Positions 1 to 57,876 of a DNA stretch of 57,876 bases are shown one piece after another. The position numbers and the translations under genes are program-made. This stretch comes from an uncultured Planctomycetales bacterium. GTDB taxonomy: Bacteria; Omnitrophota; Gorgyraeia; Zapsychrales; JAHFFX01. The notes under the pieces were generated by a model. The model saw only the letters and a list, made by a program, of their open reading frames with translations. It searched no databases and was not told the origin of the DNA. The stretch covers positions 1 to 57,876 of the forward strand of contig CAYJRN010000007.1 of NCBI GenBank assembly GCA_964372915.1, in the 5' to 3' direction. Each line of letters starts with the position of its first letter. The first letter of the stretch is position 1.

Positions 1-375
1 CGTTATCTTAAAGAAGATTATGCGGAGTCGACCGAAGCGGCCGCGATCCCGGCGTATGAGACGGTGAATGTATTGCGTCTGGCCAAGGATAAAAAGGATT
101 TGCCCAAACAAGAATATATGAATTTGAAGAAAGCTGTCTTTGAGAAGGGTAAAGATGCGCCGTCCCTTCGCAAAGACCTGACGCAGATCATGAAACAGCG
201 TCGACAGATCGATCCAGAGCAAGCGCGGGAAGAAAAAAGTCTGGCGGCCGTCAAGCGTTTCCTGACGGCGTTTAAGTCCTTCAAACGGGATATGGAAACT
301 TTGAAGCTCGTCCCAAGTCATCTTTTACGCGAAGCCGAAGAATTGATGCACAAAATTGAAAAAGAAACTCTCTAA
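1..375 (+). CDS. hypothetical protein, 5'-truncated by window edge
   Basis: Frame 1 is open from nt 1 to the TAA at 373-375. The ATG at 64 is only the first Met in the track. No recognisable motif. Confidence 0.4.
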   Translation, partial: RYLKEDYAESTEAAAIPAYETVNVLRLAKDKKDLPKQEYMNLKKAVFEKGKDAPSLRKDLTQIMKQRRQIDPEQAREEKSLAAVKRFLTAFKSFKRDMETLKLVPSHLLREAEELMHKIEKETL

Positions 376-1420
376 AGAGATTGATCTGAATCGCATTCCG
401 CAAGAAGAGTTGCTGGACCTGAAGTTGAGCGACCTTCCCGTCACAATCGAAGGAACCTGGCTTGAGGGGTGCATTCAACAGCTTTACAAAGAACTCGAAG
501 ACAAGGGGCTGACCTTTAAGCCCTCGTGTTATTTGGCCGATGAATGGCTGGCCCCGCAGGGGGAAACCGTCATCGGCATTCCTTTTTATCTTGCCCACCC
601 TGTCCTTATCGCCCTTGAGAAAACCATGATGTTAGAAGCCGAGGGCGAAACACCGCCCTGGTGCATGAAACTCTTGCGCCATGAAACCGGTCACGCCATC
701 GGTTACGCCTATAATCTTCATAAACAGAAAAAGTGGCAAAAACTTTTCGGTGATTCCGCGAAAGAATATCCTGATACGTATCGATTCCGTCCGTACAGCA
801 AGAATTACGTCCGGCACCTAGAAAATTATTACGCCCAATATCATCCCGATGAGGATTTCGTGGAAACCTTTGCCGTGTGGCTGACGCCGGGCTTAGATTG
901 GCGCAAGCAATATCAAGGTTGGAAAGCTTTGGAGAAACTCAATTATATCGATGAAATCATGATAAAGATTCGCGGTAAGGATCCGCTGATCAGAAGTCAA
1001 AACAAATTTTGGCGACTTTCAACGCTGCGCATGACCTTAAGAAGTTTTTATAAAAGAAAAAGGAATTTTTGGGCTGAAGACCTTCCGGATTTTCACGACG
1101 TTAACTTAAGAAAAATATTCATGCCTTTTAACGCCGAGGCGGGCACGCAGCCCTTCGAGATCACGGGTTGCCGCGCCGCCGGCTTTGTCCTTGAAGAATA
1201 CCGCGATTATTTTCTCACGAGCATCTCAAGATGGACCGGTGAAAAGAAATACATTGTCGATGACATTCTTAAGAAGATTCTTAAGCGCTGTGCCCAGCTT
1301 AGGCTCGTGACCTCAGAGGCCGAACCCGTGGTAGTGTTACGCGTGGCCGCTTATCTTACTACGCTTGTCATGAACTACCAGTACACCGGTTGGTTCCGAG
1401 GGAAAAAGAGAAAGCCATGA
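356..1420 (+). CDS. putative zinc-binding metallopeptidase-like protein (HExxH)
   Basis: 354-aa ORF with LLRHETGHAIGY (HExxH). The N-terminal region (LLDLKLSDLPVTIEGTWLE...IPFYLAHP) resembles the 'putative zinc-binding metallo-peptidase' family. It has a TTG start that overlaps the upstream ORF by 20 nt. Confidence 0.6.
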   Translation: MKKKLSKEIDLNRIPQEELLDLKLSDLPVTIEGTWLEGCIQQLYKELEDKGLTFKPSCYLADEWLAPQGETVIGIPFYLAHPVLIALEKTMMLEAEGETPPWCMKLLRHETGHAIGYAYNLHKQKKWQKLFGDSAKEYPDTYRFRPYSKNYVRHLENYYAQYHPDEDFVETFAVWLTPGLDWRKQYQGWKALEKLNYIDEIMIKIRGKDPLIRSQNKFWRLSTLRMTLRSFYKRKRNFWAEDLPDFHDVNLRKIFMPFNAEAGTQPFEITGCRAAGFVLEEYRDYFLTSISRWTGEKKYIVDDILKKILKRCAQLRLVTSEAEPVVVLRVAAYLTTLVMNYQYTGWFRGKKRKP

Positions 1421-2433
1421 AAAGACAACTCAAAGTGCTTTTGTTATTCAATAGTCCGTATTTCAAACCGCGGGGCTATGAGTACAAGGAGGAATTTGCC
1501 GATCCCGACAACATGTACACCGAAAACGACGTTTATCAGGCGCTTCTGGCCAATGGCCACGGCGTGAGGGTTTTGGGACTCACCGATGACATCCGCGTTC
1601 TTTTGGAAGAGATCAAAGAGTTCCCCGTGGATTGCATCTTTAATCTCGTTGACATGTTCGATGAAAAGACGCATTGGGATAAGAATGCCGCGGCCTTGAT
1701 TGAGATGTTGGGGTTTGCCTTTACAGGCTGTTCGCCGGCGGGCTTAATGATTTGTAACAACAAGGCGTTAAGCAAAAAGATTTTGAGTTTCCATCGTATC
1801 AAGACTCCGCATTTTCATGTCTTTGAGAGAACCCGCAAAGCGTGGCTTCCGGAGCGATTCAATCTACCGGCGGTCGTCAAGCCTTTGTGTGAAGAGGCCT
1901 CGCGCGGTATTTCACAAGCGTCCATTGCCGATAACGAAGAATCGTTCGTTGAGCGCATCAGGTTCATTCACAAAAGTATGGAGATGGACGCGATCGCCGA
2001 GGAATACATCGAAGGCCGGGAGATTTATGTGACGGTCATCGGTCACAAGCGATTGGAAGTGCTGCCGTTTCGCGAGATGAAGTTCGGAGAACTACTGGAG
2101 GGGGAGCCGCGGATCGCCACCTATAAAGCGAAGTGGGACGACCATTACCGGGGCAAATGGGGGATTAAGAGCGTCTTTGCCGGTAAGTTGATTGAAGGCG
2201 TTCAAGAAAAAGTCGAGGACGTTTGCAAGCGGGCCTACCGGGCCTTAGGGCTGAATAGTTATGCCCGCTTTGATATCCGAGTGAGCCCCCAAGGTCAGGT
2301 TTATATTTTGGAGGTGAACGCCAACCCCTGTCTTGCCCGCATCGATGAAATGGCCCAGTCCGCGGAAAAAATCGGTATCTCGTATAACGCGCTGATTCAA
2401 AGGATCGTTGAAATGGCCCTGGTCCAAGGATAA
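1417..2433 (+). CDS. ATP-grasp enzyme, D-alanine--D-alanine ligase-like family
   Basis: ATP-grasp signatures EYIEGREIYVTVIG and ILEVNANPCL. The ATG at 1417 overlaps the upstream stop (ATGA). The ORF track offers an earlier alternative start at 1390. Confidence 0.75.
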   Translation: MKRQLKVLLLFNSPYFKPRGYEYKEEFADPDNMYTENDVYQALLANGHGVRVLGLTDDIRVLLEEIKEFPVDCIFNLVDMFDEKTHWDKNAAALIEMLGFAFTGCSPAGLMICNNKALSKKILSFHRIKTPHFHVFERTRKAWLPERFNLPAVVKPLCEEASRGISQASIADNEESFVERIRFIHKSMEMDAIAEEYIEGREIYVTVIGHKRLEVLPFREMKFGELLEGEPRIATYKAKWDDHYRGKWGIKSVFAGKLIEGVQEKVEDVCKRAYRALGLNSYARFDIRVSPQGQVYILEVNANPCLARIDEMAQSAEKIGISYNALIQRIVEMALVQG

Positions 2434-2514
2434 GAAAAATTTTAAGTTGCGGGTAGAATGAGTATTTTTTGGTGATATACTACAGACATCCTTAAAATTC
2501 ATTAATTATACGAC

Positions 2515-2546
2515 GGCGATTCCGGCGAAGGCCTGCCGGAATCGCC
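2515..2546 (+). other. 12-bp perfect-stem hairpin in the intergenic region upstream of purU
   Basis: ggcgattccggc / gccggaatcgcc arms with an 8-nt loop. No U-tract follows. Confidence 0.4.
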
Positions 2547-2600
2547 AACGTCTTCTTCGGTCAATTTTGGAATAGGTTCTAGCTTGAAATCTCACGTCTT

Positions 2601-3452
2601 ATGAATAATGCCATTCTGCTTATTTCCTGTCCCGACCAAAAAGGCATTACCGCTTCGGTCACCAACTTCATCTACTTAAACAGCGGTAACATTGAACACG
2701 CGGATCAGCATATCGACGAACAATCCAATACCTTTTTTATGCGGATCGAATGGTCCCTGCAAGGTTTTTCGATTCCTCGGGATAAGATCCGGGAAAATTT
2801 TAAGACTCTGGCGCGTCCGTTTAAGATGGAATGGCAACTGCATTTTAGCGATGACAACCCCAGGGTCGCGATCTTCGTCTCCAAATATCTGCATTGCCTT
2901 TATGATCTTTTACTGCGCCAGAAGGCGGGACAACTTCCGTGCACAATTCCTTTGATTGTGAGCAATCACGCCGACGCGAAGGAGGTGGCAGAAGTTTTTC
3001 ATATCCCTTTTTATGAGCTTGCTGTTTTAAAGGGAAACAAGGCCTCTCAAGAGAAAAAACAGCGAGAGCTCTTGAAGAAAGAGGGGATTGATGTGATCGT
3101 CCTGGCGCGCTACGGCCAAATCCTCACTCAGGATTTCGTGGCCGGATATAAAAATCGCATCATTAACATCCATCATTCATTCTTGCCGGCATTCGCGGGT
3201 AAAAGCCCGTACGTTCAAGCCCACCGCAAAGGCGTTAAGATTATCGGGGCGACCAGCCACTACGTGACCGAGGCGCTTGATGAAGGGCCCATCATCGAGC
3301 AGGATACGGTAAGAATCTCACACCGGGATTCGCTGGAAGATCTGAAGCACAAAGGAGAGGACTTGGAAAAGGTGGTTTTGAGCCGTGCCGTCCGCTGGCA
3401 TCTGGAGCATAAAATTCTTTCTTACAGTAATAAAACGGTGGTCTTTCCTTAG
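2601..3452 (+). CDS. purU: formyltetrahydrofolate deformylase
   Basis: N-terminal ACT-like region (ILLISCPDQKGITASV) followed by a formyltransferase core (INIHHSFLPAFAGKSPY, GATSHYVTEALDEGPII). Confidence 0.9.
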   Translation: MNNAILLISCPDQKGITASVTNFIYLNSGNIEHADQHIDEQSNTFFMRIEWSLQGFSIPRDKIRENFKTLARPFKMEWQLHFSDDNPRVAIFVSKYLHCLYDLLLRQKAGQLPCTIPLIVSNHADAKEVAEVFHIPFYELAVLKGNKASQEKKQRELLKKEGIDVIVLARYGQILTQDFVAGYKNRIINIHHSFLPAFAGKSPYVQAHRKGVKIIGATSHYVTEALDEGPIIEQDTVRISHRDSLEDLKHKGEDLEKVVLSRAVRWHLEHKILSYSNKTVVFP

Positions 3453-3468
3453 CTCCCGGGTGCCCCTT

Positions 3469-4695
3469 ATGGACCAAACTCCCGTCATTGAACAGCAGAA
3501 AGTCCCCGACCCCAAAATTTCTTATCTAAGACGAGTGCTGGCCACGATTTTTTTTGCAGGTCTTACACTCGCCATTGCCTTAGCCGGTAATATTGCTTGG
3601 GAAAATTACAATTTATGGGTCCAAAAAAGACTTCTGGCTCAGATTGAGCCCACCACGTTATGGGTTAAGGAAGAAATCCCGCTTTATCTTATTCTTTACA
3701 ACAAGATCGTCAGGATTAATTTAAACGGCCTCGGCCTTCAGGACGTTTATCAAACGGATGATCTTATCGATGAATACTATTTTTCTCCCGACGGGAAGCA
3801 TCTGGTCGTGAATATGACCCGTAAGCTTGTTCTCGTGGATTTTATCTCCGGCAAGGATGAAATAGTGGAAGAGTTGGTTTTCAATTCCCCGGACTTAAAG
3901 GGCGCGTTGTCTCGGTTGACCTGGGACCGGGAATCCAAGAAGTTTTTTTATATGAGGAGTCTTTGGTCGCCCGTTTCTTCCTATGAAGAGTATTTTGTTT
4001 ATACCATCGCCGCACACAAAAATGTTGGTCTCAAAGGCCCTTCCTACCGATTGATGGATGTCTATTGGGACTGGGAAGGCAAAAATCTTTATTACGCGCG
4101 CCCGACGCAAAAAGATAAATTCGACCCTTACAAGTTTTCTTTTAAGATTTTCCGGATCCCGATGGACACATTTAAGCCCCAGCTGGTGGATACTTTATCC
4201 ACAGACAAAGGACAGTTGCCCACGATGGATTTAAGGAGTCTTGAGATTAAGCTGTTTGTCCCGCAAGCGCCGCTGGCGTTTAAAAAGAAAGAATCCCATC
4301 ATTTATCCGCGGTTTCAACTAAAGGGATGGAAATTCGTCTCAATAAAGACGACTATCTTTATTATGGGGAAAAGGGAAGTCCTCTAAAGAAATTGATCCG
4401 CCTGCCGAGACTTTATTTGAAAAAAGAAACGCCGCTGAAGCATTTGGAATGGGCCTCGGGCGGGCGATATGTCCTGTTGGTTCATCGGTCTCTGGGGATA
4501 TTGGTGTTTGATCCACTCACGCGTAAAATCGGAAGGTTGATTGATTTAAAGGCGGAAGGGCTGGGTTGGAACCCGGCGGGTCGTGATCCTCGGAGAAGTG
4601 CAAGAAAAATTTCCTCCGCTAAAATAACTGATGGACGACCTACGGCGGTTAAGTTAAAATGGAACGTAATGATTGATGCCGCGAAGCGGGAGTAA
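3469..4695 (+). CDS. membrane-anchored hypothetical protein with a PD40/TolB-like repeat hint
   Basis: The ATG at 3469 lies just after the purU stop. There is one N-terminal TM segment (LATIFFAGLTLAIALAG) and a YFSPDGKHLVV motif. No other family assignment. Confidence 0.5.
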   Translation: MDQTPVIEQQKVPDPKISYLRRVLATIFFAGLTLAIALAGNIAWENYNLWVQKRLLAQIEPTTLWVKEEIPLYLILYNKIVRINLNGLGLQDVYQTDDLIDEYYFSPDGKHLVVNMTRKLVLVDFISGKDEIVEELVFNSPDLKGALSRLTWDRESKKFFYMRSLWSPVSSYEEYFVYTIAAHKNVGLKGPSYRLMDVYWDWEGKNLYYARPTQKDKFDPYKFSFKIFRIPMDTFKPQLVDTLSTDKGQLPTMDLRSLEIKLFVPQAPLAFKKKESHHLSAVSTKGMEIRLNKDDYLYYGEKGSPLKKLIRLPRLYLKKETPLKHLEWASGGRYVLLVHRSLGILVFDPLTRKIGRLIDLKAEGLGWNPAGRDPRRSARKISSAKITDGRPTAVKLKWNVMIDAAKRE

Positions 4696-4763
4696 TTGTT
4701 TTTAACGATGATCATATACAGGTCCAACTTGATAGCTTCAAAGAATTGATCGCCGCGGCCAAT

Positions 4764-5573
4764 ATGGAATACCGCCGGATGCTCCAGCACAAAGAAGAGG
4801 AATTGCGCGAAGGGAAGGATCTGCCACCCGTGCCACCCGCCCACCCGTTCTCCGGTTTTTCCGCAATCACTTTCCCTCGACCCGTTTTTTTTGTCCCCGG
4901 CTGGAGGGATGACAACGCCCAGTGTTGGACGAAAGCCAATGGCCAAGGTCTTTCCATGCAGCATTGGATTCGTAATGTTGCTACAAATCCCCAGGAAGTG
5001 TATTTTGTCAATTTTGTCACGGAGAGCCGCCAGTGCCGGGATTTTTGGGATTTGGGCAAATGTTTCAAAAAGAAGGTGAAGGCCTTAGTGGGAAATTCGA
5101 GGGCGTTCGATGTTGTTGCTCACGGCATGGGCGGATTGGCGATCCGGGCGTCGTTGGTCGATGAAGAGCCGCTTTTGAACGCCCACACTTGTATTACGAT
5201 CGCGACGGCGCATCGCGGCCGACAGATAAGAGGAACTCAATCTCTTTTGAACCGCTTCATGAGACAGAGGGCTTATCACACCATTCAATCCAAGAGTTTG
5301 GATTCCGATAGCCAAGCGATGAAAGAGATCAATGCCCTTACGCATCGGCGGTTGTTTTTGGAAAGAGTGGACAAACTGTATCAATTTTCTAGAGCGCGCG
5401 ATTCCGCCGCCGGGAACGTCTGCCTGCTGGATGGACAGGGGATAGAGGTATTGTATCAACAAAAGACCCGCGAAGTCGTCCTGGAAGGTTCGCAGCGTCT
5501 CGGTGACAAGACAATGACCCAGGACCCAAGGACGATCCTGGCCGTTATAAAAATCCTCACCGGAACCCAATAA
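4764..5573 (+). CDS. alpha/beta-hydrolase (lipase/PGAP1-like) fold protein lacking the nucleophile serine
   Basis: PVFFVPGW...VVAHGMGGLAIRA...TIATAHRG resembles a lipase nucleophile elbow (HSMGG), but Gly replaces Ser. An alternative TTG start lies at 4746. Confidence 0.5.
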   Translation: MEYRRMLQHKEEELREGKDLPPVPPAHPFSGFSAITFPRPVFFVPGWRDDNAQCWTKANGQGLSMQHWIRNVATNPQEVYFVNFVTESRQCRDFWDLGKCFKKKVKALVGNSRAFDVVAHGMGGLAIRASLVDEEPLLNAHTCITIATAHRGRQIRGTQSLLNRFMRQRAYHTIQSKSLDSDSQAMKEINALTHRRLFLERVDKLYQFSRARDSAAGNVCLLDGQGIEVLYQQKTREVVLEGSQRLGDKTMTQDPRTILAVIKILTGTQ

Positions 5574-5775
5574 AGAAACGTCATCTGAAAATATAAAGTT
5601 ATAATGGACGGGAAAATGGAAATTCGTTGGTGAAGTAATAACCCCACGCTCCTTCCCCTTCGGGGACGGCGTTACGCGTCTGTTCGTCGGAGCTTTGGGG
5701 TAAATTCCGGCCTACAACTTATGTTCGCACCAACTTGGTGCTCCATAAGTTGTGCCGTCATTTAAGGATACCTTG

Positions 5776-7521
5776 ATGCCTGATACAAACAGAGTAGCGT
5801 TAGAATTCGAACAGTTGCCCCGATATACAGAACGTCGATTTCTCTCCGATGATATAAATCTGGGCGATGTCTCACAAGTGAAAGCCATTCACGAAAAACT
5901 GCTCGCCCGGCCCATTGCTTCTCTCAAAGATTTGGAAAATTGGGTCAAAGACCGATCGGAACTGGAAGCGGCTTTTGAACAACACGCCACCGTGTTGTAC
6001 ATCCGGATGACCTGCCAGACGGATGATGCATCGCGCGCTAGTGCTTATCGAAAATTTGTGGAAGACGTCGTGCCGATCGTCAAACCTCTCAATGATCAAC
6101 TCAATTTAAGATATCTCGCGGAAACAAAGCGTTTTATTCTCGACCCGAATATTTATACGGTCTATGAGCGGCGCATTCGCGGTGAAGTGGAACTCTTTCA
6201 TGAGGGAAATGTCCCGCTCCAAACCCAAGAGTCATTACTGGCGCAAGAGTATCAAACCCTTTGCGGTTCGATGACCGTTTCTTTTGAAGGCAAGGAACAC
6301 ACGCTTGCTCAAATGGCGAAATATTTATTGCAGCCCGATCGCGCTTTAAGAGAATTGGCCTGGCGCGCGAGCGCCGAGCGGCGTTTTAAAGAAAGGGATC
6401 GGCTGGATAATATCTTTGATGAGATGCTCAAGCTCCGTCGGCAAATTGCCGCCAACGCCGGCTGTCCCAACTATTGCGATTACCAATTCCGCGCCTTTCA
6501 TCGTTTTGATTACACTCCTGACGATTGCAAAAAATATCACGCCTGCGCCCAAAAGCTCATCGTGCCGCTTCTGGCTAAGATTTACAAGAAACGGCAGGAA
6601 CACATGAAACTGTCGTCGTTGCGCCCGTGGGATCTTTTCGTTGATCCGGCGGGGCGTCCAGGACTCAAACCGTTTGACCGCCCGGAGGAACTCATTGAAG
6701 GAGTCGGTCGAATTTTTGAACGCACCGATCAAGAATTAGACCGGCAATTTAAGGACATGACGAGATTGGGACTTTTGGATTTAGCCAGTCGTCGCGGCAA
6801 GGCCCCCGGCGGCTATCAAAGCACGCTGACCGAGGCGCGTAAACCCTTCATCTTCATGAATGCCGTTGGGGTCGATAGTGACGTGCGCACGCTTTTGCAC
6901 GAGGCTGGCCATGCCTTCCACGCGCTGGCCTCTGCCCATCAACCAATCTTCGCGTATCGTCATGCGCCGATGGAATTTTGCGAGGTCGCCTCGATGTCGA
7001 TGGAGCTTTTGGGAGGAAAATCCCTGGATGTCTTTTATAACAAGGAAGATTTTGAACGTTCGCGCGCTTCGCACCTTGAAGATATCGTGCAGACATTGAC
7101 GTGGGTGGCGACCATCGATAGTTTTCAACATTGGATTTATGAGAACCCTCAAGCCTCCCGTGAACAACGCGCGAATGCCTGGCTCAATATTCGTCAGCGT
7201 TTCGGGGGGAACTTGATCGATTGGTCTGATCTTAAGGATTTTCATTCACTCCTTTGGCACCGGCAGTTGCATATCTTTGAGGTGCCGTTCTACTACATTG
7301 AATATGGCATCGCGCAGCTGGGGGCCATACAGCTGTGGCTTAATTCGAGAAAAGACGACAAAAGGGCTTTGGCGGCGTATCGGCGGGCGCTTTCCCTCGG
7401 CGGATCAAGACCTTTAACAGAACTTTTTGCGGCGGCTGGTTTGAAATTCGATTTTTCGGAAAACACGATCGCCCCCTTGATGGCCGCGGTCGAAAAAGAC
7501 CTCCAAGGATCATCCGTATGA
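5776..7521 (+). CDS. pepF: M3-family oligoendopeptidase F-like metallopeptidase
   Basis: HEAGHAFH zinc motif, about 580 aa, typical M3B layout. The track start GTG 5752 sits inside a 10-bp hairpin, so the ATG at 5776 is preferred. Confidence 0.8.
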   Translation: MPDTNRVALEFEQLPRYTERRFLSDDINLGDVSQVKAIHEKLLARPIASLKDLENWVKDRSELEAAFEQHATVLYIRMTCQTDDASRASAYRKFVEDVVPIVKPLNDQLNLRYLAETKRFILDPNIYTVYERRIRGEVELFHEGNVPLQTQESLLAQEYQTLCGSMTVSFEGKEHTLAQMAKYLLQPDRALRELAWRASAERRFKERDRLDNIFDEMLKLRRQIAANAGCPNYCDYQFRAFHRFDYTPDDCKKYHACAQKLIVPLLAKIYKKRQEHMKLSSLRPWDLFVDPAGRPGLKPFDRPEELIEGVGRIFERTDQELDRQFKDMTRLGLLDLASRRGKAPGGYQSTLTEARKPFIFMNAVGVDSDVRTLLHEAGHAFHALASAHQPIFAYRHAPMEFCEVASMSMELLGGKSLDVFYNKEDFERSRASHLEDIVQTLTWVATIDSFQHWIYENPQASREQRANAWLNIRQRFGGNLIDWSDLKDFHSLLWHRQLHIFEVPFYYIEYGIAQLGAIQLWLNSRKDDKRALAAYRRALSLGGSRPLTELFAAAGLKFDFSENTIAPLMAAVEKDLQGSSV

Positions 7522-7592
7522 GAAAAGGTAAATAATCCTTGAGAAAATGAAGCGGGGAAGGGAAAATAAGTGCGCAATAAAGGAGACCACCG

Positions 7593-8030
7593 ATGAAGAG
7601 ATTTTTGTCGCTTTTTGTTTATATCCTGGCCGTTGCAGGCTGCATGACCATTCATTCGCCTTCGAAAAGCCGATTGTTTGCCGTGCAGGGCAGCGAATTG
7701 ACCCAGGCATTTCCAGAAACGGATCGATTGAGATATTTCTTAGCACTGAAGGTCAAGAAACCGCAGGACAAGGTCATTTACCTTGACATCCGCTACGAGA
7801 ACCCTTGCGACCGGCGTCACCCGATCATGGCGACAGCCACGCTTCCCCCAAAAGAGACCAGGCTTCTTTTAGAATCGCCGGCGCTAGGATGCGTTAAGGA
7901 CCACCGTTATTACCGGGTTAAGGTGACCGCCTATGATTCCGCCGGTAAGTCGCGCCGGATCGACCGAATTACCCAGCTGGTCTACGCCACCCTCAACTCG
8001 AAGACCTTGTCTGAAAATTTGCGTCATTGA
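7593..8030 (+). CDS. hypothetical lipoprotein
   Basis: Signal peptide with lipobox (LAVAGC). AAGGAG RBS upstream. Confidence 0.6.
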   Translation: MKRFLSLFVYILAVAGCMTIHSPSKSRLFAVQGSELTQAFPETDRLRYFLALKVKKPQDKVIYLDIRYENPCDRRHPIMATATLPPKETRLLLESPALGCVKDHRYYRVKVTAYDSAGKSRRIDRITQLVYATLNSKTLSENLRH

Positions 8031-8075
8031 TCCAAAAAAAGGAACTGTCATGATTGCACACCTGCGGTAGGCAGG

Positions 8076-8105
8076 CCTGCCTGTCCGGTAGGCAGGGATT
8101 TTTTT
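8076..8105 (+). terminator. intrinsic terminator
   Basis: cctgcc-N9-ggcagg stem followed by gaTTTTTTT. Confidence 0.55.
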
Positions 8106-8122
8106 AATTGGAAAGGATGGGA

Positions 8123-8506
8123 ATGATGAAAAAAATTGTGAATGCCAAAAACGCGCCGCGACCGATAGGCCCTTACAATCAATCCGTTGTCATCGGCAAT
8201 CTCGTGTTTACCGCCGGCCAGATTTCTCTGGATCCTCAATCAGGTTCCATGATTCCCGGCGGCATTACGGAGCAAACCCGTCAGGTTCTTATCAACTTAA
8301 AGGTCGTATTGGAAGGGGCGGGATCATCTTTAGAAAAAGTGGTCAAGGCCACGGTCTTCCTCAAGGATATGAATGATTTCGCTTTGATGAATGCCGTTTA
8401 CGGAGAATTCTTCAAAAACGAAACGGCTCCGGCGCGTTCCACTATTCAAGTGGCGCGCTTGCCCAAAGACGCGCTGGTGGAAATTGAAGCCGTCGCTTCC
8501 CTCTGA
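8123..8506 (+). CDS. ridA: RidA/YjgF-family reactive intermediate deaminase
   Basis: APRPIGPYNQSV...FTAGQI...ARSTIQVARLPKDALVEIEA is the typical YjgF/RidA signature. The start is ambiguous (8108 TTG, or ATG at 8117, 8123 or 8126). Confidence 0.85.
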   Translation: MMKKIVNAKNAPRPIGPYNQSVVIGNLVFTAGQISLDPQSGSMIPGGITEQTRQVLINLKVVLEGAGSSLEKVVKATVFLKDMNDFALMNAVYGEFFKNETAPARSTIQVARLPKDALVEIEAVASL

Positions 8507-8551
8507 CCTTTTCTATGGTCAATCATGCCTTGTGAAAAAACATAGGAACAC

Positions 8552-11500
8552 ATGCCTCAAGAGCAATCCAGTTCTTATTTTCATTTCCCCGAAGTCCGGG
8601 TCGTAGAGGCTTCCGCCGGTTCCGGAAAAACTTTTGCCCTCGCCAAACGTTACATTCATTTGTTGCTTGACCCCGCATTGAAACCGGAAGAAATTCCTCT
8701 TAAAAAAATTCTGGCCATTACTTTCACCAACAAGTCGGCCCTTGAAATGAAGGAGCGCATTCTGTCTTTCTTAAAAAGGATCGCGTTTGATCGTTTATCT
8801 CAGGAAGAAGAGGAGGAACTTTTTAAGTCGATGGGCGTCCCAGAAGGCCTGGCCAGACAAAAATCCTTTGCCATCATGGATTATATGATCCGTAATTACA
8901 ATTATTTTCGGGTGCAGACCATCGATAGTTTTATTAACGCGCTTCTTTCGGGCTGCGCGTTTCGGATCAATCTTTCCGCCAATTTCAAGATTAAGAGAAA
9001 TGAAGAAGAGTATTTAAATAGGAGCCTTGATCGTTTGATCGATCTCGCCCAGAAAGATAAAAAGGTTTTGAAGGCTTTTGAGGATTTTTTAAATCAGTAT
9101 ATTTTTTTAGAGCATCGCAGGGGATGGTTCCCCAAAAAGGATATGCTGGAGCTTATAGGATCACTTTTTAAGGTCGCCAACAGCGCTGGATTGCCCTTTA
9201 TAAAAAGTGCCGGCGGCTCGGCGGATCTCATCAAGAAAAGAAAAGAAGTCTTAAAATTCCTGCGCAGACTCAAAGAAGTTTTGCCGGAAAAGACCGACGG
9301 CAAATTCGTCAATTCCCTGGAAACATTCCTCGCTCATCACTCCGCGGGTTTTTCCGTGGATGACCTTTCCAGCTATTTCAATCGAGAAGAATTTCCGATG
9401 AGAAAAGGAGAAGATATCCCGGAAAGGGTTGAAAAATTATGGAGCCAAATCCGGCAGGAGCTTGCTCAATTGTGTGAAGGCGAGGCCAGCGCGATCTTCA
9501 ACTGTTACATTGATGTGTTCGCGCGGGTTGTTGATGAATTGGAAGTCTTGACCCGTAAAGATGATATTCTCTTCTTGTCTCAGCTCAATGAGAAGGCCCG
9601 GCAGCTCTTTGATCGAGAGAACCTGACCGTTGAGGAATTGTATTATCGGCTTGCCAGCCGTTTTCGTCATTATTTGTTTGATGAATTCCAGGATACCTCG
9701 CTCTTACAATGGAAAAATCTTTTTCTGATGGTGGAGGAGGCGCTCTCGACCGGCGGATCGCTTTTTTATGTCGGAGACAAAAAACAGGCCATTTACGCCT
9801 TTCGAGGAGGCGAGGTACGTCTTTTTGATGAGATCAAGGAAGGATTTCAACCCTTTAATGTCACAACGGAAGTTTTGAGGAAAAATTGGCGTAGTCATAA
9901 GGAAATCGTCGAGTTCAACAATGAGATTTTTTCTGCGCGGAATCTGCGAAGGTTTATCCTCGAGCAGGAACAAAGCGAGGATAAGGGAAGCGGTAACCCG
10001 ATAGCGTTGAGGAAGGAAGACATCGAGGATATCCTTAAGACTTTCGGGGATGCGCGGCAAATCCCGCGGTCGGAAAAAATCCACGGTTACGTTAAGGTCG
10101 ACTGCCTTAAGGCCAAGACCATTGATGAGTTGCAGCCTTTGGCCAGGAAAAAACTCCTACAGCTCATCCATGGACTGCGCGCCCGATTTACACTCGGCGA
10201 TATCGCCATTCTGAGTCGGCATAATGCGGAGGTCGAACTGATTACCTCCTGGCTTATGGAAGAAGGGATTCTCGTGGAATCCGAGCGGACTTCCAATATC
10301 AAGGAAAATTTTCTCGTCAAGGAGATGATCTCGCTTCTAAAATTCCTCGATTCCCCCGTTGATAACTTAAGTTTCGCGTCTTTTATCCTGGGGGATATTT
10401 TTGCCGCTGCCGCAGGGATCAAAGTGGAAGATTTGCGTCATTTTGTTTTTGAATTTCATCAAGCGGCGCAAGAACAACAAAGCCTGTATCTTTATAAGAT
10501 ATTCCGTGAGGCTTATCCGAAAATCTGGGATCAATTCTTCGACGAATTTTTTAGAACCGCCGGGCTTTTTCCTTTATATGAGCTGGTGGTGAGCCTGATG
10601 AGCCGCTTCGATTGTTTAAATCGTTTTCCGGATTTTCAGGGATTCTTGATGCGGTTCTTGGAGCTCATTCAGGAAAAAGAAGAAGACGCGGCTGACATCG
10701 CTTCTTTTTTAGAATATTTTGAGAGGGCTGATACGGAAGAACTCTTTGTCAACATCGCACAAGACTCCGCGGTCAAAGTTCTGACCATCCACAAAAGTAA
10801 AGGGCTTGAATTTCCGGTCGTGATTATTCCATTCTTAGGGATGGAAGTTCAGGTGGGCGCCGGGGGCAAACGAGGGGAAAAATCATTTGTCGTCGAGGCG
10901 CATCCGGATCATTTGAGCCTCGTGTATTTTAAGAAAAGATATCCGCGTTTCTCTCCAGCGCTTGCCGAAAAATACCGGCGAGAATATAAAAAGGCGTTTC
11001 TTTCCGAGCTCAACAATATTTACGTGGCCTTGACCCGCGCCTGCAACGAGCTTTATGTCTTTATTCCCCAAAAATCCGGCGGCAGTTTTAATCCCGTCAA
11101 CTTTTTGATCAAAGAAGAATCTTTAGAACGGGGAACGCGGGTGAATAGTCCCGCGGTCATGGCCCGCCTTAAGGATGTGACCTTGAAACTCTCCGCGACC
11201 CGTTACCGGGATTGGATTGATCTTTTGAGAGAAGAATTTAGCGCTGATGGGGAACTCACCCACCGGCAGGATATCCTAAAGGGCAAGATTCTGCATTTTA
11301 TTCTTTCTTTTGTCGGTAATTTGGATCGGGAAGACAAAGGAACCCAGCTTGAGAGCGCCTTCGCTGCCTTACCTTGGGCGTTTCCTTATTGTAAAGATCT
11401 TAAAGATTTCAAAATTTACAATGGGATTATCCAAAAAGTGTTGTCCCGTAAGGCGCTGAAGGCCTTTTTTTATATTCCTGAGGGAGTCGTTTATCGGGAA

Positions 11501-11752
11501 AAGGAACTGGTGGACTCAAAAGGCGAGACTAAGCGCCTCGACCGCTTGATCGTTAAAGAGAAAGAAGTCTGGGTGATCGATTACAAGATCAAGAGATTAT
11601 CGCCTTTTCTCCGGCAGAGTGAAGAAGAAAGTTACGAGGGCCAAGTGCGCGGATACATGAAACTGGTGAGAAATCTTTATCCAAAGCTTGAAGTGAAAGG
11701 TTTTTTGATTTATTTAGAGGAGTTAGAAAGTGAAGAAGTTGCAGCTGAATGA
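8552..11752 (+). CDS. addA: UvrD/AddA-type helicase with C-terminal PD-(D/E)xK nuclease
   Basis: Walker A ASAGSGKTFAL, motif II FDEFQDTS, and a C-terminal RLDRLIV...VWVIDYK nuclease motif. Confidence 0.8.
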   Translation: MPQEQSSSYFHFPEVRVVEASAGSGKTFALAKRYIHLLLDPALKPEEIPLKKILAITFTNKSALEMKERILSFLKRIAFDRLSQEEEEELFKSMGVPEGLARQKSFAIMDYMIRNYNYFRVQTIDSFINALLSGCAFRINLSANFKIKRNEEEYLNRSLDRLIDLAQKDKKVLKAFEDFLNQYIFLEHRRGWFPKKDMLELIGSLFKVANSAGLPFIKSAGGSADLIKKRKEVLKFLRRLKEVLPEKTDGKFVNSLETFLAHHSAGFSVDDLSSYFNREEFPMRKGEDIPERVEKLWSQIRQELAQLCEGEASAIFNCYIDVFARVVDELEVLTRKDDILFLSQLNEKARQLFDRENLTVEELYYRLASRFRHYLFDEFQDTSLLQWKNLFLMVEEALSTGGSLFYVGDKKQAIYAFRGGEVRLFDEIKEGFQPFNVTTEVLRKNWRSHKEIVEFNNEIFSARNLRRFILEQEQSEDKGSGNPIALRKEDIEDILKTFGDARQIPRSEKIHGYVKVDCLKAKTIDELQPLARKKLLQLIHGLRARFTLGDIAILSRHNAEVELITSWLMEEGILVESERTSNIKENFLVKEMISLLKFLDSPVDNLSFASFILGDIFAAAAGIKVEDLRHFVFEFHQAAQEQQSLYLYKIFREAYPKIWDQFFDEFFRTAGLFPLYELVVSLMSRFDCLNRFPDFQGFLMRFLELIQEKEEDAADIASFLEYFERADTEELFVNIAQDSAVKVLTIHKSKGLEFPVVIIPFLGMEVQVGAGGKRGEKSFVVEAHPDHLSLVYFKKRYPRFSPALAEKYRREYKKAFLSELNNIYVALTRACNELYVFIPQKSGGSFNPVNFLIKEESLERGTRVNSPAVMARLKDVTLKLSATRYRDWIDLLREEFSADGELTHRQDILKGKILHFILSFVGNLDREDKGTQLESAFAALPWAFPYCKDLKDFKIYNGIIQKVLSRKALKAFFYIPEGVVYREKELVDSKGETKRLDRLIVKEKEVWVIDYKIKRLSPFLRQSEEESYEGQVRGYMKLVRNLYPKLEVKGFLIYLEELESEEVAAE

Positions 11753-11758
11753 GGAGAA

Positions 11759-14608
11759 ATGAACCGTATCCTCACCTATAATTTTTCGGAGAATTTTGTT
11801 GAGCGCCTTGCCGATCTTCTTAAGGAGAATTATTTTAAGAAGGACAAGGATCTTAGTCGTCTCGCGGTTGTCTTCGGCGGTAAACGGCCGGCCTTGTTTT
11901 TAAAACGCGCGCTTTCTCATCGGGTGAAGGAAAGTTTCTTCCCGCCTCAGTTTTTTACCATCGATGAATTTGTGAATTATGTTCTTTTTAAAAAAGAACA
12001 CTTTTCTTTAATCACGGATCTCGATGCCTGTTACGTGATTTTCAAGCTCGCCAAGCGAGTTTCTCCTCAGATTCTCAAAGGTCGTCATACCTTCGCGGAA
12101 TTTTTGCCGTGGGCCCGGGAAATTTTAGCTTTTATCGAACAGCTCGATCTTGAGGCAATGGAAAGCTCGGCCCTTAAGAATATTGAGCTAAGCGCCGAAA
12201 TTGGTTATGCGGTTCCGCCGGACATCAACCGTTTGCTTGAACACATCATTATTTTAAGGGCGCGTTTTCATGAAACCCTTGAAGAGCAAAAGACTTATAC
12301 CCGCGGGTTGTGTTATCTTAAAGCGGCGCGAGAAATCGCGACCATCGTCTTTGAGGATTTTGATGAGATCATTTTTGGGAATTTCTTTTTTCTGCACAAA
12401 ACCGAAAGCCTTTTATTGAAGGACCTTCTTAAACGTCAGCAGGCGCTCTTGATTTTTCAAGGCAGTGAAGACGATTGGCCGGTCCTTAAAAAAAACGCGA
12501 ACGCTTTCTTAAATCCCATTCTGCCTGAGCAAAAAAAACCCTTGCCCCGCTTTAACCTGGAACTCTTCGCCGGGTTCGATACCCATTCGCAGGTGTGCCT
12601 GGTGCGTGAAATCATCAAAAAGATTATTGCCTCCGGAGAAAGTCTGAACGGCACCGTGATTGTCCTGCCGGAATCGGGACATCTGATTCCGCTACTTTCC
12701 GAAATTACCGCGCTGGTGGAGGATTTTAACATCTCGATGGGCTACCCGCTTGAGCGAAGCTCCCTGCAGACGCTTCTCAAATTCATTTTTTCAGCGCAAT
12801 TGACACGTAAGGAAAAGGCCTATTATGCGAAGGATTATCTTAAAGTCCTGAGGCATCCGTTGGTTAAAAGTCTCAAGCTCTCGAAGGATCCGGCCGTCAC
12901 CAGGGTCCTCATCCATAAAATTGAGGAGGTCTTGACGGGACAACAGAAAACGATCCTGGGCGGACAGCTTTTTTTGAAGCTCGAGGATCTTATCGATCTC
13001 GATCATCTTTACGAAATAACAAGAGAGGTTCTTGCGCGCATGGGTTTTTCTCTTAAAAAGAAAGAAATCAAAGAGATTTTAGAAGAACTGCACGCGCAGT
13101 TATTCACTGCTTGGGAAAAAATCATCAATCTTTCGAATTTTTCACAAGGGCTCGAGGGATTCCTTAACCTCTTTGTCCACAAAAGTCTGATGGGGGCGTA
13201 CCCTCTAAATCTTAAGATTGCCGAAAGAATGTATTCTGTCGTGGAAGAGATGAAGTCGGCCGTCTTCAACCAGGAGTCCTTTTTCCCCGAGGAGTGTTTT
13301 CAGATTTTTAAGAATAAAATCGAGCGAGAAATGGTGTCATTCTTGGGGAGTCCTTTGAAGGGTTTGCAGATCTTGGGGCTTCTGGAAACAAGGGCGCTTA
13401 ACTTCAAAAACGTTATCATTATGGATATGAATGAAGGGGTGCTTCCTCGATTGAGGATTTACGATCCCTTGATTCCCCGGGAGGTGATGGTTTCTTTAAA
13501 CCTCGACCGCTTGGAACAGGAAGAGGAGATTCAGCGTTATCAGTTTATGCGTCTCATTTCTTCGGCCGAGAATGTTTATCTGGTTTACGAGGAAAGCCAG
13601 GACAAGGAGAAAAGCCGCTTCGTCGAGGAATTGGTCTGGGCCCGACAAAAGAAAGAAAATACCCTGGATGCCGTAAAGATCACGCGCGCCGAATTCAAGT
13701 TCCAGGTTCTTCAAAAGAAGACCGACATCAAAAAGACCGGAGAAGTTTTGGATTTCCTAAAGAACCACACGTATTCAGCGAGCAGTCTCAATACTTATAT
13801 CCGGTGTCCGTTACGTTTTTATTACAAATATGTTTTAGGGTTGATGGAAAAAGAAGATTACTTCGAAGAGCCGGAGAATCGGCAAGTGGGGATCTTTATT
13901 CATGAGCTTTTGGAAGAAACCTTCGGCAAGTTCCTTCATAAGAAGCCGGTTTTGGGTACCGCGTTCCGCACGTATTTTTTCAAAGTCTTTGAAACCAAGT
14001 TTGAAGAAACTTTCGGCCGGTCGATTGTGTCCGACGCCTTTCTTTTAAAGAAGGTCTTAGAGGTGCGACTTGACGATTTTCTTAATAAGGAAGGTGAGGC
14101 AAAAGGGGTGAGGGATGTTCAGGAGATTCTTGAGATTGAAAAACGTTTTGCTGAAAGTATCTCGTTATCCAGTGGAGAATTCAAATTTGTTTATCAGGTG
14201 GACCGCATTGACCGTCTGAAGGATGGGACGATCCTTATCGTGGATTACAAGACCGGGAGCGAAGATCCGACGCCTAAAAAAATGGAAACGATCTCAAGCA
14301 TGGAATTGTCGCGTGACGCGATCAAAAAGAACGTGAGGTCGTTCCAAATGCCGCTTTACTTCGATCTTTTGGGCCGCAGGTATCCGAACGAGAAGATCAA
14401 TGCGATGTTTTATAATTTAAGGACTCTGGAGACGAAAGAATTTTTGAAAGACGCCGTTTCCTCGGACGCCCGGGAACCGAATCAAGTTTTTCGTAAATCT
14501 CTCGAGCACACTCTCGGGGAAATCGTTGACCCAAAAGTCCATTTCAAACCCGACGACCGCGAGCCGCGTTATTGCGCCACCTGTCCGTTTTACTATGTGT
14601 GTCGGTAA
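11759..14608 (+). CDS. addB: AddB-type PD-(D/E)xK nuclease subunit with Fe-S cysteines
   Basis: C-terminal YIRCPLRFYYKY...ILIVDYKTG...CATCPFYYVC (C...CxxCx5C). Degenerate N-terminal P-loop (FGGKRP). Immediately downstream of addA. Confidence 0.7.
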   Translation: MNRILTYNFSENFVERLADLLKENYFKKDKDLSRLAVVFGGKRPALFLKRALSHRVKESFFPPQFFTIDEFVNYVLFKKEHFSLITDLDACYVIFKLAKRVSPQILKGRHTFAEFLPWAREILAFIEQLDLEAMESSALKNIELSAEIGYAVPPDINRLLEHIIILRARFHETLEEQKTYTRGLCYLKAAREIATIVFEDFDEIIFGNFFFLHKTESLLLKDLLKRQQALLIFQGSEDDWPVLKKNANAFLNPILPEQKKPLPRFNLELFAGFDTHSQVCLVREIIKKIIASGESLNGTVIVLPESGHLIPLLSEITALVEDFNISMGYPLERSSLQTLLKFIFSAQLTRKEKAYYAKDYLKVLRHPLVKSLKLSKDPAVTRVLIHKIEEVLTGQQKTILGGQLFLKLEDLIDLDHLYEITREVLARMGFSLKKKEIKEILEELHAQLFTAWEKIINLSNFSQGLEGFLNLFVHKSLMGAYPLNLKIAERMYSVVEEMKSAVFNQESFFPEECFQIFKNKIEREMVSFLGSPLKGLQILGLLETRALNFKNVIIMDMNEGVLPRLRIYDPLIPREVMVSLNLDRLEQEEEIQRYQFMRLISSAENVYLVYEESQDKEKSRFVEELVWARQKKENTLDAVKITRAEFKFQVLQKKTDIKKTGEVLDFLKNHTYSASSLNTYIRCPLRFYYKYVLGLMEKEDYFEEPENRQVGIFIHELLEETFGKFLHKKPVLGTAFRTYFFKVFETKFEETFGRSIVSDAFLLKKVLEVRLDDFLNKEGEAKGVRDVQEILEIEKRFAESISLSSGEFKFVYQVDRIDRLKDGTILIVDYKTGSEDPTPKKMETISSMELSRDAIKKNVRSFQMPLYFDLLGRRYPNEKINAMFYNLRTLETKEFLKDAVSSDAREPNQVFRKSLEHTLGEIVDPKVHFKPDDREPRYCATCPFYYVCR

Positions 14609-14737
14609 GTGACTATGAAATTTTTTTAGAAGGTTATTTAATAACATTACCTCTTTGATGCCTGTGCGCCGTCTGATGTCGTAAGGCATTCGACGGGTCG
14701 CTTATGGGTTGACTCCAAAAACCTTTTGTGATACTTT

Positions 14738-15445
14738 ATGGCAATGATTAAAGACAATGTTCTCCGTATTAAGGAGCGCATCTCTTCAATTTGCCAAAGG
14801 TTAGGCAGAAATCCGCAAGATATCATTCTGGTTGGCGTTACCAAATTCGCGCCTATTGAGAAAATTGAAGAGGTCATCGCCGCCGGCATCAGCCACATCG
14901 CGGAAAATAAGCTGCAGGAGGTTCAAAAGAAGTATCCGTTTTTGAAGACGGATGGCAAACCCGTGACCCGGCATATGATCGGGCATCTGCAGACCAACAA
15001 GGTCAAGGATGCCTTGAAGCACTTTGATCTCATCCAGTCGGTGGATTCCTTAAAGCTCGCCGAGGAAATTGAAAAACAAGCCGGTAAGATCAATCGTGTG
15101 GCCGACATTCTGGTTCAAATCAATACCGCCGCGGAAGAACAGAAATTCGGCGCTGGTAAGGATGAGGCGATGCAACTGATCGAGGAGATCCTGAACTTAT
15201 CGCATGTCAAAGTTTTGGGATTGATGGCCATGGCGCCTTTGACCGCAGATGAGAAAGTTGTTCGCAAGACGTTTAGTGATTTAAGAGAAATTAAAAATAA
15301 AGCGGCTGTCCAATTCCAAGGTCACCCGTCCATGGGTTTGAAATATTTGTCGATGGGAATGTCGGGAGATTTTGAAATCGCCCTCGAGGAGGGCTCGAAT
15401 ATGGTAAGAATCGGCAGCGCGATATTTCATGAGCGCACAAGTTAA
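14738..15445 (+). CDS. yggS: YggS-family pyridoxal-phosphate homeostasis protein
   Basis: LVGVTKF (PLP Lys), HMIGHLQTNKV, LSMGMSGDFEIA. Confidence 0.9.
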   Translation: MAMIKDNVLRIKERISSICQRLGRNPQDIILVGVTKFAPIEKIEEVIAAGISHIAENKLQEVQKKYPFLKTDGKPVTRHMIGHLQTNKVKDALKHFDLIQSVDSLKLAEEIEKQAGKINRVADILVQINTAAEEQKFGAGKDEAMQLIEEILNLSHVKVLGLMAMAPLTADEKVVRKTFSDLREIKNKAAVQFQGHPSMGLKYLSMGMSGDFEIALEEGSNMVRIGSAIFHERTS

Positions 15446-15582
15446 AGAACGAAGTGAATTTAACTTGTTAGCGCGAATGACCCTCGAAGAGGGTAAAGAT
15501 TAAAACAAAGATTGTGGCTCGTCGCCCGTGACCCGTGACTCGTTAACGGGTCCCGACCCCCGAGTCACGAGGCACAAATCCT

Positions 15583-16380
15583 ATGACTAAACTTATCACA
15601 ATTGGCATTGTTGGCGGCGGGAATATGGGAGAGGCGTTCATCAAGAGCGTTCACGCAAAATATTCCGTGGTCGTCCATGAAAAAGATCAAGAGCGCCAGG
15701 AATATTTACGCAAAACCTATAAGATCCGCGTCTTGAGCCTTAAGGATTTACTGGAAGCTTCCGAGGTTATCATCCTTGCGGTGAAGCCGCAGGATATTGA
15801 GGAAGTTTTGAGTGCCATCCGCCCCTTTGTCAATAAGAACAAGCTTATCATTTCGATCGCGGCCGGGATCACGATCTCTTATCTAGAGAAGAGTCTCCCT
15901 GAAAAGACGCGTGTCATCCGCGCCATGCCCAATATGCCGGCGATGATTGAGGAAGGGATCACCGCCCTTTGCAAAGGGAATTCCGCGAAATCGACCGATC
16001 TTGACTTGGCGGTAAAAATATTGAATCATCTGGGCGAAGTCGTGAGTGTTTCCGAAGATTTAATCGATGCCGTGACCGCCGTGTCCGGCAGCGGCCCGGC
16101 GTATGTGTTCCTTTTTATGGAATGCTTGATGAAGGCCGCGCAATCTTTGGGTTTAAATGAAAAATTATCCAAACAGCTCGTCGAAGCCACTTTTAAAGGC
16201 AGCGTGGATTTGCTCACGATGAAGAACGAGGATCCGGCCGTTTTAAGGGCGAAAGTCACTTCCAAGGGCGGAACCACCCAGGCCGCGATGGATGTCTTTA
16301 TAGAGAAGAAGATCGATTCCATTATTCAAGAGGCGCTGGGGGCCGCTAAAAAACGCGCGGGAGAATTGTCGCGTAAATGA
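15583..16380 (+). CDS. proC: pyrroline-5-carboxylate reductase
   Basis: IGIVGGGNMGEA, GSGPAYVF, VTSKGGTTQAA. Confidence 0.9.
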   Translation: MTKLITIGIVGGGNMGEAFIKSVHAKYSVVVHEKDQERQEYLRKTYKIRVLSLKDLLEASEVIILAVKPQDIEEVLSAIRPFVNKNKLIISIAAGITISYLEKSLPEKTRVIRAMPNMPAMIEEGITALCKGNSAKSTDLDLAVKILNHLGEVVSVSEDLIDAVTAVSGSGPAYVFLFMECLMKAAQSLGLNEKLSKQLVEATFKGSVDLLTMKNEDPAVLRAKVTSKGGTTQAAMDVFIEKKIDSIIQEALGAAKKRAGELSRK

Positions 16381-17252
16381 CGGAGGTCAAGATGGCAAAG
16401 GTTGGGATCATCGGCGGCAGCGGGCTTTATAATATCGAAGGTTTACAAAAACAAGATGAGGTAGCCTTCGGAACGCCTTTCGGGGTCCTGTCCGATAAAT
16501 TTCACACGGGGACATTGGAAGGCGTGGAGGTTGTTTTCTTACCGCGCCATGGCAAAGGCCATCACATTTCCCCCAGTAAAATCAATTTTAAGGCGAACAT
16601 CTTTGGGATGAAAAAGCTCGGCGTGGATGCCATTATCTCGGTGTCGGCCTGCGGCAGTCTTAAGGAAGAGATGAAGCCCATGGATTTCGTCATTCCCGAT
16701 CAGTTCGTCGACCGGACCCACCAGGCTCGCCCTAGTACCTTTTTTGACAACGGCATTGTGGCCCATGTATCTTTTGCGGATCCCGTGAGTCCGGAACTTA
16801 CCTCAATTCTTTATCAGAGCGCCCAAGAATTGGGTCTTAGAGTTCATCCTAAGGGCACCTACATCAATATGGAAGGTCCGCAATTCTCGACCAAGGCTGA
16901 ATCAAATCTGTATCGCAGTTGGGGCATGGATATTATCGGCATGACCAATATGGTGGAGGCCAAGCTCGCCCGCGAGGCCGAGATGTCCTACGCCACGCTT
17001 GCCGCGGTGACCGATTACGATTGCTGGCACGAGTCACACGAGACCGTGACGGTCGATATGATCATCGCCAATTTGAATAAGAACATTGAAAACGCCAAGA
17101 AAATTTTACAGAAGGCCATCCCGCGCGTTGGAGCTCTCACGAAGTTCAGCGCTTCCGACGCGCTCAAGCACGCCATCATCACGCAAAAGGACGCGATGCC
17201 CGAAGATGCGAAAAAGGATTTGCAGCTTATTCTCGGGAAGTATTTGAAGTGA
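16377..17252 (+). CDS. mtnP: S-methyl-5'-thioadenosine phosphorylase
   Basis: VGIIGGSGLY, FLPRHGKGHHISPS, GPQFSTKAES, MTNMVEAKLAREAE. Confidence 0.9.
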   Translation: MTEVKMAKVGIIGGSGLYNIEGLQKQDEVAFGTPFGVLSDKFHTGTLEGVEVVFLPRHGKGHHISPSKINFKANIFGMKKLGVDAIISVSACGSLKEEMKPMDFVIPDQFVDRTHQARPSTFFDNGIVAHVSFADPVSPELTSILYQSAQELGLRVHPKGTYINMEGPQFSTKAESNLYRSWGMDIIGMTNMVEAKLAREAEMSYATLAAVTDYDCWHESHETVTVDMIIANLNKNIENAKKILQKAIPRVGALTKFSASDALKHAIITQKDAMPEDAKKDLQLILGKYLK

Positions 17253-17279
17253 TTGAGGTGTTCTTGAGGGGATGACCTG

Positions 17280-17325
17280 TTTTACACTACAATTCAGCCG
17301 ATGTCGGCTGAATTGTAGTGTAAAA
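17280..17325. repeat. 22-bp perfect inverted repeat (hairpin with a 2-nt loop)
   Basis: ttttacactacaattcagccga tg tcggctgaattgtagtgtaaaa, 28 nt after the mtnP stop. No U-tract. Confidence 0.9.
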
Positions 17326-17358
17326 TCGCGCCACGCGCCGCGCGGGGCAGCATGGACG

Positions 17359-17670
17359 ATGGCAAAAACTTTAAGAAAGACAAGGGGACACAGCGAAAGC
17401 TATTTTCTAAAAGCCCGGGAGAAGATCTACGAACGGCTGGCTCAATTGCCGCGCGGCACCATTAAAGAACGCCTCATATCCGGATGGAAGTATTATTACC
17501 TTCAGCGCCGCGAGGGAAAGAAAGTCCTGCACACCTACATCGGCAGAGAAATTCCGGAAGATTTAAAAAGAACGATGCAAGAACGCGAAACACTGCGGGC
17601 CGAGCTAAGGAAGATACAGAAAAGCCTGGTGGCGTTCCTGTCCGCAGAAATAAAAAAGATTATGCAGTGA
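17359..17670 (+). CDS. small basic hypothetical protein
   Basis: 103-aa ORF from the ATG at 17359, downstream of the palindrome. Lys/Arg-rich with a C-terminal coiled-coil-like segment. No family recognised. Confidence 0.45.
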   Translation: MAKTLRKTRGHSESYFLKAREKIYERLAQLPRGTIKERLISGWKYYYLQRREGKKVLHTYIGREIPEDLKRTMQERETLRAELRKIQKSLVAFLSAEIKKIMQ

Positions 17671-17788
17671 AACCTGCGACGGGGAGATGGATGAGTCACA
17701 GGACGGCAATGGAGAGGATTGGGAAGCTATTTTTCGAAAAAATTAAAAATTGACTTTTTTGACCCAATGGGATATATTTGTCAACGCA

Positions 17789-18970
17789 ATGATTAACCGT
17801 AATATTTTGAATAAGTTGCAACAAGAATTATCCCGACCGGAAATTCTTATTCTTTTGGGACCCCGTCAAGTTGGGAAAACCACCCTCCTTAGAATGCTTC
17901 AGGATTATGCAAAGGACAAAGGTTATCAAACAGCCTTCTTTGATCTGGAGCAGCCTGAAATTTTGGCCGATTTTAACCGCTCGGATAAAGAGATCATTCA
18001 GAAAATTGCTGGATCAGGCAAAATCATATTTATTGATGAATTTCAGTATGTGGCCAACATTTCAAAAATTTTCAAAGCCATTTTTGATTCAGATAAAAAA
18101 ATCAAAATCATTTGCTCCGGGTCATCTTCTTTGGAGATCCATAAACATTTAAAGGAGAGCTTGGCCGGTCGAAGATTTTTATATCGCATTTATCCATTAA
18201 CTTATGGCGAATTGAAATTCGGCCTCAAGGACTACACTCTGGAAGATTATCTGCGATTTGGCGGCATGCCGGGGTTAACCCAAACTGATTTGACTGAGAG
18301 AAAACAGCAGATTTTAAGCGAACTTCTGGGAAGCTACATCTTAAAAGACGTAAAATCGCTTGTTAAAGAAGAGAACATCCGTGCCTTCAATCATCTGCTT
18401 TACCTTTTGGCGGAAAATCAAGGATCGACAATCTCGGTAAACTCGTTGGCGAATGAGGTTGCGATGAGTTCCAAGGCCGTTAACCATTATCTTGATATCC
18501 TCGAACAGACATACGTCAATTATCGGATATACAGCTATTCGAAGAATCTGGGTAATGAGTTAAAGAAATCCTGCAAGACTTATTTATATGACCTCGGGAT
18601 CCGCAATTGTTTGCTCAAGGATTTTTCCGGATCTGACAGAAAAGATTATGGGATTACCCTTGAATCCTTTGTTTTTTTAAGACTTCAAACCATGCTTCAA
18701 CCCAATATCGAAATCAAATTCTGGCGGACGAAAGACGGAGGCGAAGTTGACTTTATATTGCTCAAAGACCGTAATCCTATTCCTATTGAAGTCAAAGCAA
18801 AGATTGAACGGTCTGAAATTCCAGCGGGCCTCAAGCGATTTCTTAATCGCTATCCTGCAGTACAATCTGCCTATGTGATCAATGGATCAATAAATGATCA
18901 AGTCAATTTGGATAAGTGTCGCATTCATTACCTGACGTTCGATCGATTCACAGAGGAATTTCCAATTTAG
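17789..18970 (+). CDS. AAA+ ATPase with C-terminal DUF4143/PD-(D/E)xK-like domain (COG1373-type)
   Basis: Walker A GPRQVGKTTLL, Walker B IIFIDEFQ, and a C-terminal GGEVDFIL...IPIEVKAK restriction-endonuclease-like motif. AT-rich coding sequence. Confidence 0.75.
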   Translation: MINRNILNKLQQELSRPEILILLGPRQVGKTTLLRMLQDYAKDKGYQTAFFDLEQPEILADFNRSDKEIIQKIAGSGKIIFIDEFQYVANISKIFKAIFDSDKKIKIICSGSSSLEIHKHLKESLAGRRFLYRIYPLTYGELKFGLKDYTLEDYLRFGGMPGLTQTDLTERKQQILSELLGSYILKDVKSLVKEENIRAFNHLLYLLAENQGSTISVNSLANEVAMSSKAVNHYLDILEQTYVNYRIYSYSKNLGNELKKSCKTYLYDLGIRNCLLKDFSGSDRKDYGITLESFVFLRLQTMLQPNIEIKFWRTKDGGEVDFILLKDRNPIPIEVKAKIERSEIPAGLKRFLNRYPAVQSAYVINGSINDQVNLDKCRIHYLTFDRFTEEFPI

Positions 18971-19130
18971 CCAGAGTTTCACCGGCTGGCCGATGCCTGC
19001 CCGCCAATCCGTCTAAATTGGCAGGCGGGGAGGGGAACGATCACCATCTAATGAGTAAGCCAATAATTATTAGAATTGCCAATAAAATAGAATATTTATC
19101 AGCTCACTATTTCACATCAAGGATTTTCTG

Positions 19131-19397
19131 ATGCTAAAACGAACAGGATTTTTATTCTTAGGGTTTATTTCTGCAAATGTGTATTTTGTCATTGCGTGTC
19201 TCATGTCAGACTTCTTAATTATTGGCCCAATTAAAAATCTTATTTTATTTCAATTAATCCCCGTTTTGTTGCTTTGTTTGATTTGGAAAAAACTAAGAAT
19301 TTACTTCTACTGGGTCTTAGCAGGAATACTGCTATTTTTCCCGTTTTCCTTTTTTCTGATTATGTGGATAACAGGTGATTATGATGGCTGGATTTGA
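19131..19397 (+). CDS. small hydrophobic membrane protein (about 3 TM)
   Basis: 88-aa ORF, strongly hydrophobic and AT-rich. It ends about 10 nt before the ileS ATG. Confidence 0.4.
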   Translation: MLKRTGFLFLGFISANVYFVIACLMSDFLIIGPIKNLILFQLIPVLLLCLIWKKLRIYFYWVLAGILLFFPFSFFLIMWITGDYDGWI

Positions 19398-19406
19398 TTG
19401 GGAAAC

Positions 19407-22220
19407 ATGAACTACCAAGACACCCTCAATTTACCCAAAACCGATTTCTCCATGAAGGCCAACCTGGCGCTTCAAGAGCCCGAGCTCTTGAAGCGCTGGG
19501 AAGAGGAGAAGCTGTATACGGCCATCCGACAGAAATCCAAGGGCAAGAAACCTTTCATTCTCCACGACGGGCCGCCCTACGCCAACGGCCACATCCACAT
19601 CGGGCATGCCCTTAATAAAATCCTTAAAGACATGATTGTGAAGTACAAGACCATGCAGGGCTTTGACAGCGAATACGTTCCCGGATGGGATTGCCACGGA
19701 CTTCCTATTGAGCACAATCTTTTTAAGGAACTTAAAACTGATAAGTCAAAAGTCGATGTCGTGGATTTTCGCGCAAAGGCTCACGAATACGCGATGAAGT
19801 TCGTCGGGATTCAGCGCGAAGAATTCAAACGCCTCGGCGTTTTTGGGGATTGGGAAAATCCATATCTGACCTTAGCGCCGGATTATGAATATTGGATTTT
19901 GAAGTCGTTCGCAACGCTCAGGCAAAAAGGTTATATCTATCACGGGCTTAAACCCGTCAACTGGTGTTACACCTGCGAAACGGCCCTGGCCGAAGCCGAG
20001 GTGGAATACGAAGATCATACTTCGCCGTCGGTGTATGTGAAGTTTAAGGTGAATAACTCTCAAGGGTTTCATTCATCGATGGAAGGGAAGAACGTTTTTC
20101 TGTTGGTTTGGACGACGACTCCTTGGACCCTTTTAGCAAACGTGGCTGTGGCTGTCCACTCGGAATTTGACTACGTTGCGGTTGAAACGAATGGCGAGAT
20201 TCTTCTCATTGAAAAAAGTCTATCGTCAACCGTTTTAGCGAAAACCAAAATTAAGGGAAAAGTTTGGAAAGAGTTTAAAGGAAGAGCCTTAACCTCGTTG
20301 GTTTATCAACATCCTTTTGGATTGAAAGAAAATTGTAAAGTCATAGCCGTTGATTACGTGACCAAAGAGGACGGCACCGGTCTTGTTCATACCGCTCCCG
20401 GTCACGGTCAGGACGATTATCGGGCCGGGGTTGCCAACAATCTCGAAATTCTCATGCCCGTTGATGATCGGGGTATTTACACGGAACTTGCCGGCGAGTA
20501 CAAGGGTTGGCACGTGGCGAAAGCCAACGAGAAAATCATCGAAGACCTCAAGGCCAAGGGAACCTTGTTGCTTTCTGAAAACATCACGCACTCTTATCCC
20601 CATTGCTGGCGCTGCAAGCAACCGATCATTTTCCGCGCGACGGAACAGTGGTTTCTCAAAATCGATCACGAGGATTTACGCGGGAAACTTAAAAGTGTTA
20701 TTGAAAATTCGGTACAATGGATTCCCTCTACCGGCAAGGAAAGGATTTTAGGCATGGTCACGACCCGTCCGGACTGGTGTCTTTCCCGTCAGCGTTTTTG
20801 GGGTGTCCCCATTCCCGCCCTCGTCTGCAAAGGATGTAAAGGCCAACACAAATTATTTCCGGAAGTCATTGAGCATTTTGCCGAAATCGTGAAGACACAA
20901 GGGAGCGACGCCTGGTTCAAGAAAGATTTGAAAGAGCTTCTTCCCAAGGGTTTCGTTTGTCCGGACTGCAAGAAAAATGATTTTGAAAAAACCAAAGACA
21001 TCCTCGATGTGTGGTTTGATTCGGGGGTAAGTCATCAAGCTGTTTTCAAATCTCTTCTCAAGCGGTCCTTGCCGGCGGATATGTATTTGGAAGGTTCCGA
21101 CCAGCACCGCGGTTGGTTTCAGTCTTCCATCATTCCGGCGATGGCGATTGAAGGGCGTCCACCGTACCGGGCCGTGCTCACGCACGGATTTGTCGTCGAC
21201 GGTCAAGGCCGGAAGATGTCGAAGTCGCGGGGGAATGTCATCGCCCCTCAGGATATCATCAAAACCAGCGGCGCGGAAATCGTAAGACTGTGGGTGGCCG
21301 CGAGCAGTTACAACGAGGATATCCGCATTTCAAAAGAGATCCTCGATCGGCTCGTGGATGCGTACCGCAAGATCAGAAACACGTTCCGTTTTATTTTAGG
21401 GAACCTGGATGGGTTCGTTCCCGACGAACACAACGTGGCGTACGAACAAATGTCGGAAATCGACCGCTGGGCGCTTTATCGTTTGAGCCTTGTGCACGAG
21501 GAGGTGACCCGCGGCTATGACGAATATGACTTCGCGAAGGTCTATAAGGCCATTTATCTTTTCTGTAACGAGGATCTCTCCAGCATTTATCTTGACATCT
21601 TAAAAGATCGGCTATATACTTTCTGCGCATTTTCACCGGCAAGACGCTCGGCGCAGACAGTTCTTTACTATCTGGTGGATCATTTGGTGCGCTTCATCGC
21701 TCCCATCTTAAGTTTTACGGCGGAAGAAATTTTCAGCCTGATGCCCAAAGATGTTTCCGCCAAAAAAGTCAAAAGCGCGCATCTACTGGAATGGCCGGTC
21801 GTGGCGGCCGATTGGAAAAATCGACAGCCGGAAAACGACTTGCAGCTTTTACTTAAGTTAAGGCCGCACGTTTTAAAAGCCCTGGAGGAAAAACGCCGGG
21901 CCGGATCCATCGGCAGCGGCCTGGAGGCCAAAGTCGTTTTTCATTCAGCCTCGGAAAGAGATTTAAAGTATTTAACGAAGTATAAGCATTTCTTGCCGAC
22001 GTTTTTGATTGCCTCGCAGGTGGATGTCCGTGAAAAGGATCAAATCGAAAATCCTATCGGCGAAGAATTTTCTAAGACCGAAATCAGCGTAGAGCCGGCG
22101 GAAGGTCAAAAATGCAGCCGGTGCTGGAATTACAGTCCGTTCGTCGGAAAATTTTCAGACCATCCCACATTATGTGATAGGTGTCTAAGCAGCGTAAAGG
22201 AGATCGTGAATGCCAGATAA
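19407..22220 (+). CDS. ileS: isoleucine--tRNA ligase
   Basis: HIGH motif (PYANGHIHIGHA), KMSKS, and a C-terminal zinc finger CSRCWN...CDRC. Confidence 0.95.
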   Translation: MNYQDTLNLPKTDFSMKANLALQEPELLKRWEEEKLYTAIRQKSKGKKPFILHDGPPYANGHIHIGHALNKILKDMIVKYKTMQGFDSEYVPGWDCHGLPIEHNLFKELKTDKSKVDVVDFRAKAHEYAMKFVGIQREEFKRLGVFGDWENPYLTLAPDYEYWILKSFATLRQKGYIYHGLKPVNWCYTCETALAEAEVEYEDHTSPSVYVKFKVNNSQGFHSSMEGKNVFLLVWTTTPWTLLANVAVAVHSEFDYVAVETNGEILLIEKSLSSTVLAKTKIKGKVWKEFKGRALTSLVYQHPFGLKENCKVIAVDYVTKEDGTGLVHTAPGHGQDDYRAGVANNLEILMPVDDRGIYTELAGEYKGWHVAKANEKIIEDLKAKGTLLLSENITHSYPHCWRCKQPIIFRATEQWFLKIDHEDLRGKLKSVIENSVQWIPSTGKERILGMVTTRPDWCLSRQRFWGVPIPALVCKGCKGQHKLFPEVIEHFAEIVKTQGSDAWFKKDLKELLPKGFVCPDCKKNDFEKTKDILDVWFDSGVSHQAVFKSLLKRSLPADMYLEGSDQHRGWFQSSIIPAMAIEGRPPYRAVLTHGFVVDGQGRKMSKSRGNVIAPQDIIKTSGAEIVRLWVAASSYNEDIRISKEILDRLVDAYRKIRNTFRFILGNLDGFVPDEHNVAYEQMSEIDRWALYRLSLVHEEVTRGYDEYDFAKVYKAIYLFCNEDLSSIYLDILKDRLYTFCAFSPARRSAQTVLYYLVDHLVRFIAPILSFTAEEIFSLMPKDVSAKKVKSAHLLEWPVVAADWKNRQPENDLQLLLKLRPHVLKALEEKRRAGSIGSGLEAKVVFHSASERDLKYLTKYKHFLPTFLIASQVDVREKDQIENPIGEEFSKTEISVEPAEGQKCSRCWNYSPFVGKFSDHPTLCDRCLSSVKEIVNAR

Positions 22221-22596
22221 GAAGATGGATAAAAAAACTTCGGAATTCTACCGCAAGCTGCTTTTGAAGATCAAGGAAGAGACCGCGCACGATATCAAAC
22301 AGATGGCCTCGGATAATTCCGCGGACAAGAGAGATTCAACGGGCGATGTCTCTGGGCACGCGCTGCATATGGCCGATGTGGCCAGCGACATGTATGACCG
22401 CGAATTCAGCCTTGGCCTTGCCTCGAATGACCGGGAACTCCTTTATAAAGTGGAAGCAGCCCTTAAGCGCCTTGTCCTGGGAAGCTTTGGCGTTTGCGCG
22501 GAATGTCAAAAGTCCATTCCCATTATGCGCCTCAAGGCCATTCCTTACGCGGAAACTTGCCTGAAATGCCAGAAAAAAATTGAAGCAGGACGATGA
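22210..22596 (+). CDS. DksA/TraR-family C4 zinc-finger protein
   Basis: CAECQKSIPIMRLKAIPYAETCLKCQ. Sits in the common ileS-lspA neighbourhood. Confidence 0.8.
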   Translation: MPDKKMDKKTSEFYRKLLLKIKEETAHDIKQMASDNSADKRDSTGDVSGHALHMADVASDMYDREFSLGLASNDRELLYKVEAALKRLVLGSFGVCAECQKSIPIMRLKAIPYAETCLKCQKKIEAGR

Positions 22597-23093
22597 GAGA
22601 TCACTCTCGATCTCAGTTTGACATCTTTTTATCCCTCAGCACTGTCTGCCTCATTGTTTTAGTCGATCGTCTCGCCAAGATTTTTTTTTCCAACCTGCTT
22701 TCCCTCGGCGAATCATGGCCTGTTATCCGTAATGTCCTGCACATGACGCTCGTTCACAACACCGGCATTGCCTTTGGACTCTTTAAAGACCAAGGAGTGG
22801 TCTTCATCATCATCCCGATCATCGCGGTGATTCTTCTGGTTTTTAACATCTATTATTACCGCGACCACAAGGCCTTAAGCCGCACCTATATCGTTGCTTT
22901 TTCGCTGATTTTAGGCGGAGCCATCGGGAACCTCATCGACCGCATCTATTTCGGGTACGTGGTCGATTTTATTGACTTGCGGGTTTGGCCCGTGTTTAAT
23001 ATTGCCGATAGCGCCATCACGGTTGGTGCCGTCGTCATACTTTTTCAGACCCTCATATATAAATCAGGGAGGGTCAGTACTGACTACCACTAA
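22593..23093 (+). CDS. lspA: lipoprotein signal peptidase II
   Basis: NTGIAFGLF and FNIADSAITVG motifs, with 4 TM segments. Confidence 0.9.
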   Translation: MRDHSRSQFDIFLSLSTVCLIVLVDRLAKIFFSNLLSLGESWPVIRNVLHMTLVHNTGIAFGLFKDQGVVFIIIPIIAVILLVFNIYYYRDHKALSRTYIVAFSLILGGAIGNLIDRIYFGYVVDFIDLRVWPVFNIADSAITVGAVVILFQTLIYKSGRVSTDYH

Positions 23094-23117
23094 AATTTAT
23101 TGGAAGAAGTCAGTAAA

Positions 23118-23852
23118 ATGCATCCCATTATCTGTAAAATAGGACCGCTCAGCGTGTACTCCTACGGGCTGATGCTTGCCTTGGCGGTTCTTCTTTGCGC
23201 GTTCTTTTTAAGGAAAGAGGCAAAAGAGCGTGGCTATGATCCCGATCCCATTCTGGATTTGGTATTTTGGACCGTGATGGCCGGGATCATAGGCGCGCGC
23301 CTTTTTTACGTTGCCCTCAATCTCGGTTACTTTATTGAAAATCCTCTAGAAATCATCAGGCTGCAGCGCGGCGGCTTGGCTTTCCATGGAGGACTTGCGC
23401 TGGGCGCCCTTACGGCCTGGATCTTTCTCAAGAAACACAAAATGCCCGTCGCCCAGACGCTCGATATGGTCGTGCCGTACGTGGCCTTGGGGCATTCCAT
23501 CGGCCGTATCGGGTGTTTCTTAAACGGCTGTTGTTATGGGAAAGAAGTGCCCTGGGGTATTTATTTCCCCGTGCATCAGGCCCGGCTTCATCCGACCCAA
23601 TTGTACGAATCCCTCGGACTGCTTATTATCTTTTTTGTCTTAAAACGATTTCAAAGAGTGGCAAAAAGACCCGGAGAGGCGACGATTCTTTATCTTTTGC
23701 TTGCCTCCGCTTTAAGATTTTTTAATGAATTTTTTCGTGCGGATCATACGGAAATTTGGTGGACTTTAAGTATTTTTCAAATCGTGAGCCTCGCCGTTTT
23801 CTTCACAGCCCTTTATGCAGACGTACAACTTAAAAGTCGCTCCCGACAATAA
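23118..23852 (+). CDS. lgt: prolipoprotein diacylglyceryl transferase
   Basis: GLAFHGGL and GRIGCFLNGCCYG motifs. The track offers an alternative TTG start at 23100. Confidence 0.9.
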   Translation: MHPIICKIGPLSVYSYGLMLALAVLLCAFFLRKEAKERGYDPDPILDLVFWTVMAGIIGARLFYVALNLGYFIENPLEIIRLQRGGLAFHGGLALGALTAWIFLKKHKMPVAQTLDMVVPYVALGHSIGRIGCFLNGCCYGKEVPWGIYFPVHQARLHPTQLYESLGLLIIFFVLKRFQRVAKRPGEATILYLLLASALRFFNEFFRADHTEIWWTLSIFQIVSLAVFFTALYADVQLKSRSRQ

Positions 23853-24774
23853 TCAGCAGCGGCTGGACGTGTTTCTCACCCAAAGTCTTCCGGACATCTC
23901 TTCGCGCAATTTTGCGCAGGGGTTGATCGAGGCCGGAGAGGTTTCCGTGAACGGCAAGCCGGCGGTCAAATCCAATTACAAAGTTGCCGCGGGAGACGAG
24001 ATCACCGCGCGAGTCTCCGATGAGGAAATCGGCTGGGAAGACATTGCCCCGGAAAACATTCCCCTTGATATTCTGTATGAAGATGATTCCCTCATGGTGC
24101 TCAACAAACCCGCGGGGATGATGGTTCATCCGGCGAGCGGGTGCTATTCGGGGACGCTCGTTAATGCCGTTCTTTATCATTGCCAGAAACTTTCGGATGT
24201 CAATACGTCCCGCTTCGGCCGTTGGCCTCATCGAGGCCGAGCCATGCGTCCCGGCATTGTGCATCGGTTGGACCGCGAGACCTCCGGGTTGATCGTGGTC
24301 GCCAAGAACAATAAGACACACACGAATCTTGCCGCGCAGTTTGAGAAACGTAAAGTTAAGAAACAGTACGTTGCGCTGGTGGAGGGGCTCATTGAATTTG
24401 ATGAAGGGTTGATCAATGCTTCGTTAGGGCGTCATCCTCGCCACCGCGACAAAAAGGCGGTCGTCTTAGACACTGAAGCCGCGGCCAAGAGTGCCAAGAC
24501 TTTTTATTTCGTCCATAAACGATTCAAAAACGTAACGCTGGTGACTCTTTATCCCATGACCGGCCGCACTCATCAACTGCGCGTGCATATGGCATATCTG
24601 GGACACCCGATTCTGGGGGATGATAAGTACGGCAAAAAAGCGACGTTTCCTCGCCTGGCCCTCCATGCCCAGGCGTTGGGTTTTTATCATCCCGTCAGTC
24701 ACAAATTTTTGGAATTTTCCACGACCCCGCCCAAAGAATTTCTTCAGTATCACGACCAGCCCGCTTCTTACTGA
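23815..24774 (+). CDS. rluD: RluA-family 23S rRNA pseudouridine synthase (RluD-like)
   Basis: N-terminal S4 domain, catalytic GIVHRLDRETSGL, and HQLRVHMAYLGHPILGDDKYG. Confidence 0.85.
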   Translation: MQTYNLKVAPDNNQQRLDVFLTQSLPDISSRNFAQGLIEAGEVSVNGKPAVKSNYKVAAGDEITARVSDEEIGWEDIAPENIPLDILYEDDSLMVLNKPAGMMVHPASGCYSGTLVNAVLYHCQKLSDVNTSRFGRWPHRGRAMRPGIVHRLDRETSGLIVVAKNNKTHTNLAAQFEKRKVKKQYVALVEGLIEFDEGLINASLGRHPRHRDKKAVVLDTEAAAKSAKTFYFVHKRFKNVTLVTLYPMTGRTHQLRVHMAYLGHPILGDDKYGKKATFPRLALHAQALGFYHPVSHKFLEFSTTPPKEFLQYHDQPASY

Positions 24775-25035
24775 CCTTTTCCTTTCCAAAGACATTAAGG
24801 AAGGTCAGTATCTCGATGATTGTTCTCTTAAGAAAACCCTGTTTAGAGGAACAATCGTCAATAAGCGAGGCGCGTAAAGAAGGCGAGCCAGGCGGGCTGG
24901 AAAATTATAAAAAATAACCTTTACTTGATTTCGTTTTGTTTTATAATAATATTCAATTAGCATCACTTGCGATTATGTTTGTATCTGTCATTTCAACAAA
25001 GACAAAAGACCTTACATAAAAAGGAGATACATCTC

Positions 25036-26073
25036 ATGAACGAACGAGGAAAAACTCTGACGATCTTCTTGGTTTTGATTTCGGTCCTACTACTGTCTCT
25101 GACCGTGATCGCGATGTTTTTTTTCCAGAAGGAGAGCGAGATGAGGAAGCTCACCGAGACTAAACTGGAACAAAGCCAAGCCAGTGAAGCTAAGCTTCAA
25201 GGGGACTTAAAGGAAGCCAAGAAAAGGGTTTTTCTGCTCGAAGAAAAGGCTAAGGAGGCCGAAGAGAAGATCAGCGACCTGCAAAGCGACCTTGAACTGG
25301 CACAAGGGGTCCGCGATCAAATTAAACAAGAGAATGCGACTCTCAGGGAAGCGTTGGAAAGTGAAACGCAGTCCAAGGAACAGCTCCGCTCTCAGATGGA
25401 TAAAGAATTGACAGAAGCAAAGCAAAAAGTTTCCGAGATTGAAACGCAGCTTGAATCTGAGAAAAAAGAGTATACCGCCTTGGAGGATCAAATAAAGGTA
25501 TTGAAAGGCGCCGCACCCGCAGTCTGGTCGGCTCCAGCCGCCCCTGCCCAAGAACCTCAACTTCAACCTCAACTTCAACCTGAACTTCAACCTGCACCTC
25601 AGCCTCAACCTCAAAGTATCAGTGTCCCTCCGGACACCGCTAGTCCTGCGGCTGCGGTAGAGAATCCTGTTACCCCTGTCACTCCTGTCGAGTCAGCAGG
25701 CCCGTCCCCTTCGGGGACGACGGCGGAAAGCCCGTCGTCAACTCCTGAAGAGATGAAGCCCTCGCCGCAAGGGCCACCACAGGCCAAAGCAGAAAACGGT
25801 ATTCAGCTCGGGACCATTGTGGTCACGCCAGACAAGAACAGCCGGGAAGGAAAAATTTTAAGCGTTGATCAGGAGAATGATTTTCTCATCTTTGATTTAG
25901 GAGAGAAGAACGGCATCTCTGAGGGTACGGTGATGTCGATTTACCGAGGAAAAGATTATCTGGGCGATGTCAAGGTTTCTAACGTCCAGCCTGATATGGC
26001 CGCTGCCGATTTCATCCCGCCTTTTTCCAGCCAGAAAGTCCGCAAGAGCGATCAGATCGTCATTAAAAAATGA
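25036..26073 (+). CDS. membrane-anchored coiled-coil protein with a Pro/Gln-rich linker
   Basis: AAGGAG RBS at 25021. The protein has a TM helix, about 150 aa of heptad-like E/K/Q-rich sequence, a PQLQPQLQPELQPAPQPQPQ linker, and a C-terminal small beta-rich domain. Confidence 0.6.
   Translation: MNERGKTLTIFLVLISVLLLSLTVIAMFFFQKESEMRKLTETKLEQSQASEAKLQGDLKEAKKRVFLLEEKAKEAEEKISDLQSDLELAQGVRDQIKQENATLREALESETQSKEQLRSQMDKELTEAKQKVSEIETQLESEKKEYTALEDQIKVLKGAAPAVWSAPAAPAQEPQLQPQLQPELQPAPQPQPQSISVPPDTASPAAAVENPVTPVTPVESAGPSPSGTTAESPSSTPEEMKPSPQGPPQAKAENGIQLGTIVVTPDKNSREGKILSVDQENDFLIFDLGEKNGISEGTVMSIYRGKDYLGDVKVSNVQPDMAAADFIPPFSSQKVRKSDQIVIKK
25555..25614 (+). repeat. 5 x 12-nt imperfect tandem repeat (cctcaacttcaa) encoding (PQLQ)n
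   Basis: Read directly: cctcaacttcaa cctcaacttcaa cctgaacttcaa cctgcacctcag cctcaacctcaa. Confidence 0.85.
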
Positions 26074-27356
26074 ATGTTTCAATCAAGCCGGCTCAATTTC
26101 TAAGGGGAAAAATTCATCTTCCACCTTCGAAATCTTATTCTATTCGAGCCTTCATCATTGCCGCCTGCGGAGGTCTTTCTCACATTTTCCATCCTTCGGA
26201 CTGCGACGACGTTAAAGTCGCGATGCGCGTCGCACGGGCTTTGGGATCGAGCATCAAGTCCATTGGGGAAAATGCCTTTGAGGTCCGCGCTCTGAGTCGT
26301 CCGTTAAAACTTTTGCGCATCAATGTGGGGGAATCCGGGACAGTTTTAAGATTCCTGCTGCCGTTACTGTCTTTGGCGGGTCAAAAGGCGCTCATCGTGG
26401 GAGAAGGGACTTTACGGGGACGACCCAACACCCCTCTGGTCGATGCTTTAAGAACAATGGGTGTGGATATTGAAGGCCGCGGTCCGAACCACAGTGTTCC
26501 CATTAGAATCAAAGGCGGCCGCTTGCTCCCGGGGCGTATCGAAATTGACGGCTCTTTAAGCTCGCAGTTCATTTCTGCGCTTTTGATTGCTTGTCCTCGA
26601 TTGCCCGCAGACACACAACTGATGATCAAAGGAAAGAAAGTTGTTTCCCGAACCTATATCACGATGACCGAGCAAATTTTAAAAGAATGCGGCGTTAAGA
26701 TCCGTCATCGAGGGAAGAATCAGTTCTTCATTCCCGGCCGGCAAGTCTTTAGCGGCTTAAAGAATTATGATGTCCCCAGCGATTACGGCTTGGCGGCGTT
26801 TTTTATGGCCGCGGCAGCCGTTTTGCCCGCCCAGCTTACTCTCCAAGGGAACCTGAGCGGTGAGTTCGTTCAATCGGATGGTCAAATCTTGGGATTCCTT
26901 AAGAAAATGGGTGTCGGCTGGACAAAAACCGATTCGTTTATCAAAATTTCGGGGCCATTTGCTTTGCGGGGTGGAGACTTCTCTTTAAGGAACTGTCCGG
27001 ATTTAGTTCCGATTATGGCGGTTTTGGCTCTCTTTGCCGACGGGAGAACGCGGCTTTTGGACATTGCTCATGCACGGACCAAGGAATCCGATCGGATCAG
27101 TGATTTGAAAACGGAATTGATCAAAATTGGCGCTAAGCTTCAAGAAAGCGAAAATGGACTCACGATTATTCCGCAAAGCTTTTACAAAGGAGGGCGCGCG
27201 CTCAACCCTCATCACGACCATCGTCTGGCCATGGCCTTTTCTATTTTAGGGCTAAAAGTCGGTGTCAGAGTTAAAGATATAGAATGTACCAGCAAGTCTT
27301 ATCCAGATTTTCTCCGCGACCTTAAAAAACTGCATACAGGCGTTTCCGCGTACTAA
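26070..27356 (+). CDS. aroA: 3-phosphoshikimate 1-carboxyvinyltransferase
   Basis: LPPSKSYSIRAFI, GESGTVLRFLLP, RTKESDRI. Confidence 0.9.
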   Translation: MNVSIKPAQFLRGKIHLPPSKSYSIRAFIIAACGGLSHIFHPSDCDDVKVAMRVARALGSSIKSIGENAFEVRALSRPLKLLRINVGESGTVLRFLLPLLSLAGQKALIVGEGTLRGRPNTPLVDALRTMGVDIEGRGPNHSVPIRIKGGRLLPGRIEIDGSLSSQFISALLIACPRLPADTQLMIKGKKVVSRTYITMTEQILKECGVKIRHRGKNQFFIPGRQVFSGLKNYDVPSDYGLAAFFMAAAAVLPAQLTLQGNLSGEFVQSDGQILGFLKKMGVGWTKTDSFIKISGPFALRGGDFSLRNCPDLVPIMAVLALFADGRTRLLDIAHARTKESDRISDLKTELIKIGAKLQESENGLTIIPQSFYKGGRALNPHHDHRLAMAFSILGLKVGVRVKDIECTSKSYPDFLRDLKKLHTGVSAY

Positions 27357-27363
27357 AAATTGT

Positions 27364-27392
27364 TTGACAGTCCATTTCTTTTCATATATCAT
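27364..27392 (+). promoter_or_regulatory. sigma70-like promoter upstream of mreB
   Basis: TTGACA-17 nt-TATCAT, about 220 nt upstream of the mreB ATG. Confidence 0.4.
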
Positions 27393-27609
27393 AGGCACCT
27401 ATCTTATTGACCTTCCCGCTATTCGCCGTATATGGAAGTCAATATTACCTTTTCTCTCCTTGAGACTTGAGAAAAGCTTACGGTTTCAAGGAAGAAAAGG
27501 TTAATAATCCGTTTCCTGGTAATTTTTTATCTCCAGCATCACTGATGATAAAACTGTCGTGGCAGGCCTGTAACTAACCCTATAAAATTTTATCGCCAAA
27601 GGAACCGTT

Positions 27610-28683
27610 ATGTTTCCCAAAATCAACAAAATCTTTAAAAAGTCCATCAACTACATTCTGGGTTTGTTCTCCAATGATATGGGTATTGATTTGGGCACGG
27701 CGACAACGCTTGTGTACATCAAAGGCGAAGGGGTCGTGCTTTGCGAGCCTTCGGTGGTGGCCATTCACAAGGATACCAACCAAGTGATCGCGGTCGGCGA
27801 GGAAGCAAAGAAAATGTTGGGCCGCACGCCGGGAACCATCGTGGCCATCCGACCCATGAAAGACGGCGTTATTTCTGATTTTGAGATCACAGAAGCGATG
27901 CTCAGGTACTTCATCAAAAAGGTGCACAACCGCAAAGTTTTGGTTCGTCCTGCGATGGTCATCGGAATTCCCTCGGGGATCACGGAAGTGGAAAAGCGCG
28001 CGGTGCGTGATTCCGCCGAGCGCGCCGGGGCGCGGTCCGTCGACTTAATCGAACAACCCAAGGCCGCGGCCGTCGGGGTAGGTTTACCGGTGGAAGAAGC
28101 CGCCGGGAATATGATTATCGACGTGGGCGGCGGGACCACGGACTTTGCCGTCATCTCTTTGGGGGATATGGTGTATGCCAAATCCATCCGCATTGCCGGC
28201 GATGAGATGGACAATGCGATTATAGAATATTTGAGAAAGACCTACAATCTTTTGATCGGGGAAAGAACGGCCGAGGAAATCAAGATTAGAATCGGTTCGG
28301 CCTATCCCTTAGAAGAAGAAATGAATATGGACGTCCGCGGCCGTGATCTTATCTCAGGACTTCCCAAAACCGTCACCGTCACCTCCATCGAGATTCGGGA
28401 GGCCCTGCAAGAACCGATCCAGGCTATTGTCGATGCCGCTAAGATGACCTTGGAACACACGCCTCCGGAGCTGGCTTCCGATTTGATTGACCGCGGGATC
28501 GTGATGGCTGGCGGCGGGTCGCTTTTACGCGGGCTTGATCGGCGGCTCGCGGAGGAAACGGGGTTACCGGTTCACATTGCCGATGATCCTCTGACGGCGG
28601 TCGTCCTGGGAACAGGGCAGATGCTCAACATGCCGCCGAAAATCAGACGCAGACTCGTCGTTCCCACTAAACTGGATTTTTAA
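27610..28683 (+). CDS. mreB: rod shape-determining protein MreB
   Basis: [22 protein letters not shown], actin-like fold, 357 aa. Confidence 0.95.
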
Positions 28684-28684
28684 T

Positions 28685-28779
28685 GGTTCGACGCGCTTGG
28701 CCTAAAGGCCTTCGCTTGCTCACCACTGCTTGAAGCGTCGAACCACCCTGAGCAAGCGAACGATAGTGAGCGCGTCGAA
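28685..28779 (+). other. nested and mutually exclusive inverted repeats between mreB and mreC
   Basis: ttcgacgcgct (28687-97) pairs with agcgcgtcgaa (28769-79). ggttcgacgc (28685-94) pairs alternatively with gcgtcgaacc (28735-44). ttcgcttgctca (28711-22) pairs with tgagcaagcgaa (28749-60). There is also a ggcc-taaa-ggcc hairpin. Confidence 0.6.
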
Positions 28780-28784
28780 GGGTC

Positions 28785-29570
28785 TTGAGTGTGCTAAAGA
28801 AATATCAAAAGCTGCTGCTTTACCTCGCTATCCTCGTTTTTCCGCTGATCCTCGTATTCTCCGACCAAAATTCATTTACCGCTTTTAAATTCGGCGTCAC
28901 CGACGCGACACTCACTCCTTGGAAGATCATTTCCTGGCCGTTTAAGGAACTTAAGAAGATTCTTTTTTATCATCAAACCCACGAACGATACGAAGCGTTG
29001 AAAAGAGAAATCGGGACTTTAAGATCCCGGTTAATCGGTCACGAAGAGGTCTTGAAGGAAAACAATCGCTATAAAAAATTATTGGGGTTGAAGGGAGCTC
29101 TCGTATTCTCATCGGTTGCGGCAAATTGCGTTGGCCGTGATCCGAGCAGTTGGAATTCGGCGATGATCCTCGATAGAGGCGAAGATTCCGGGATCAAAGT
29201 CGGGATGCCGGTCATGAGCGACTTAGGGGTGGTGGGAAAAATCGCCGAGGTGAGCCGCGGATCGTCCAAGGTGATTCTGGTCAATGATCCAAATTTCAGC
29301 GCCGCGGCGATTGTTCAGCGCAGCCGCGAAAATGGTCTGGTCTCCGGGACCCTTCAAGGGATTTGCCGTTTGCGGTATCTTAATGCGAACGCCGATATAG
29401 CGGCGGGAGATCTTGTGATCACCTCCAAGATGAGTTCTTCGTTCCCCGAAGGGCTTCTGCTCGGGAATGTCATCGGCCAAGAGGAATTAGAAAGCGCGGC
29501 GGGCGAATGGCTGATAGAGCCGGCGGTTGAGCTTTCCCAATTGGAAGAAGTTTTGGTGATATTAAAATGA
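28785..29570 (+). CDS. mreC: rod shape-determining protein MreC
   Basis: N-terminal TM segment, coiled coil (LKREIGTLRSRL...ENNRYKKLL), beta-barrel domains, and position after mreB. Confidence 0.85.
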   Translation: MSVLKKYQKLLLYLAILVFPLILVFSDQNSFTAFKFGVTDATLTPWKIISWPFKELKKILFYHQTHERYEALKREIGTLRSRLIGHEEVLKENNRYKKLLGLKGALVFSSVAANCVGRDPSSWNSAMILDRGEDSGIKVGMPVMSDLGVVGKIAEVSRGSSKVILVNDPNFSAAAIVQRSRENGLVSGTLQGICRLRYLNANADIAAGDLVITSKMSSSFPEGLLLGNVIGQEELESAAGEWLIEPAVELSQLEEVLVILK

Positions 29571-29592
29571 GGGGTCGGGGAGTTTTTCATTG

Positions 29593-30078
29593 ATGCGCAG
29601 AGTCATCTTTCTTTTTCTCATCACCTTTCTTTTCTTTTTCGCGGAATTCATTGTGTTTAACGTGGCCGGACGCCTGTTTAAACCCGACCTTTTGATTCTG
29701 CCCGTTATTTATTTCAACCTGACTTGGGGAATTCGTTACAGCCTTGTGTGCGCGCTGTTCGCCGGGATTTTGAAGGATAGTTTCGGCACCCACGTTTTTG
29801 GGATGCATCTTTTCGCCTTCATCGCCAGCGCTTATCTTACCACCGTTATCAAAGGTTACTTATTTCATATGGGGTCGAGGACTTTAAGGATTTTTATTGT
29901 CTGCCTGGTAACGATTCTTAATCAATTGATTCTATATGCGCTTAATCCTTTTTACAACGATACGGATGTTTTGAGTCTGCTTAGTTACGTGCTGCTTCCG
30001 CAGGTCTTCATGACCACTTTATTGACCAATTGGATTTTTCATCATCTTAAAAAATGCGTATTAAGATTATCCGTTTGA
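29593..30078 (+). CDS. mreD: rod shape-determining protein MreD
   Basis: About 160-aa polytopic membrane protein between mreC and the PBP2 gene. Confidence 0.75.
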   Translation: MRRVIFLFLITFLFFFAEFIVFNVAGRLFKPDLLILPVIYFNLTWGIRYSLVCALFAGILKDSFGTHVFGMHLFAFIASAYLTTVIKGYLFHMGSRTLRIFIVCLVTILNQLILYALNPFYNDTDVLSLLSYVLLPQVFMTTLLTNWIFHHLKKCVLRLSV

Positions 30079-31769
30079 TAGTCATTGTCCTTTTTTTGGC
30101 GATCGCCTCGGATCTTATTTATGTTCAGATTTTAAAAGGACGATATTATTTTGACTTAAGCCGCAACAACCGCATCCGCGTTGTTCTTCTGGAAGGCAAA
30201 AGAGGGAGGATCCTCGATCGGCAGGGAATCGTTTTGGCTGAGAATCGTCTTTCTTACAACGTTTCCGTCGTTCCCCAGGAGATTGAAGATGAAGACGAGC
30301 TGTTTGATTATCTCGGGGAAACCCTTAAGGAAAACCCTCAAATTCTTAAACGTAAATTCATTGCCCGTCGTTTCGCCCCTTTTGCCCCGGTTATGATCAC
30401 GGAGGACGTTGCGCGAGATACGGCCATAGCGCTTGAGGAGAATAAATTCCGTTTTCCGGGCCTTCTCATCGAGGAGAGTTTTCGCCGATTTTATCCTTTC
30501 TCTTTAGTCAACGCGCACGTTTTAGGTTACGTCGGGAAAATCAATCCATTCGAGATGAATAGATTGAAGGGTTACGGTTACACCACCCAGAACATTGTGG
30601 GAAAATCCGGGGTTGAAGAGTATTACGACAACTTTCTAAGAGGCGAACAGGGAGGATTGCAGATTGAAGTCAACAGCCGCGGTCAGCAGGTCAGAATGCT
30701 GGGTTTCAAGAGCCCTTCGAGCGGAGAGGACATCACGCTCACCATCGATCACCGCATTCAGAAAATTTCCAACGAATTGCTCGCCGGGCGTCCCGGCGCG
30801 GTTGCGGTCATGGATATGAACAATGGAGAGATTCTCGCTATGACAAGCTCTCCATCGTTTGATCCGAACATCTTTGCCCGTCGGACCAAAGAGAGCGAGG
30901 CTGCGTATATTTTTAACAATCCCGCGGCGCCCTTGCTCAACCGTGTCATCGGCGGTCAGTATCCGCCGGGATCGGTTTTCAAGGTCGTTGTGACGATGGC
31001 GGGTTTGGAGACAGGGAAGATCCATCCGAACACCTCCTTCGTCTGCCCTGGCTATTATCAGATCGGAGGCCAGCAATTCCATTGCTCCCACGCCCACGGG
31101 CTGCAGGACCTTACTCAGGCCATAGCCCGCTCTTGTAACGTTTATTTTTTTCACGTCGCAGAAATTTTAGGGGCGGATATTTTGGGAAAGTATGCCAGGA
31201 TTTTTGGATTAGGGTCTCCGACGTATGTTGATTTACCTTATGAAGCCCAGGGTTTTATCCCCAGCCCCTTACATCGAAAACTTTCACGCGGACAAAACTG
31301 GTACAAGGGCGACACTCTTAACTTTTCCATTGGACAAGGAGATGTCTTGGTCACGCCTTTGCAGCTGGTGCATATGCTGTCCATGATTGCGATGGAAGGA
31401 CGCGATGTTCATCCGCATGTGATCAAGACCATCGGCGCTCAACCGGTTCAAAAATATTCCATAAAAAACGGCATCGTCCTTAAAGAAAAGAACCTTCGAG
31501 AGGCCTTGCGGGGTTTACGCGCGGCGGTCAGTGACGATGAAGGAACGGCCCATTTTCTTAACATCAATGGCTTGAGCGTCTCCGGCAAGACCGGGACGGC
31601 CCAAACGTCAGGCAATCGCGATCATCACGCGTGGTTTGTGGGTTTTACCAAAACCCAGAAACAGCAGATTGCCTTTTGCGTCTTTCTGGAATATGGGGGA
31701 AGCAGCCTCAATGCCGTCGAGACTGCGCACGAGCTTTTGTTGCGCATGCAGGCGGAGGACATCCTTTAG
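30054..31769 (+). CDS. mrdA: penicillin-binding protein 2 (elongasome transpeptidase)
   Basis: SVFK (SxxK), SCN (SxN), KTGTAQ (KTG), and an N-terminal TM segment. Confidence 0.9.
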   Translation: MRIKIIRLIVIVLFLAIASDLIYVQILKGRYYFDLSRNNRIRVVLLEGKRGRILDRQGIVLAENRLSYNVSVVPQEIEDEDELFDYLGETLKENPQILKRKFIARRFAPFAPVMITEDVARDTAIALEENKFRFPGLLIEESFRRFYPFSLVNAHVLGYVGKINPFEMNRLKGYGYTTQNIVGKSGVEEYYDNFLRGEQGGLQIEVNSRGQQVRMLGFKSPSSGEDITLTIDHRIQKISNELLAGRPGAVAVMDMNNGEILAMTSSPSFDPNIFARRTKESEAAYIFNNPAAPLLNRVIGGQYPPGSVFKVVVTMAGLETGKIHPNTSFVCPGYYQIGGQQFHCSHAHGLQDLTQAIARSCNVYFFHVAEILGADILGKYARIFGLGSPTYVDLPYEAQGFIPSPLHRKLSRGQNWYKGDTLNFSIGQGDVLVTPLQLVHMLSMIAMEGRDVHPHVIKTIGAQPVQKYSIKNGIVLKEKNLREALRGLRAAVSDDEGTAHFLNINGLSVSGKTGTAQTSGNRDHHAWFVGFTKTQKQQIAFCVFLEYGGSSLNAVETAHELLLRMQAEDIL

Positions 31770-31772
31770 CGT

Positions 31773-32879
31773 ATGAACAAACATTTAAGTCGAACCATTT
31801 GGATTTTTACAATTTTGATTATGGCCTTTGGCCTTTTGTGCCTTTACAGCGCTTCCTTCAATAACCTGCGGGTGAGCAATCAAGTTTTTTATGACCAACT
31901 CATCTTTGCCGGATTTTCTTTGAGTCTCATGTTTTTTTTGAGCCGTGTCGACTATCGAAAATTTTATGATGTGGCCTACATTTTGTTTGTCGTCAATGTC
32001 ATCCTTTTGGTCGCGGTTCACTTAGGCGGCCGCTATGCCCTCGGTGCCCGACGATGGATCGAGCTCGGCGGTTTAAGCTTTCAGCCATCCGAGTTGAGCA
32101 AATTGTCCGTTATCCTAATGTTGGGACGCTACTTGAGCAGCCGTTATCCATCGCTGTCTTTCGATCTGCGCAGTTCATTCTACGGGCTTTGGCGTAATCT
32201 CATTCTTCCATTTTTTTTGGTCTCTTTGCCGATTCTGCTTATTTTCAAACAGCCGGATTTGGGAACCGCCGTTCTTTTATTCGGGATTTTTCTTGTCATG
32301 CTTTTTGTCAGCGGCTTGGAGTATAAAATCGTTGGGAGTTTTGTCTTGGTGATTTTAGGTCTGCTCCCTTTTCTTTGGCACGTGATGAAACCTTATCAGC
32401 GGGATCGCCTGCTGGTTTTTTTGAACCCTAACCTTGACCCTTTAGGCGCGGGATATACCATTATCCAATCTAAGATTGCCGTTGGATCCGGGGGGCTCCT
32501 CGGCAAGGGGTGGTTATCGGGAACCCAGAACCAGCTGAACTTCCTGCCGGAACGGCACACCGACTTCATTTTTTCCGTAGTAGGAGAAGAGTGGGGATTG
32601 ATCGGCGCCATGGCCTTGATGTATTGTTTCTTTAAACTGATCTCTAGCGGCCTTGCCATCGCCGAACAGATCAAAGACCCCTTTGGAACGCTGGTAGCGT
32701 CCGGTATTGCCGGCATCCTTAGCCTCCAAGTCATCATCAATACGGGGATGGTTTTGGGGCTTTGTCCGGTTGTGGGCATTACGCTTCCCTTTATCAGCTA
32801 TGGCAGGACATCCTTCCTGATCTTTGCCGTCATGATGGGGTTTCTACTCTCCTTAAGTCGCAGAAGAATAATATTTTAA
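31773..32879 (+). CDS. rodA: SEDS-family peptidoglycan polymerase RodA
   Basis: FQPSELSKL, PERHTDFIFSVVGEEWGL, PFISYGRTS. Confidence 0.9.
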   Translation: MNKHLSRTIWIFTILIMAFGLLCLYSASFNNLRVSNQVFYDQLIFAGFSLSLMFFLSRVDYRKFYDVAYILFVVNVILLVAVHLGGRYALGARRWIELGGLSFQPSELSKLSVILMLGRYLSSRYPSLSFDLRSSFYGLWRNLILPFFLVSLPILLIFKQPDLGTAVLLFGIFLVMLFVSGLEYKIVGSFVLVILGLLPFLWHVMKPYQRDRLLVFLNPNLDPLGAGYTIIQSKIAVGSGGLLGKGWLSGTQNQLNFLPERHTDFIFSVVGEEWGLIGAMALMYCFFKLISSGLAIAEQIKDPFGTLVASGIAGILSLQVIINTGMVLGLCPVVGITLPFISYGRTSFLIFAVMMGFLLSLSRRRIIF

Positions 32880-32959
32880 TATAGAATTATCTATATTATA
32901 TTTGTCGGGAGGATGTAACTGTAGTAAGATACCTCTAATCTTATTTATAAATCGGGAGA

Positions 32960-34399
32960 ATGAAAGCGATGAAAACCATTATGAAAAATAAATTCTTTTC
33001 CAGCAAAGGACTAAGGACGGAGATGTTTATTGTTGTGGGCCTTATTTCGCTCATCATGCTGGGTTTTGCGGGCTATCTTTTTCCGGGCGTATTCTCATTT
33101 TTTGAGCGGTCTTCTTTGCCGTGGACGGTCATCATCAGCGTGCTTTTTTGGGGGATTATCTTCGTTATTCTCTGGCAGATCGTCGATCCGATCATCAAGC
33201 TCAGCCGGGAAGTGAAAAAAATTGCCAATGGAGATTTTAATCGGGAAATCGAGCTTTTTAGAGAAGATGAGATTGGGCAATTGGGAGAGGCCATCAACCG
33301 GATGACCCATCGGATCAAAGAAAATGTGGAGGAACTACAGAATTTCAGCAAAACAACCGAACAAATTAATACCGAAATCAACAAGCGGATTCTTATGCTT
33401 TCCCATATGCTGCAGATCAGCAACTTGATTGCGCAAAACGGTCCGTTCAAAGAGATTATTGACGTGGGGGTGGGCAAATGTCTCACCTCCGGGGTGATGA
33501 ATTTTGCCTGCCTTATCCTCAAAGATTCTGAAACCAGCGAGTTCCAAGTTCGGTTTATCGGCGGCGCCAGAGTCGAAGAATTGACGGAGAAAGGGGTCCA
33601 ATCGATTAAAGTCAAGGTGGGCGAAGGATTAATGGGCAAAGCCCTTCTTAAACAGGCCCCCATTGTTATTGATAAAGAAACGAACGCCAACGCCGAGATC
33701 GCGCAATTTCGGTCACTGTTTTCCGTCATCAACGCCATAATCGTTCCGGTCACGTCCAAAGGGAATGTTTATGGTTTGCTTATGGCGGGCAATGATACCA
33801 AGGATTTTGTTTTCATGAAAATGGACCACGAACTTGTGCAGGTCGTGGCCCGGCAAATCACAATCGCCAATACCAATGAACTTCTGCAAAAAGAGGTAGA
33901 GAAGCTGGAAGTGAAAGACAGGCTTACCGATCTTTTTAATCAGACCTATATACGCAGTTTTCTGAACGAAGAGATCAAGAAGGCTATGAATTTTCAGCGT
34001 CCATGTTCTTTGCTGCTTCTTACCATCGACCGTTTCGATGTGTTTCACGATACCTACGGACATATTGCGGTGGAAAATGTTCTTATCAAGATCGGATCGG
34101 TCCTTAAAGAAAACTTAAGCGCGGCGGATAAATCGGCTCGCTCCGACGATCATGAATTTGCTGTCATCTTACTGGAAAAGAATAAACGCCAATCCATCGC
34201 GGTGGCGGATTCCCTCCGAAAGAAAATCGAAGAAGTCTTTGTTCATGAAAAGGATTCCAACAAGAGGTTAACCTGCACCGGGGCCGTCACCGAGAACCCG
34301 ATTGATGGTGTCTCCGCCGATGAATTGATCGAAAAAGCACGGGAAATTCTTAAGGACGCGAAAAAGGGGGGCGGCAACCGCATTTGTTACAAGATATAA
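32960..34399 (+). CDS. HAMP-GAF-GGDEF domain protein with a degenerate active site (DDHEF)
   Basis: Two TM segments, a HAMP domain (SREVKKIANGDFNREIE), a GAF-like middle region, and a C-terminal GGDEF fold. In the GGDEF fold, GGDEF is replaced by DDHEF, TGLxNR by TDLFNQ, GD by VE, and no RxxD I-site is present. Confidence 0.75.
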   Translation: MKAMKTIMKNKFFSSKGLRTEMFIVVGLISLIMLGFAGYLFPGVFSFFERSSLPWTVIISVLFWGIIFVILWQIVDPIIKLSREVKKIANGDFNREIELFREDEIGQLGEAINRMTHRIKENVEELQNFSKTTEQINTEINKRILMLSHMLQISNLIAQNGPFKEIIDVGVGKCLTSGVMNFACLILKDSETSEFQVRFIGGARVEELTEKGVQSIKVKVGEGLMGKALLKQAPIVIDKETNANAEIAQFRSLFSVINAIIVPVTSKGNVYGLLMAGNDTKDFVFMKMDHELVQVVARQITIANTNELLQKEVEKLEVKDRLTDLFNQTYIRSFLNEEIKKAMNFQRPCSLLLLTIDRFDVFHDTYGHIAVENVLIKIGSVLKENLSAADKSARSDDHEFAVILLEKNKRQSIAVADSLRKKIEEVFVHEKDSNKRLTCTGAVTENPIDGVSADELIEKAREILKDAKKGGGNRICYKI

Positions 34400-34421
34400 G
34401 AGCTGGCCGTGAGATTCAAAC

Positions 34422-34871
34422 ATGAAGCATTTTAAGAAAGCCACCAACAAACGTCTGGGAGAATTGTTGATTGAACGAGGTACCATCAATCAGGATCAAC
34501 TGGAAATGGCGCTGGCCTATCAGAAGGAAAAAGGCGGCCTTTTCGGGGAGGTTCTGGTGATCTTAAAGTTTGCATCCGAGGAAGATATTGCCCGGGCCCT
34601 CACATCCCAATACGGGTTTCCTTATCTTCCCTTGTCCAGTTATGAGGTCGACCAGGATGTCATCAATACAGTTCCCGAAAACGTCTGCCGACAATTTTGT
34701 CTTGTCCCGATCGATAAAATCGGCAAAAGCTTGACCCTGGCGATGGCCGATCCTTTGAATGTCCAAGCGGTGGAGGATGTGGAATTGATTACGGGCTGTG
34801 TCGTACAAACCTTCGTCAGCACTAGCACCGATATAAAAAATACCGTTAATAAATATTACAAGCATAAATAA
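34422..34871 (+). CDS. stand-alone T2SSE_N / MshEN-type domain protein
   Basis: 149 aa. RLGELLIERGTINQDQLEMALAYQ, then KEKGG, then LFGEVLVILKFASEEDIARALTSQ match two tandem 24-aa MshEN motifs with a 5-aa spacer. The rest resembles the GspE/PilB N-terminal domain (LTLAMADPLN). Confidence 0.8.
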   Translation: MKHFKKATNKRLGELLIERGTINQDQLEMALAYQKEKGGLFGEVLVILKFASEEDIARALTSQYGFPYLPLSSYEVDQDVINTVPENVCRQFCLVPIDKIGKSLTLAMADPLNVQAVEDVELITGCVVQTFVSTSTDIKNTVNKYYKHK

Positions 34872-36619
34872 TGTTTCCCCTTAAGGATCGCCTCAAAGAG
34901 ATTCTTATCCGCGACAACATCCTTAAGCCCGAGGATTTGGAACGGGCCCTTGAGGAGCAGAAAAAATCCGGGGGGGAGCTCAGTAAGATTCTTGTCAGAC
35001 TTAAGCTCATCAATGAAGATGATCTCGCGCTTCTTCTCCCCGAAAGTTTAGAGTTGCCGCTTATCGACATTTCGCGTCTGAAGATTGATCCCGCCGTCAT
35101 CAAAATCATTTCTCAAGAAGCGGCTCAGAAATACCAAATCATTCCCATTTCCAAGATCGGCGATCAGTTGACCCTTGCGATGGCGGATCCTTTGAATATC
35201 TTTGCCATTGACAATGTCGTTGCCTTGACGGGATTGAAGATCACTCCCATCATCAGCCGTTCTCGCGATATCCAACGCGCGATCCAGGCGTATTATCCTG
35301 TGCCTTCCGCAGGCCATGCCGAAAAATTCGAAGAGATCATGAAGGATATCAAGGAAACCGAAGAGATGGAGCTCATCAAGGAGACTGGAGAGATGGATAA
35401 GGCCTCCATCGAGACCTTGAGCCAGGAAGCCCCCATCATGAAACTCACGGATGTCATCATTAGACAGGCCGTCGCGGCGAAAGCGAGCGACGTGTTCATC
35501 GAGCCCTTGGAAAAGACTTTGCGCATCCGTTACCGGATTGACGGGATTATCCGCGAGATCGATCAGATGTCGAAGATTTTGCATTTTCCAATCATCTCCC
35601 GCATCAAGGTGATATCGAGTTTGGATATTTCCGAACACCGTCTTCCCCAGGACGGCCGGTTCAAGACGATCTTAGAAGGTAATAAAGAGGTCGATTTTCG
35701 GGTCAGCGTCTTGCCTACGATCCTTGGAGAGAAAGCGGTGTTAAGATTGCTCGACAAGAATACGGGGATGGTGGACATTGAAAAGTTGGGGTTCCCTGTC
35801 GATTCTTTGGAGCGTTTGAAAGAAGCCTCGCAGCGGCCTCACGGGATGATCCTCACCTGTGGTCCAACGGGTTCAGGAAAGACAACAACTCTTTATTCGA
35901 TTCTTAAGTATATTGATTCTCCCGGCAGGAATATCGTGACTGTTGAGGACCCGGTCGAATTCCAGATGAAGGGAATTAATCAAGTGAACGTCAAGCCCAG
36001 TGCGGGGCTTTCGTTTGCGGCCGCGCTTCGTTCGATTTTACGTCAGGATCCCGACGTTATTCTCATTGGCGAAATCCGCGATGGGGAGACGCTCGATATC
36101 GCCGTCAAGGCGGCATTGACCGGTCATCTGGTTCTTAGTTCCCTGCATACGACTACCGCCGCCGGATCAATCGTGCGCATGATGAACATGGGGATTGAGG
36201 CGTTTCTTATCTGTTCTTCGGTCAACGCCATTGTTGCCCAGCGGCTTTTAAGGAAACTCTGTTCCTACTGCAAAGAGTCGTATGCGCTTGATAAGGATGC
36301 TTGTGAGAAATTGGGAATCAGGAAAGCCGGTGCCCACGCAGAATTAAAAATTTTCCGACCTAAAGGCTGCAAGCAATGTTTCAATACCGGATATAGCGGA
36401 CGCGTGGGGATTACCGAGATTCTGATTCTCACCTCCAATGTGAAAGAGCTTATCCTTTCGGGCGCTAGTGAGTTTAAAATCAAAGACACCGGTCGTCAGG
36501 AGGGGATGACGACCATGCGCGAGGACGGATTATCCAAAGCCGTCGCGGGGTTGACGTCGCTTGAGGAGGTCTTGAGGGTGACGGCCGCCGATGAAAAGAT
36601 CATAAAGAGCCATGAGTGA
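34871..36619 (+). CDS. pilB: type IV pilus assembly ATPase PilB/GspE family, paralog 1
   Basis: T2SSE_N domain, Walker A GPTGSGKTTT, Asp/His boxes, and a tetracysteine motif CSYC...CKQC. The start overlaps the upstream stop (TAATG). Confidence 0.9.
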   Translation: MFPLKDRLKEILIRDNILKPEDLERALEEQKKSGGELSKILVRLKLINEDDLALLLPESLELPLIDISRLKIDPAVIKIISQEAAQKYQIIPISKIGDQLTLAMADPLNIFAIDNVVALTGLKITPIISRSRDIQRAIQAYYPVPSAGHAEKFEEIMKDIKETEEMELIKETGEMDKASIETLSQEAPIMKLTDVIIRQAVAAKASDVFIEPLEKTLRIRYRIDGIIREIDQMSKILHFPIISRIKVISSLDISEHRLPQDGRFKTILEGNKEVDFRVSVLPTILGEKAVLRLLDKNTGMVDIEKLGFPVDSLERLKEASQRPHGMILTCGPTGSGKTTTLYSILKYIDSPGRNIVTVEDPVEFQMKGINQVNVKPSAGLSFAAALRSILRQDPDVILIGEIRDGETLDIAVKAALTGHLVLSSLHTTTAAGSIVRMMNMGIEAFLICSSVNAIVAQRLLRKLCSYCKESYALDKDACEKLGIRKAGAHAELKIFRPKGCKQCFNTGYSGRVGITEILILTSNVKELILSGASEFKIKDTGRQEGMTTMREDGLSKAVAGLTSLEEVLRVTAADEKIIKSHE

Positions 36620-38315
36620 AACTCTTAAGGAAAAGATCCTGAAGGCCCTTGTTGAGCAAAAACGCCTCAACCAGGCGGAGCTGGATAGTATCTTGGATTT
36701 GCAGAAATCGAGGAAGATGAGTCTTGATAAAATCCTCATCGAAAAAGGGCTTATCAGCGAGAAAGAACTTTTAGTCTTTCTGGTCAAAGAGCTCCATATC
36801 CCGTCTATCAATCTTAGCAAGTATAAAATTGACCCCAGCCTTAAAGATATTATTCCCGAACGCATCGCCAGGCAATATCGCATGATCCCCTTTTCCAAGT
36901 TAGGGAGTACCGTTACTGTTGCCCTTTCCAATCCTTTGAACATTTTCGCCATCGATGATCTCAAGAATATCACGGGAAAAGATATCGATGTCATCATGAG
37001 CACTGACACCGAGATTATGAAGGCCATCGATGCCTATTACGGGACACAAGGCACGGCGAGTGTCACCGATATCAGGAAGGATATTTCGGTCAAGGATATG
37101 GAAATTCTTTTAGAACAGGACAAGGAGGTGGAGGAAGTCGCGGAAGAAGGCAACCGGGCCCCCATTATCCGCATGGTGGATCTGGTCATTAAAGAAGCCC
37201 TTAAGCAACGCGCTTCCGATATTCATATGGAACCGACCACCGAGGCGATGCGGGTCCGTTATCGTATCGACGGGCTTTTGCAGGATATTCTTGATATCCC
37301 CCGAGAGAATATGGGGGCCGTCACGGCGCGTATCAAAATTATGTCGAGGCTGGATATCACCGTCAACCGTCTTCCTCAGGACGGACGTTTCAAGGTGCGT
37401 ACCTCCCACCAAGAAGTCGATTTTCGTGTGTCGCTTTTACCGACCATCTTCGGACAGAAAATCGTCTTGAGAGTCTTGGATAAGAAAAATTTACGGATCG
37501 GGCTCGAGGGTTTGGGATTTTCTAAAAAAAATTTTGAACTTCTCAAAAGGGGAATCGCTAAACCCTTCGGAATGATCTTGGTGACCGGCCCCACCGGGAG
37601 CGGAAAGTCCACGACCCTTTATTCCATCATCAACCAGTTAAATTCCGTTGACAGGAATATCATCACTATCGAAGATCCGGTTGAGTATCTAGTTGACGGA
37701 CTGACCCAGATCCAGGCGCGGCCCGAGATTGGTCTCACGTTCGCCTCTGGATTAAGGGCGATCTTGCGCCAAAGCCCGGATATTGTTATGGTCGGTGAAA
37801 TTCGCGATAACGAAACGGCCGATATCGCGATCAAGGCTTCTCTGACGGGTCAGTTGGTCTTATCGACTTTGCACACCAATGATGCCACTGGTGCGCTTAC
37901 GCGCCTGGTGGATATGGAAGTCGAGCCGTTCCTGGCCGCATCCAGCCTGATCATGGTTTGCGCCCAGCGTTTGTGTCGTCTCATTTGTCCCAACTGCAAA
38001 GAGCCCACGGAAATCTCCGAAAAAGTCTTGAAAGAATTAGGGCTCAAGGCCAAACCCTCGACCTTTTATCACGGCAAGGGATGTAAGACGTGCCGTCAAT
38101 CGGGATGTTTAGGCAGGACCGTTATTTCTGAAATTTTAGATGTGGATGATGAAATACGTGAGATGCTGATCAAGGGTACGGCCGCTGACCAGATTAGAGG
38201 TTATGCCATCAAGGAAAAGAGCATGACGTTGCTTTGGGACGATGCGCTCGAAAAGTTTAAAGGCGGATTGATTTCGGTGGAAGAGGTCTTGAGGGTTGTA
38301 TCGAAAGAGGAATGA
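36612..38315 (+). CDS. type IV pilus/T2SS ATPase PilB/GspE family, paralog 2
   Basis: Walker A GPTGSGKSTT and CPNC...CKTC. Has an 8-nt overlap with paralog 1. Confidence 0.9.
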   Translation: MSETLKEKILKALVEQKRLNQAELDSILDLQKSRKMSLDKILIEKGLISEKELLVFLVKELHIPSINLSKYKIDPSLKDIIPERIARQYRMIPFSKLGSTVTVALSNPLNIFAIDDLKNITGKDIDVIMSTDTEIMKAIDAYYGTQGTASVTDIRKDISVKDMEILLEQDKEVEEVAEEGNRAPIIRMVDLVIKEALKQRASDIHMEPTTEAMRVRYRIDGLLQDILDIPRENMGAVTARIKIMSRLDITVNRLPQDGRFKVRTSHQEVDFRVSLLPTIFGQKIVLRVLDKKNLRIGLEGLGFSKKNFELLKRGIAKPFGMILVTGPTGSGKSTTLYSIINQLNSVDRNIITIEDPVEYLVDGLTQIQARPEIGLTFASGLRAILRQSPDIVMVGEIRDNETADIAIKASLTGQLVLSTLHTNDATGALTRLVDMEVEPFLAASSLIMVCAQRLCRLICPNCKEPTEISEKVLKELGLKAKPSTFYHGKGCKTCRQSGCLGRTVISEILDVDDEIREMLIKGTAADQIRGYAIKEKSMTLLWDDALEKFKGGLISVEEVLRVVSKEE

Positions 38316-38423
38316 GCATGGGAAGTCTTCGCTTATTGAAAGGTCTAGGGCGAATCAATTTTTTTTGTGAATTCGTTTTGTGATTGAAAAATTTTGTCAT
38401 AGAATGAAGGCAAAGGAACGCCT

Positions 38424-38876
38424 ATGGCTGATAACATCGAGGAACTGCTTCTTAACAAACAACCCTTAGGTTCTATTCTTCTAGAGCGCAAGATGATCAC
38501 TCAAAAGCAGTTGGACGAGGCGCTGGTTATTCAAAAAAAAGAAGAGGGATTTTTAGGAGAGATTCTCGTCAAGCTGGGATTCCTCCTTGAACGAGACATT
38601 GTGGCGGCTTTGGTTGTACAATGTAATTTTGCCTACATTGCCGTCAATAAATACGAGATCGATCCCAAAATGATTGAATTGATTCCGATTCAAGTGGCGC
38701 GGAAGTTTCAGGTCGTTCCGCTGGATTGCGTGGGGGATGTCTTGAGTGTCGTGATGGTGAACCCTTTTATTTTTTCGATGAAGAATGAGCTGGAACGCTT
38801 GACGGGTTGCAAAATCGCCACCTTCATTGCCACGCGGACCGAAATCCATCAGGCCATTGAACGTTGGTACAATTAA
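38424..38876 (+). CDS. stand-alone T2SSE_N / MshEN-type domain protein, second copy
   Basis: 150 aa. PLGSILLERKMITQKQLDEALVIQ, then KKEEG, then FLGEILVKLGFLLERDIVAALVVQ, followed by a GspE_N-like remainder. Confidence 0.8.
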   Translation: MADNIEELLLNKQPLGSILLERKMITQKQLDEALVIQKKEEGFLGEILVKLGFLLERDIVAALVVQCNFAYIAVNKYEIDPKMIELIPIQVARKFQVVPLDCVGDVLSVVMVNPFIFSMKNELERLTGCKIATFIATRTEIHQAIERWYN

Positions 38877-38888
38877 GAGACAATAGAA

Positions 38889-40094
38889 ATGTTGACTTTC
38901 AAATATGTTGTCAAAGATCAAGATGCCCGTACTGTAACGGGAAAGATGCAGGCTGATAGTCAGGCGATCGTCATCGACGAGTTGCGCAAGCGTAAGCATA
39001 CCATTATTTCTATCGTTCAGGTCAAGGACGCTCCATTCCTCCAATGGTTGCCGCGCGGTAAAAAAGTAAAAGGGGATGACCTGGTGATTTTTATTCGTCA
39101 GTTCTCGACGATGGTGGAGGCGGGGATTCCCATCTTGGAATGCCTGGAGGCTCTGCAGGAGCAGATGACCGATCCAACCTTCCGGTCCGTCATTGGTGCG
39201 GTGAAGGAAGACATTCAACTGGGCACCAGTCTTTCGGCGACCTTCGCCAAACACCCGACCGTCTTCGACAAATTGTTTGTCAGTATGGTTAAAGTCGGCG
39301 AGACAGGCGGTGTCTTAAGTACAATCTTGGATCGCATGTCCGGTTATATGGAAAAAAGTTTAAAGCTCAAACATAAAGTGCAGTCGGCGATGATCTATCC
39401 ATCGGTGGTTGTTAGCATGGCCATTATTATCACCATTGTCCTTTTGGTCAAAGTCGTTCCGACCTTTGCCTCCATTTATACGTCTTTCGGTCGGGAATTA
39501 CCGGTGATGACGCAGCTTCTGATCAGTATCAGTAGTGGCCTTAAGACCCAATTGGTGTATTACATTGTGGGTTTGATTATTTTGGGGATCGCTGTCAATC
39601 GGATTTATCAGACAGAAAAAGGGGCCCTGGTTTTAGATAGTGCCAAACTCAAAATGCCGGTTTTCGGAGATTTGATTCGCAAAGTGGCCATTAGCCGTTT
39701 CGCGCGAACTCTCGCCACCTTAACGCAAAGCGGTGTCCCTATCTTGGAATCTCTGGATATCGTTGAGACAACCTGTGGCAATAAAGTATTGGAAGTCGTT
39801 ATTGAATCTGTGAAGAACAATGTGCGCGAAGGAGAGAGCATCGCTGGCCCATTAATCAAAAGCGGTGTTTTCCCTCCGATGGTAACGCGCATGATTTCCA
39901 TCGGGGAAAAATCGGGGCAGCTCGAGAAAATGCTCGCGAAGGTTGCCGAATTCTACGATGATCAGGTGGATACGGCCGTGGCGGGCTTAACCAGCATCAT
40001 CGAACCGCTGATTATCGGATTCTTGGGAATTGTTGTCGGTTTCATTGTCATTGCTTTGTTTTTACCGATTATCAGCATTACAACGATTTTGTAA
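38889..40094 (+). CDS. pilC: type IV pilus platform protein PilC (GspF family)
   Basis: 401 aa with a duplicated GspF domain, 3 TM segments, and EAGIPILECLE / QSGVPILESLD motifs. Confidence 0.9.
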   Translation: MLTFKYVVKDQDARTVTGKMQADSQAIVIDELRKRKHTIISIVQVKDAPFLQWLPRGKKVKGDDLVIFIRQFSTMVEAGIPILECLEALQEQMTDPTFRSVIGAVKEDIQLGTSLSATFAKHPTVFDKLFVSMVKVGETGGVLSTILDRMSGYMEKSLKLKHKVQSAMIYPSVVVSMAIIITIVLLVKVVPTFASIYTSFGRELPVMTQLLISISSGLKTQLVYYIVGLIILGIAVNRIYQTEKGALVLDSAKLKMPVFGDLIRKVAISRFARTLATLTQSGVPILESLDIVETTCGNKVLEVVIESVKNNVREGESIAGPLIKSGVFPPMVTRMISIGEKSGQLEKMLAKVAEFYDDQVDTAVAGLTSIIEPLIIGFLGIVVGFIVIALFLPIISITTIL

Positions 40095-40110
40095 TAACCG
40101 GAGGTCCAAA

Positions 40111-41220
40111 GTGTCTAAAAATAATATTTTGAAAATGGTTTTGGCAGGATTTTTGATGGTGCTTTTGCAAGGCCGCCTTGGCGCGGAAGCGGGGGAAGGG
40201 CCCTCGAGGACGGAACATCTTTTTGCCATCTTGTCGGAGCTTCAACAAGGCGCTCAGGATTTGCTGCACGAACGGGAGGATCTCAGAGGCAAAGTTCCGG
40301 CGCTTAAAAAACAGATGGAAGAACTGCAATATGATTTAAAGGCAGCCCAAGATCGCGACGATAAGTTGAACGTGGCTATCCGGGAACTGAGTAACGAGGA
40401 AAAAAGCTTCTCTCCCGGCCATGAAAATCTGAAAGAGCGGTTGAAAGAAATTGCTTTAAAAAAGTTTCCCCTGCAGGAGATCGTGGAGCGGCACGAGCAG
40501 GAGATTAAGGAAAAGAATAATAAAAAGGAGTCGCTCAAGACACAAGAGGTATCCCTCCAAGGACAGAATGAAGGTCTTCGAAAAGATAACGAATCCTTGA
40601 GGCAGTTCACAAAAAATGTTTCCCAGCGGCTGGAGGATCTTAAAGCTATCCTCAATGACATGGATGAGAAGACGACTCCCCAGGAGCTCAGCTCAAAAGT
40701 TACCAATGTGGGTGTCGCGCGCGCGCTAAAAGATGAAACGCGTAAAAGTATCAACTTAAGCCAAGAACATCAAAGCAACCTCCAAAAACAGATTGAGTCT
40801 TGGCAACAAATTTCTCTTTCCAACACACAGAAGACGCAAGAATTTAAGTCTCAACAGGATCAGTCTTCAAGAGAGATGAGGGATTTAGAGAACAGGTTGA
40901 AAATTCTCGATGCAGAGGCCCTCCAAATTCCTCAAGAAACCGCCGCCCGGCGGGACGAAGCCCTCGGCCGGCTCAATGCCCTTAAGGAAGAAATCGATGA
41001 TCTCAAAGCGCAGCGGGCCGAGTCTGCGGGATTTGTGGACTCCGCGCGGGAGATCCTTGATAGAAAAAGGATTGTTGCCGCCCAGATTCCTCTTAGTGAG
41101 GAACAATTGCAGGAGAACGCAGAAATCTTGATGGGGGAAAACGACGCCTTGAAATTGGAATTAGAACGTCTTAAGAAAACTAAACTGATCTTGAGTGGAC
41201 AAGAAACAAAGATGGAATAA
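40111..41220 (+). CDS. secreted coiled-coil protein of unknown function
   Basis: GTG start at 40111 with a GGAGG RBS at 40100. It has a signal peptide (MVLAGFLMVLLQGRLGAEA) and then about 330 aa of E/K/Q/L-rich heptad-like sequence. Confidence 0.55.
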   Translation: MSKNNILKMVLAGFLMVLLQGRLGAEAGEGPSRTEHLFAILSELQQGAQDLLHEREDLRGKVPALKKQMEELQYDLKAAQDRDDKLNVAIRELSNEEKSFSPGHENLKERLKEIALKKFPLQEIVERHEQEIKEKNNKKESLKTQEVSLQGQNEGLRKDNESLRQFTKNVSQRLEDLKAILNDMDEKTTPQELSSKVTNVGVARALKDETRKSINLSQEHQSNLQKQIESWQQISLSNTQKTQEFKSQQDQSSREMRDLENRLKILDAEALQIPQETAARRDEALGRLNALKEEIDDLKAQRAESAGFVDSAREILDRKRIVAAQIPLSEEQLQENAEILMGENDALKLELERLKKTKLILSGQETKME

Positions 41221-41245
41221 CCTTCATTGAAGTCAGGAACCTACT

Positions 41246-41638
41246 ATGAAACCTCATAAGAGCGGTTTTACCTTGGTTGAGATTATGATCGTCGTCGCTA
41301 TCATTGCCTTGCTGGCGGCGGTCGCTCTCCCCAATCTCTTAAGATCAAAAATGCTTGCCAACGATGCGGCGGCCCAGAGTCATCTTAAAGCGCTGTCCAC
41401 TTCCTCGGAAACCTTCGCCTCCATTAATAACGGAAGTTATCCAGCCGATGTTACGTCTTTAACCGGTCTCACCCCGCCCTATATCTCTCAAGCTTTTTGC
41501 GGGGCAACCATGTCGGGGTATTCTTTTGTTTGCGCATTTCCCGTTAGTGGCTATACATTTGTCGCAACGCCGGTGACCGTGGGCAGTTCGGGGACTACAA
41601 CTTACACGATAACGACAGGCTCTATTATGACGCCTTAA
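41246..41638 (+). CDS. type IV pilin / pseudopilin (prepilin N-methylation site)
   Basis: MKPHKSG|FTLVEIMIVVAIIALLAA has a class III signal, Glu+5 and a C-terminal Cys pair. Confidence 0.85.
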   Translation: MKPHKSGFTLVEIMIVVAIIALLAAVALPNLLRSKMLANDAAAQSHLKALSTSSETFASINNGSYPADVTSLTGLTPPYISQAFCGATMSGYSFVCAFPVSGYTFVATPVTVGSSGTTTYTITTGSIMTP

Positions 41639-41658
41639 AGGGGTAGAAAGACTGCGGA

Positions 41659-41687
41659 TTGACAAGCTTTGGGAGGGATGTTATACT
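41659..41687 (+). promoter_or_regulatory. consensus sigma70-type promoter
   Basis: TTGACA-17 nt-TATACT, 21 nt after the pilin-1 stop. Confidence 0.55.
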
Positions 41688-41712
41688 TTCATCAGAATTA
41701 AGAAAAGACCTT

Positions 41713-41790
41713 GTGGAAATGGTAAACTACTCGTAAGGGTGGGGCACAAAGCTAGAGGGCCCTTTAAAAAGAATCGCAAAGGGTAGCCAG
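41713..41790 (+). ncRNA. candidate c-di-GMP-I (GEMM-I) riboswitch aptamer
   Basis: GGUAAAC-CUACUC-GUAA-GGGUGG-GGCACAAAGC parallels V. cholerae Vc2 GGCAAAC-CCAUUC-GAAA-GAGUGG-GACGCAAAGC (recalled from memory), with an apparent C-G to U-A covariation. A second helix is formed by GCUA/UAGC plus CCCUUU/AAAGGG and ends in GGGUAGC. The aptamer lies between a consensus promoter and an intrinsic terminator. Confidence 0.55.
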
Positions 41791-41816
41791 CTGCTGAAAC
41801 AAGAGAAGCGAAAGGG

Positions 41817-41854
41817 CCTATTCTACGAGCAGGAAGTCGAAGAATAGGTTTTTT
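41817..41854 (+). terminator. intrinsic terminator (candidate riboswitch expression platform)
   Basis: cctattctacga / tcgaagaatagg is a 12-bp stem with 1 mismatch and an 8-nt loop, followed by TTTTTT. Confidence 0.75.
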
Positions 41855-41912
41855 ATTGTCCGAGTTCGATGTGTGATTGTTACTTAAGAACATCAAAAAA
41901 GCGGGAAAGAAA

Positions 41913-41941
41913 TTGACAAGTAATTTGTTGATTGATAAGAT
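41913..41941 (+). promoter_or_regulatory. sigma70-like promoter within the repeated pilin leader (copy 1)
   Basis: TTGACA-17 nt-TAAGAT, about 180 nt upstream of the pilin ATG at 42122. Confidence 0.45.
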
Positions 41942-42121
41942 AAATTCGCGTTTTAAGTTATCAACGTGATGAGGAGCCGGTAAGTCACATCCCTCAAGGG
42001 CCAGAATTTTGTGAGAGGTAAGGACCGTTCTTATTCATTCGATCTTTCTTGCCTGGATTCTGGGATGAGTGAAGTAACTGGAAACGGCTTAAACCAGGAT
42101 CAAGATAAGGATGGTAATTCT

Positions 42122-42514
42122 ATGAGAAGGAATCGTAAGGGTTTCACGCTGGTGGAAATCATGATCGTTGTGGCCATCATCGCGTTGCTAGCGGCGATCG
42201 CCATACCGAACTTACTCAGGGCGAAGATTTCCGCGAATGATGCTTTGGCCAAAGGGACATTGAGATCGCTCTCAACTGCCTCGGAGACGTTTGCCACATC
42301 GAGCTCTGGTAACTACCCGGGCGCCATCACATCTTTAACCGGTGCCACACCGCCGTATATTACAACGAATTACTGCGGGGCGACCTTGTCGGGTTATACG
42401 TATGATTGCACCTTTGCTGCTGGTGGTTATACGATTGTTGCCACGCCGGTCACCGTTGGTACGTCGGGTACGACGACCTACACGATATCAACGGGCGCTG
42501 TGCTGACTCCTTAA
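42122..42514 (+). CDS. type IV pilin, duplicated paralog A
   Basis: MRRNRKG|FTLVEIMIVVAIIALLAA, with an AAGGA RBS 10 nt upstream. In-frame upstream starts (42065 ATG, 42011 GTG) would give a long leader peptide and are less likely. Confidence 0.85.
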   Translation: MRRNRKGFTLVEIMIVVAIIALLAAIAIPNLLRAKISANDALAKGTLRSLSTASETFATSSSGNYPGAITSLTGATPPYITTNYCGATLSGYTYDCTFAAGGYTIVATPVTVGTSGTTTYTISTGAVLTP

Positions 42515-42523
42515 GAGGATAGA

Positions 42524-42552
42524 TTGACAAGGTCCCGGATGCAGGTTATACC
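42524..42552 (+). promoter_or_regulatory. sigma70-like promoter
   Basis: TTGACA-17 nt-TATACC, followed by a small hairpin (cttgc-N8-gcaag, 42556-42573) and the repeated terminator. Confidence 0.45.
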
Positions 42553-42582
42553 TTTCTTGCAAGTGAAAGCAAGACATGGGGG

Positions 42583-42620
42583 CCTATTCTACGAGCAGGA
42601 AGTCGAAGAATAGGTTTTTT
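42583..42620 (+). terminator. intrinsic terminator (repeat copy 2)
   Basis: Same hairpin and T6 as 41817-41854. Confidence 0.7.
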
Positions 42621-42678
42621 ATTGTCCGAGTTCGATGTGTGATTGTTACTTAAGAACATCAAAAAAGCGGGAAAGAAA

Positions 42679-42707
42679 TTGACAAGTAATTTGTTGATTG
42701 ATAAGAT
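42679..42707 (+). promoter_or_regulatory. sigma70-like promoter within the repeated pilin leader (copy 2)
   Basis: Same TTGACA-17 nt-TAAGAT as 41913-41941. Confidence 0.45.
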
Positions 42708-42887
42708 AAATTCGCGTTTTAAGTTATCAACGTGATGAGGAGCCGGTAAGTCACATCCCTCAAGGGCCAGAATTTTGTGAGAGGTAAGGACCGTTCTTAT
42801 TCATTCGATCTTTCTTGCCTGGATTCTGGGATGAGTGAAGTAACTGGAAACGGCTTAAACCAGGATCAAGATAAGGATGGTAATTCT

Positions 42888-43280
42888 ATGAGAAGGAATC
42901 GTAAGGGTTTCACGCTGGTGGAAATCATGATCGTTGTGGCCATCATCGCGTTGCTAGCGGCGATCGCCATACCGAACTTACTCAGGGCGAAGATTTCCGC
43001 GAATGATGCTTTGGCCAAAGGGACATTGAGATCGCTCTCAACTGCCTCGGAGACGTTTGCCACATCGAGCTCTGGTAACTACCCGGGCGCCATCACATCT
43101 TTAACCGGTGCCACACCGCCGTATATTACAACGAATTACTGCGGGGCGACCTTGTCGGGTTATACGTATGATTGCACCTTTGCTGCTGGTGGTTATACGA
43201 TTGTTGCCACGCCGGTCACCGTTGGTACGTCGGGTACGACGACCTACACGATGACCACGGGTGGGACGCTGACTCCGTAA
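42888..43280 (+). CDS. type IV pilin, duplicated paralog B
   Basis: Protein identical to paralog A except for the C-terminal tail (TYTMTTGGTLTP versus TYTISTGAVLTP). Confidence 0.85.
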   Translation: MRRNRKGFTLVEIMIVVAIIALLAAIAIPNLLRAKISANDALAKGTLRSLSTASETFATSSSGNYPGAITSLTGATPPYITTNYCGATLSGYTYDCTFAAGGYTIVATPVTVGTSGTTTYTMTTGGTLTP

Positions 43281-43328
43281 TCTAAGCGTTTTTCAGTTTT
43301 TTTCAGTCCAGGAGTCTTTAAGTTTTTT

Positions 43329-43370
43329 CAAACAAAGGGGGGCCTTTTAAAAAAGGCCCCCCTTTGTTTG
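43329..43370. terminator. 20-bp perfect-stem hairpin, likely bidirectional terminator
   Basis: caaacaaaggggggcctttt aa aaaaggcccccctttgtttg, 49 nt after the pilin B stop. Confidence 0.75.
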
Positions 43371-43481
43371 AAGCGTGACAGCTAAGACCTATCAGGCGAT
43401 CTATCTAGAGAAAGAAGTAAAAATAATTATGAAACTTCCCCCCCAAAAACCGCGCAATTTTGGTACAATATTAGCTGTCTT

Positions 43482-44561
43482 ATGAATCGGTTATTGGAAA
43501 AATATTTTGCGGCTGTCAAAAATTTTATCCCTCAGAGGTCCAAAGCTTCCAGTGTCGGCATGGACATCGGTAATGATTCTGTTAAATTGATAGAGCTCAT
43601 CCGATCAGCCGATTCCTATCAACTTGTCCATTGGGGGATTGAACCCATTGAGGGAAACAGCGCCGCAGCCGCCGTCAAAAAGATCTTGGAAAAGTTTGAG
43701 ATCCAAACCAAGTCTCCGGCGACTGCTGTCTTTGGGAAAGGAACCCTCATCCGGTACATTGATTTGCCGCGGATGTCCCTTGAAGAGCTTAAAAAATCGT
43801 TTGCTTTCGAGTCGGACAAGCATTTGCCCTTCCCGCAGAACCAAATTTTTACCGACTGTTTTATTTTGGATCCTCATGGTAAAGATAAGACGATGTCGGT
43901 TCTGGTGGCAGCCTCGAAAAAGGAAATTGTCAATGAGCGGATTCAACTTCTTTCCCAACTGGGATTGCGGCCGAACACGATTAGTATCAACGCCATCGCT
44001 ATCGCCAATGTCTTTCATACATTAGGTTTGAATGGGGAGGATGCGTCCCTCGCCTCTGCGTCGCCGGAGGCTAAATCGTCGGCGGCGGCCGTCTTGGATA
44101 TGGGAGAGAATGTCAGTAACCTTATGGTCCTCAAAGGTCATTTACCTTGTTTCAATCGCGATATTTTTATCGGGGGACAGGAATTGGATAAACGTATCGC
44201 TAATGTCTTGGGCGTGAATGTTGCCGATGCAAAGAAAATCAAGTTGGATCCCAAGGATAAACAAGAGACAGTTTTAGGCGCTTGCGAATCGATTTTGAGC
44301 GGTTTGATTTCCGAAATCAGGCTTTCCTTTGATTATTTCATTACGGAAAAAAACTCACCTATCGCCAAATTGTATCTCGCCGGTGGAAATGCGAATGTGA
44401 ACGGGATCGTGAATCTTTTTGCCAAAAGCCTGGACTTGCCGGTTGAGCTTTGGAACCCGATTCTCTCTTTAAAGGTGTCACCGGGGCTTTCGATGGAAGA
44501 ACTTAATAAAAATGCGAGCCGATTAGGCGTGGCATTAGGATTAGCCCTTTATTCAGAATGA
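43482..44561 (+). CDS. pilM: type IV pilus assembly protein PilM
   Basis: Actin-like ATPase fold (GMDIGNDSVKLIEL). Sits upstream of pilNOPQ with a 4-nt overlap. Confidence 0.85.
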   Translation: MNRLLEKYFAAVKNFIPQRSKASSVGMDIGNDSVKLIELIRSADSYQLVHWGIEPIEGNSAAAAVKKILEKFEIQTKSPATAVFGKGTLIRYIDLPRMSLEELKKSFAFESDKHLPFPQNQIFTDCFILDPHGKDKTMSVLVAASKKEIVNERIQLLSQLGLRPNTISINAIAIANVFHTLGLNGEDASLASASPEAKSSAAAVLDMGENVSNLMVLKGHLPCFNRDIFIGGQELDKRIANVLGVNVADAKKIKLDPKDKQETVLGACESILSGLISEIRLSFDYFITEKNSPIAKLYLAGGNANVNGIVNLFAKSLDLPVELWNPILSLKVSPGLSMEELNKNASRLGVALGLALYSE

Positions 44562-45142
44562 TTACCATCAATCTCGTCCCAGGGAATTTAAGAAAAAAGC
44601 GTAAAAGCCTGCTGTTCCCGATGGCGCTCAATCTTCCCAAGGAGGCAATTATTGGCCTTGTGGGCGGACTGTTGGTACTGTTGGTTCTTGCGCATGTGAT
44701 TCTGCAGGCCTTTATTTTTTTACGCTTCGCTCAGCAAGCATCTATAAAACAAAAGATGGATAAGATTCAGACGGATAAGACGAACGTGGATCGGGTGGTG
44801 ACGCGGTTGCGCGCGCTTCAGGCCAAGGTCCAATCGATTGAAAATTTGACGGTATCTCAGAGAATTTTATGGTCGCAAAAGCTCAATGACTTAAGCGACA
44901 GTATCCCAAGAGGAATTTGGCTGACGAAAATGTCGCTGGAGGCGAGGGTCCTGCTCATAGAAGGCAGTGCCGTCTCCAAGAATCAAAATGAGATGATTAG
45001 CCCCAACAATTTTGTATCTTTGCTCAAGGCGCAAGAACGTTTTGTTGCCGATCTTTCGACGCTGGAAGTCGGAGTTGTTCAGAGGCGAAAAGTTTTATCC
45101 ACGGAAGTGGCCGATTTTTCCATTACGGCAAAATTGAAGTAA
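44558..45142 (+). CDS. pilN: type IV pilus assembly protein PilN
   Basis: N-terminal ITINLVP motif, a single TM segment and a coiled coil. Confidence 0.8.
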   Translation: MITINLVPGNLRKKRKSLLFPMALNLPKEAIIGLVGGLLVLLVLAHVILQAFIFLRFAQQASIKQKMDKIQTDKTNVDRVVTRLRALQAKVQSIENLTVSQRILWSQKLNDLSDSIPRGIWLTKMSLEARVLLIEGSAVSKNQNEMISPNNFVSLLKAQERFVADLSTLEVGVVQRRKVLSTEVADFSITAKLK

Positions 45143-45145
45143 ATC

Positions 45146-45751
45146 ATGCTCGAGAATATCTTAAGCAACATTTCAAAAATTGATGAGAAAACCCGGTATT
45201 ATATTTTAGGGGGAGGATTGGTCCTTATTTTCTTGGCGGATTATTTTGTTGTGATGAATCCGCAGTTAAAAACATTGGGAACAATCAATTCCAAGATCCT
45301 TCAGTTGTCGAAGGATTTTAAAACCGCCAAAGAAGAAATCGGCAAGACCCGCCAGTACCATCAGGAGGTTGTAAAATTTAGAGAACAGCTTAAGAAGGAC
45401 GAGCGCCGCATCATCAAGAACGAAGAGGTCAATTCAGTTTTGGAAGCCATCTCAAGGATGGCGCGCGAAGAGAATATAAGGGTCGATCAGATCATGCCCA
45501 TCGTTGGATCCGAAAAGGTGCTTTTAAAGAACAGAGACGAGAAATATTATTCGCTTCCCATTATGGTGACCGTCCGCTGCGGCTACCATGATTTGGGGAG
45601 ATTTTTAAACCGCGTTGAGAACGGCGACATTTTTTTGGATATCAGCGATTTTTCTATTGCCGCCAGCAGCGATGATTCAATGCGACATGCCATAAAAATT
45701 ACTTTTAAAGTGGTAGCTTTTGAAAAAGTCGAGAGTCAGGATAGCAAATGA
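45146..45751 (+). CDS. pilO: type IV pilus assembly protein PilO
   Basis: TM segment plus coiled coil plus ferredoxin-like C-terminus. Assigned by position in the pilMNOPQ operon. Confidence 0.7.
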   Translation: MLENILSNISKIDEKTRYYILGGGLVLIFLADYFVVMNPQLKTLGTINSKILQLSKDFKTAKEEIGKTRQYHQEVVKFREQLKKDERRIIKNEEVNSVLEAISRMAREENIRVDQIMPIVGSEKVLLKNRDEKYYSLPIMVTVRCGYHDLGRFLNRVENGDIFLDISDFSIAASSDDSMRHAIKITFKVVAFEKVESQDSK

Positions 45752-46092
45752 ATTGGCTCATCGTATTCTTCGTGTTGGTCTTGAGTGTCGCGTCTTATGG
45801 CGAAGAGAGTGTGTCCAAATATGAAGATCACGGCAAGCGCGATCCCTTCTGGCGGTTGGTCTCGCCGAGCGGCGCCATTCTCAGCCTCGATAACGATCTT
45901 TCGGCCACGGATATGGTCTTGGAAGGGGTCATTCAGGACCAGACGGGCAAGAATTTGGCTATCATCAATAGTGTGGTGGTCGCCCCTGGCGACAAGATAG
46001 GGTTGTTCGAGGTGACGAGCGTGGGAAAAGATGGCGTTACTTTGAGCAAGGGAGATGAAAAATTTGTGCTCAAATTAAAAAAGGAGCAATGA
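45748..46092 (+). CDS. pilP: PilP-like small periplasmic protein
   Basis: Signal peptide, RDPF motif, a small beta-domain, and position directly upstream of the secretin gene. Confidence 0.6.
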   Translation: MNWLIVFFVLVLSVASYGEESVSKYEDHGKRDPFWRLVSPSGAILSLDNDLSATDMVLEGVIQDQTGKNLAIINSVVVAPGDKIGLFEVTSVGKDGVTLSKGDEKFVLKLKKEQ

Positions 46093-46093
46093 T

Positions 46094-47497
46094 ATGGTGA
46101 AAAAATTTTCGATCGTATCAATCATAATAATTCTTTTTAATGCTCCTGGTTCTTTTGCTCAACACCCCTCGGGCGGTGACATCCCGCAGCCGGCCGCGCC
46201 TCCTTTGGCCACGGCGGATTCTTTAGATAATTCTTCTAAACCGATACAGCAAGACGGTGCAGTCAATAAAGAAGGTCTTGTTAATCTGGATTTTCGGGAG
46301 GCGGATATCCGCAATGTCTTGCGCATTCTGACTTATAAAAGCGGCGTTAACATCGTAGCGGGTCCGGAGGTCGTGGGGCTGGTGACAATTCAGCTCAATG
46401 ACGTGCCTTGGCTGCAGGCTTTGGATGTCATCCTTTCCACGCATGGTTATGGATATGACCGTAAAGGTAATATTATCACCGTTACAACAATTGAGAATCT
46501 GAAGAAAAGAAGAGAAGACGCTCAGCTCTTGGCCGATCAGGAGCCTTTGAGCACCAAGACCTATACCTTAAACTATGCTAAGGCCTCGGAAGCCACTACT
46601 TCTCTAGACAAGATCAGGTCATTGCGCGGAAGTGTTAACTTTGACGAGCGCACCAATTCACTCATCATAAGAGACATTCCCGCAAATTTGGAATTGATCG
46701 AGGGTGTCATCGAAAAGTTGGACGCAACGACGCCCCAAGTCTTGATCGAGGCGAAGATTGTCGAAACGAATTTGACCAATCAAGAGAATTTGGGTGTTGA
46801 TTGGGTGGTGAAGGCATCGACTGTGGGAAGCAAAAGACCGACCACTTGGCCTTTTACTAGGCGTTCGAACAACAAATTTGTTCCGGATAATATCCCCGCA
46901 GATACTACCGCGACGGATTTTAGTTATGGGACTCTTAATTTTTCTCAGGTTCAGGCGGTTCTGGAATTACTGCGTTCCCGGACCGATACCAACATCCTTT
47001 CCAACCCTAGGATCGTGACGCTGGACAATCAGAAGGCGAGTATTGTGGTGGGGAGCCAATATCCGATCCCGACCTATACCTATAATGAGGAACAGGCCAG
47101 GCTTCAGGTCTCGGGATGGGAATACATGGATATTGGTATCATTTTTGAGGTGACGCCGCACGTGAATAATGCCGGTATGGTCACGCTCGAAGTCCAACCA
47201 AAGGTGACGGACATTTTGGATTTTGTCACGGTGGAAAACACCTCCTTGCCCCGGTTAAGCAATGAGTCGGCGAGTACGAAGGTTTTAATTAAAAATGGAG
47301 AGACCTTGGTGATCGCGGGTTTGATCAAGGATAAAACGTCGGATATTAAGAAAAAAATTCCGATTATTGGTGATATCCCCATCCTGGGTCTCGCTTTTCA
47401 GAAATCCGAAAAGGCCGTGACCAAGACCGACTTGTTGATATTCGTCACTCCGCACATCATTACCCCGGAAACGCATGAAGACCTCGTTGAAAAATAA
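46094..47497 (+). CDS. pilQ: type IV pilus secretin PilQ (short form, no AMIN domains seen)
   Basis: Signal peptide, N0 domain (VNLDFREADIRNVLRIL), and secretin C-domain (IPIIGDIPILGLAFQ...DLLIFVTPHII). Confidence 0.85.
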   Translation: MVKKFSIVSIIIILFNAPGSFAQHPSGGDIPQPAAPPLATADSLDNSSKPIQQDGAVNKEGLVNLDFREADIRNVLRILTYKSGVNIVAGPEVVGLVTIQLNDVPWLQALDVILSTHGYGYDRKGNIITVTTIENLKKRREDAQLLADQEPLSTKTYTLNYAKASEATTSLDKIRSLRGSVNFDERTNSLIIRDIPANLELIEGVIEKLDATTPQVLIEAKIVETNLTNQENLGVDWVVKASTVGSKRPTTWPFTRRSNNKFVPDNIPADTTATDFSYGTLNFSQVQAVLELLRSRTDTNILSNPRIVTLDNQKASIVVGSQYPIPTYTYNEEQARLQVSGWEYMDIGIIFEVTPHVNNAGMVTLEVQPKVTDILDFVTVENTSLPRLSNESASTKVLIKNGETLVIAGLIKDKTSDIKKKIPIIGDIPILGLAFQKSEKAVTKTDLLIFVTPHIITPETHEDLVEK

Positions 47498-47543
47498 AAC
47501 GGGCGAATTCAATCCGATCATAAAAATTTAAGGCAGGTGTTAT

Positions 47544-48887
47544 TTGTCACAAGAGATTCTGATTCATATTCAAGCCAGTGAGCGACGAGTCGCTATTATC
47601 GAAGACGGAAAGATTGACGATTTTTATATTGAGGTCGACCGTTATCAACCCATCCTTGGCAACATCTATAAAGGCAAGGTGGAATCCATTCTCCCGTCCA
47701 TTAACGGCGCCTTCGTTGATATTGGGCAGGAGAGAAACGGCTTTTTGTATTTAACGGATGTGACCAATCCTCTTTCGGAAGAAGAAATTTCCGGCCCCCG
47801 AAAATTCCTCGATAAACTTCTTAATAAGAACCCTAAACCTGAAGAGAAAAAAGATCAAGGTTATCCTCATCACGGTCAACGCCATCAGCGCGGTCATCAC
47901 AACCGCGTTGTGCCTTTTACTAAGGGTCAGGAAATTTTGGTTCAGGTGGTCAAGGAACCCTTTGGAGGCAAGGGGGCGCGTTTAACGACACATGTCTCCT
48001 TGGCGGGACGATTTGTCGTCTATATGCCGTACGACAAGCAGCAGGGAGTCTCAAAGAAAATTGAAGACAACGAAGAGCGCCAGCGCCTCAAGGATGTTTT
48101 GAAGGATTTTAATTTCGCCAAGACCGGCGGGTTCATCGTTCGCACGGCGTCTTTCAATCAGGGGAAACGCGAACTCATCCGCGACGCCAAATTCCTCTCT
48201 AAAATCTGGCACAAGATTAAGAAACTCTCGGAAACCAAGACCGCTCCGGCCCTCATCTATAAGGAATACGACCTCATTTGGAAAGTTGTGCGCGATCTTT
48301 TGACGGAAAAGGTGGACAAGCTCATCATTGATTCGCAAGAAGAGTATATCAAGATGCGCAAGTTTGTGAACACCTTAATTGGCCGTGAAATGGTCAATAA
48401 AATTCATTTGTACAAGGATCCTACGCCGCTTTTTGAAGCGAAAAACGTTTCCCACGAGCTCAATAAGATTTACGACCCGCGGGTATTCTTAAAAAGCGGC
48501 GCTCACATTGTGATCGAACCCACCGAAGCCTTGACGGTTGTCGACGTTAATAGCGGCAAGTTCAAGACCAAAGCATCGCCGGAAGAGGCGGCTTTTATGG
48601 TGAACATGGAGGCCGCGCCCGAGATCGCCCGGCAGTTGCGTTTACGGGATTTAGGTGGTATCATTGTCATCGATTTTATCGATATGTCGCGGGATGATCA
48701 CAAGCGCAAGGTTATCGCGGCGCTTGAGGAGGCTCTCGCCAAAGATCATGCCAAAACAGAGGTCAACCGTATTTCGCCTTTAGGGCTTGTGGAGATGACT
48801 CGCGCGCGAGCCGGTAAAACCATCGAGGCTATCACTTTTGACAGCTGTCCGTATTGTGACGGCAGGGGAAGAGTGAAGATCACTTGA
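47544..48887 (+). CDS. rng: ribonuclease G/E family endoribonuclease
   Basis: S1 domain (GNIYKGKVESILPSINGAFVDIG), VVDVNSGKF, GGIIVIDFIDM. TTG start. Contains a His/Gln-rich insertion. Confidence 0.85.
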   Translation: MSQEILIHIQASERRVAIIEDGKIDDFYIEVDRYQPILGNIYKGKVESILPSINGAFVDIGQERNGFLYLTDVTNPLSEEEISGPRKFLDKLLNKNPKPEEKKDQGYPHHGQRHQRGHHNRVVPFTKGQEILVQVVKEPFGGKGARLTTHVSLAGRFVVYMPYDKQQGVSKKIEDNEERQRLKDVLKDFNFAKTGGFIVRTASFNQGKRELIRDAKFLSKIWHKIKKLSETKTAPALIYKEYDLIWKVVRDLLTEKVDKLIIDSQEEYIKMRKFVNTLIGREMVNKIHLYKDPTPLFEAKNVSHELNKIYDPRVFLKSGAHIVIEPTEALTVVDVNSGKFKTKASPEEAAFMVNMEAAPEIARQLRLRDLGGIIVIDFIDMSRDDHKRKVIAALEEALAKDHAKTEVNRISPLGLVEMTRARAGKTIEAITFDSCPYCDGRGRVKIT

Positions 48888-48967
48888 TTTTTAAGGTAAA
48901 TTCCGTACGCACTTTTTCCTTAAATCTTTTTAGATGAAAAGTGCTACGTCATTTAAGGAGACAGACA

Positions 48968-49282
48968 ATGTACGCCGTTGTGGAATTAGGTTCATTACAA
49001 TTCAAGGTCACCGAAGGTGATGTCATTGATGCCCAGCTCATTGACAAAAAAGAGGATTCCAGTATCACGCTTGATAAGGTGTTGATGCTTATCGACGGCC
49101 AAAATGTCAGAGTCGGCCAACCGTATTTGCATGATGTCCGTGTGACCGCCAAGATCCTTAAGCAGCATCTGGATGATAAGGTCTTGTCGTTCAAGTACCA
49201 ACGCCGCAAGAATAATAATTGGAGAAAAGGACACCGGCAGAAACTCACATCTTTAAGCATCACAAAAATTTCCGCCGGTTAA
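48968..49282 (+). CDS. rplU: 50S ribosomal protein L21
   Basis: MYAVVELGSLQFKVTEGD... with an AAGGAG RBS. The track ORF starts earlier at a non-ATG codon. Confidence 0.9.
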   Translation: MYAVVELGSLQFKVTEGDVIDAQLIDKKEDSSITLDKVLMLIDGQNVRVGQPYLHDVRVTAKILKQHLDDKVLSFKYQRRKNNNWRKGHRQKLTSLSITKISAG

Positions 49283-49291
49283 ACCTAGTCT

Positions 49292-50284
49292 ATGATTTTT
49301 GTCGATGAAGCCCGCATCTATCTGAAAGCGGGGGACGGTGGAAAAGGTTGCGAGAGCTTCTATTCGGACAAGCTGACCCGTTACCCCAGGCCCGACGGCG
49401 GCAACGGCGGCAACGGCGGGAACATCAGCTTCGTGGCCGATGAGCGGATTCAAACCCTCCTCGATTACCGTTTCAAGCAGCATTACAAGTCTGAACGCGG
49501 CGGGCACGCTTCTTCCAAAGGTAAGAGAGGTAAAGATGGAAAAGATCTTTTTTTAAAAGTTCCTCTTGGAACTCTTATCTGGGACGAAGACACCAGGCTT
49601 CTTATTAAGGACTTGATCGTTGCCGACCAATCGGTCCTGGTGGTTAAAGGGGGCCGCGGCGGTCGCGGCAACATGCACAATCGCGAAGTTATTCCTCCGG
49701 GACTAGGCGAAGAGCGGGTTGTGCGGCTTGAGCTTAAGATCATCGCCGATGTCGGGATCCTCGGCTTTCCCAACGCCGGCAAATCCACCATCATCTCCAA
49801 CATTTCCAAGGTCAAATCGAAAATAGCGAATTACCATTTCACAACCAAGCAGCCGATTCTTGGTATCGTGAAGGGAGAGGATTTTGATTTTGTCGTGGCC
49901 GACTTACCCGGTTTGATTGAAGGCGCCCATGAAGGAAAAGGTCTGGGAGATCGGTTTCTTAAACACGCCGAGCGCACCAAAATCTTGATGCACGTCATTG
50001 ATATGGCCGGTTCGGAAGGGCGTGATCCTTTGGAGGATTATGAGAAGATCAATCACGAATTGGAATCCTATAGCGATAAACTTTCGTTTAAGCACCGGAT
50101 CATCGTTGCCAACAAGATGGACTTGGCTGAAAGCGAAAAAAATCTTAAAAGGTTTAAAAGAAAATTCAAAGTGAAAGTCTTGCCGGTCTGTGCCCTTGAG
50201 AAAAAAGGGTTGGATGAGCTGGTGGAGCATCTCAGAGAAATTCTATGCAAAGAACGTTCCCTCGCGCCATTAAGCGTATCGTGA
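49292..50284 (+). CDS. obg: GTPase Obg/CgtA
   Basis: FVDEARIYLKAGDGGKGC, Gly-rich Obg fold, G1 GFPNAGKST, DLPGLIEGA. Confidence 0.9.
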   Translation: MIFVDEARIYLKAGDGGKGCESFYSDKLTRYPRPDGGNGGNGGNISFVADERIQTLLDYRFKQHYKSERGGHASSKGKRGKDGKDLFLKVPLGTLIWDEDTRLLIKDLIVADQSVLVVKGGRGGRGNMHNREVIPPGLGEERVVRLELKIIADVGILGFPNAGKSTIISNISKVKSKIANYHFTTKQPILGIVKGEDFDFVVADLPGLIEGAHEGKGLGDRFLKHAERTKILMHVIDMAGSEGRDPLEDYEKINHELESYSDKLSFKHRIIVANKMDLAESEKNLKRFKRKFKVKVLPVCALEKKGLDELVEHLREILCKERSLAPLSVS

Positions 50285-51333
50285 TCAAGGTGGGCACGAG
50301 CGTCATCGCAACCTACGCGATGAAGCCCAAGACCGCCCATTTGGAGTCCTTGATTGGTCAAATCAGTCGTCTGACTAAAGACGGCATTGAGGTCGTGTTG
50401 GTCAGCTCCGGGGCGATTGTCTTGGGGATGGGAGAACTCAATGAGTCTGTCCGTCCTAGCGATGTCGCATCTTTACAGGCGCTGGCCGCCATTGGCCAGA
50501 CGGTTTTGATGAAAACCTATAGCGAACTTTTCAAGGCCAAGCATACCTTGTGCGCGCAGGTGCTGCTCACCTGGGATGATTTTGATAACCGCGAGCGCTA
50601 TAACAACGCTCATCACACTTTTGATGCGATTCTAAAAAGAGGCGTTGTTCCCATCGTGAATGAAAACGATACGATCTCGACGGATGAAATCAAATTCGGC
50701 GACAACGACAGACTTTCGGCGCTGGTCGCGAGTTTGATTGGAGCGGATCTTTTGGTGATCCTCTCCGACGTGGAAGGTTTGTATGAAATCAAGAATGGTC
50801 AGAAAAAGATTTTTGAGGAGATTAAAGAGATCACGCGCGAAATCGAAGGAATGGCTTACGGGACTAACAAGAAAAATACCTCCAGAGGCGGGATGATCAC
50901 TAAACTCGATGCCGTTAAGATCGCCACGCACGCCAATATTCCTTGCATCATCGCTAATGGCGAAACGCCCAACATCTTGCCAAGGATTTTGAAGGGGGAG
51001 CGTATTGGGACATTTTTCGTCGAGAAAGAAGAGAAGCTCCTGGCTCGCAAACACTGGATTTCTTTCGGCGCTAAACCCAAAGGCAAGATTGTCGTGGATC
51101 ATGGCGCCCGGGATGCGCTTTTAAAAGGCGGACGGAGCTTACTTCTGCCCGGCGTAGTCTCCTGGGAGGGGCATTTTAAAGCGGATGATGTTGTGATTGT
51201 CTGCGATGCGGATGATCAGGAGATTGCCCGGGGCATCAGCAATTATTCCATCGCCGATCTGCATAAAATTGAAGATAAAAAAGGCAAACGGGAATTGATC
51301 CATTACGATTCCTTGGTGCTATGCAAACGCTAA
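50245..51333 (+). CDS. proB: glutamate 5-kinase (with PUA domain)
   Basis: RIVIKVGTSVI, VSSGAI, NENDT, and a C-terminal PUA-like domain (GKIVVDHGA...GISNYS). Confidence 0.85.
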   Translation: MQRTFPRAIKRIVIKVGTSVIATYAMKPKTAHLESLIGQISRLTKDGIEVVLVSSGAIVLGMGELNESVRPSDVASLQALAAIGQTVLMKTYSELFKAKHTLCAQVLLTWDDFDNRERYNNAHHTFDAILKRGVVPIVNENDTISTDEIKFGDNDRLSALVASLIGADLLVILSDVEGLYEIKNGQKKIFEEIKEITREIEGMAYGTNKKNTSRGGMITKLDAVKIATHANIPCIIANGETPNILPRILKGERIGTFFVEKEEKLLARKHWISFGAKPKGKIVVDHGARDALLKGGRSLLLPGVVSWEGHFKADDVVIVCDADDQEIARGISNYSIADLHKIEDKKGKRELIHYDSLVLCKR

Positions 51334-51336
51334 ACC

Positions 51337-52596
51337 ATGAATCTGAAAACTGAAATTCTTAAAATGGCGCAAGGCGCCCAAAAAGCTTCCTACGACATGG
51401 CCCTTGTCGCCACGGAAGAAAAGAACGCTGCCTTGAAGGCCATGGCCGGGGCCTTACTTCATCACAAAGAGTATTTAAAAAGCGCGAATGAGAAGGACTT
51501 AAAAGCCGCCCGTAAAAGTCACTATTCCAAAGCGCTCGTCGATCGGTTGACATTATCCGATAAAATCCTTAAGGAAATGGCTGAGTCGCTTCAGGCAACG
51601 GCTGCGCTTAAAGATCCAGTCGGCGAAATCTTGAGCACGATCAAACGACCCAATGGCCTTTTGATCAATAAAGTCCGCGTGCCCATTGGGGTCGTGGGAA
51701 TTATTTATGAGTCTCGTCCTAACGTAACCAGCGATTGCATCGGTCTGTGCCTCAAGTCAGGAAACGCCGCGATTCTTAAAGGCGGCAGGGAAGCCGTCTT
51801 CTCTAATCGTGCGGTCTTCAAGGTGATTCGAGAAGCACTGAGGGGCACGAAGATTCCTTTAGAGGCCATCAATTTTATTTCCTCGGCCGACCGCCAGGCG
51901 GTGCGTTATCTTCTGGAATTGAAAAATTACGTGGATTTGATTGTCCCCCGTGGCGGGGATGCCTTGATCGGTTTTGTCGTGGAAAACACGAAGATTCCGG
52001 TGGTTAAGCATGACAAAGGCATTTGTCACACCTACGTGAGCGAACATGCGGACCTGAATATGGCGCACCATATTTGTTATAACGCTAAGGTGCAGAAACC
52101 CGGGGTGTGCAATGCCATGGAAACGCTTCTTGTGCATCGCGAGGTGGCCCCCCGATTCTTACCCAGCATGATCGATGCCTACAAAAAGGCGGGCGTTCAA
52201 ATCCGCGGCGATGAAACGACCCGCCGGATTGTTAAATCAGGGATTAAGAAAGCGACATCCAAAGATTGGGACACCGAATATCTGGATCTGATCCTTTCGG
52301 TCAAGGTCATCGACAGTCTTAAGGGAGCCATTGATCATATCAACACGCACGGAAGCCATCATTCCGATGCCATTGTCACCGGTGACAAGAGCGAAGCGGA
52401 ACGATTCTTAAAGAGCGTTGATTCCGCCTGCCTGTATGTCAATGCCTCAACGAGATTCACGGACGGTTCCCAGTTCGGGATGGGCGCTGAGATCGGCATC
52501 AGCACCGACAAACTCCATGCCCGCGGGCCCATGGCCTTGGAGGGATTGACGACCTACAAGTACACGATTTTTGGGGAAGGGCAAATCAGACAGTGA
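51337..52596 (+). CDS. proA: glutamate-5-semialdehyde dehydrogenase
   Basis: IYESRPNVT, CNAMETLLVH, HGSHHSDAIVT. Confidence 0.9.
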   Translation: MNLKTEILKMAQGAQKASYDMALVATEEKNAALKAMAGALLHHKEYLKSANEKDLKAARKSHYSKALVDRLTLSDKILKEMAESLQATAALKDPVGEILSTIKRPNGLLINKVRVPIGVVGIIYESRPNVTSDCIGLCLKSGNAAILKGGREAVFSNRAVFKVIREALRGTKIPLEAINFISSADRQAVRYLLELKNYVDLIVPRGGDALIGFVVENTKIPVVKHDKGICHTYVSEHADLNMAHHICYNAKVQKPGVCNAMETLLVHREVAPRFLPSMIDAYKKAGVQIRGDETTRRIVKSGIKKATSKDWDTEYLDLILSVKVIDSLKGAIDHINTHGSHHSDAIVTGDKSEAERFLKSVDSACLYVNASTRFTDGSQFGMGAEIGISTDKLHARGPMALEGLTTYKYTIFGEGQIRQ

Positions 52597-53225
52597 AGCA
52601 TCTTTACTCAAGCCGTACGCAACGTATCGGAATTCTAGGAGGAACCTTCGATCCAATTCACATTGGGCATCTGGTCATGGCCCAGGCGGCGCTGGAGGGG
52701 ATGCGTTTGAAGGAAATCATCTTTGTGCCTTCACATCTTCCTCCGCATAAGAATTCGAAGGATGTAACGCCGGCTCACGATCGGTTGCAGATGGTCACCC
52801 GCGCGATCAAAGACAATCCTTCGTTTAAGGTTTCGGATTTTGAAGTGAAGAAAGAAGGCAGGTCTTATTCGATCGACACGGTCCAGCATTTCAAAGGACT
52901 CTATCATTCTCAGACAAAATTATTTTTTATCGTCGGACAGGATGCGTTTGGGGGCTTAGGGCAATGGAAGGATATCAACGGAATCTTAAAACTCGTCGAT
53001 TTCGTCGTAGTCAACCGCCCGGGCTGTAAAGAAAGGCAGGGAGGCATTAAACATCATTCGGTCTTGATGCCTGGCATCGACATTTCCTCTTCGGAAGTAA
53101 GGCAGCAGGCGGCGCAGGGCAATTTGATTAGTTACTTGGTTCCCAAGAGTGTCGCGGAATATATAGAGAAAAGAGGCCTGTATCAAAATAAACTCGAACA
53201 ACGAAAAGGGAAGGTAAGGCAATGA
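52593..53225 (+). CDS. nadD: nicotinate-nucleotide adenylyltransferase
   Basis: GILGGTFDPIHIGH and ISSSEVR. The GTG start overlaps the proA stop. Confidence 0.85.
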   Translation: MKHLYSSRTQRIGILGGTFDPIHIGHLVMAQAALEGMRLKEIIFVPSHLPPHKNSKDVTPAHDRLQMVTRAIKDNPSFKVSDFEVKKEGRSYSIDTVQHFKGLYHSQTKLFFIVGQDAFGGLGQWKDINGILKLVDFVVVNRPGCKERQGGIKHHSVLMPGIDISSSEVRQQAAQGNLISYLVPKSVAEYIEKRGLYQNKLEQRKGKVRQ

Positions 53226-54652
53226 CGGCGGCAAGAAACAACGAGATCAAGTTCGGAACGGATGGCTGGAGAGCGGTCATTGCGGATACATTTACATTTA
53301 AGAATGTTGAAATTGTTGCCCAGGCCTTTAGCGATTGGGTCCGTCGGGATTTAGCCCCGGATTCCGATGGGGTGAAAAGGATCGCCATCGGTTATGACAC
53401 GCGTTTTTTATCTGCCGAGTTTGCGCAACTGGTCAGTTGTGTTTTAGCCGCCAATGGCATCGAGGCCTATCTTTCCGATTCCGCAATTCCGACGCCGGCT
53501 TTAAGCTATGGTGTCACACGCGTGAAAGGTTTGGCCGGCATCATGATCACTGCCAGTCACAATCCTTACAAGTTTAATGGTTTCAAAATCAAAACGGCTC
53601 AAGGGGGAGGCGCTTCCAAAGACATTACCGATAAGGTGGAGAGTTATCTCGATAACTCTTTGGTACAAAAGAGCGATTTTCATCGGGCCAAGGCCGAGAA
53701 AAAGATCGTCATCCACGATTACAAAACGGATTATCTTAAATTTATCAAAAGTTATATCGACCTTAAGAAGATCAAGGGCGCCCGGTTCAAGGTTTTGACC
53801 GATGCGATGCACGGCTCCGGCAATGGCCTGATGGCCCAGGTCCTGAAAGGAAGCAAAATTGATCTGACCCTCATGCGCTCGGAAGTCAACCCTTGGTTTG
53901 ACGGCAAGAAGCCCGAGCCGGTCGTGGAATTCTTAGAAGGAATCCTCTCGCGCATGAGGAAAGAAAAATTCGATTTAGGATTGGTTTTGGACGGCGATGC
54001 CGACCGCGTCGCGGCCGTTGCGCCGGGCGGTAAATTCATTCACCCGCAAAAAATTTTCGGCCTTTTGATCTTGCACTTGGTGAGAAACCGCGGGCGTAAA
54101 GGCGGAGTGGTCAAAACCATTTGCGGTACGACGATGATTGACAACATCACAACAAAGTTGGGGCTCAAATTGTATGAAACGCCCGTCGGGTTCAAATACA
54201 TTTCTGATTTGATGGTCAGCGAATCTATCGTTGCCGGCGGCGAAGAGGCCGGTGGGATGGGTGTCCAGGATTTTATCCCGGAACGCGACGGGACGCTCGT
54301 GGGTCTACTTCTTCTTGAAATGATGGTCTATCAGAAGAAGAACATCAAGAAAATCGTGGAAGACATGGAAAGGGAATTTGGCCGCTATTACTACGAGCGG
54401 CTTGATCTTAAGCTTGGCGAAGGGTCTTTTGACATCAGTGAAGTCAAAAAGATCGACACTCTATTAGGGAAGAAGGTTGTGGGCTTGAAGGATTTTGATG
54501 GCGTGAAACTCATCTGTGAAGATGAATCGTGGCTGATGTTAAGGCCCTCAGGGACTGAACCGCTGATCAGAGCCTATTCCGAGGCCAAGACGCCTAAGCG
54601 GGCCAAAGATCTCATCAAATACGGCGAAACCTTGCTTAAAAAGAACAAATAA
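53222..54652 (+). CDS. alpha-D-phosphohexomutase (phosphoglucomutase/phosphomannomutase family)
   Basis: TASHNPYKFNG (active-site Ser), DGDADR (Mg site), GEEAGG. Confidence 0.85.
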   Translation: MTAARNNEIKFGTDGWRAVIADTFTFKNVEIVAQAFSDWVRRDLAPDSDGVKRIAIGYDTRFLSAEFAQLVSCVLAANGIEAYLSDSAIPTPALSYGVTRVKGLAGIMITASHNPYKFNGFKIKTAQGGGASKDITDKVESYLDNSLVQKSDFHRAKAEKKIVIHDYKTDYLKFIKSYIDLKKIKGARFKVLTDAMHGSGNGLMAQVLKGSKIDLTLMRSEVNPWFDGKKPEPVVEFLEGILSRMRKEKFDLGLVLDGDADRVAAVAPGGKFIHPQKIFGLLILHLVRNRGRKGGVVKTICGTTMIDNITTKLGLKLYETPVGFKYISDLMVSESIVAGGEEAGGMGVQDFIPERDGTLVGLLLLEMMVYQKKNIKKIVEDMEREFGRYYYERLDLKLGEGSFDISEVKKIDTLLGKKVVGLKDFDGVKLICEDESWLMLRPSGTEPLIRAYSEAKTPKRAKDLIKYGETLLKKNK

Positions 54653-55242
54653 TGTTCTACTGGGTTGGATATTTTTTTTGGTTGCTTGTCAGTACAATAT
54701 TTTTTCCTATTCATCCGATTGGCCGAGAGAACCTTCCCCGCAAAGGCGCTTTTATCCTAGCCAGCAATCACGAGAGCAACTTGGATCCGATGATTGTAGG
54801 GCTCTGCTGCTCCGTACGCCTAAGTTACATGGCCAAAAATTCCCTTTTTAAAAACAAGTTTTTTGCTTTTGTCTTGCATCACGTCGGAGCGTTTCCCGTC
54901 AAGAGAGACAAGTCCGATGTGGGGGCCATCAAAGAGGCCATGAAGAGATTAAAAGCGGGGTGTTCGCTTCTTCTGTTCCCGGAAGGAACGAGAAAAAAGA
55001 ATACGGCTGTCTCGGAGCCCTATCCGGGGATAGGGCTCATCGCCGTTAAAAGCGCCCTGCCGGTTATTCCTGTACATATTAACGGTTCTCAAGAAGTTTT
55101 GCCCCACGGAAGCGTGTTTCCCCGGCGCCATCGGGTCACAGTTATTTTTGGTAAACCTTGCAAATTTTCCCCAGATGCCTCCTACCATGAAATTTCCCAA
55201 ATGATCATGCGCGATATTCAAAATCTCGTCTATTCGCTTTAA
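54652..55242 (+). CDS. plsC: 1-acyl-sn-glycerol-3-phosphate acyltransferase
   Basis: NHESNLDP (HX4D) and FPEGTR motifs. Confidence 0.85.
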   Translation: MFYWVGYFFWLLVSTIFFPIHPIGRENLPRKGAFILASNHESNLDPMIVGLCCSVRLSYMAKNSLFKNKFFAFVLHHVGAFPVKRDKSDVGAIKEAMKRLKAGCSLLLFPEGTRKKNTAVSEPYPGIGLIAVKSALPVIPVHINGSQEVLPHGSVFPRRHRVTVIFGKPCKFSPDASYHEISQMIMRDIQNLVYSL

Positions 55243-55301
55243 AATTAGGAAACAAATAAATCTAATGGCGCGATTACCTTGGCTATGTTATATTAAATTC
55301 T

Positions 55302-55736
55302 ATGCAAAAGTCTATTAAAGGATTTTTAGCTTTTCCTTTAATTCTTTCTTTTCTTTTCGCTTCTGTCATTTGTTGTTGCCAGCTAAGCCATGCCGAGGCT
55401 GGGATTTCCCATCAAGAAGCTACGAAAAACACCCCGATTTTTTCCCGCAATAGCCATTGTGACCCTGGCGATTCTCAAGATCACCACTCGGCAGATCATC
55501 AGTCTGAGGGGCATACATGTGAATGCCCGAAATTACAGGGCACTTTAGCTAAGAATTTCGATATTGTCAAAGCAGCAGATATTGTTTTATATTCTTTCAA
55601 CCATCAGATCAGCTTAGACAAAATTTTCTTAGCTTTCGTCCCGGATAGTCATAATTTACTCGCCGGGTCTTCCCCTCCGAAACTTTCTTCAACCTCAATT
55701 CCTCTTTATATTAAAAATCCCACGTTACGCATCTAA
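55302..55736 (+). CDS. secreted Cys/His-rich hypothetical protein
   Basis: Signal peptide, then a cluster SHCDPGDSQDHHSADHQSEGHTCEC. AT-rich. Upstream of the DsbA-like and TolC-like genes. Confidence 0.45.
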   Translation: MQKSIKGFLAFPLILSFLFASVICCCQLSHAEAGISHQEATKNTPIFSRNSHCDPGDSQDHHSADHQSEGHTCECPKLQGTLAKNFDIVKAADIVLYSFNHQISLDKIFLAFVPDSHNLLAGSSPPKLSSTSIPLYIKNPTLRI

Positions 55737-55847
55737 TCTGTTTTTCCAACCAGAAGTTGCCTCTTTTTTTCAAATTTTAGTTTTTATTGTTAATTTTTTA
55801 AAATTGTTTTTTAAAACAAATAAATTTTATCTCTGAATGGCGGCAAA

Positions 55848-56498
55848 ATGTCAAGACGAACATCTCAGCGCAAGAAATTTAGAATCTCTAGAAAATTAAT
55901 TATAACAATCCTTATTGTTCTTGTTGTTGCAATTATGGCCTTAGACTCTATGCAGCGTTCCAAACGGTCTCTGTCCCCTCAGCTTGCCTCTGACCGTGTC
56001 TTAGGGAATCCCGACTCACCACTACGGATCACAGAATTTATTGATTTCCAATGCCATGAATGTGCAAAAGCATTTTTCCTACTGCATGAATTAATAGAAA
56101 AATATCCTTCGCAAATTTACATTGAAGTCAAATATTTTCCATTGGGTCAGCCTCATTCCTTGGATAGTGCCATTTATGCCGAGTGTGCGGCTCGGCAGGG
56201 AAAGTTTTGGGAATATATTGAGCTTCTGTTTAAGAGACAATCCCAATGGAGGAGTTTAACGGATGCAAATCCGATGTATCAGGCGATGGCGCAAGAGGCG
56301 GGTTTAGACCTTTTAAAGATGAATTCCTGTGTGCGAAGCAACGAGGCAAGCTCGGCTGTCTTGGCCGATAAGGTTCATGGGGAAGCCTCGTTTGTCAAAA
56401 TGACGCCCACCTTTTTTATTAATAAGAAAATGTTTGTAGGGTATAAATCAATAAGTGAAAAACTTAAAAATTATTTTAACGATGATCATTCAGAATAA
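55848..56498 (+). CDS. DsbA-family thiol:disulfide oxidoreductase (membrane-anchored)
   Basis: N-terminal TM segment, thioredoxin-fold CxxC (FQCHECAKAF), and a TPTFFIN motif. Confidence 0.75.
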   Translation: MSRRTSQRKKFRISRKLIITILIVLVVAIMALDSMQRSKRSLSPQLASDRVLGNPDSPLRITEFIDFQCHECAKAFFLLHELIEKYPSQIYIEVKYFPLGQPHSLDSAIYAECAARQGKFWEYIELLFKRQSQWRSLTDANPMYQAMAQEAGLDLLKMNSCVRSNEASSAVLADKVHGEASFVKMTPTFFINKKMFVGYKSISEKLKNYFNDDHSE

Positions 56499-56522
56499 TG
56501 GAATGGGGGAAAGGCTAAGACT

Positions 56523-57876
56523 ATGACAAAACGAGTAATTACATCGGTATTTTTAGGTATTGCATTGAGCGCCTTCTCAGGCTGTGCCTCTGTATCCGCA
56601 AAGCGGGAATTTAAGGATGTACAAAAACAAATTGAATCGAGAACAAAATCGAATATTAAGTGGCAATCTTCCGTTGATAATGAAGAGATCAATCAGGAGA
56701 TGCAGTCTATTCTTCAGAATAAATTAACGGCAGATGACGCTGTCCAGGTAGCAGTTATTAATAACCCGTCTTTGCAAGCTGTATTCGAGGAGTTAGGAAT
56801 TGCCAAAGCGGACTTAGTGAAAGCAGGATTGCTTAAGAATCCCATGTTTGGAGGAAGTATTCGTCAGCCGAGTCATGAAGGAAAAACGAACACTGAATTT
56901 GAAGTGAGGCAGAATCTTCTCGATATTTTTATTTTGCCTTTGCGCAGGAAAATGGCCAGTCAGCAATTGGAGCAGGTTAAATATAGTGTAGGCCAGGCTG
57001 TCCTTAAGCTGGATAGCGAAGTAAGGGCGGGTTATTACACATTTCAGTCAGCTAAACAGATGTATACGATGGAGGAGAAAATTCTTAAAGCGGCTCAATC
57101 CGCAGTGGAATTGGCCGAGCGTCAGCTTAAAGCCGGAAATGTTAATGATCTTTTTCTAACCGGGCAACAACTGGCACTGTATCGGGCTGAAATGGGGCTT
57201 ACTCAAAACGAAGCGGAAGTTGCCGAGGCACATGAAAATTTAGCCCGGCTTATGGGTTTATCTGGATACGACATTTCATGGGATATCCCGGAAGACTTAC
57301 CGTACGTTTCAAAAGAAGAGACCTCTCTAAAAGAATTAGAGTCAAAGGCTTTAGCTATGAATTTTGATCTGGCAGCGGCTAGGCAAGAAGTTAAGGTCAT
57401 GCAAAAAGCCGTCTCAGTCAGCCGTGTGGAAATTATTCCTGATATTGAAGCTGGTTTCAATACAGAGAAAAAATCCGATGGGGGGAAACTCTCAGGGTCT
57501 GTTTTTGAGATTGAGGTACCTTTATTTGATCAAAAGCAGAGTTCCGTTGCTCGTGCGAAAGCAGAATTGCGGCAAAGCGAAAAACGATTAAAGGCTTTAG
57601 AGGATGAGATCCTTGCCGAGGTGCGTTCAAAGTATGCAAAACTTATGGCTGTGAAGAGTTTGGTTGAAACTTATAAAGACATGGTCATTCCTCTACATGC
57701 CCAATTTATTGATTCTTTACAGAAGCATTACAACTATATGCTCGTTGGTGTTTATGACTTGCTGGATGCTAAAAAGGAAGAAGTTGAGGCAATTCATAAA
57801 TTCCTTGAGAACCTAAAAGAGTACTGGGTTATTCGTTCGGAATTGGAAAGTCTAACCGGCGAAAGATTTACTTTTA
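56523..57876 (+). CDS. TolC/CzcC-family outer-membrane efflux lipoprotein, 3'-truncated by window edge
   Basis: My own translation from the ATG at 56523 stays open to the window end; this ORF is not in the supplied track. It has a lipobox (LSAFSGC) and coiled-coil repeats typical of outer-membrane factors (LTADDAVQVAVINNPSLQA..., LKAGNVNDL...). Confidence 0.7.
   Translation, partial: MTKRVITSVFLGIALSAFSGCASVSAKREFKDVQKQIESRTKSNIKWQSSVDNEEINQEMQSILQNKLTADDAVQVAVINNPSLQAVFEELGIAKADLVKAGLLKNPMFGGSIRQPSHEGKTNTEFEVRQNLLDIFILPLRRKMASQQLEQVKYSVGQAVLKLDSEVRAGYYTFQSAKQMYTMEEKILKAAQSAVELAERQLKAGNVNDLFLTGQQLALYRAEMGLTQNEAEVAEAHENLARLMGLSGYDISWDIPEDLPYVSKEETSLKELESKALAMNFDLAAARQEVKVMQKAVSVSRVEIIPDIEAGFNTEKKSDGGKLSGSVFEIEVPLFDQKQSSVARAKAELRQSEKRLKALEDEILAEVRSKYAKLMAVKSLVETYKDMVIPLHAQFIDSLQKHYNYMLVGVYDLLDAKKEEVEAIHKFLENLKEYWVIRSELESLTGERFTF

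Follow-up and report, generated by a model that had tools for sequence, protein, structure and literature searches.

Which protein senses c-di-GMP when a type IVa pilus operon encodes MshEN-type domains both within its assembly ATPases and as independent proteins? The question is raised by a 57,876-nucleotide stretch of DNA (the window; contig CAYJRN010000007.1 of assembly GCA_964372915.1) from an uncultured bacterium of the Omnitrophota, in which two complete MshEN/GSPII domains, S1 and S2, are separately encoded in a type IVa pilus operon together with two tandem PilB-type ATPases, PilBa and PilBb. The intact motif of S1 and S2, combined with the loss of key residues in both ATPases, suggests from sequence that c-di-GMP is sensed by a separate protein.

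Organization of the pilus operon

The four genes occupy positions 34422-38876, where an initial annotation of the window had proposed a module of the composition small-MshEN / PilB / PilB / small-MshEN. Open reading frames were found exactly at this location, all on the + strand, and a Pfam search upheld the domain make-up. S1 (34422..34871; 149 residues) and S2 (38424..38876; 150 residues) are stand-alone, full-length proteins with MshEN (PF05157) as their sole Pfam domain, and both match the NCBIfam model NF053729. PilBa (34871..36619; 582 residues) and PilBb (36612..38315; 567 residues) are type IV pilus assembly ATPases of the PilB type, in which MshEN is combined with T2SSE (PF00437; E = 1e-136 and 454.9 bits for PilBa, E = 1e-127 and 426.2 bits for PilBb). 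Against TIGR02538, which has a cutoff of 675.65 bits, they score 648.9 and 597.1 bits, respectively. The two ATPases share 42% sequence identity, and each contains a Walker A motif (GPTGSGKT in PilBa, GPTGSGKS in PilBb), the Walker B-like GEIRD and two CxxC motifs.

The proposed translational coupling of S1, PilBa and PilBb was likewise seen: the stop codon of S1 and the start codon of PilBa overlap by 1 nt in a TAATG at 34871, and PilBa and PilBb overlap by 8 nt (ATGAGTGA, 36612-36619). S2 is not coupled to PilBb in the window, where a gap of 108 nt separates the two genes; only 12 nt lie between S2 and the downstream gene of the platform protein PilC (38889..40094, + strand; Pfam T2SSF and NCBIfam PilC models). 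The PilBb-S2 gap contains a weak sigma-70-like promoter match (TTGTGA-16-TAGAAT, 38378..38405, + strand; 9/12 consensus positions), which is a match to the consensus only, with no evidence of function. The remaining type IVa pilus genes follow at 41246..47497 on the + strand and encode pilins, PilM, PilN, PilO, a 114-residue open reading frame and the secretin PilQ (Pfam N_methyl, PilM_2, PilN, PilO and Secretin), with the three pilin genes at 41246-41638, 42125-42514 and 42891-43280.

Upstream of S1, at a distance of 22 nt, lies a gene for a HAMP-GAF-GGDEF protein (32960..34399, + strand; Pfam) with a degenerate active site, in which 'RSDDHEF' aligns to the RYGGDEF/RYGGEEF of solved cyclases and the RxxD I-site is absent. 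Its orthologues have GDHEF or GDDEF, and the gene is an accessory neighbour, present in about half of the loci. It is the sole GGDEF gene of the window, which contains no intact cyclase; domain searches of the window also revealed no PilZ or EAL gene. In related loci the same operon includes an intact REC-HD-GYP or HD-GYP protein, a GGEEF cyclase or an AGDEF-STAND-HEAT protein, and among multi-domain proteins S1 has its closest relatives in MshEN-PilZ fusions from Omnitrophota. The recurrence of c-di-GMP turnover genes in the operon is a hint of a link between S1 and the PilB proteins.

Motif for c-di-GMP binding in S1, S2 and the ATPases

All four proteins align without gaps over two 24-residue half-motifs separated by a 5-residue spacer, the N-terminal layout that had been described for them. 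The predicted 53-residue c-di-GMP-binding motif comprises residues 11-63 of S1 (RLGELLIERGTINQDQLEMALAYQ + KEKGG + LFGEVLVILKFASEEDIARALTSQ; 34452..34610, + strand) and residues 14-66 of S2 (PLGSILLERKMITQKQLDEALVIQ + KKEEG + FLGEILVKLGFLLERDIVAALVVQ; 38463..38621, + strand). Degenerate versions are located at residues 7-59 of PilBa (RLKEIL... / ELSKIL...PES; 34889..35047, + strand) and residues 8-60 of PilBb (KILKAL... / SLDKIL...VKE; 36633..36791, + strand). The NCBIfam c-di-GMP motif HMM NF053729 (cutoff 38 bits) assigns 63.6 bits to S1 (E = 1e-17) and 55.9 bits to S2 (E = 3e-15), far beyond chance, as compared with 44-47 bits for PilBa, over the cutoff, and 29.7 bits for PilBb, under it. 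The stand-alone proteins are thus the best matches to the motif, as first noted from the sequence.

The same division is evident among orthologues (58 of S1, 27 of S2, 54 of PilBa and 48 of PilBb). Both half-motifs have Gly at position 3 in 100% of the S1 and S2 proteins and Gln at position 24 in 97-100% of S1 and 100% of S2, and the Leu triad is conserved to 97-100% in the two families. In contrast, Gly occupies position 3 in just 0-9% of the PilBa and PilBb orthologues. In PilBa this position holds K/T/Q in the first half-motif, where 2% of the sequences have Gly, and Ser in the second, where 9% have it; motif II shows G/S/A instead of Gln at position 24 and begins with Glu in most orthologues. 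PilBa retains the Leu triad and the Gln of motif I. In PilBb the motif I residue at position 3 is I/L/V, never Gly, and motif II has D/R/V there, starts with S/P/G and ends in Glu in 81% of the sequences. The window ATPases themselves carry K and S (PilBa) and L and D (PilBb) at position 3 of motifs I and II, respectively. The loss of the RLG glycine from the ATPases, pointed out by the initial annotation, is therefore real but wider than proposed, affecting both half-motifs of both proteins, and the reported loss of the terminal Gln from their second repeats extends to the orthologues. NF053729 is matched by 58/58 S1 and 27/27 S2 proteins, and at E <= 1e-9 by 50/54 PilBa proteins, at about cutoff level, and 8/47 PilBb proteins.

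Position 1 is more variable. Motif I of S1 mostly begins with Q or H, residues outside both published consensuses, and R is found in only 2/58 orthologues, which makes the Arg in the 'RLG' of the window S1 atypical for its family. Motif II of S1 begins with Leu in 57/58 orthologues, and position 1 of S2 is hydrophobic (L/F/Y) among the 27 orthologues. The second repeat of S1 matches 5/11 key positions of the strict 2016 consensus and fits the extended 2024 consensus (R/K/L)LG... (PMC11731258). A basic stretch ahead of motif I is conserved in S1.

The residues changed in PilBa and PilBb coincide with positions of published binding-defective mutants. Binding is lost in VcMshEN G11L and G40I (PMC5013675), replacement of a motif Gly by Ala costs 10-30-fold in affinity and Ser at motif II position 1 abolishes binding (PMC12002112), and Q190E + Q218E knocks out binding by PilF GSPII-B (PMC11731258). 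On this basis the N-domain of PilBb has almost certainly lost c-di-GMP binding, and that of PilBa has probably done so; for PilBa the prediction depends on few critical residues, because 50/54 orthologues still match the motif model. In a distant lineage (L010) PilBa still has the motif Gly residues, and the Gly loss in PilBa therefore postdates the existence of S1.

S1, and S2 where present, probably bind c-di-GMP tightly, because all experimentally important residue classes are kept and the first residue is hydrophobic, a feature associated with the nanomolar affinity of PilF GSPII-B. In Thermus PilF, GSPII-B binds c-di-GMP with 6 nM and GSPII-C with about 300 nM affinity, and a motif II starting with Leu is described as the high-affinity type (PMC11731258). 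The motif alone cannot settle binding, because PilF GSPII-A, which has a good fold and a near-consensus motif I, is a non-binder with an occluding N-cap box (PMC12002112) and still fails to bind with the full consensus restored. This box is absent from S1 (0/58 orthologues) and S2 (0/27).

Fold of S1 and comparison with known systems

In both S1 and S2, the four-helix bundle predicted to bind c-di-GMP precedes a T2SSE_N1-like α/β subdomain. The AF2 model of S1 (pLDDT 89.9, pTM 0.82) matches PilF GSPII-A, PilF GSPII-B and MshE with c-di-GMP in Foldseek with TM-scores of 0.65-0.86. The top structural match is GSPII-A (TM 0.86), while MshE with c-di-GMP (5HTL) gives TM 0.71-0.75 and the N-domain of X. 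citri PilB in its PilZ complex (7LKM) TM 0.67. The closeness to the non-binder GSPII-A may reflect just an apo-like orientation of the subdomains in the model. A phmmer comparison with solved MshEN/GSPII domains, MshE included, as initially called for, ranks PilF (E = 3e-41) ahead of 5HTL (E = 3e-17). The C-terminal subdomain of S1 matches the EpsE-N1:EpsL and GspE:GspL structures and is conserved as strongly as the nucleotide-binding bundle, with an invariant QYGFPYLPL stretch.

V. cholerae MshE, the founding member of the domain, has the same two-subdomain fold as S1 and shares with S1 and S2 the 24-residue half-motif layout, Gly 3, the Leu triad and Gln 24. Unlike in MshE, where MshEN is fused to the ATPase that it regulates, the domain is here a separate protein of about 150 residues next to ATPases with degenerate copies, and S1 and S2 mostly have Q/H or L/F in place of the Arg at position 1. 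T. thermophilus PilF, the best match of S1 in both sequence and structure, contains three N-terminal GSPII domains, of which A does not bind and B and C bind c-di-GMP. As in the Omnitrophota operon, several MshEN-type domains serve one motor and divide into binding and degenerate ones, and motif II of GSPII-B shares its initial Leu with S1 and S2. However, the PilF domains reside in one chain with one ATPase, whereas the intact Omnitrophota domain is a separate gene beside two ATPase paralogues. By analogy, the S1-PilB arrangement resembles in function a PilF-type multi-GSPII ATPase with its sensing domain split off.

A parallel in logic is the PilB-PilZ-FimX system of Xanthomonas and Pseudomonas, with a PilB N-domain that is non-binding and separately encoded proteins that dock on it and deliver the signal; the receptor of that system is the degenerate EAL protein FimX acting via PilZ, whereas in the Omnitrophota this part would be played by a protein paralogous to the PilB N-domain itself. 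P. aeruginosa PA3740, a small c-di-GMP-binding protein without an ATPase domain and with a link to surface motility (PMC5013675, Supplementary Table 4), consists of MshEN and a divergent T2SSE_N1 subdomain and is likened to S1 by description; adjacency to pilB or pairing with a degenerate PilB is not described for it in the literature searched. Two PilB-type ATPases also appear to serve one type IVa pilus in Acinetobacter baylyi (PilB/TfpB; PMC11656802), but no stand-alone MshEN partner is described there, PilBa and PilBb score 462-465 bits against a TfpB model cutoff of 850, and they are adjacent, translationally coupled paralogues. A description of trans sensing of the S1 type for a two-ATPase motor was not found in the literature searched.

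Conservation of the block and possible roles of S1 and S2

All related loci of sufficient length to reveal the block contain S1-PilBa-PilBb, and gene boundaries and order are identical in more than 50 independent assemblies, showing the arrangement to be conserved and not sporadic. About 3,000 homologues of S1 have a length of about 149 residues, and the S2 family comprises 345 Omnitrophota proteins of about 150 residues labelled 'hypothetical protein'. Within the block S1 shows the strongest conservation, with a median identity to the window of 69.5% versus 59% and 57% for the two PilB N-domains, which it exceeds in 47-48/48 loci. The -1 overlap with PilBa (TAATG) recurs in 20 loci; PilBa has 570-596 residues in every locus and is never fused to S1.

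S1 is universal in the clade and S2 is accessory and coupled to PilC. S2 is present in 24/42 loci and missing from the other 18, although these have both PilBb and PilC. The median S2-PilC gap is 20 nt versus 70 nt for PilBb-S2, insertions are always located between PilBb and S2, and S2 and PilC overlap by -4 in three loci. In a neighbour-joining tree no bootstrap replicate (0/200) groups S1 with the PilBa N-domain or S2 with that of PilBb, which indicates that neither small protein stems from the N-domain of the neighbouring PilB. Of the suggestion that sensing had been moved onto adaptors, one per ATPase, the complementary motif pattern is borne out across the clade, a relocation of sensing is less certain, as most PilBa N-domains still match the motif model, and the one-to-one pairing is not supported, given the missing S2 genes, the position of S2 nearer PilC and the tree.

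Partial Mantel tests relate S1 to the N-domains of PilBa (r = 0.52, p = 0.0025) and PilBb (r = 0.47, p = 0.001) more strongly than to the ATPase cores and PilC (0.22-0.29). The co-evolution test gives p < 0.02 for all pilus components, and false positives are common among mirror-tree signals. These values hint at co-evolution of S1 with both PilB N-domains.

That S1 senses c-di-GMP in trans for the two-ATPase motor has, from these sequence patterns, an even chance of being correct. If instead PilBa, and perhaps PilBb, bound weakly and S1 and S2 were extra receptors of higher affinity that add thresholds, this would agree with a PilBa score still above the motif cutoff, with its retained Leu triad and Gln of motif I, and with the widely differing affinities of GSPII domains within one PilF motor. 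Such a division is nevertheless unlikely: PilBa has lost Gly 3 from both halves and the motif II Gln, and mostly has Glu at motif II position 1, sites where a single change lowers binding at least 10-30-fold or eliminates it, and PilBb is worse on every count. S1 and S2 might also mimic the N1 domain of PilB and compete, under the control of c-di-GMP, for docking to PilM or PilC, as negative regulators of extension. The resemblance of the S1 C-terminal subdomain to EpsL- and GspL-bound interface domains, its bundle-like conservation and the tight S2-PilC coupling agree with this role, and small PilB-targeting proteins are a known regulatory theme (PMC11656802). But universal presence, translational coupling and a conservation above that of the motor N-domains would suit an obligate subunit better than a brake, and S1 covaries with the PilB N-domains above PilC, so that a competing role seems rather improbable.

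A purely structural function, in which S1 and S2 scaffold the N-terminal ring or a stator adaptor independently of nucleotide and the motif residues hold the fold, is favoured by the many motif positions that belong to the bundle's hydrophobic core (PMC5013675) and by GSPII-A, which folds without binding and tops the structural matches of S1. It is quite improbable, as S1 and S2 differ from the equally well-folded PilB N-domains at the ligand-contacting Gly 3 and Gln 24 and not in the core, the occluding N-cap box is absent, genes for c-di-GMP turnover are found repeatedly in the operon and the nearest S1 relatives carry a PilZ fusion. Some sources do name family members 'PilB', and a truncated pilB fragment with only the MshEN region exists in Paenibacillus (PMC9765702), but the conservation data already rule out that the small genes are remnants of pilB, pseudogenes or products of faulty assembly or annotation: homologues of matching length are many, assemblies agree, and identity is 62-90%, above that of flanking genes. 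The AF2 model is also a confident and complete fold.

In the favoured trans-sensing mechanism, c-di-GMP would be bound by S1, and by S2 where present, while the tandem extension ATPases PilBa and PilBb would have largely lost binding by their own N-domains. S1 would be co-produced with PilBa by way of their stop-start codon overlap and would contact the PilBa and PilBb N-domains, or their docking site on PilM or PilC, through its N1-like subdomain, and S2 would be an optional second receptor tied to PilC. Pilus extension in these Omnitrophota would thereby become c-di-GMP-dependent in trans.

The pilus gene cluster and its two MshEN-only proteins

The window, which derives from Candidatus Omnitrophota, contains a complete type IVa pilus cluster, as judged from Pfam domain annotation, which holds the four consecutive genes S1, PilBa, PilBb and S2. 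An ORF check confirmed the positions that the initial annotation had assigned to this module: S1 (34422-34871, 149 aa), PilBa (34871-36619, 582 aa), PilBb (36612-38315, 567 aa) and S2 (38424-38876, 150 aa) all lie on the + strand. The gene overlaps given there are also borne out, with the start codon of PilBa overlapping the stop codon of S1 (TAATG) and PilBa and PilBb sharing an 8-nt overlap, ATGAGTGA. The Pfam search agrees with the earlier domain assignment, in that the small proteins consist of an MshEN domain only, and the large proteins of an MshEN domain plus a T2SSE ATPase domain. From 5' to 3', the cluster contains MreD, PBP2 and RodA, a HAMP-GAF-GGDEF protein, S1, PilBa, PilBb and S2, followed by PilC, a coiled-coil ORF, three pilin genes, PilM, PilN, PilO, a 114-aa ORF and the secretin PilQ. 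No tRNA genes are present in the window.

The coiled-coil ORF (40030-41220, 396 aa) between PilC and the pilin genes matches no Pfam family and gives no BLAST match in the related loci; its slot, from PilC to the pilins, varies across the clade. The pilin region includes a tandem duplication with a period of 766 nt, in which the two copies of a 300-nt upstream segment (41814-42113 and 42580-42879) are 100% identical. The associated pilin ORFs (42125-42514 and 42891-43280) are near-identical, their differences being limited to a stretch close to the C-terminus (YTISTGAVLTP vs YTMTTGGTLTP), and a third, more divergent pilin gene is located at 41246-41638.

PilBa and PilBb share 42% sequence identity and have the features of PilB/GspE-type assembly ATPases, comprising a T2SSE core (PF00437; 454.9 and 426.2 bits, respectively), an N-terminal GSPII domain and a location in a pil operon. 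Each contains a Walker A motif GPTGSGK[TS], a Walker B-like motif GEIRD and two CxxC motifs. With scores of 648.9 and 597.1 bits, they narrowly miss the equivalog cutoff of TIGR02538 (675.65).

S1 and S2 each represent an entire MshEN/GSPII domain. Their sequence matches to domains of known structure span the full length, with E-values for S1 of 3e-41 (Thermus PilF), 4e-27 (Geobacter PilB), 8e-24 (M. xanthus PilB) and 3e-17 (V. cholerae MshE, 5HTL). An AlphaFold2 model of S1 calculated from 34 close homologues had a pLDDT of 61.5, which rose to 89.9 (pTM 0.82) when sequences of the S2 family and PilB N-domains were added to the alignment. The model consists of a four-helix bundle (helices 8-18, 24-37, 41-47 and 53-64) followed by a three-stranded, T2SSE_N1-like α/β subdomain, and shows the two-subdomain MshEN fold with Foldseek TM scores of 0.65-0.86 to 9G1W, 5HTL and 8PDK; the fold membership of S2 was judged on sequence alone. 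The best structural match is the GSPII-A domain of PilF (TM 0.86), followed by MshE with c-di-GMP (0.71-0.75), the X. citri PilB-N:PilZ complex (0.67) and PilF GSPII-B with c-di-GMP (0.65-0.69).

Besides the motif residues described below, S1 contains a co-varying pair, Cys89-x3-Cys93 (34686-34700), of which both members are present in 45 of the 58 S1 sequences and both are replaced in the remainder. Cys126 (34797-34799) is present in 55/58 sequences and is conserved in S2 as well. Within the N1-like subdomain, these cysteines could form a metal or redox site.

Motifs for c-di-GMP binding in the four N-domains

The four N-domains align without gaps over two 24-residue half-motifs, I and II, that are separated by a 5-residue spacer, a shared layout that had been recognised in the initial annotation. 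Published binding data point to positions 1, 3 and 24 of the half-motifs. The backbone amide of Gly3 forms a hydrogen bond with guanine, and the MshEN variants G11L and G40I bind poorly or not at all (PMC5013675), while alanine at this position in a PilF GSPII-A construct carries a 10-30-fold cost (PMC12002112). Measurable binding depends on Gln at position 24, and is abolished when position 1 of motif II is Ser (PMC12002112); binding by PilF GSPII-B is knocked out by the combination of Q190E and Q218E (PMC11731258). The arginine at position 1 is dispensable, since K or L is accepted (extended consensus R/K/L), and a hydrophobic residue at this position predicts very high affinity (PMC11731258).

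In S1 (58 unique sequences), Gly3 is present in 100% of both motifs and Gln24 in 97% and 100% of motifs I and II, respectively. S2 (27 unique sequences) has both residues in 100% of sequences in both motifs. The Leu triads of S1 and S2, at hydrophobic positions 2, 17 and 21 of each motif, are kept in 97-100% of sequences. Position 1 is Q or H in motif I of S1 and Leu in motif II (57/58), and L, F or Y in both motifs of S2; in the window these residues are R and L in S1, and P and F in S2. At the level of sequence, the hydrophobic residues at position 1 fit the extended consensus, whereas in motif I of S1 the typical Q or H departs from R/K/L, with R occurring in just 2/58 sequences. A basic stretch, [KR][KR]xxNK, is conserved ahead of motif I in S1.

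The ATPases present a different picture. In PilBa (54 unique sequences) Gly3 is retained in 2% of motifs I (K, T or Q being found instead) and 9% of motifs II (Ser); position 24 is Gln in 93% of motifs I, and G, S or A in motif II, and position 1 is Arg in motif I and mostly Glu in motif II. In PilBb (48 unique sequences) Gly3 is absent from both motifs (0%), with I, L or V in motif I and D, R, V or E in motif II; position 24 is Gln in 85% of motifs I and Glu in 81% of motifs II, and position 1 is K, R or N in motif I and S, P or G in motif II. Both PilBs have an acidic residue directly before motif I. PilBa and PilBb still belong to the Pfam MshEN fold family, but lack the combination of Gly3 and Gln24 in both motifs.

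The NCBIfam model NF053729, a 53-residue HMM of the c-di-GMP motif with a cutoff of 38 bits, supports the earlier view that the small proteins fit the motif best, with 63.6 bits for S1 (model positions 1-53) and 55.9 bits for S2 (1-52) vs 44.0 and 29.7 bits for the two ATPases. PilBa (44.0-46.9 bits) is nevertheless above the cutoff and PilBb below it. At E <= 1e-9, which approximates the 38-bit cutoff, the model matches 58/58 S1, 27/27 S2, 50/54 PilBa and 8/47 PilBb sequences. Since PilBa is still recognised by this curated HMM, we infer its apparent loss of c-di-GMP binding from a few critical residues only.

Because the best structural match of S1, PilF GSPII-A, is a non-binder with a site occluded by an N-cap box, the S1 and S2 sequences were inspected for this feature. 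An ideal N-cap box is absent from 58/58 S1 and 27/27 S2 sequences, and on this sequence test N-cap occlusion was rejected as a cause of non-binding by S1.

In a distant lineage, L010, PilBa has the motif sequence RLG...Q / KIG... and reaches 66 bits against NF053729. This protein keeps both motif glycines with S1 alongside, and therefore the PilB motifs decayed after S1 existed; by its sequence, L010 looks like an earlier stage, prior to PilB motif decay. The gene order at L010 7967-12204 is a short GGDEF protein, a PilT-like ATPase, S1, PilBa, PilBb and PilC, with no S2.

Conservation, origin and co-evolution of S1 and S2

Related loci were surveyed in Omnitrophota genomes (11 loci) and metagenomes (80 loci). 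The order S1-PilBa-PilBb, whose conservation the initial annotation had left to such a survey, is found in every locus long enough to show the block, and the TAATG overlap between S1 and PilBa in 20 loci. The suggestion of one adaptor per ATPase did not survive, as S2 is present in just 24 of the 42 loci in which PilBb and PilC are both found, and there has PilC as its nearer neighbour. In 10 of these loci no gene separates PilBb from PilC, and in 8 the intervening gene is a different one. Median gaps are 20 nt between S2 and PilC, with -4 overlaps in three loci, and 70 nt between S2 and PilBb; insertions always occur between PilBb and S2.

The median identity of S1 to its counterpart in the window is 69.5%, vs 59.3% and 57.1% for the PilB N-domains. 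The conservation of S1 exceeds that of the PilB N-domains in 47-48 of 48 loci and equals that of the ATPase cores. An artefact is excluded by these conservation data. In a neighbour-joining tree S1, S2 and the two PilB N-domains form four old paralogous lineages; a recent origin of S1 and S2 as copies of the N-domains of their neighbours was rejected, with 0/200 bootstraps for S1 with PilBa-N or S2 with PilBb-N.

Mirror-tree analysis of 27 loci (2,000 permutations), corrected by regression for a RodA plus PBP2 background, gave partial correlations of S1 of 0.52 with PilBa-N (p 0.0025), 0.47 with PilBb-N (p 0.001), 0.29 with the PilBa ATPase core (p 0.0015), 0.25 with the PilBb core (p 0.012) and 0.22 with PilC (p 0.0165). 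The N-domains of PilBa and PilBb show partial correlations with their own cores of -0.02 (p 0.59) and -0.09 (p 0.83), respectively. These values hint at a physical coupling of S1 to the PilB N-domains; given the tendency of mirror-tree tests to yield false positives, they are no more than suggestive.

Fusions of S1 with PilBa are absent from the Omnitrophota loci surveyed, where the two are separate ORFs throughout (PilBa 570-596 aa). A candidate Rosetta-stone fusion of S1 and PilB, a 799-aa Armatimonadota PilB (L012), was rejected, as it has one MshEN domain and a C-terminal extension instead of a double MshEN. In the Atribacterota genome L013, a gene between two PilT-like ATPase genes (1087-1542) encodes a stand-alone MshEN protein of 151 aa whose motif is intact (63.5 bits), which shows that stand-alone MshEN proteins also occur next to pilus ATPases outside Omnitrophota. 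Such proteins form a broad class: about 48 of the best 150 representatives from a library of 1.84 billion proteins have a single domain and a length of <=210 aa. Among multi-domain proteins, S1 is most closely related to MshEN-PilZ fusions (41-50% identity), the named ones being from Candidatus Omnitrophota. These fusions (P0154, P0176, P0190, P0200, P0218, P0204, P0207 and P0156) combine two types of c-di-GMP receptor domain in one protein, an architecture that is absent from the 2016 table of MshEN architectures. P0169, another relative, joins MshEN to a DnaA-type ATPase in an unusual fusion. The MAGs L003, L006, L010 and L011 have the Omnitrophota-type operon, with S1 identities of 75-88%, and their titles 'uncultured Planctomycetales/Planctomycetia bacterium' are probably taxonomic mislabels.

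A possible trans-acting c-di-GMP receptor of the pilus motor

The HAMP-GAF-GGDEF protein encoded directly upstream of S1 (32960-34399) was considered as a local source of c-di-GMP. A GGDEF neighbour occurs in about half of the loci. Its active site is degenerate, with the sequence RSDDHEF aligning with RYGGDEF/RYGGEEF of cyclases of known structure; the DDHEF of the window corresponds to GDHEF or GDDEF in the orthologues, so that the second Gly is always lost, and an RxxD I-site is absent. The protein is, on these residues, probably not a cyclase, and it was rejected as a local source. Other signalling genes occupy the slot between PilBb and S2/PilC in related loci, encoding REC-HD-GYP or HD-GYP proteins whose HHExxDGxG and GYP motifs are intact, a cyclase of 313 aa that has both RYGGEEF and an RxxD I-site, AGDEF-STAND-HEAT proteins of ~1,370 aa, or HEAT-repeat proteins directly upstream of S2 (L066 ~14.1-15.2 kb, L082, L085, L094 9300-9992, L078 13887-14828 and 15888-19997, L088 13905-18038, L023 13890-16124 and L033 13907-15535). 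The pair of S2 and HEAT protein resembles a split version of M. xanthus FrgA (MshEN-UNK-HEAT).

In the most likely reading, which we consider about as probable as not, S1 would be a c-di-GMP receptor working in trans for a motor of PilBa and PilBb, the N-domains of which have themselves ceased to respond to the nucleotide. S2 would, in this reading, be a PilC-associated accessory second receptor. A more specific model, which we advance tentatively and hold to be rather doubtful, is that of a split, multi-protein version of a multi-GSPII ATPase. S1 would then be an obligate, high-affinity, trans-acting MshEN subunit that docks on the degenerate N-domains of PilBa and PilBb in a mixed motor, c-di-GMP would gate pilus extension via S1, and S2 would act as second receptor on the platform protein PilC.

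Three other explanations have to be weighed against a trans-acting S1. Sensing could be tiered, with PilBa keeping weak c-di-GMP binding; its recognition by NF053729 would fit this explanation, and the replacement of Gly3 in both motifs and of Gln24 in motif II speaks against it. S1 might also be a decoy or brake that competes for a docking site on PilM/PilC. The C-subdomain of S1 matches EpsE-N1:EpsL and GspE:GspL complexes in Foldseek searches, which would fit this; the mirror-tree correlations of S1, higher with the PilB N-domains than with PilC, speak against it. Finally, S1 could be a nucleotide-independent structural subunit. Sequence by itself is not decisive for c-di-GMP binding, and restoring the full consensus in PilF GSPII-A still did not restore binding; set beside this are the near-invariant Gly3 and Gln24 of S1.

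If S1 is a trans-acting receptor, the Omnitrophota system may work like Thermus PilF with the sensing domain split off. It is not a member of the PilF type, which requires at least two GSPII domains fused with the ATPase, because the domains of S1 and PilBa are never fused. S1 would also work like the PilZ-FimX adaptors of non-binding PilBs. That system consists of a PilZ adaptor and a degenerate EAL/GGDEF receptor, and the Omnitrophota system is not a member of it because no PilZ or EAL gene is present in the window. The truncated pilB fragment of Paenibacillus is different from the stand-alone MshEN arrangement.

Many MshEN domain architectures (PMC5013675, Supplementary Table 4) and systems with two extension ATPases (PMC11656802) have been described. 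The MshEN domain itself, non-binding PilB N-domains and trans-acting PilB cofactors are likewise already known. In the literature searched, we found neither a full MshEN protein that is encoded on its own next to degenerate PilBs and apparently serves them, nor an assigned function for stand-alone MshEN proteins. Enzymes that synthesise or degrade c-di-GMP still greatly outnumber its receptors. The Omnitrophota operon offers a clean natural test case, in which, across the clade, an intact sensor motif resides on a small protein and the adjoining motor ATPases are without the critical residues; the four N-domains are small and open to direct in vitro testing despite their uncultivated hosts. 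If S1 delivers the signal in trans, it would be a new kind of PilB cofactor beside PilZ, FimX and others, a class in which a paralogue of the motor's N-domain serves as a diffusible second-messenger adaptor. It would illustrate how a paralogue can take over from a fused regulatory domain, and would give the stand-alone MshEN proteins, a large and uncharacterised class, a first function. As the Omnitrophota are uncultivated, the regulation of their pili bears on the understanding of their way of life.

Follow-up and report, generated by a model that had tools for sequence, protein, structure and literature searches.

What is the RNA encoded between the first two pilin genes of this locus, and what does it do to the gene behind it? 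The window (the whole stretch of DNA that was analysed, 57,876 nucleotides) comes from an uncultured Candidatus Omnitrophota bacterium, in which a riboswitch is placed 5' of a type IV pilin gene. Judged by its sequence, the element at 41659-41854 is a c-di-GMP riboswitch of class I that has a promoter and a terminator of its own. The RNA class (GEMM-I) is known, the phylum is newly documented, and the layout recurs across Omnitrophota. The element is bounded by two pilin genes:

41246-41638, forward strand: pilin 1, with an N-terminal methylation motif
42122-42514, forward strand: pilin 2, the gene downstream of the riboswitch (130 aa, prepilin leader MRRNRKG/F, Pfam N_methyl)

An earlier note on this DNA had placed a pilin gene downstream of the element, which its start codon (ATG 42122) and N_methyl domain bear out. 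Pilin 2 shares 64% identity with pilin 1 and 97% with pilin 3; the latter pair is separated by 4 substitutions among 130 residues, which are confined to the C-terminus.

The pilus cluster as a whole encodes a HAMP-GAF-GGDEF protein, two MshEN PilB-type ATPases, two small MshEN proteins, PilC, a coiled-coil protein, three pilins and PilMNOPQ. At its head, the HAMP-GAF-GGDEF protein (32960-34399) has DDHEF instead of GG(D/E)EF, and because its active-site motif reads this way it is probably catalytically inactive as a cyclase. Small stand-alone MshEN proteins (34422-34871 and 38424-38876) flank the two PilB ATPases. MshEN domains bind c-di-GMP in pilus ATPases and have a 24-residue c-di-GMP motif (PMC5013675); the first small MshEN protein carries a near-canonical version of it (RLGELLIERGTINQDQLEMALAYQ), so c-di-GMP may act on the pilus also at the protein level.

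The Rfam family RF01051 (c-di-GMP-I/GEMM-I) matches 41711-41798 on the forward strand with 59.3 bits (gathering score 35 bits; E 4.2e-9) over model positions 1-87 of 87, and is the sole Rfam family above threshold in the 57.9-kb window. The class II model (RF01786), which served as a control, gave no match at E<=10 in a permissive Rfam search of 41200-43600. The aptamer that the earlier note had proposed as a candidate GEMM-I is supported in this way by the family's own covariance model, and standard Rfam annotation would flag it. Its parts are:

41710-41803, forward strand: GEMM-I aptamer including its closing helix (RF01051, 59.3 bits; our own model R1, described below, 90.8 bits over 41708-41804)
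41710-41714 with 41799-41803, forward strand: closing (P1) helix of the aptamer, CUUGU with ACAAG, 5 bp
41722-41723 with 41746-41747, forward strand: aptamer pairs G22:C47 and U23:A46 (RF01051 alignment)
41727-41732 with 41737-41742, forward strand: first hairpin of the aptamer, with a GUAA loop at 41733-41736 (RF01051 alignment)
41750-41753 with 41789-41792 and 41757-41765 with 41779-41788, forward strand: P2 helix of the aptamer (RF01051 alignment)

In GEMM-I RNAs an AAA linker connects two hairpins, the first of which carries a GNRA tetraloop (PMC1950547); here the linker (41748-50) lies between a first hairpin at 41727-42 and a second at 41750-92. Several details of the fold as it had been described from the sequence by eye needed adjustment. 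The string quoted for 41721-41752 is present, with one C counted twice; it reads GGUAAA-CUACUC-GUAA-GGGUGG-GGCACAAAGC. The proposed compensatory change to U:A holds, in that U41723:A41746 is a paired position in the Rfam alignment and is U:A in 8/8 aligned Omnitrophota aptamers. Of the second helix, CCCUUU/AAAGGG stands and GCUA/UAGC does not, the family pairing being AGCU 41750-53 with AGCU 41789-92; A41785-G41786 is the conserved bulge. No convincing closing helix had been seen, but one is formed by CUUGU and ACAAG as listed above. The inner U:A and G:C pairs of this helix in relatives become U:G and G:U in the window, and its outer register differs among loci. The remark that a GYRA loop comes without a receptor agrees with the original GEMM description, where such tetraloops go without one (PMC1950547); first-hairpin loops in relatives are GUAA (37), GAAA (13) and GUGA (3).

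Relatives were collected by a search with the PilC protein (38889-40094), which gave 80 loci in species-representative genomes at 48-79% identity, almost all titled Candidatus Omnitrophota or Omnitrophica, or mislabelled MAGs. Among the ten closest loci, Rfam returned nine GEMM-I-clan matches in eight, and some close relatives have two aptamer copies, each before a pilin. Eight aptamers were aligned. The structure given by RNAalifold was set aside because it contained a non-family junction pairing, and the family structure was imposed instead, with 21 pairs and 99.4% of pair cells standard; slid-structure controls on the same alignment were 30-51% paired. In this small sample of closely related sequences, 3 pairs changed on both sides, a number reached in 4 of 500 shuffles. 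The alignment was then used to build a covariance model (R1), with which 55 matches were obtained in 51 sources, namely the window and 50 of the 80 Omnitrophota pilC loci; every match is on the same strand as pilC, usually 1-2 kb after it; of the 30 loci with no R1 match, 13 end <3 kb after pilC. In two aptamers (L075:12959-13126 and L014:7733-7868) the junction that follows the first hairpin contains an additional hairpin.

Recognition of c-di-GMP by the Vibrio cholerae aptamer Vc2 involves contacts at G20, A47 and C92, and the interhelical C-G pair (C44-G83) is universal in the family (PMC4744006). The corresponding positions in the window, from the RF01051 alignment, are:

41721, 41748 and 41794, forward strand: ligand-contact equivalents of G20, A47 and C92
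41745 with 41786, forward strand: equivalent of the interhelical pair C44-G83 (C41745-G41786)

This correspondence depends partly on how Vc2 numbering is mapped onto the RF01051 consensus. All these residues are conserved in the Omnitrophota aptamers (n=54): G20 in 51/54, A47 in 53/54, C92 in 52/54, C44 in 52/54 and G83 in 50/54. From RF01051 score and fold to contact residues, covariation and closing helix, the window element shows every testable feature of GEMM-I membership.

Aptamers of the 3',3'-cGAMP type (GEMM-Ib) carry A at the G20 position. This feature is absent from the window, which has G41721, and from 51 of 54 relatives, which have G. Because the window has G where the cGAMP type carries A, the predicted ligand is very probably c-di-GMP. 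It is highly improbable that the aptamer senses 3',3'-cGAMP or another dinucleotide instead. GEMM-I variants with altered specificity do exist, and one relative (L067:5450-5589) has A at the G20 position, as does the weak match L080; the former may have cGAMP-type specificity, to judge from this residue. Also in favour of another ligand, the variant family RF03167 (c-di-GMP-I-GGC) is the best-reported member of the clan in E-value mode. Its score for the window is, however, below threshold (57 bits against 59), and its consensus has G where RF01051 has the A mapped to A47, whereas A stands there in the window and in every aligned relative (CAC-A-AAGC); the window therefore belongs with the standard GEMM-I type and not the GGC variant. 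The window's own G at the G20 position and the 51/54 conservation of that residue speak against another ligand too. Several relatives' aptamers (L002, L003, L008, L009) pass the RF03167 gathering threshold yet carry A, not G, at the defining position, and automatic annotation would mislabel Omnitrophota aptamers that score above it.

The aptamer is one part of a longer transcription unit, the remaining elements of which are:

41659-41687, forward strand: promoter P1, TTGACA-17-TATACT, 11/12 consensus positions with TG before the -10, predicted start ~41694-41696
41811-41854, forward strand: intrinsic terminator and expression platform, stem 41811-24/41841-54 with an inner CGA/UCG of 3 bp, an 8-nt loop and U6 at 41849-54
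41913-41941, forward strand: promoter P2, TTGACA-17-TAAGAT, from a promoter consensus scan; second copy at 42679-42707
41949-42121, forward strand: pilin leader, the 5' UTR from P2, with blocks conserved in 26-30 loci; second copy at 42715-42887

Promoter P1 and the terminator had both been claimed from inspection of the sequence, and both were recovered: the promoter with the same hexamers and spacer, beginning 21 nt past the pilin-1 stop codon (41636-41638), and the terminator by folding of 41694-41860, with its stem and U6 run. The terminator alone folds at -15.7 kcal/mol. It was missed by a simple terminator scan with a minimum of 5 contiguous pairs, presumably because an A-A interior mismatch leaves 3 contiguous pairs next to the 8-nt loop. 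There is no terminator between the pilin-1 stop and promoter P1, and pilin-1 transcripts therefore also enter the riboswitch.

The same elements recur in order among the relatives. In most of 40 related loci, a promoter of the form TTGACA-N16-18-TATACT ends ~15-25 nt upstream of the aptamer; a hairpin with a T-run begins 28-75 nt past the aptamer in 47/54 matches; and a gene with a prepilin motif begins 169-456 nt downstream in 44 of the 46 matches that have a downstream pilin. Between the last two lies the relatives' version of P2, also near-consensus (TTGACA-N16-18-TAnAAT). In most of 40 loci the distance from the end of its -10 to the pilin ATG is 125-216 nt, usually 140-180, and its distance from the terminator varies from ~10 to >200 nt. 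The conserved module is thus promoter P1, aptamer, terminator, promoter P2, long leader and pilin, and since a promoter is conserved between terminator and pilin, the riboswitch is not simply the 5' UTR of the pilin gene.

The leader contains a hairpin with the loop GAGCCAAUAGGUUA, the block AACCGUCAUUAUNCUUA, and a helix CUGGAU...AUCCAG which, by eye, ends just before the Shine-Dalgarno sequence (AAGGAGG). It gave no Rfam family at E<=10, and RNAalifold found no consensus structure in 26 leaders because their alignment, gappy and noisy, was too gappy for it. The leader could represent a regulatory RNA not yet described, one that would sequester the ribosome-binding site.

A natural variant of the module lies directly downstream. 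A 766-bp tandem repeat (span 41814-43280) copies the terminator, P2, leader and pilin, with 41814-42113 identical to 42580-42879, and no aptamer is left in the unit that precedes pilin 3:

42524-42620, forward strand: aptamer-less unit before pilin 3, with TTGACA-17-TATACC, a 6-bp hairpin (42555-60/42569-74) and an identical terminator at 42577-42620

Alignment of the two intergenic regions indicates that the promoter of this unit has lost the last T of its -10 (TATACC), and folding that the ~100-nt aptamer is replaced by the 6-bp hairpin, which has the look of the closing helix with a loop at its end. Since both aptamers are retained in relatives that have two units, the aptamer-less unit probably arose by deletion. 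On the 3' side of pilin 3, a perfect long palindrome (AAACAAAGGGGGGCCUUUU...AAAAGGCCCCCCUUUGUUU, 43324-43368) is probably a bidirectional terminator that closes the pilin array.

How, then, would ligand binding bear on transcription? The terminator begins 8 nt past the closing helix and has no nucleotides in common with the aptamer; because none are shared, the two folds are not mutually exclusive, and in full-length folds the aptamer hairpins and the terminator coexist. This geometry argues against an ON switch, in which binding of c-di-GMP prevents the terminator. Many GEMM RNAs have been proposed to work in this way, and Geobacter pilM has been shown to do so; the original GEMM paper has terminators that overlap the second hairpin, with an ON model (PMC1950547), and high c-di-GMP induces Clostridioides difficile pilA1 through a class II riboswitch (PMC4744006). 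Nevertheless, we consider it very unlikely here, with no overlap between terminator and aptamer.

We favour, at a probability of roughly 0.6, an OFF switch of the type of Cd1 from Clostridioides difficile, in which aptamer strands and the 5' arm of the terminator form an anti-terminator (PMC9262584). Modelled in this way, the riboswitch would be transcribed both from its own promoter and by read-through from pilin 1, and would gate the entry of polymerase into the pilin-2 unit. Binding of c-di-GMP would keep the aptamer folded and let the terminator at 41811-41854 form, so that transcripts from promoter P1 and from pilin 1 alike would end at 41854, the former as an RNA of ~160 nt. Without c-di-GMP, aptamer strands would pair with the 5' arm of the terminator, and polymerase would continue across P2 and the leader to the pilin gene. 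The strands involved would be 41710-18 and 41757-65 in the window and, in most relatives, the 3' strand of the first hairpin with the junction.

Support for such pairing was sought by folding each transcript after a cut just before the 3' arm of the terminator. The element concerned is:

41811-41829, forward strand: terminator 5' arm (predicted anti-terminator), pairing with 41757-65 and 41710-18 in the minimum free energy structure of the transcript cut at the 3' arm

In the window 41757-65 pairs with 41811-19 and 41710-18 with 41821-29, for a total of -12.1 kcal/mol against -7.2 for shuffled arms. Across the cut transcripts the arm pairs mainly with the first hairpin, through its 3' strand and tetraloop, and with the junction next to it (209/574 arm nucleotides); the linker accounts for 23.5/574, and since it so rarely pairs with the arm, a three-element ON design is unsupported. 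Many relatives have a long anti-terminator helix of GUAAGGAUGGGACACA with UGUGACCUAUUCC. Over 42 distinct loci, arm pairing yields a mean gain of -5.66 kcal/mol, and shuffled arms yield -4.34 (Wilcoxon p = 0.0013); the pairing beats the shuffled mean in 30/42 loci and is no better in 12/42, and a pairing of <= -4 kcal/mol is predicted in 26/42, with a small effect relative to shuffled arms. The arm-pairing effect thus appears real but modest in these models. Its modest size, together with a narrower test that reached p ~0.06, is the reason for the probability assigned to the OFF switch.

That narrower test concerned the 3' strand of the second hairpin (AGGGUAG) as partner of the terminator arm, a candidate that was rejected: comparison of each locus's own arm with those of other loci gave only p ~0.06, and ensemble folding has the arm mainly paired with the 3' strand of the first hairpin rather than with AGGGUAG. 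The AGGGUAG pairing does covary in some loci (L013, L015, L025, L069, L052). Two further candidates were discarded. A pairing of GGGCCCUUU with AAAGGGCC fails as a general anti-terminator, since it is confined to the window and relatives do not have it. Pairing of the leader block CCAAUAGGUUA with the terminator 5' arm fits the loci whose arm is CCUAUUC, shows no covariation where arms differ, and is unavailable to the window, which has no such block.

A terminator stem of CCUAUUC/GAAUAGG (41817-41848 in the window) is kept across genera (L003, L008, L012, L016, L019, L050, L064 and others), and it resembles both the first-hairpin 5' strand (CCAUUC) and the leader block AUUAUNCUU. Pairing of the arm with aptamer strands would explain why CCUAUUC and the preceding UGUGA are kept; the anti-terminator model accounts for the threefold resemblance only in part. 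The anti-terminator partner also differs between the window and most relatives, and because the first hairpin is stable and forms first, an anti-terminator of this kind needs strand invasion. In addition, an OFF switch on the pilin looks at odds with the c-di-GMP-binding MshEN pilus ATPases encoded in the cluster.

The presence of P2 behind the terminator has its own consequences, and the riboswitch may not control pilin output in a simple additive way. Promoter P2 can make pilin mRNA that lacks the aptamer, so that the switch would modulate pilin supply rather than solely set it. Additive read-through into the pilin gene is our default among three readings. The second, transcriptional interference, is that at low c-di-GMP read-through from P1, a strong promoter, would occlude P2, and that c-di-GMP-dependent termination would free P2 and turn the pilin ON. 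We regard this as unlikely. Conservation of P2 just past the terminator in most loci would suit it, as would the position of the P2 -35 only ~10 nt past the U-run in L069, L008, L052, L001 and L025, the near-consensus P1 of nearly all loci, and the four MshEN domains of the cluster, a type of domain that binds c-di-GMP in pilus ATPases (PMC5013675); pilin would then be ON in step with the MshEN ATPases. On the other hand, spacing between terminator and P2 is anywhere from ~10 to >200 nt, and the read-through RNA itself carries the pilin coding sequence, which favours addition.

The third reading is that P1, aptamer and terminator constitute a stand-alone small RNA gene, acting as an abundant c-di-GMP buffer or sponge or in trans on the pilin leader, with a link to the pilin that is positional and does not depend on read-through. 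Such a gene would be expected to have a near-consensus promoter and a strong terminator, as here, with a further promoter behind them for the pilin; Vc2 gives c-di-GMP-stabilised small RNAs, with tfoY expressed mostly from downstream promoters (10.1101/617340), and similarity to the terminator 5' arm and to the first-hairpin 5' strand is seen in the leader block AUUAUNCUUA. We nonetheless judge it quite unlikely: complementarity between the 5' arm and the aptamer is needed by a conditional terminator and not by the plain terminator of a small RNA, and the leader likeness does not covary with the terminator where arms differ (L069, L025).

More speculatively, and in our estimation rather unlikely, the whole assembly could be a two-promoter device, consisting of a strong promoter, aptamer, conditional terminator, pilin promoter and long, structured leader that sequesters the Shine-Dalgarno sequence. 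Read-through controlled by c-di-GMP would act on the downstream promoter or the leader, by occlusion or by leader refolding, and the leader would be a second regulatory RNA, of a kind not yet described. If this were true, GEMM-I in Omnitrophota would not be a plain 5' UTR switch.

Full-text literature searches found no paper on riboswitches in Omnitrophota (incidental matches only) and none on a GEMM-I RNA directly before a pilin gene. The novelty claimed in the earlier note is accordingly narrower than it was put: the occurrence in Omnitrophota and the placement directly before a pilin stand, but the link between GEMM and pilus genes has been known since 2007, when the original family description tied it to pilM, pilO and pilQ in Geobacter (PMC1950547), and the pilin gene pilA1 of Clostridioides difficile is under c-di-GMP riboswitch control through class II (PMC4744006). 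The added interest is the two-promoter architecture, fixed across the phylum, together with an undescribed pilin leader.

Omnitrophota are uncultured and often ultra-small, and some are thought to live attached to, or to prey on, other cells, for which reason type IV pili are likely to be key organelles in this phylum. A conserved c-di-GMP riboswitch directly before a pilin gene would supply a concrete c-di-GMP receptor and output for these bacteria. Taken together with the four MshEN domains that the cluster encodes, the riboswitch points to c-di-GMP action on a single pilus machine at two levels, RNA and ATPase. The two-promoter layout and the natural aptamer-deleted copy also provide a built-in comparison for switches where the gene has its own promoter.

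Among characterised riboswitches, the window element can be set beside four. Cd1, a class I riboswitch before the flgB flagellar operon and an OFF switch, shares with it a GEMM-I aptamer, a separate terminator able to coexist with the folded aptamer, an anti-terminator of aptamer strands and terminator 5' arm (predicted in the window), and control of a surface-appendage gene. It differs in belonging to another phylum and in serving flagella rather than a type IV pilin; moreover, the window has a second promoter between terminator and gene, and its switch direction is a prediction. The GEMM-Ib riboswitch of Geobacter pilM resembles the window element in aptamer fold, transcriptional mechanism and location at a type IV pilus locus, pilMNOPQ (PMC9262584, PMC1950547). 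Unlike the window element, it has A at the selectivity position and senses 3',3'-cGAMP, its terminator overlaps the aptamer to make an ON switch (PMC9262584), and it precedes assembly genes, not a pilin. Cdi2_4, the class II riboswitch before pilA1 of Clostridioides difficile, is likewise a c-di-GMP riboswitch on a type IV pilin gene (PMC4744006), but it belongs to an unrelated aptamer class, for which the window has no RF01786 match, and is an ON switch. Vc2/tfoY of Vibrio cholerae offers a parallel in promoter layout, with a GEMM-I RNA transcribed from upstream promoters, riboswitch-independent promoters nearer the gene, and short riboswitch RNAs (10.1101/617340); there, however, the small RNAs do not come from termination, the aptamer itself contains the promoter P3, tfoY is believed to be regulated at translation, and the gene encodes a regulator and not a pilin. 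Since promoters downstream of a c-di-GMP riboswitch are known from Vc2/tfoY, and the link between GEMM-I and pili is known as well, the window element is of an already known kind.
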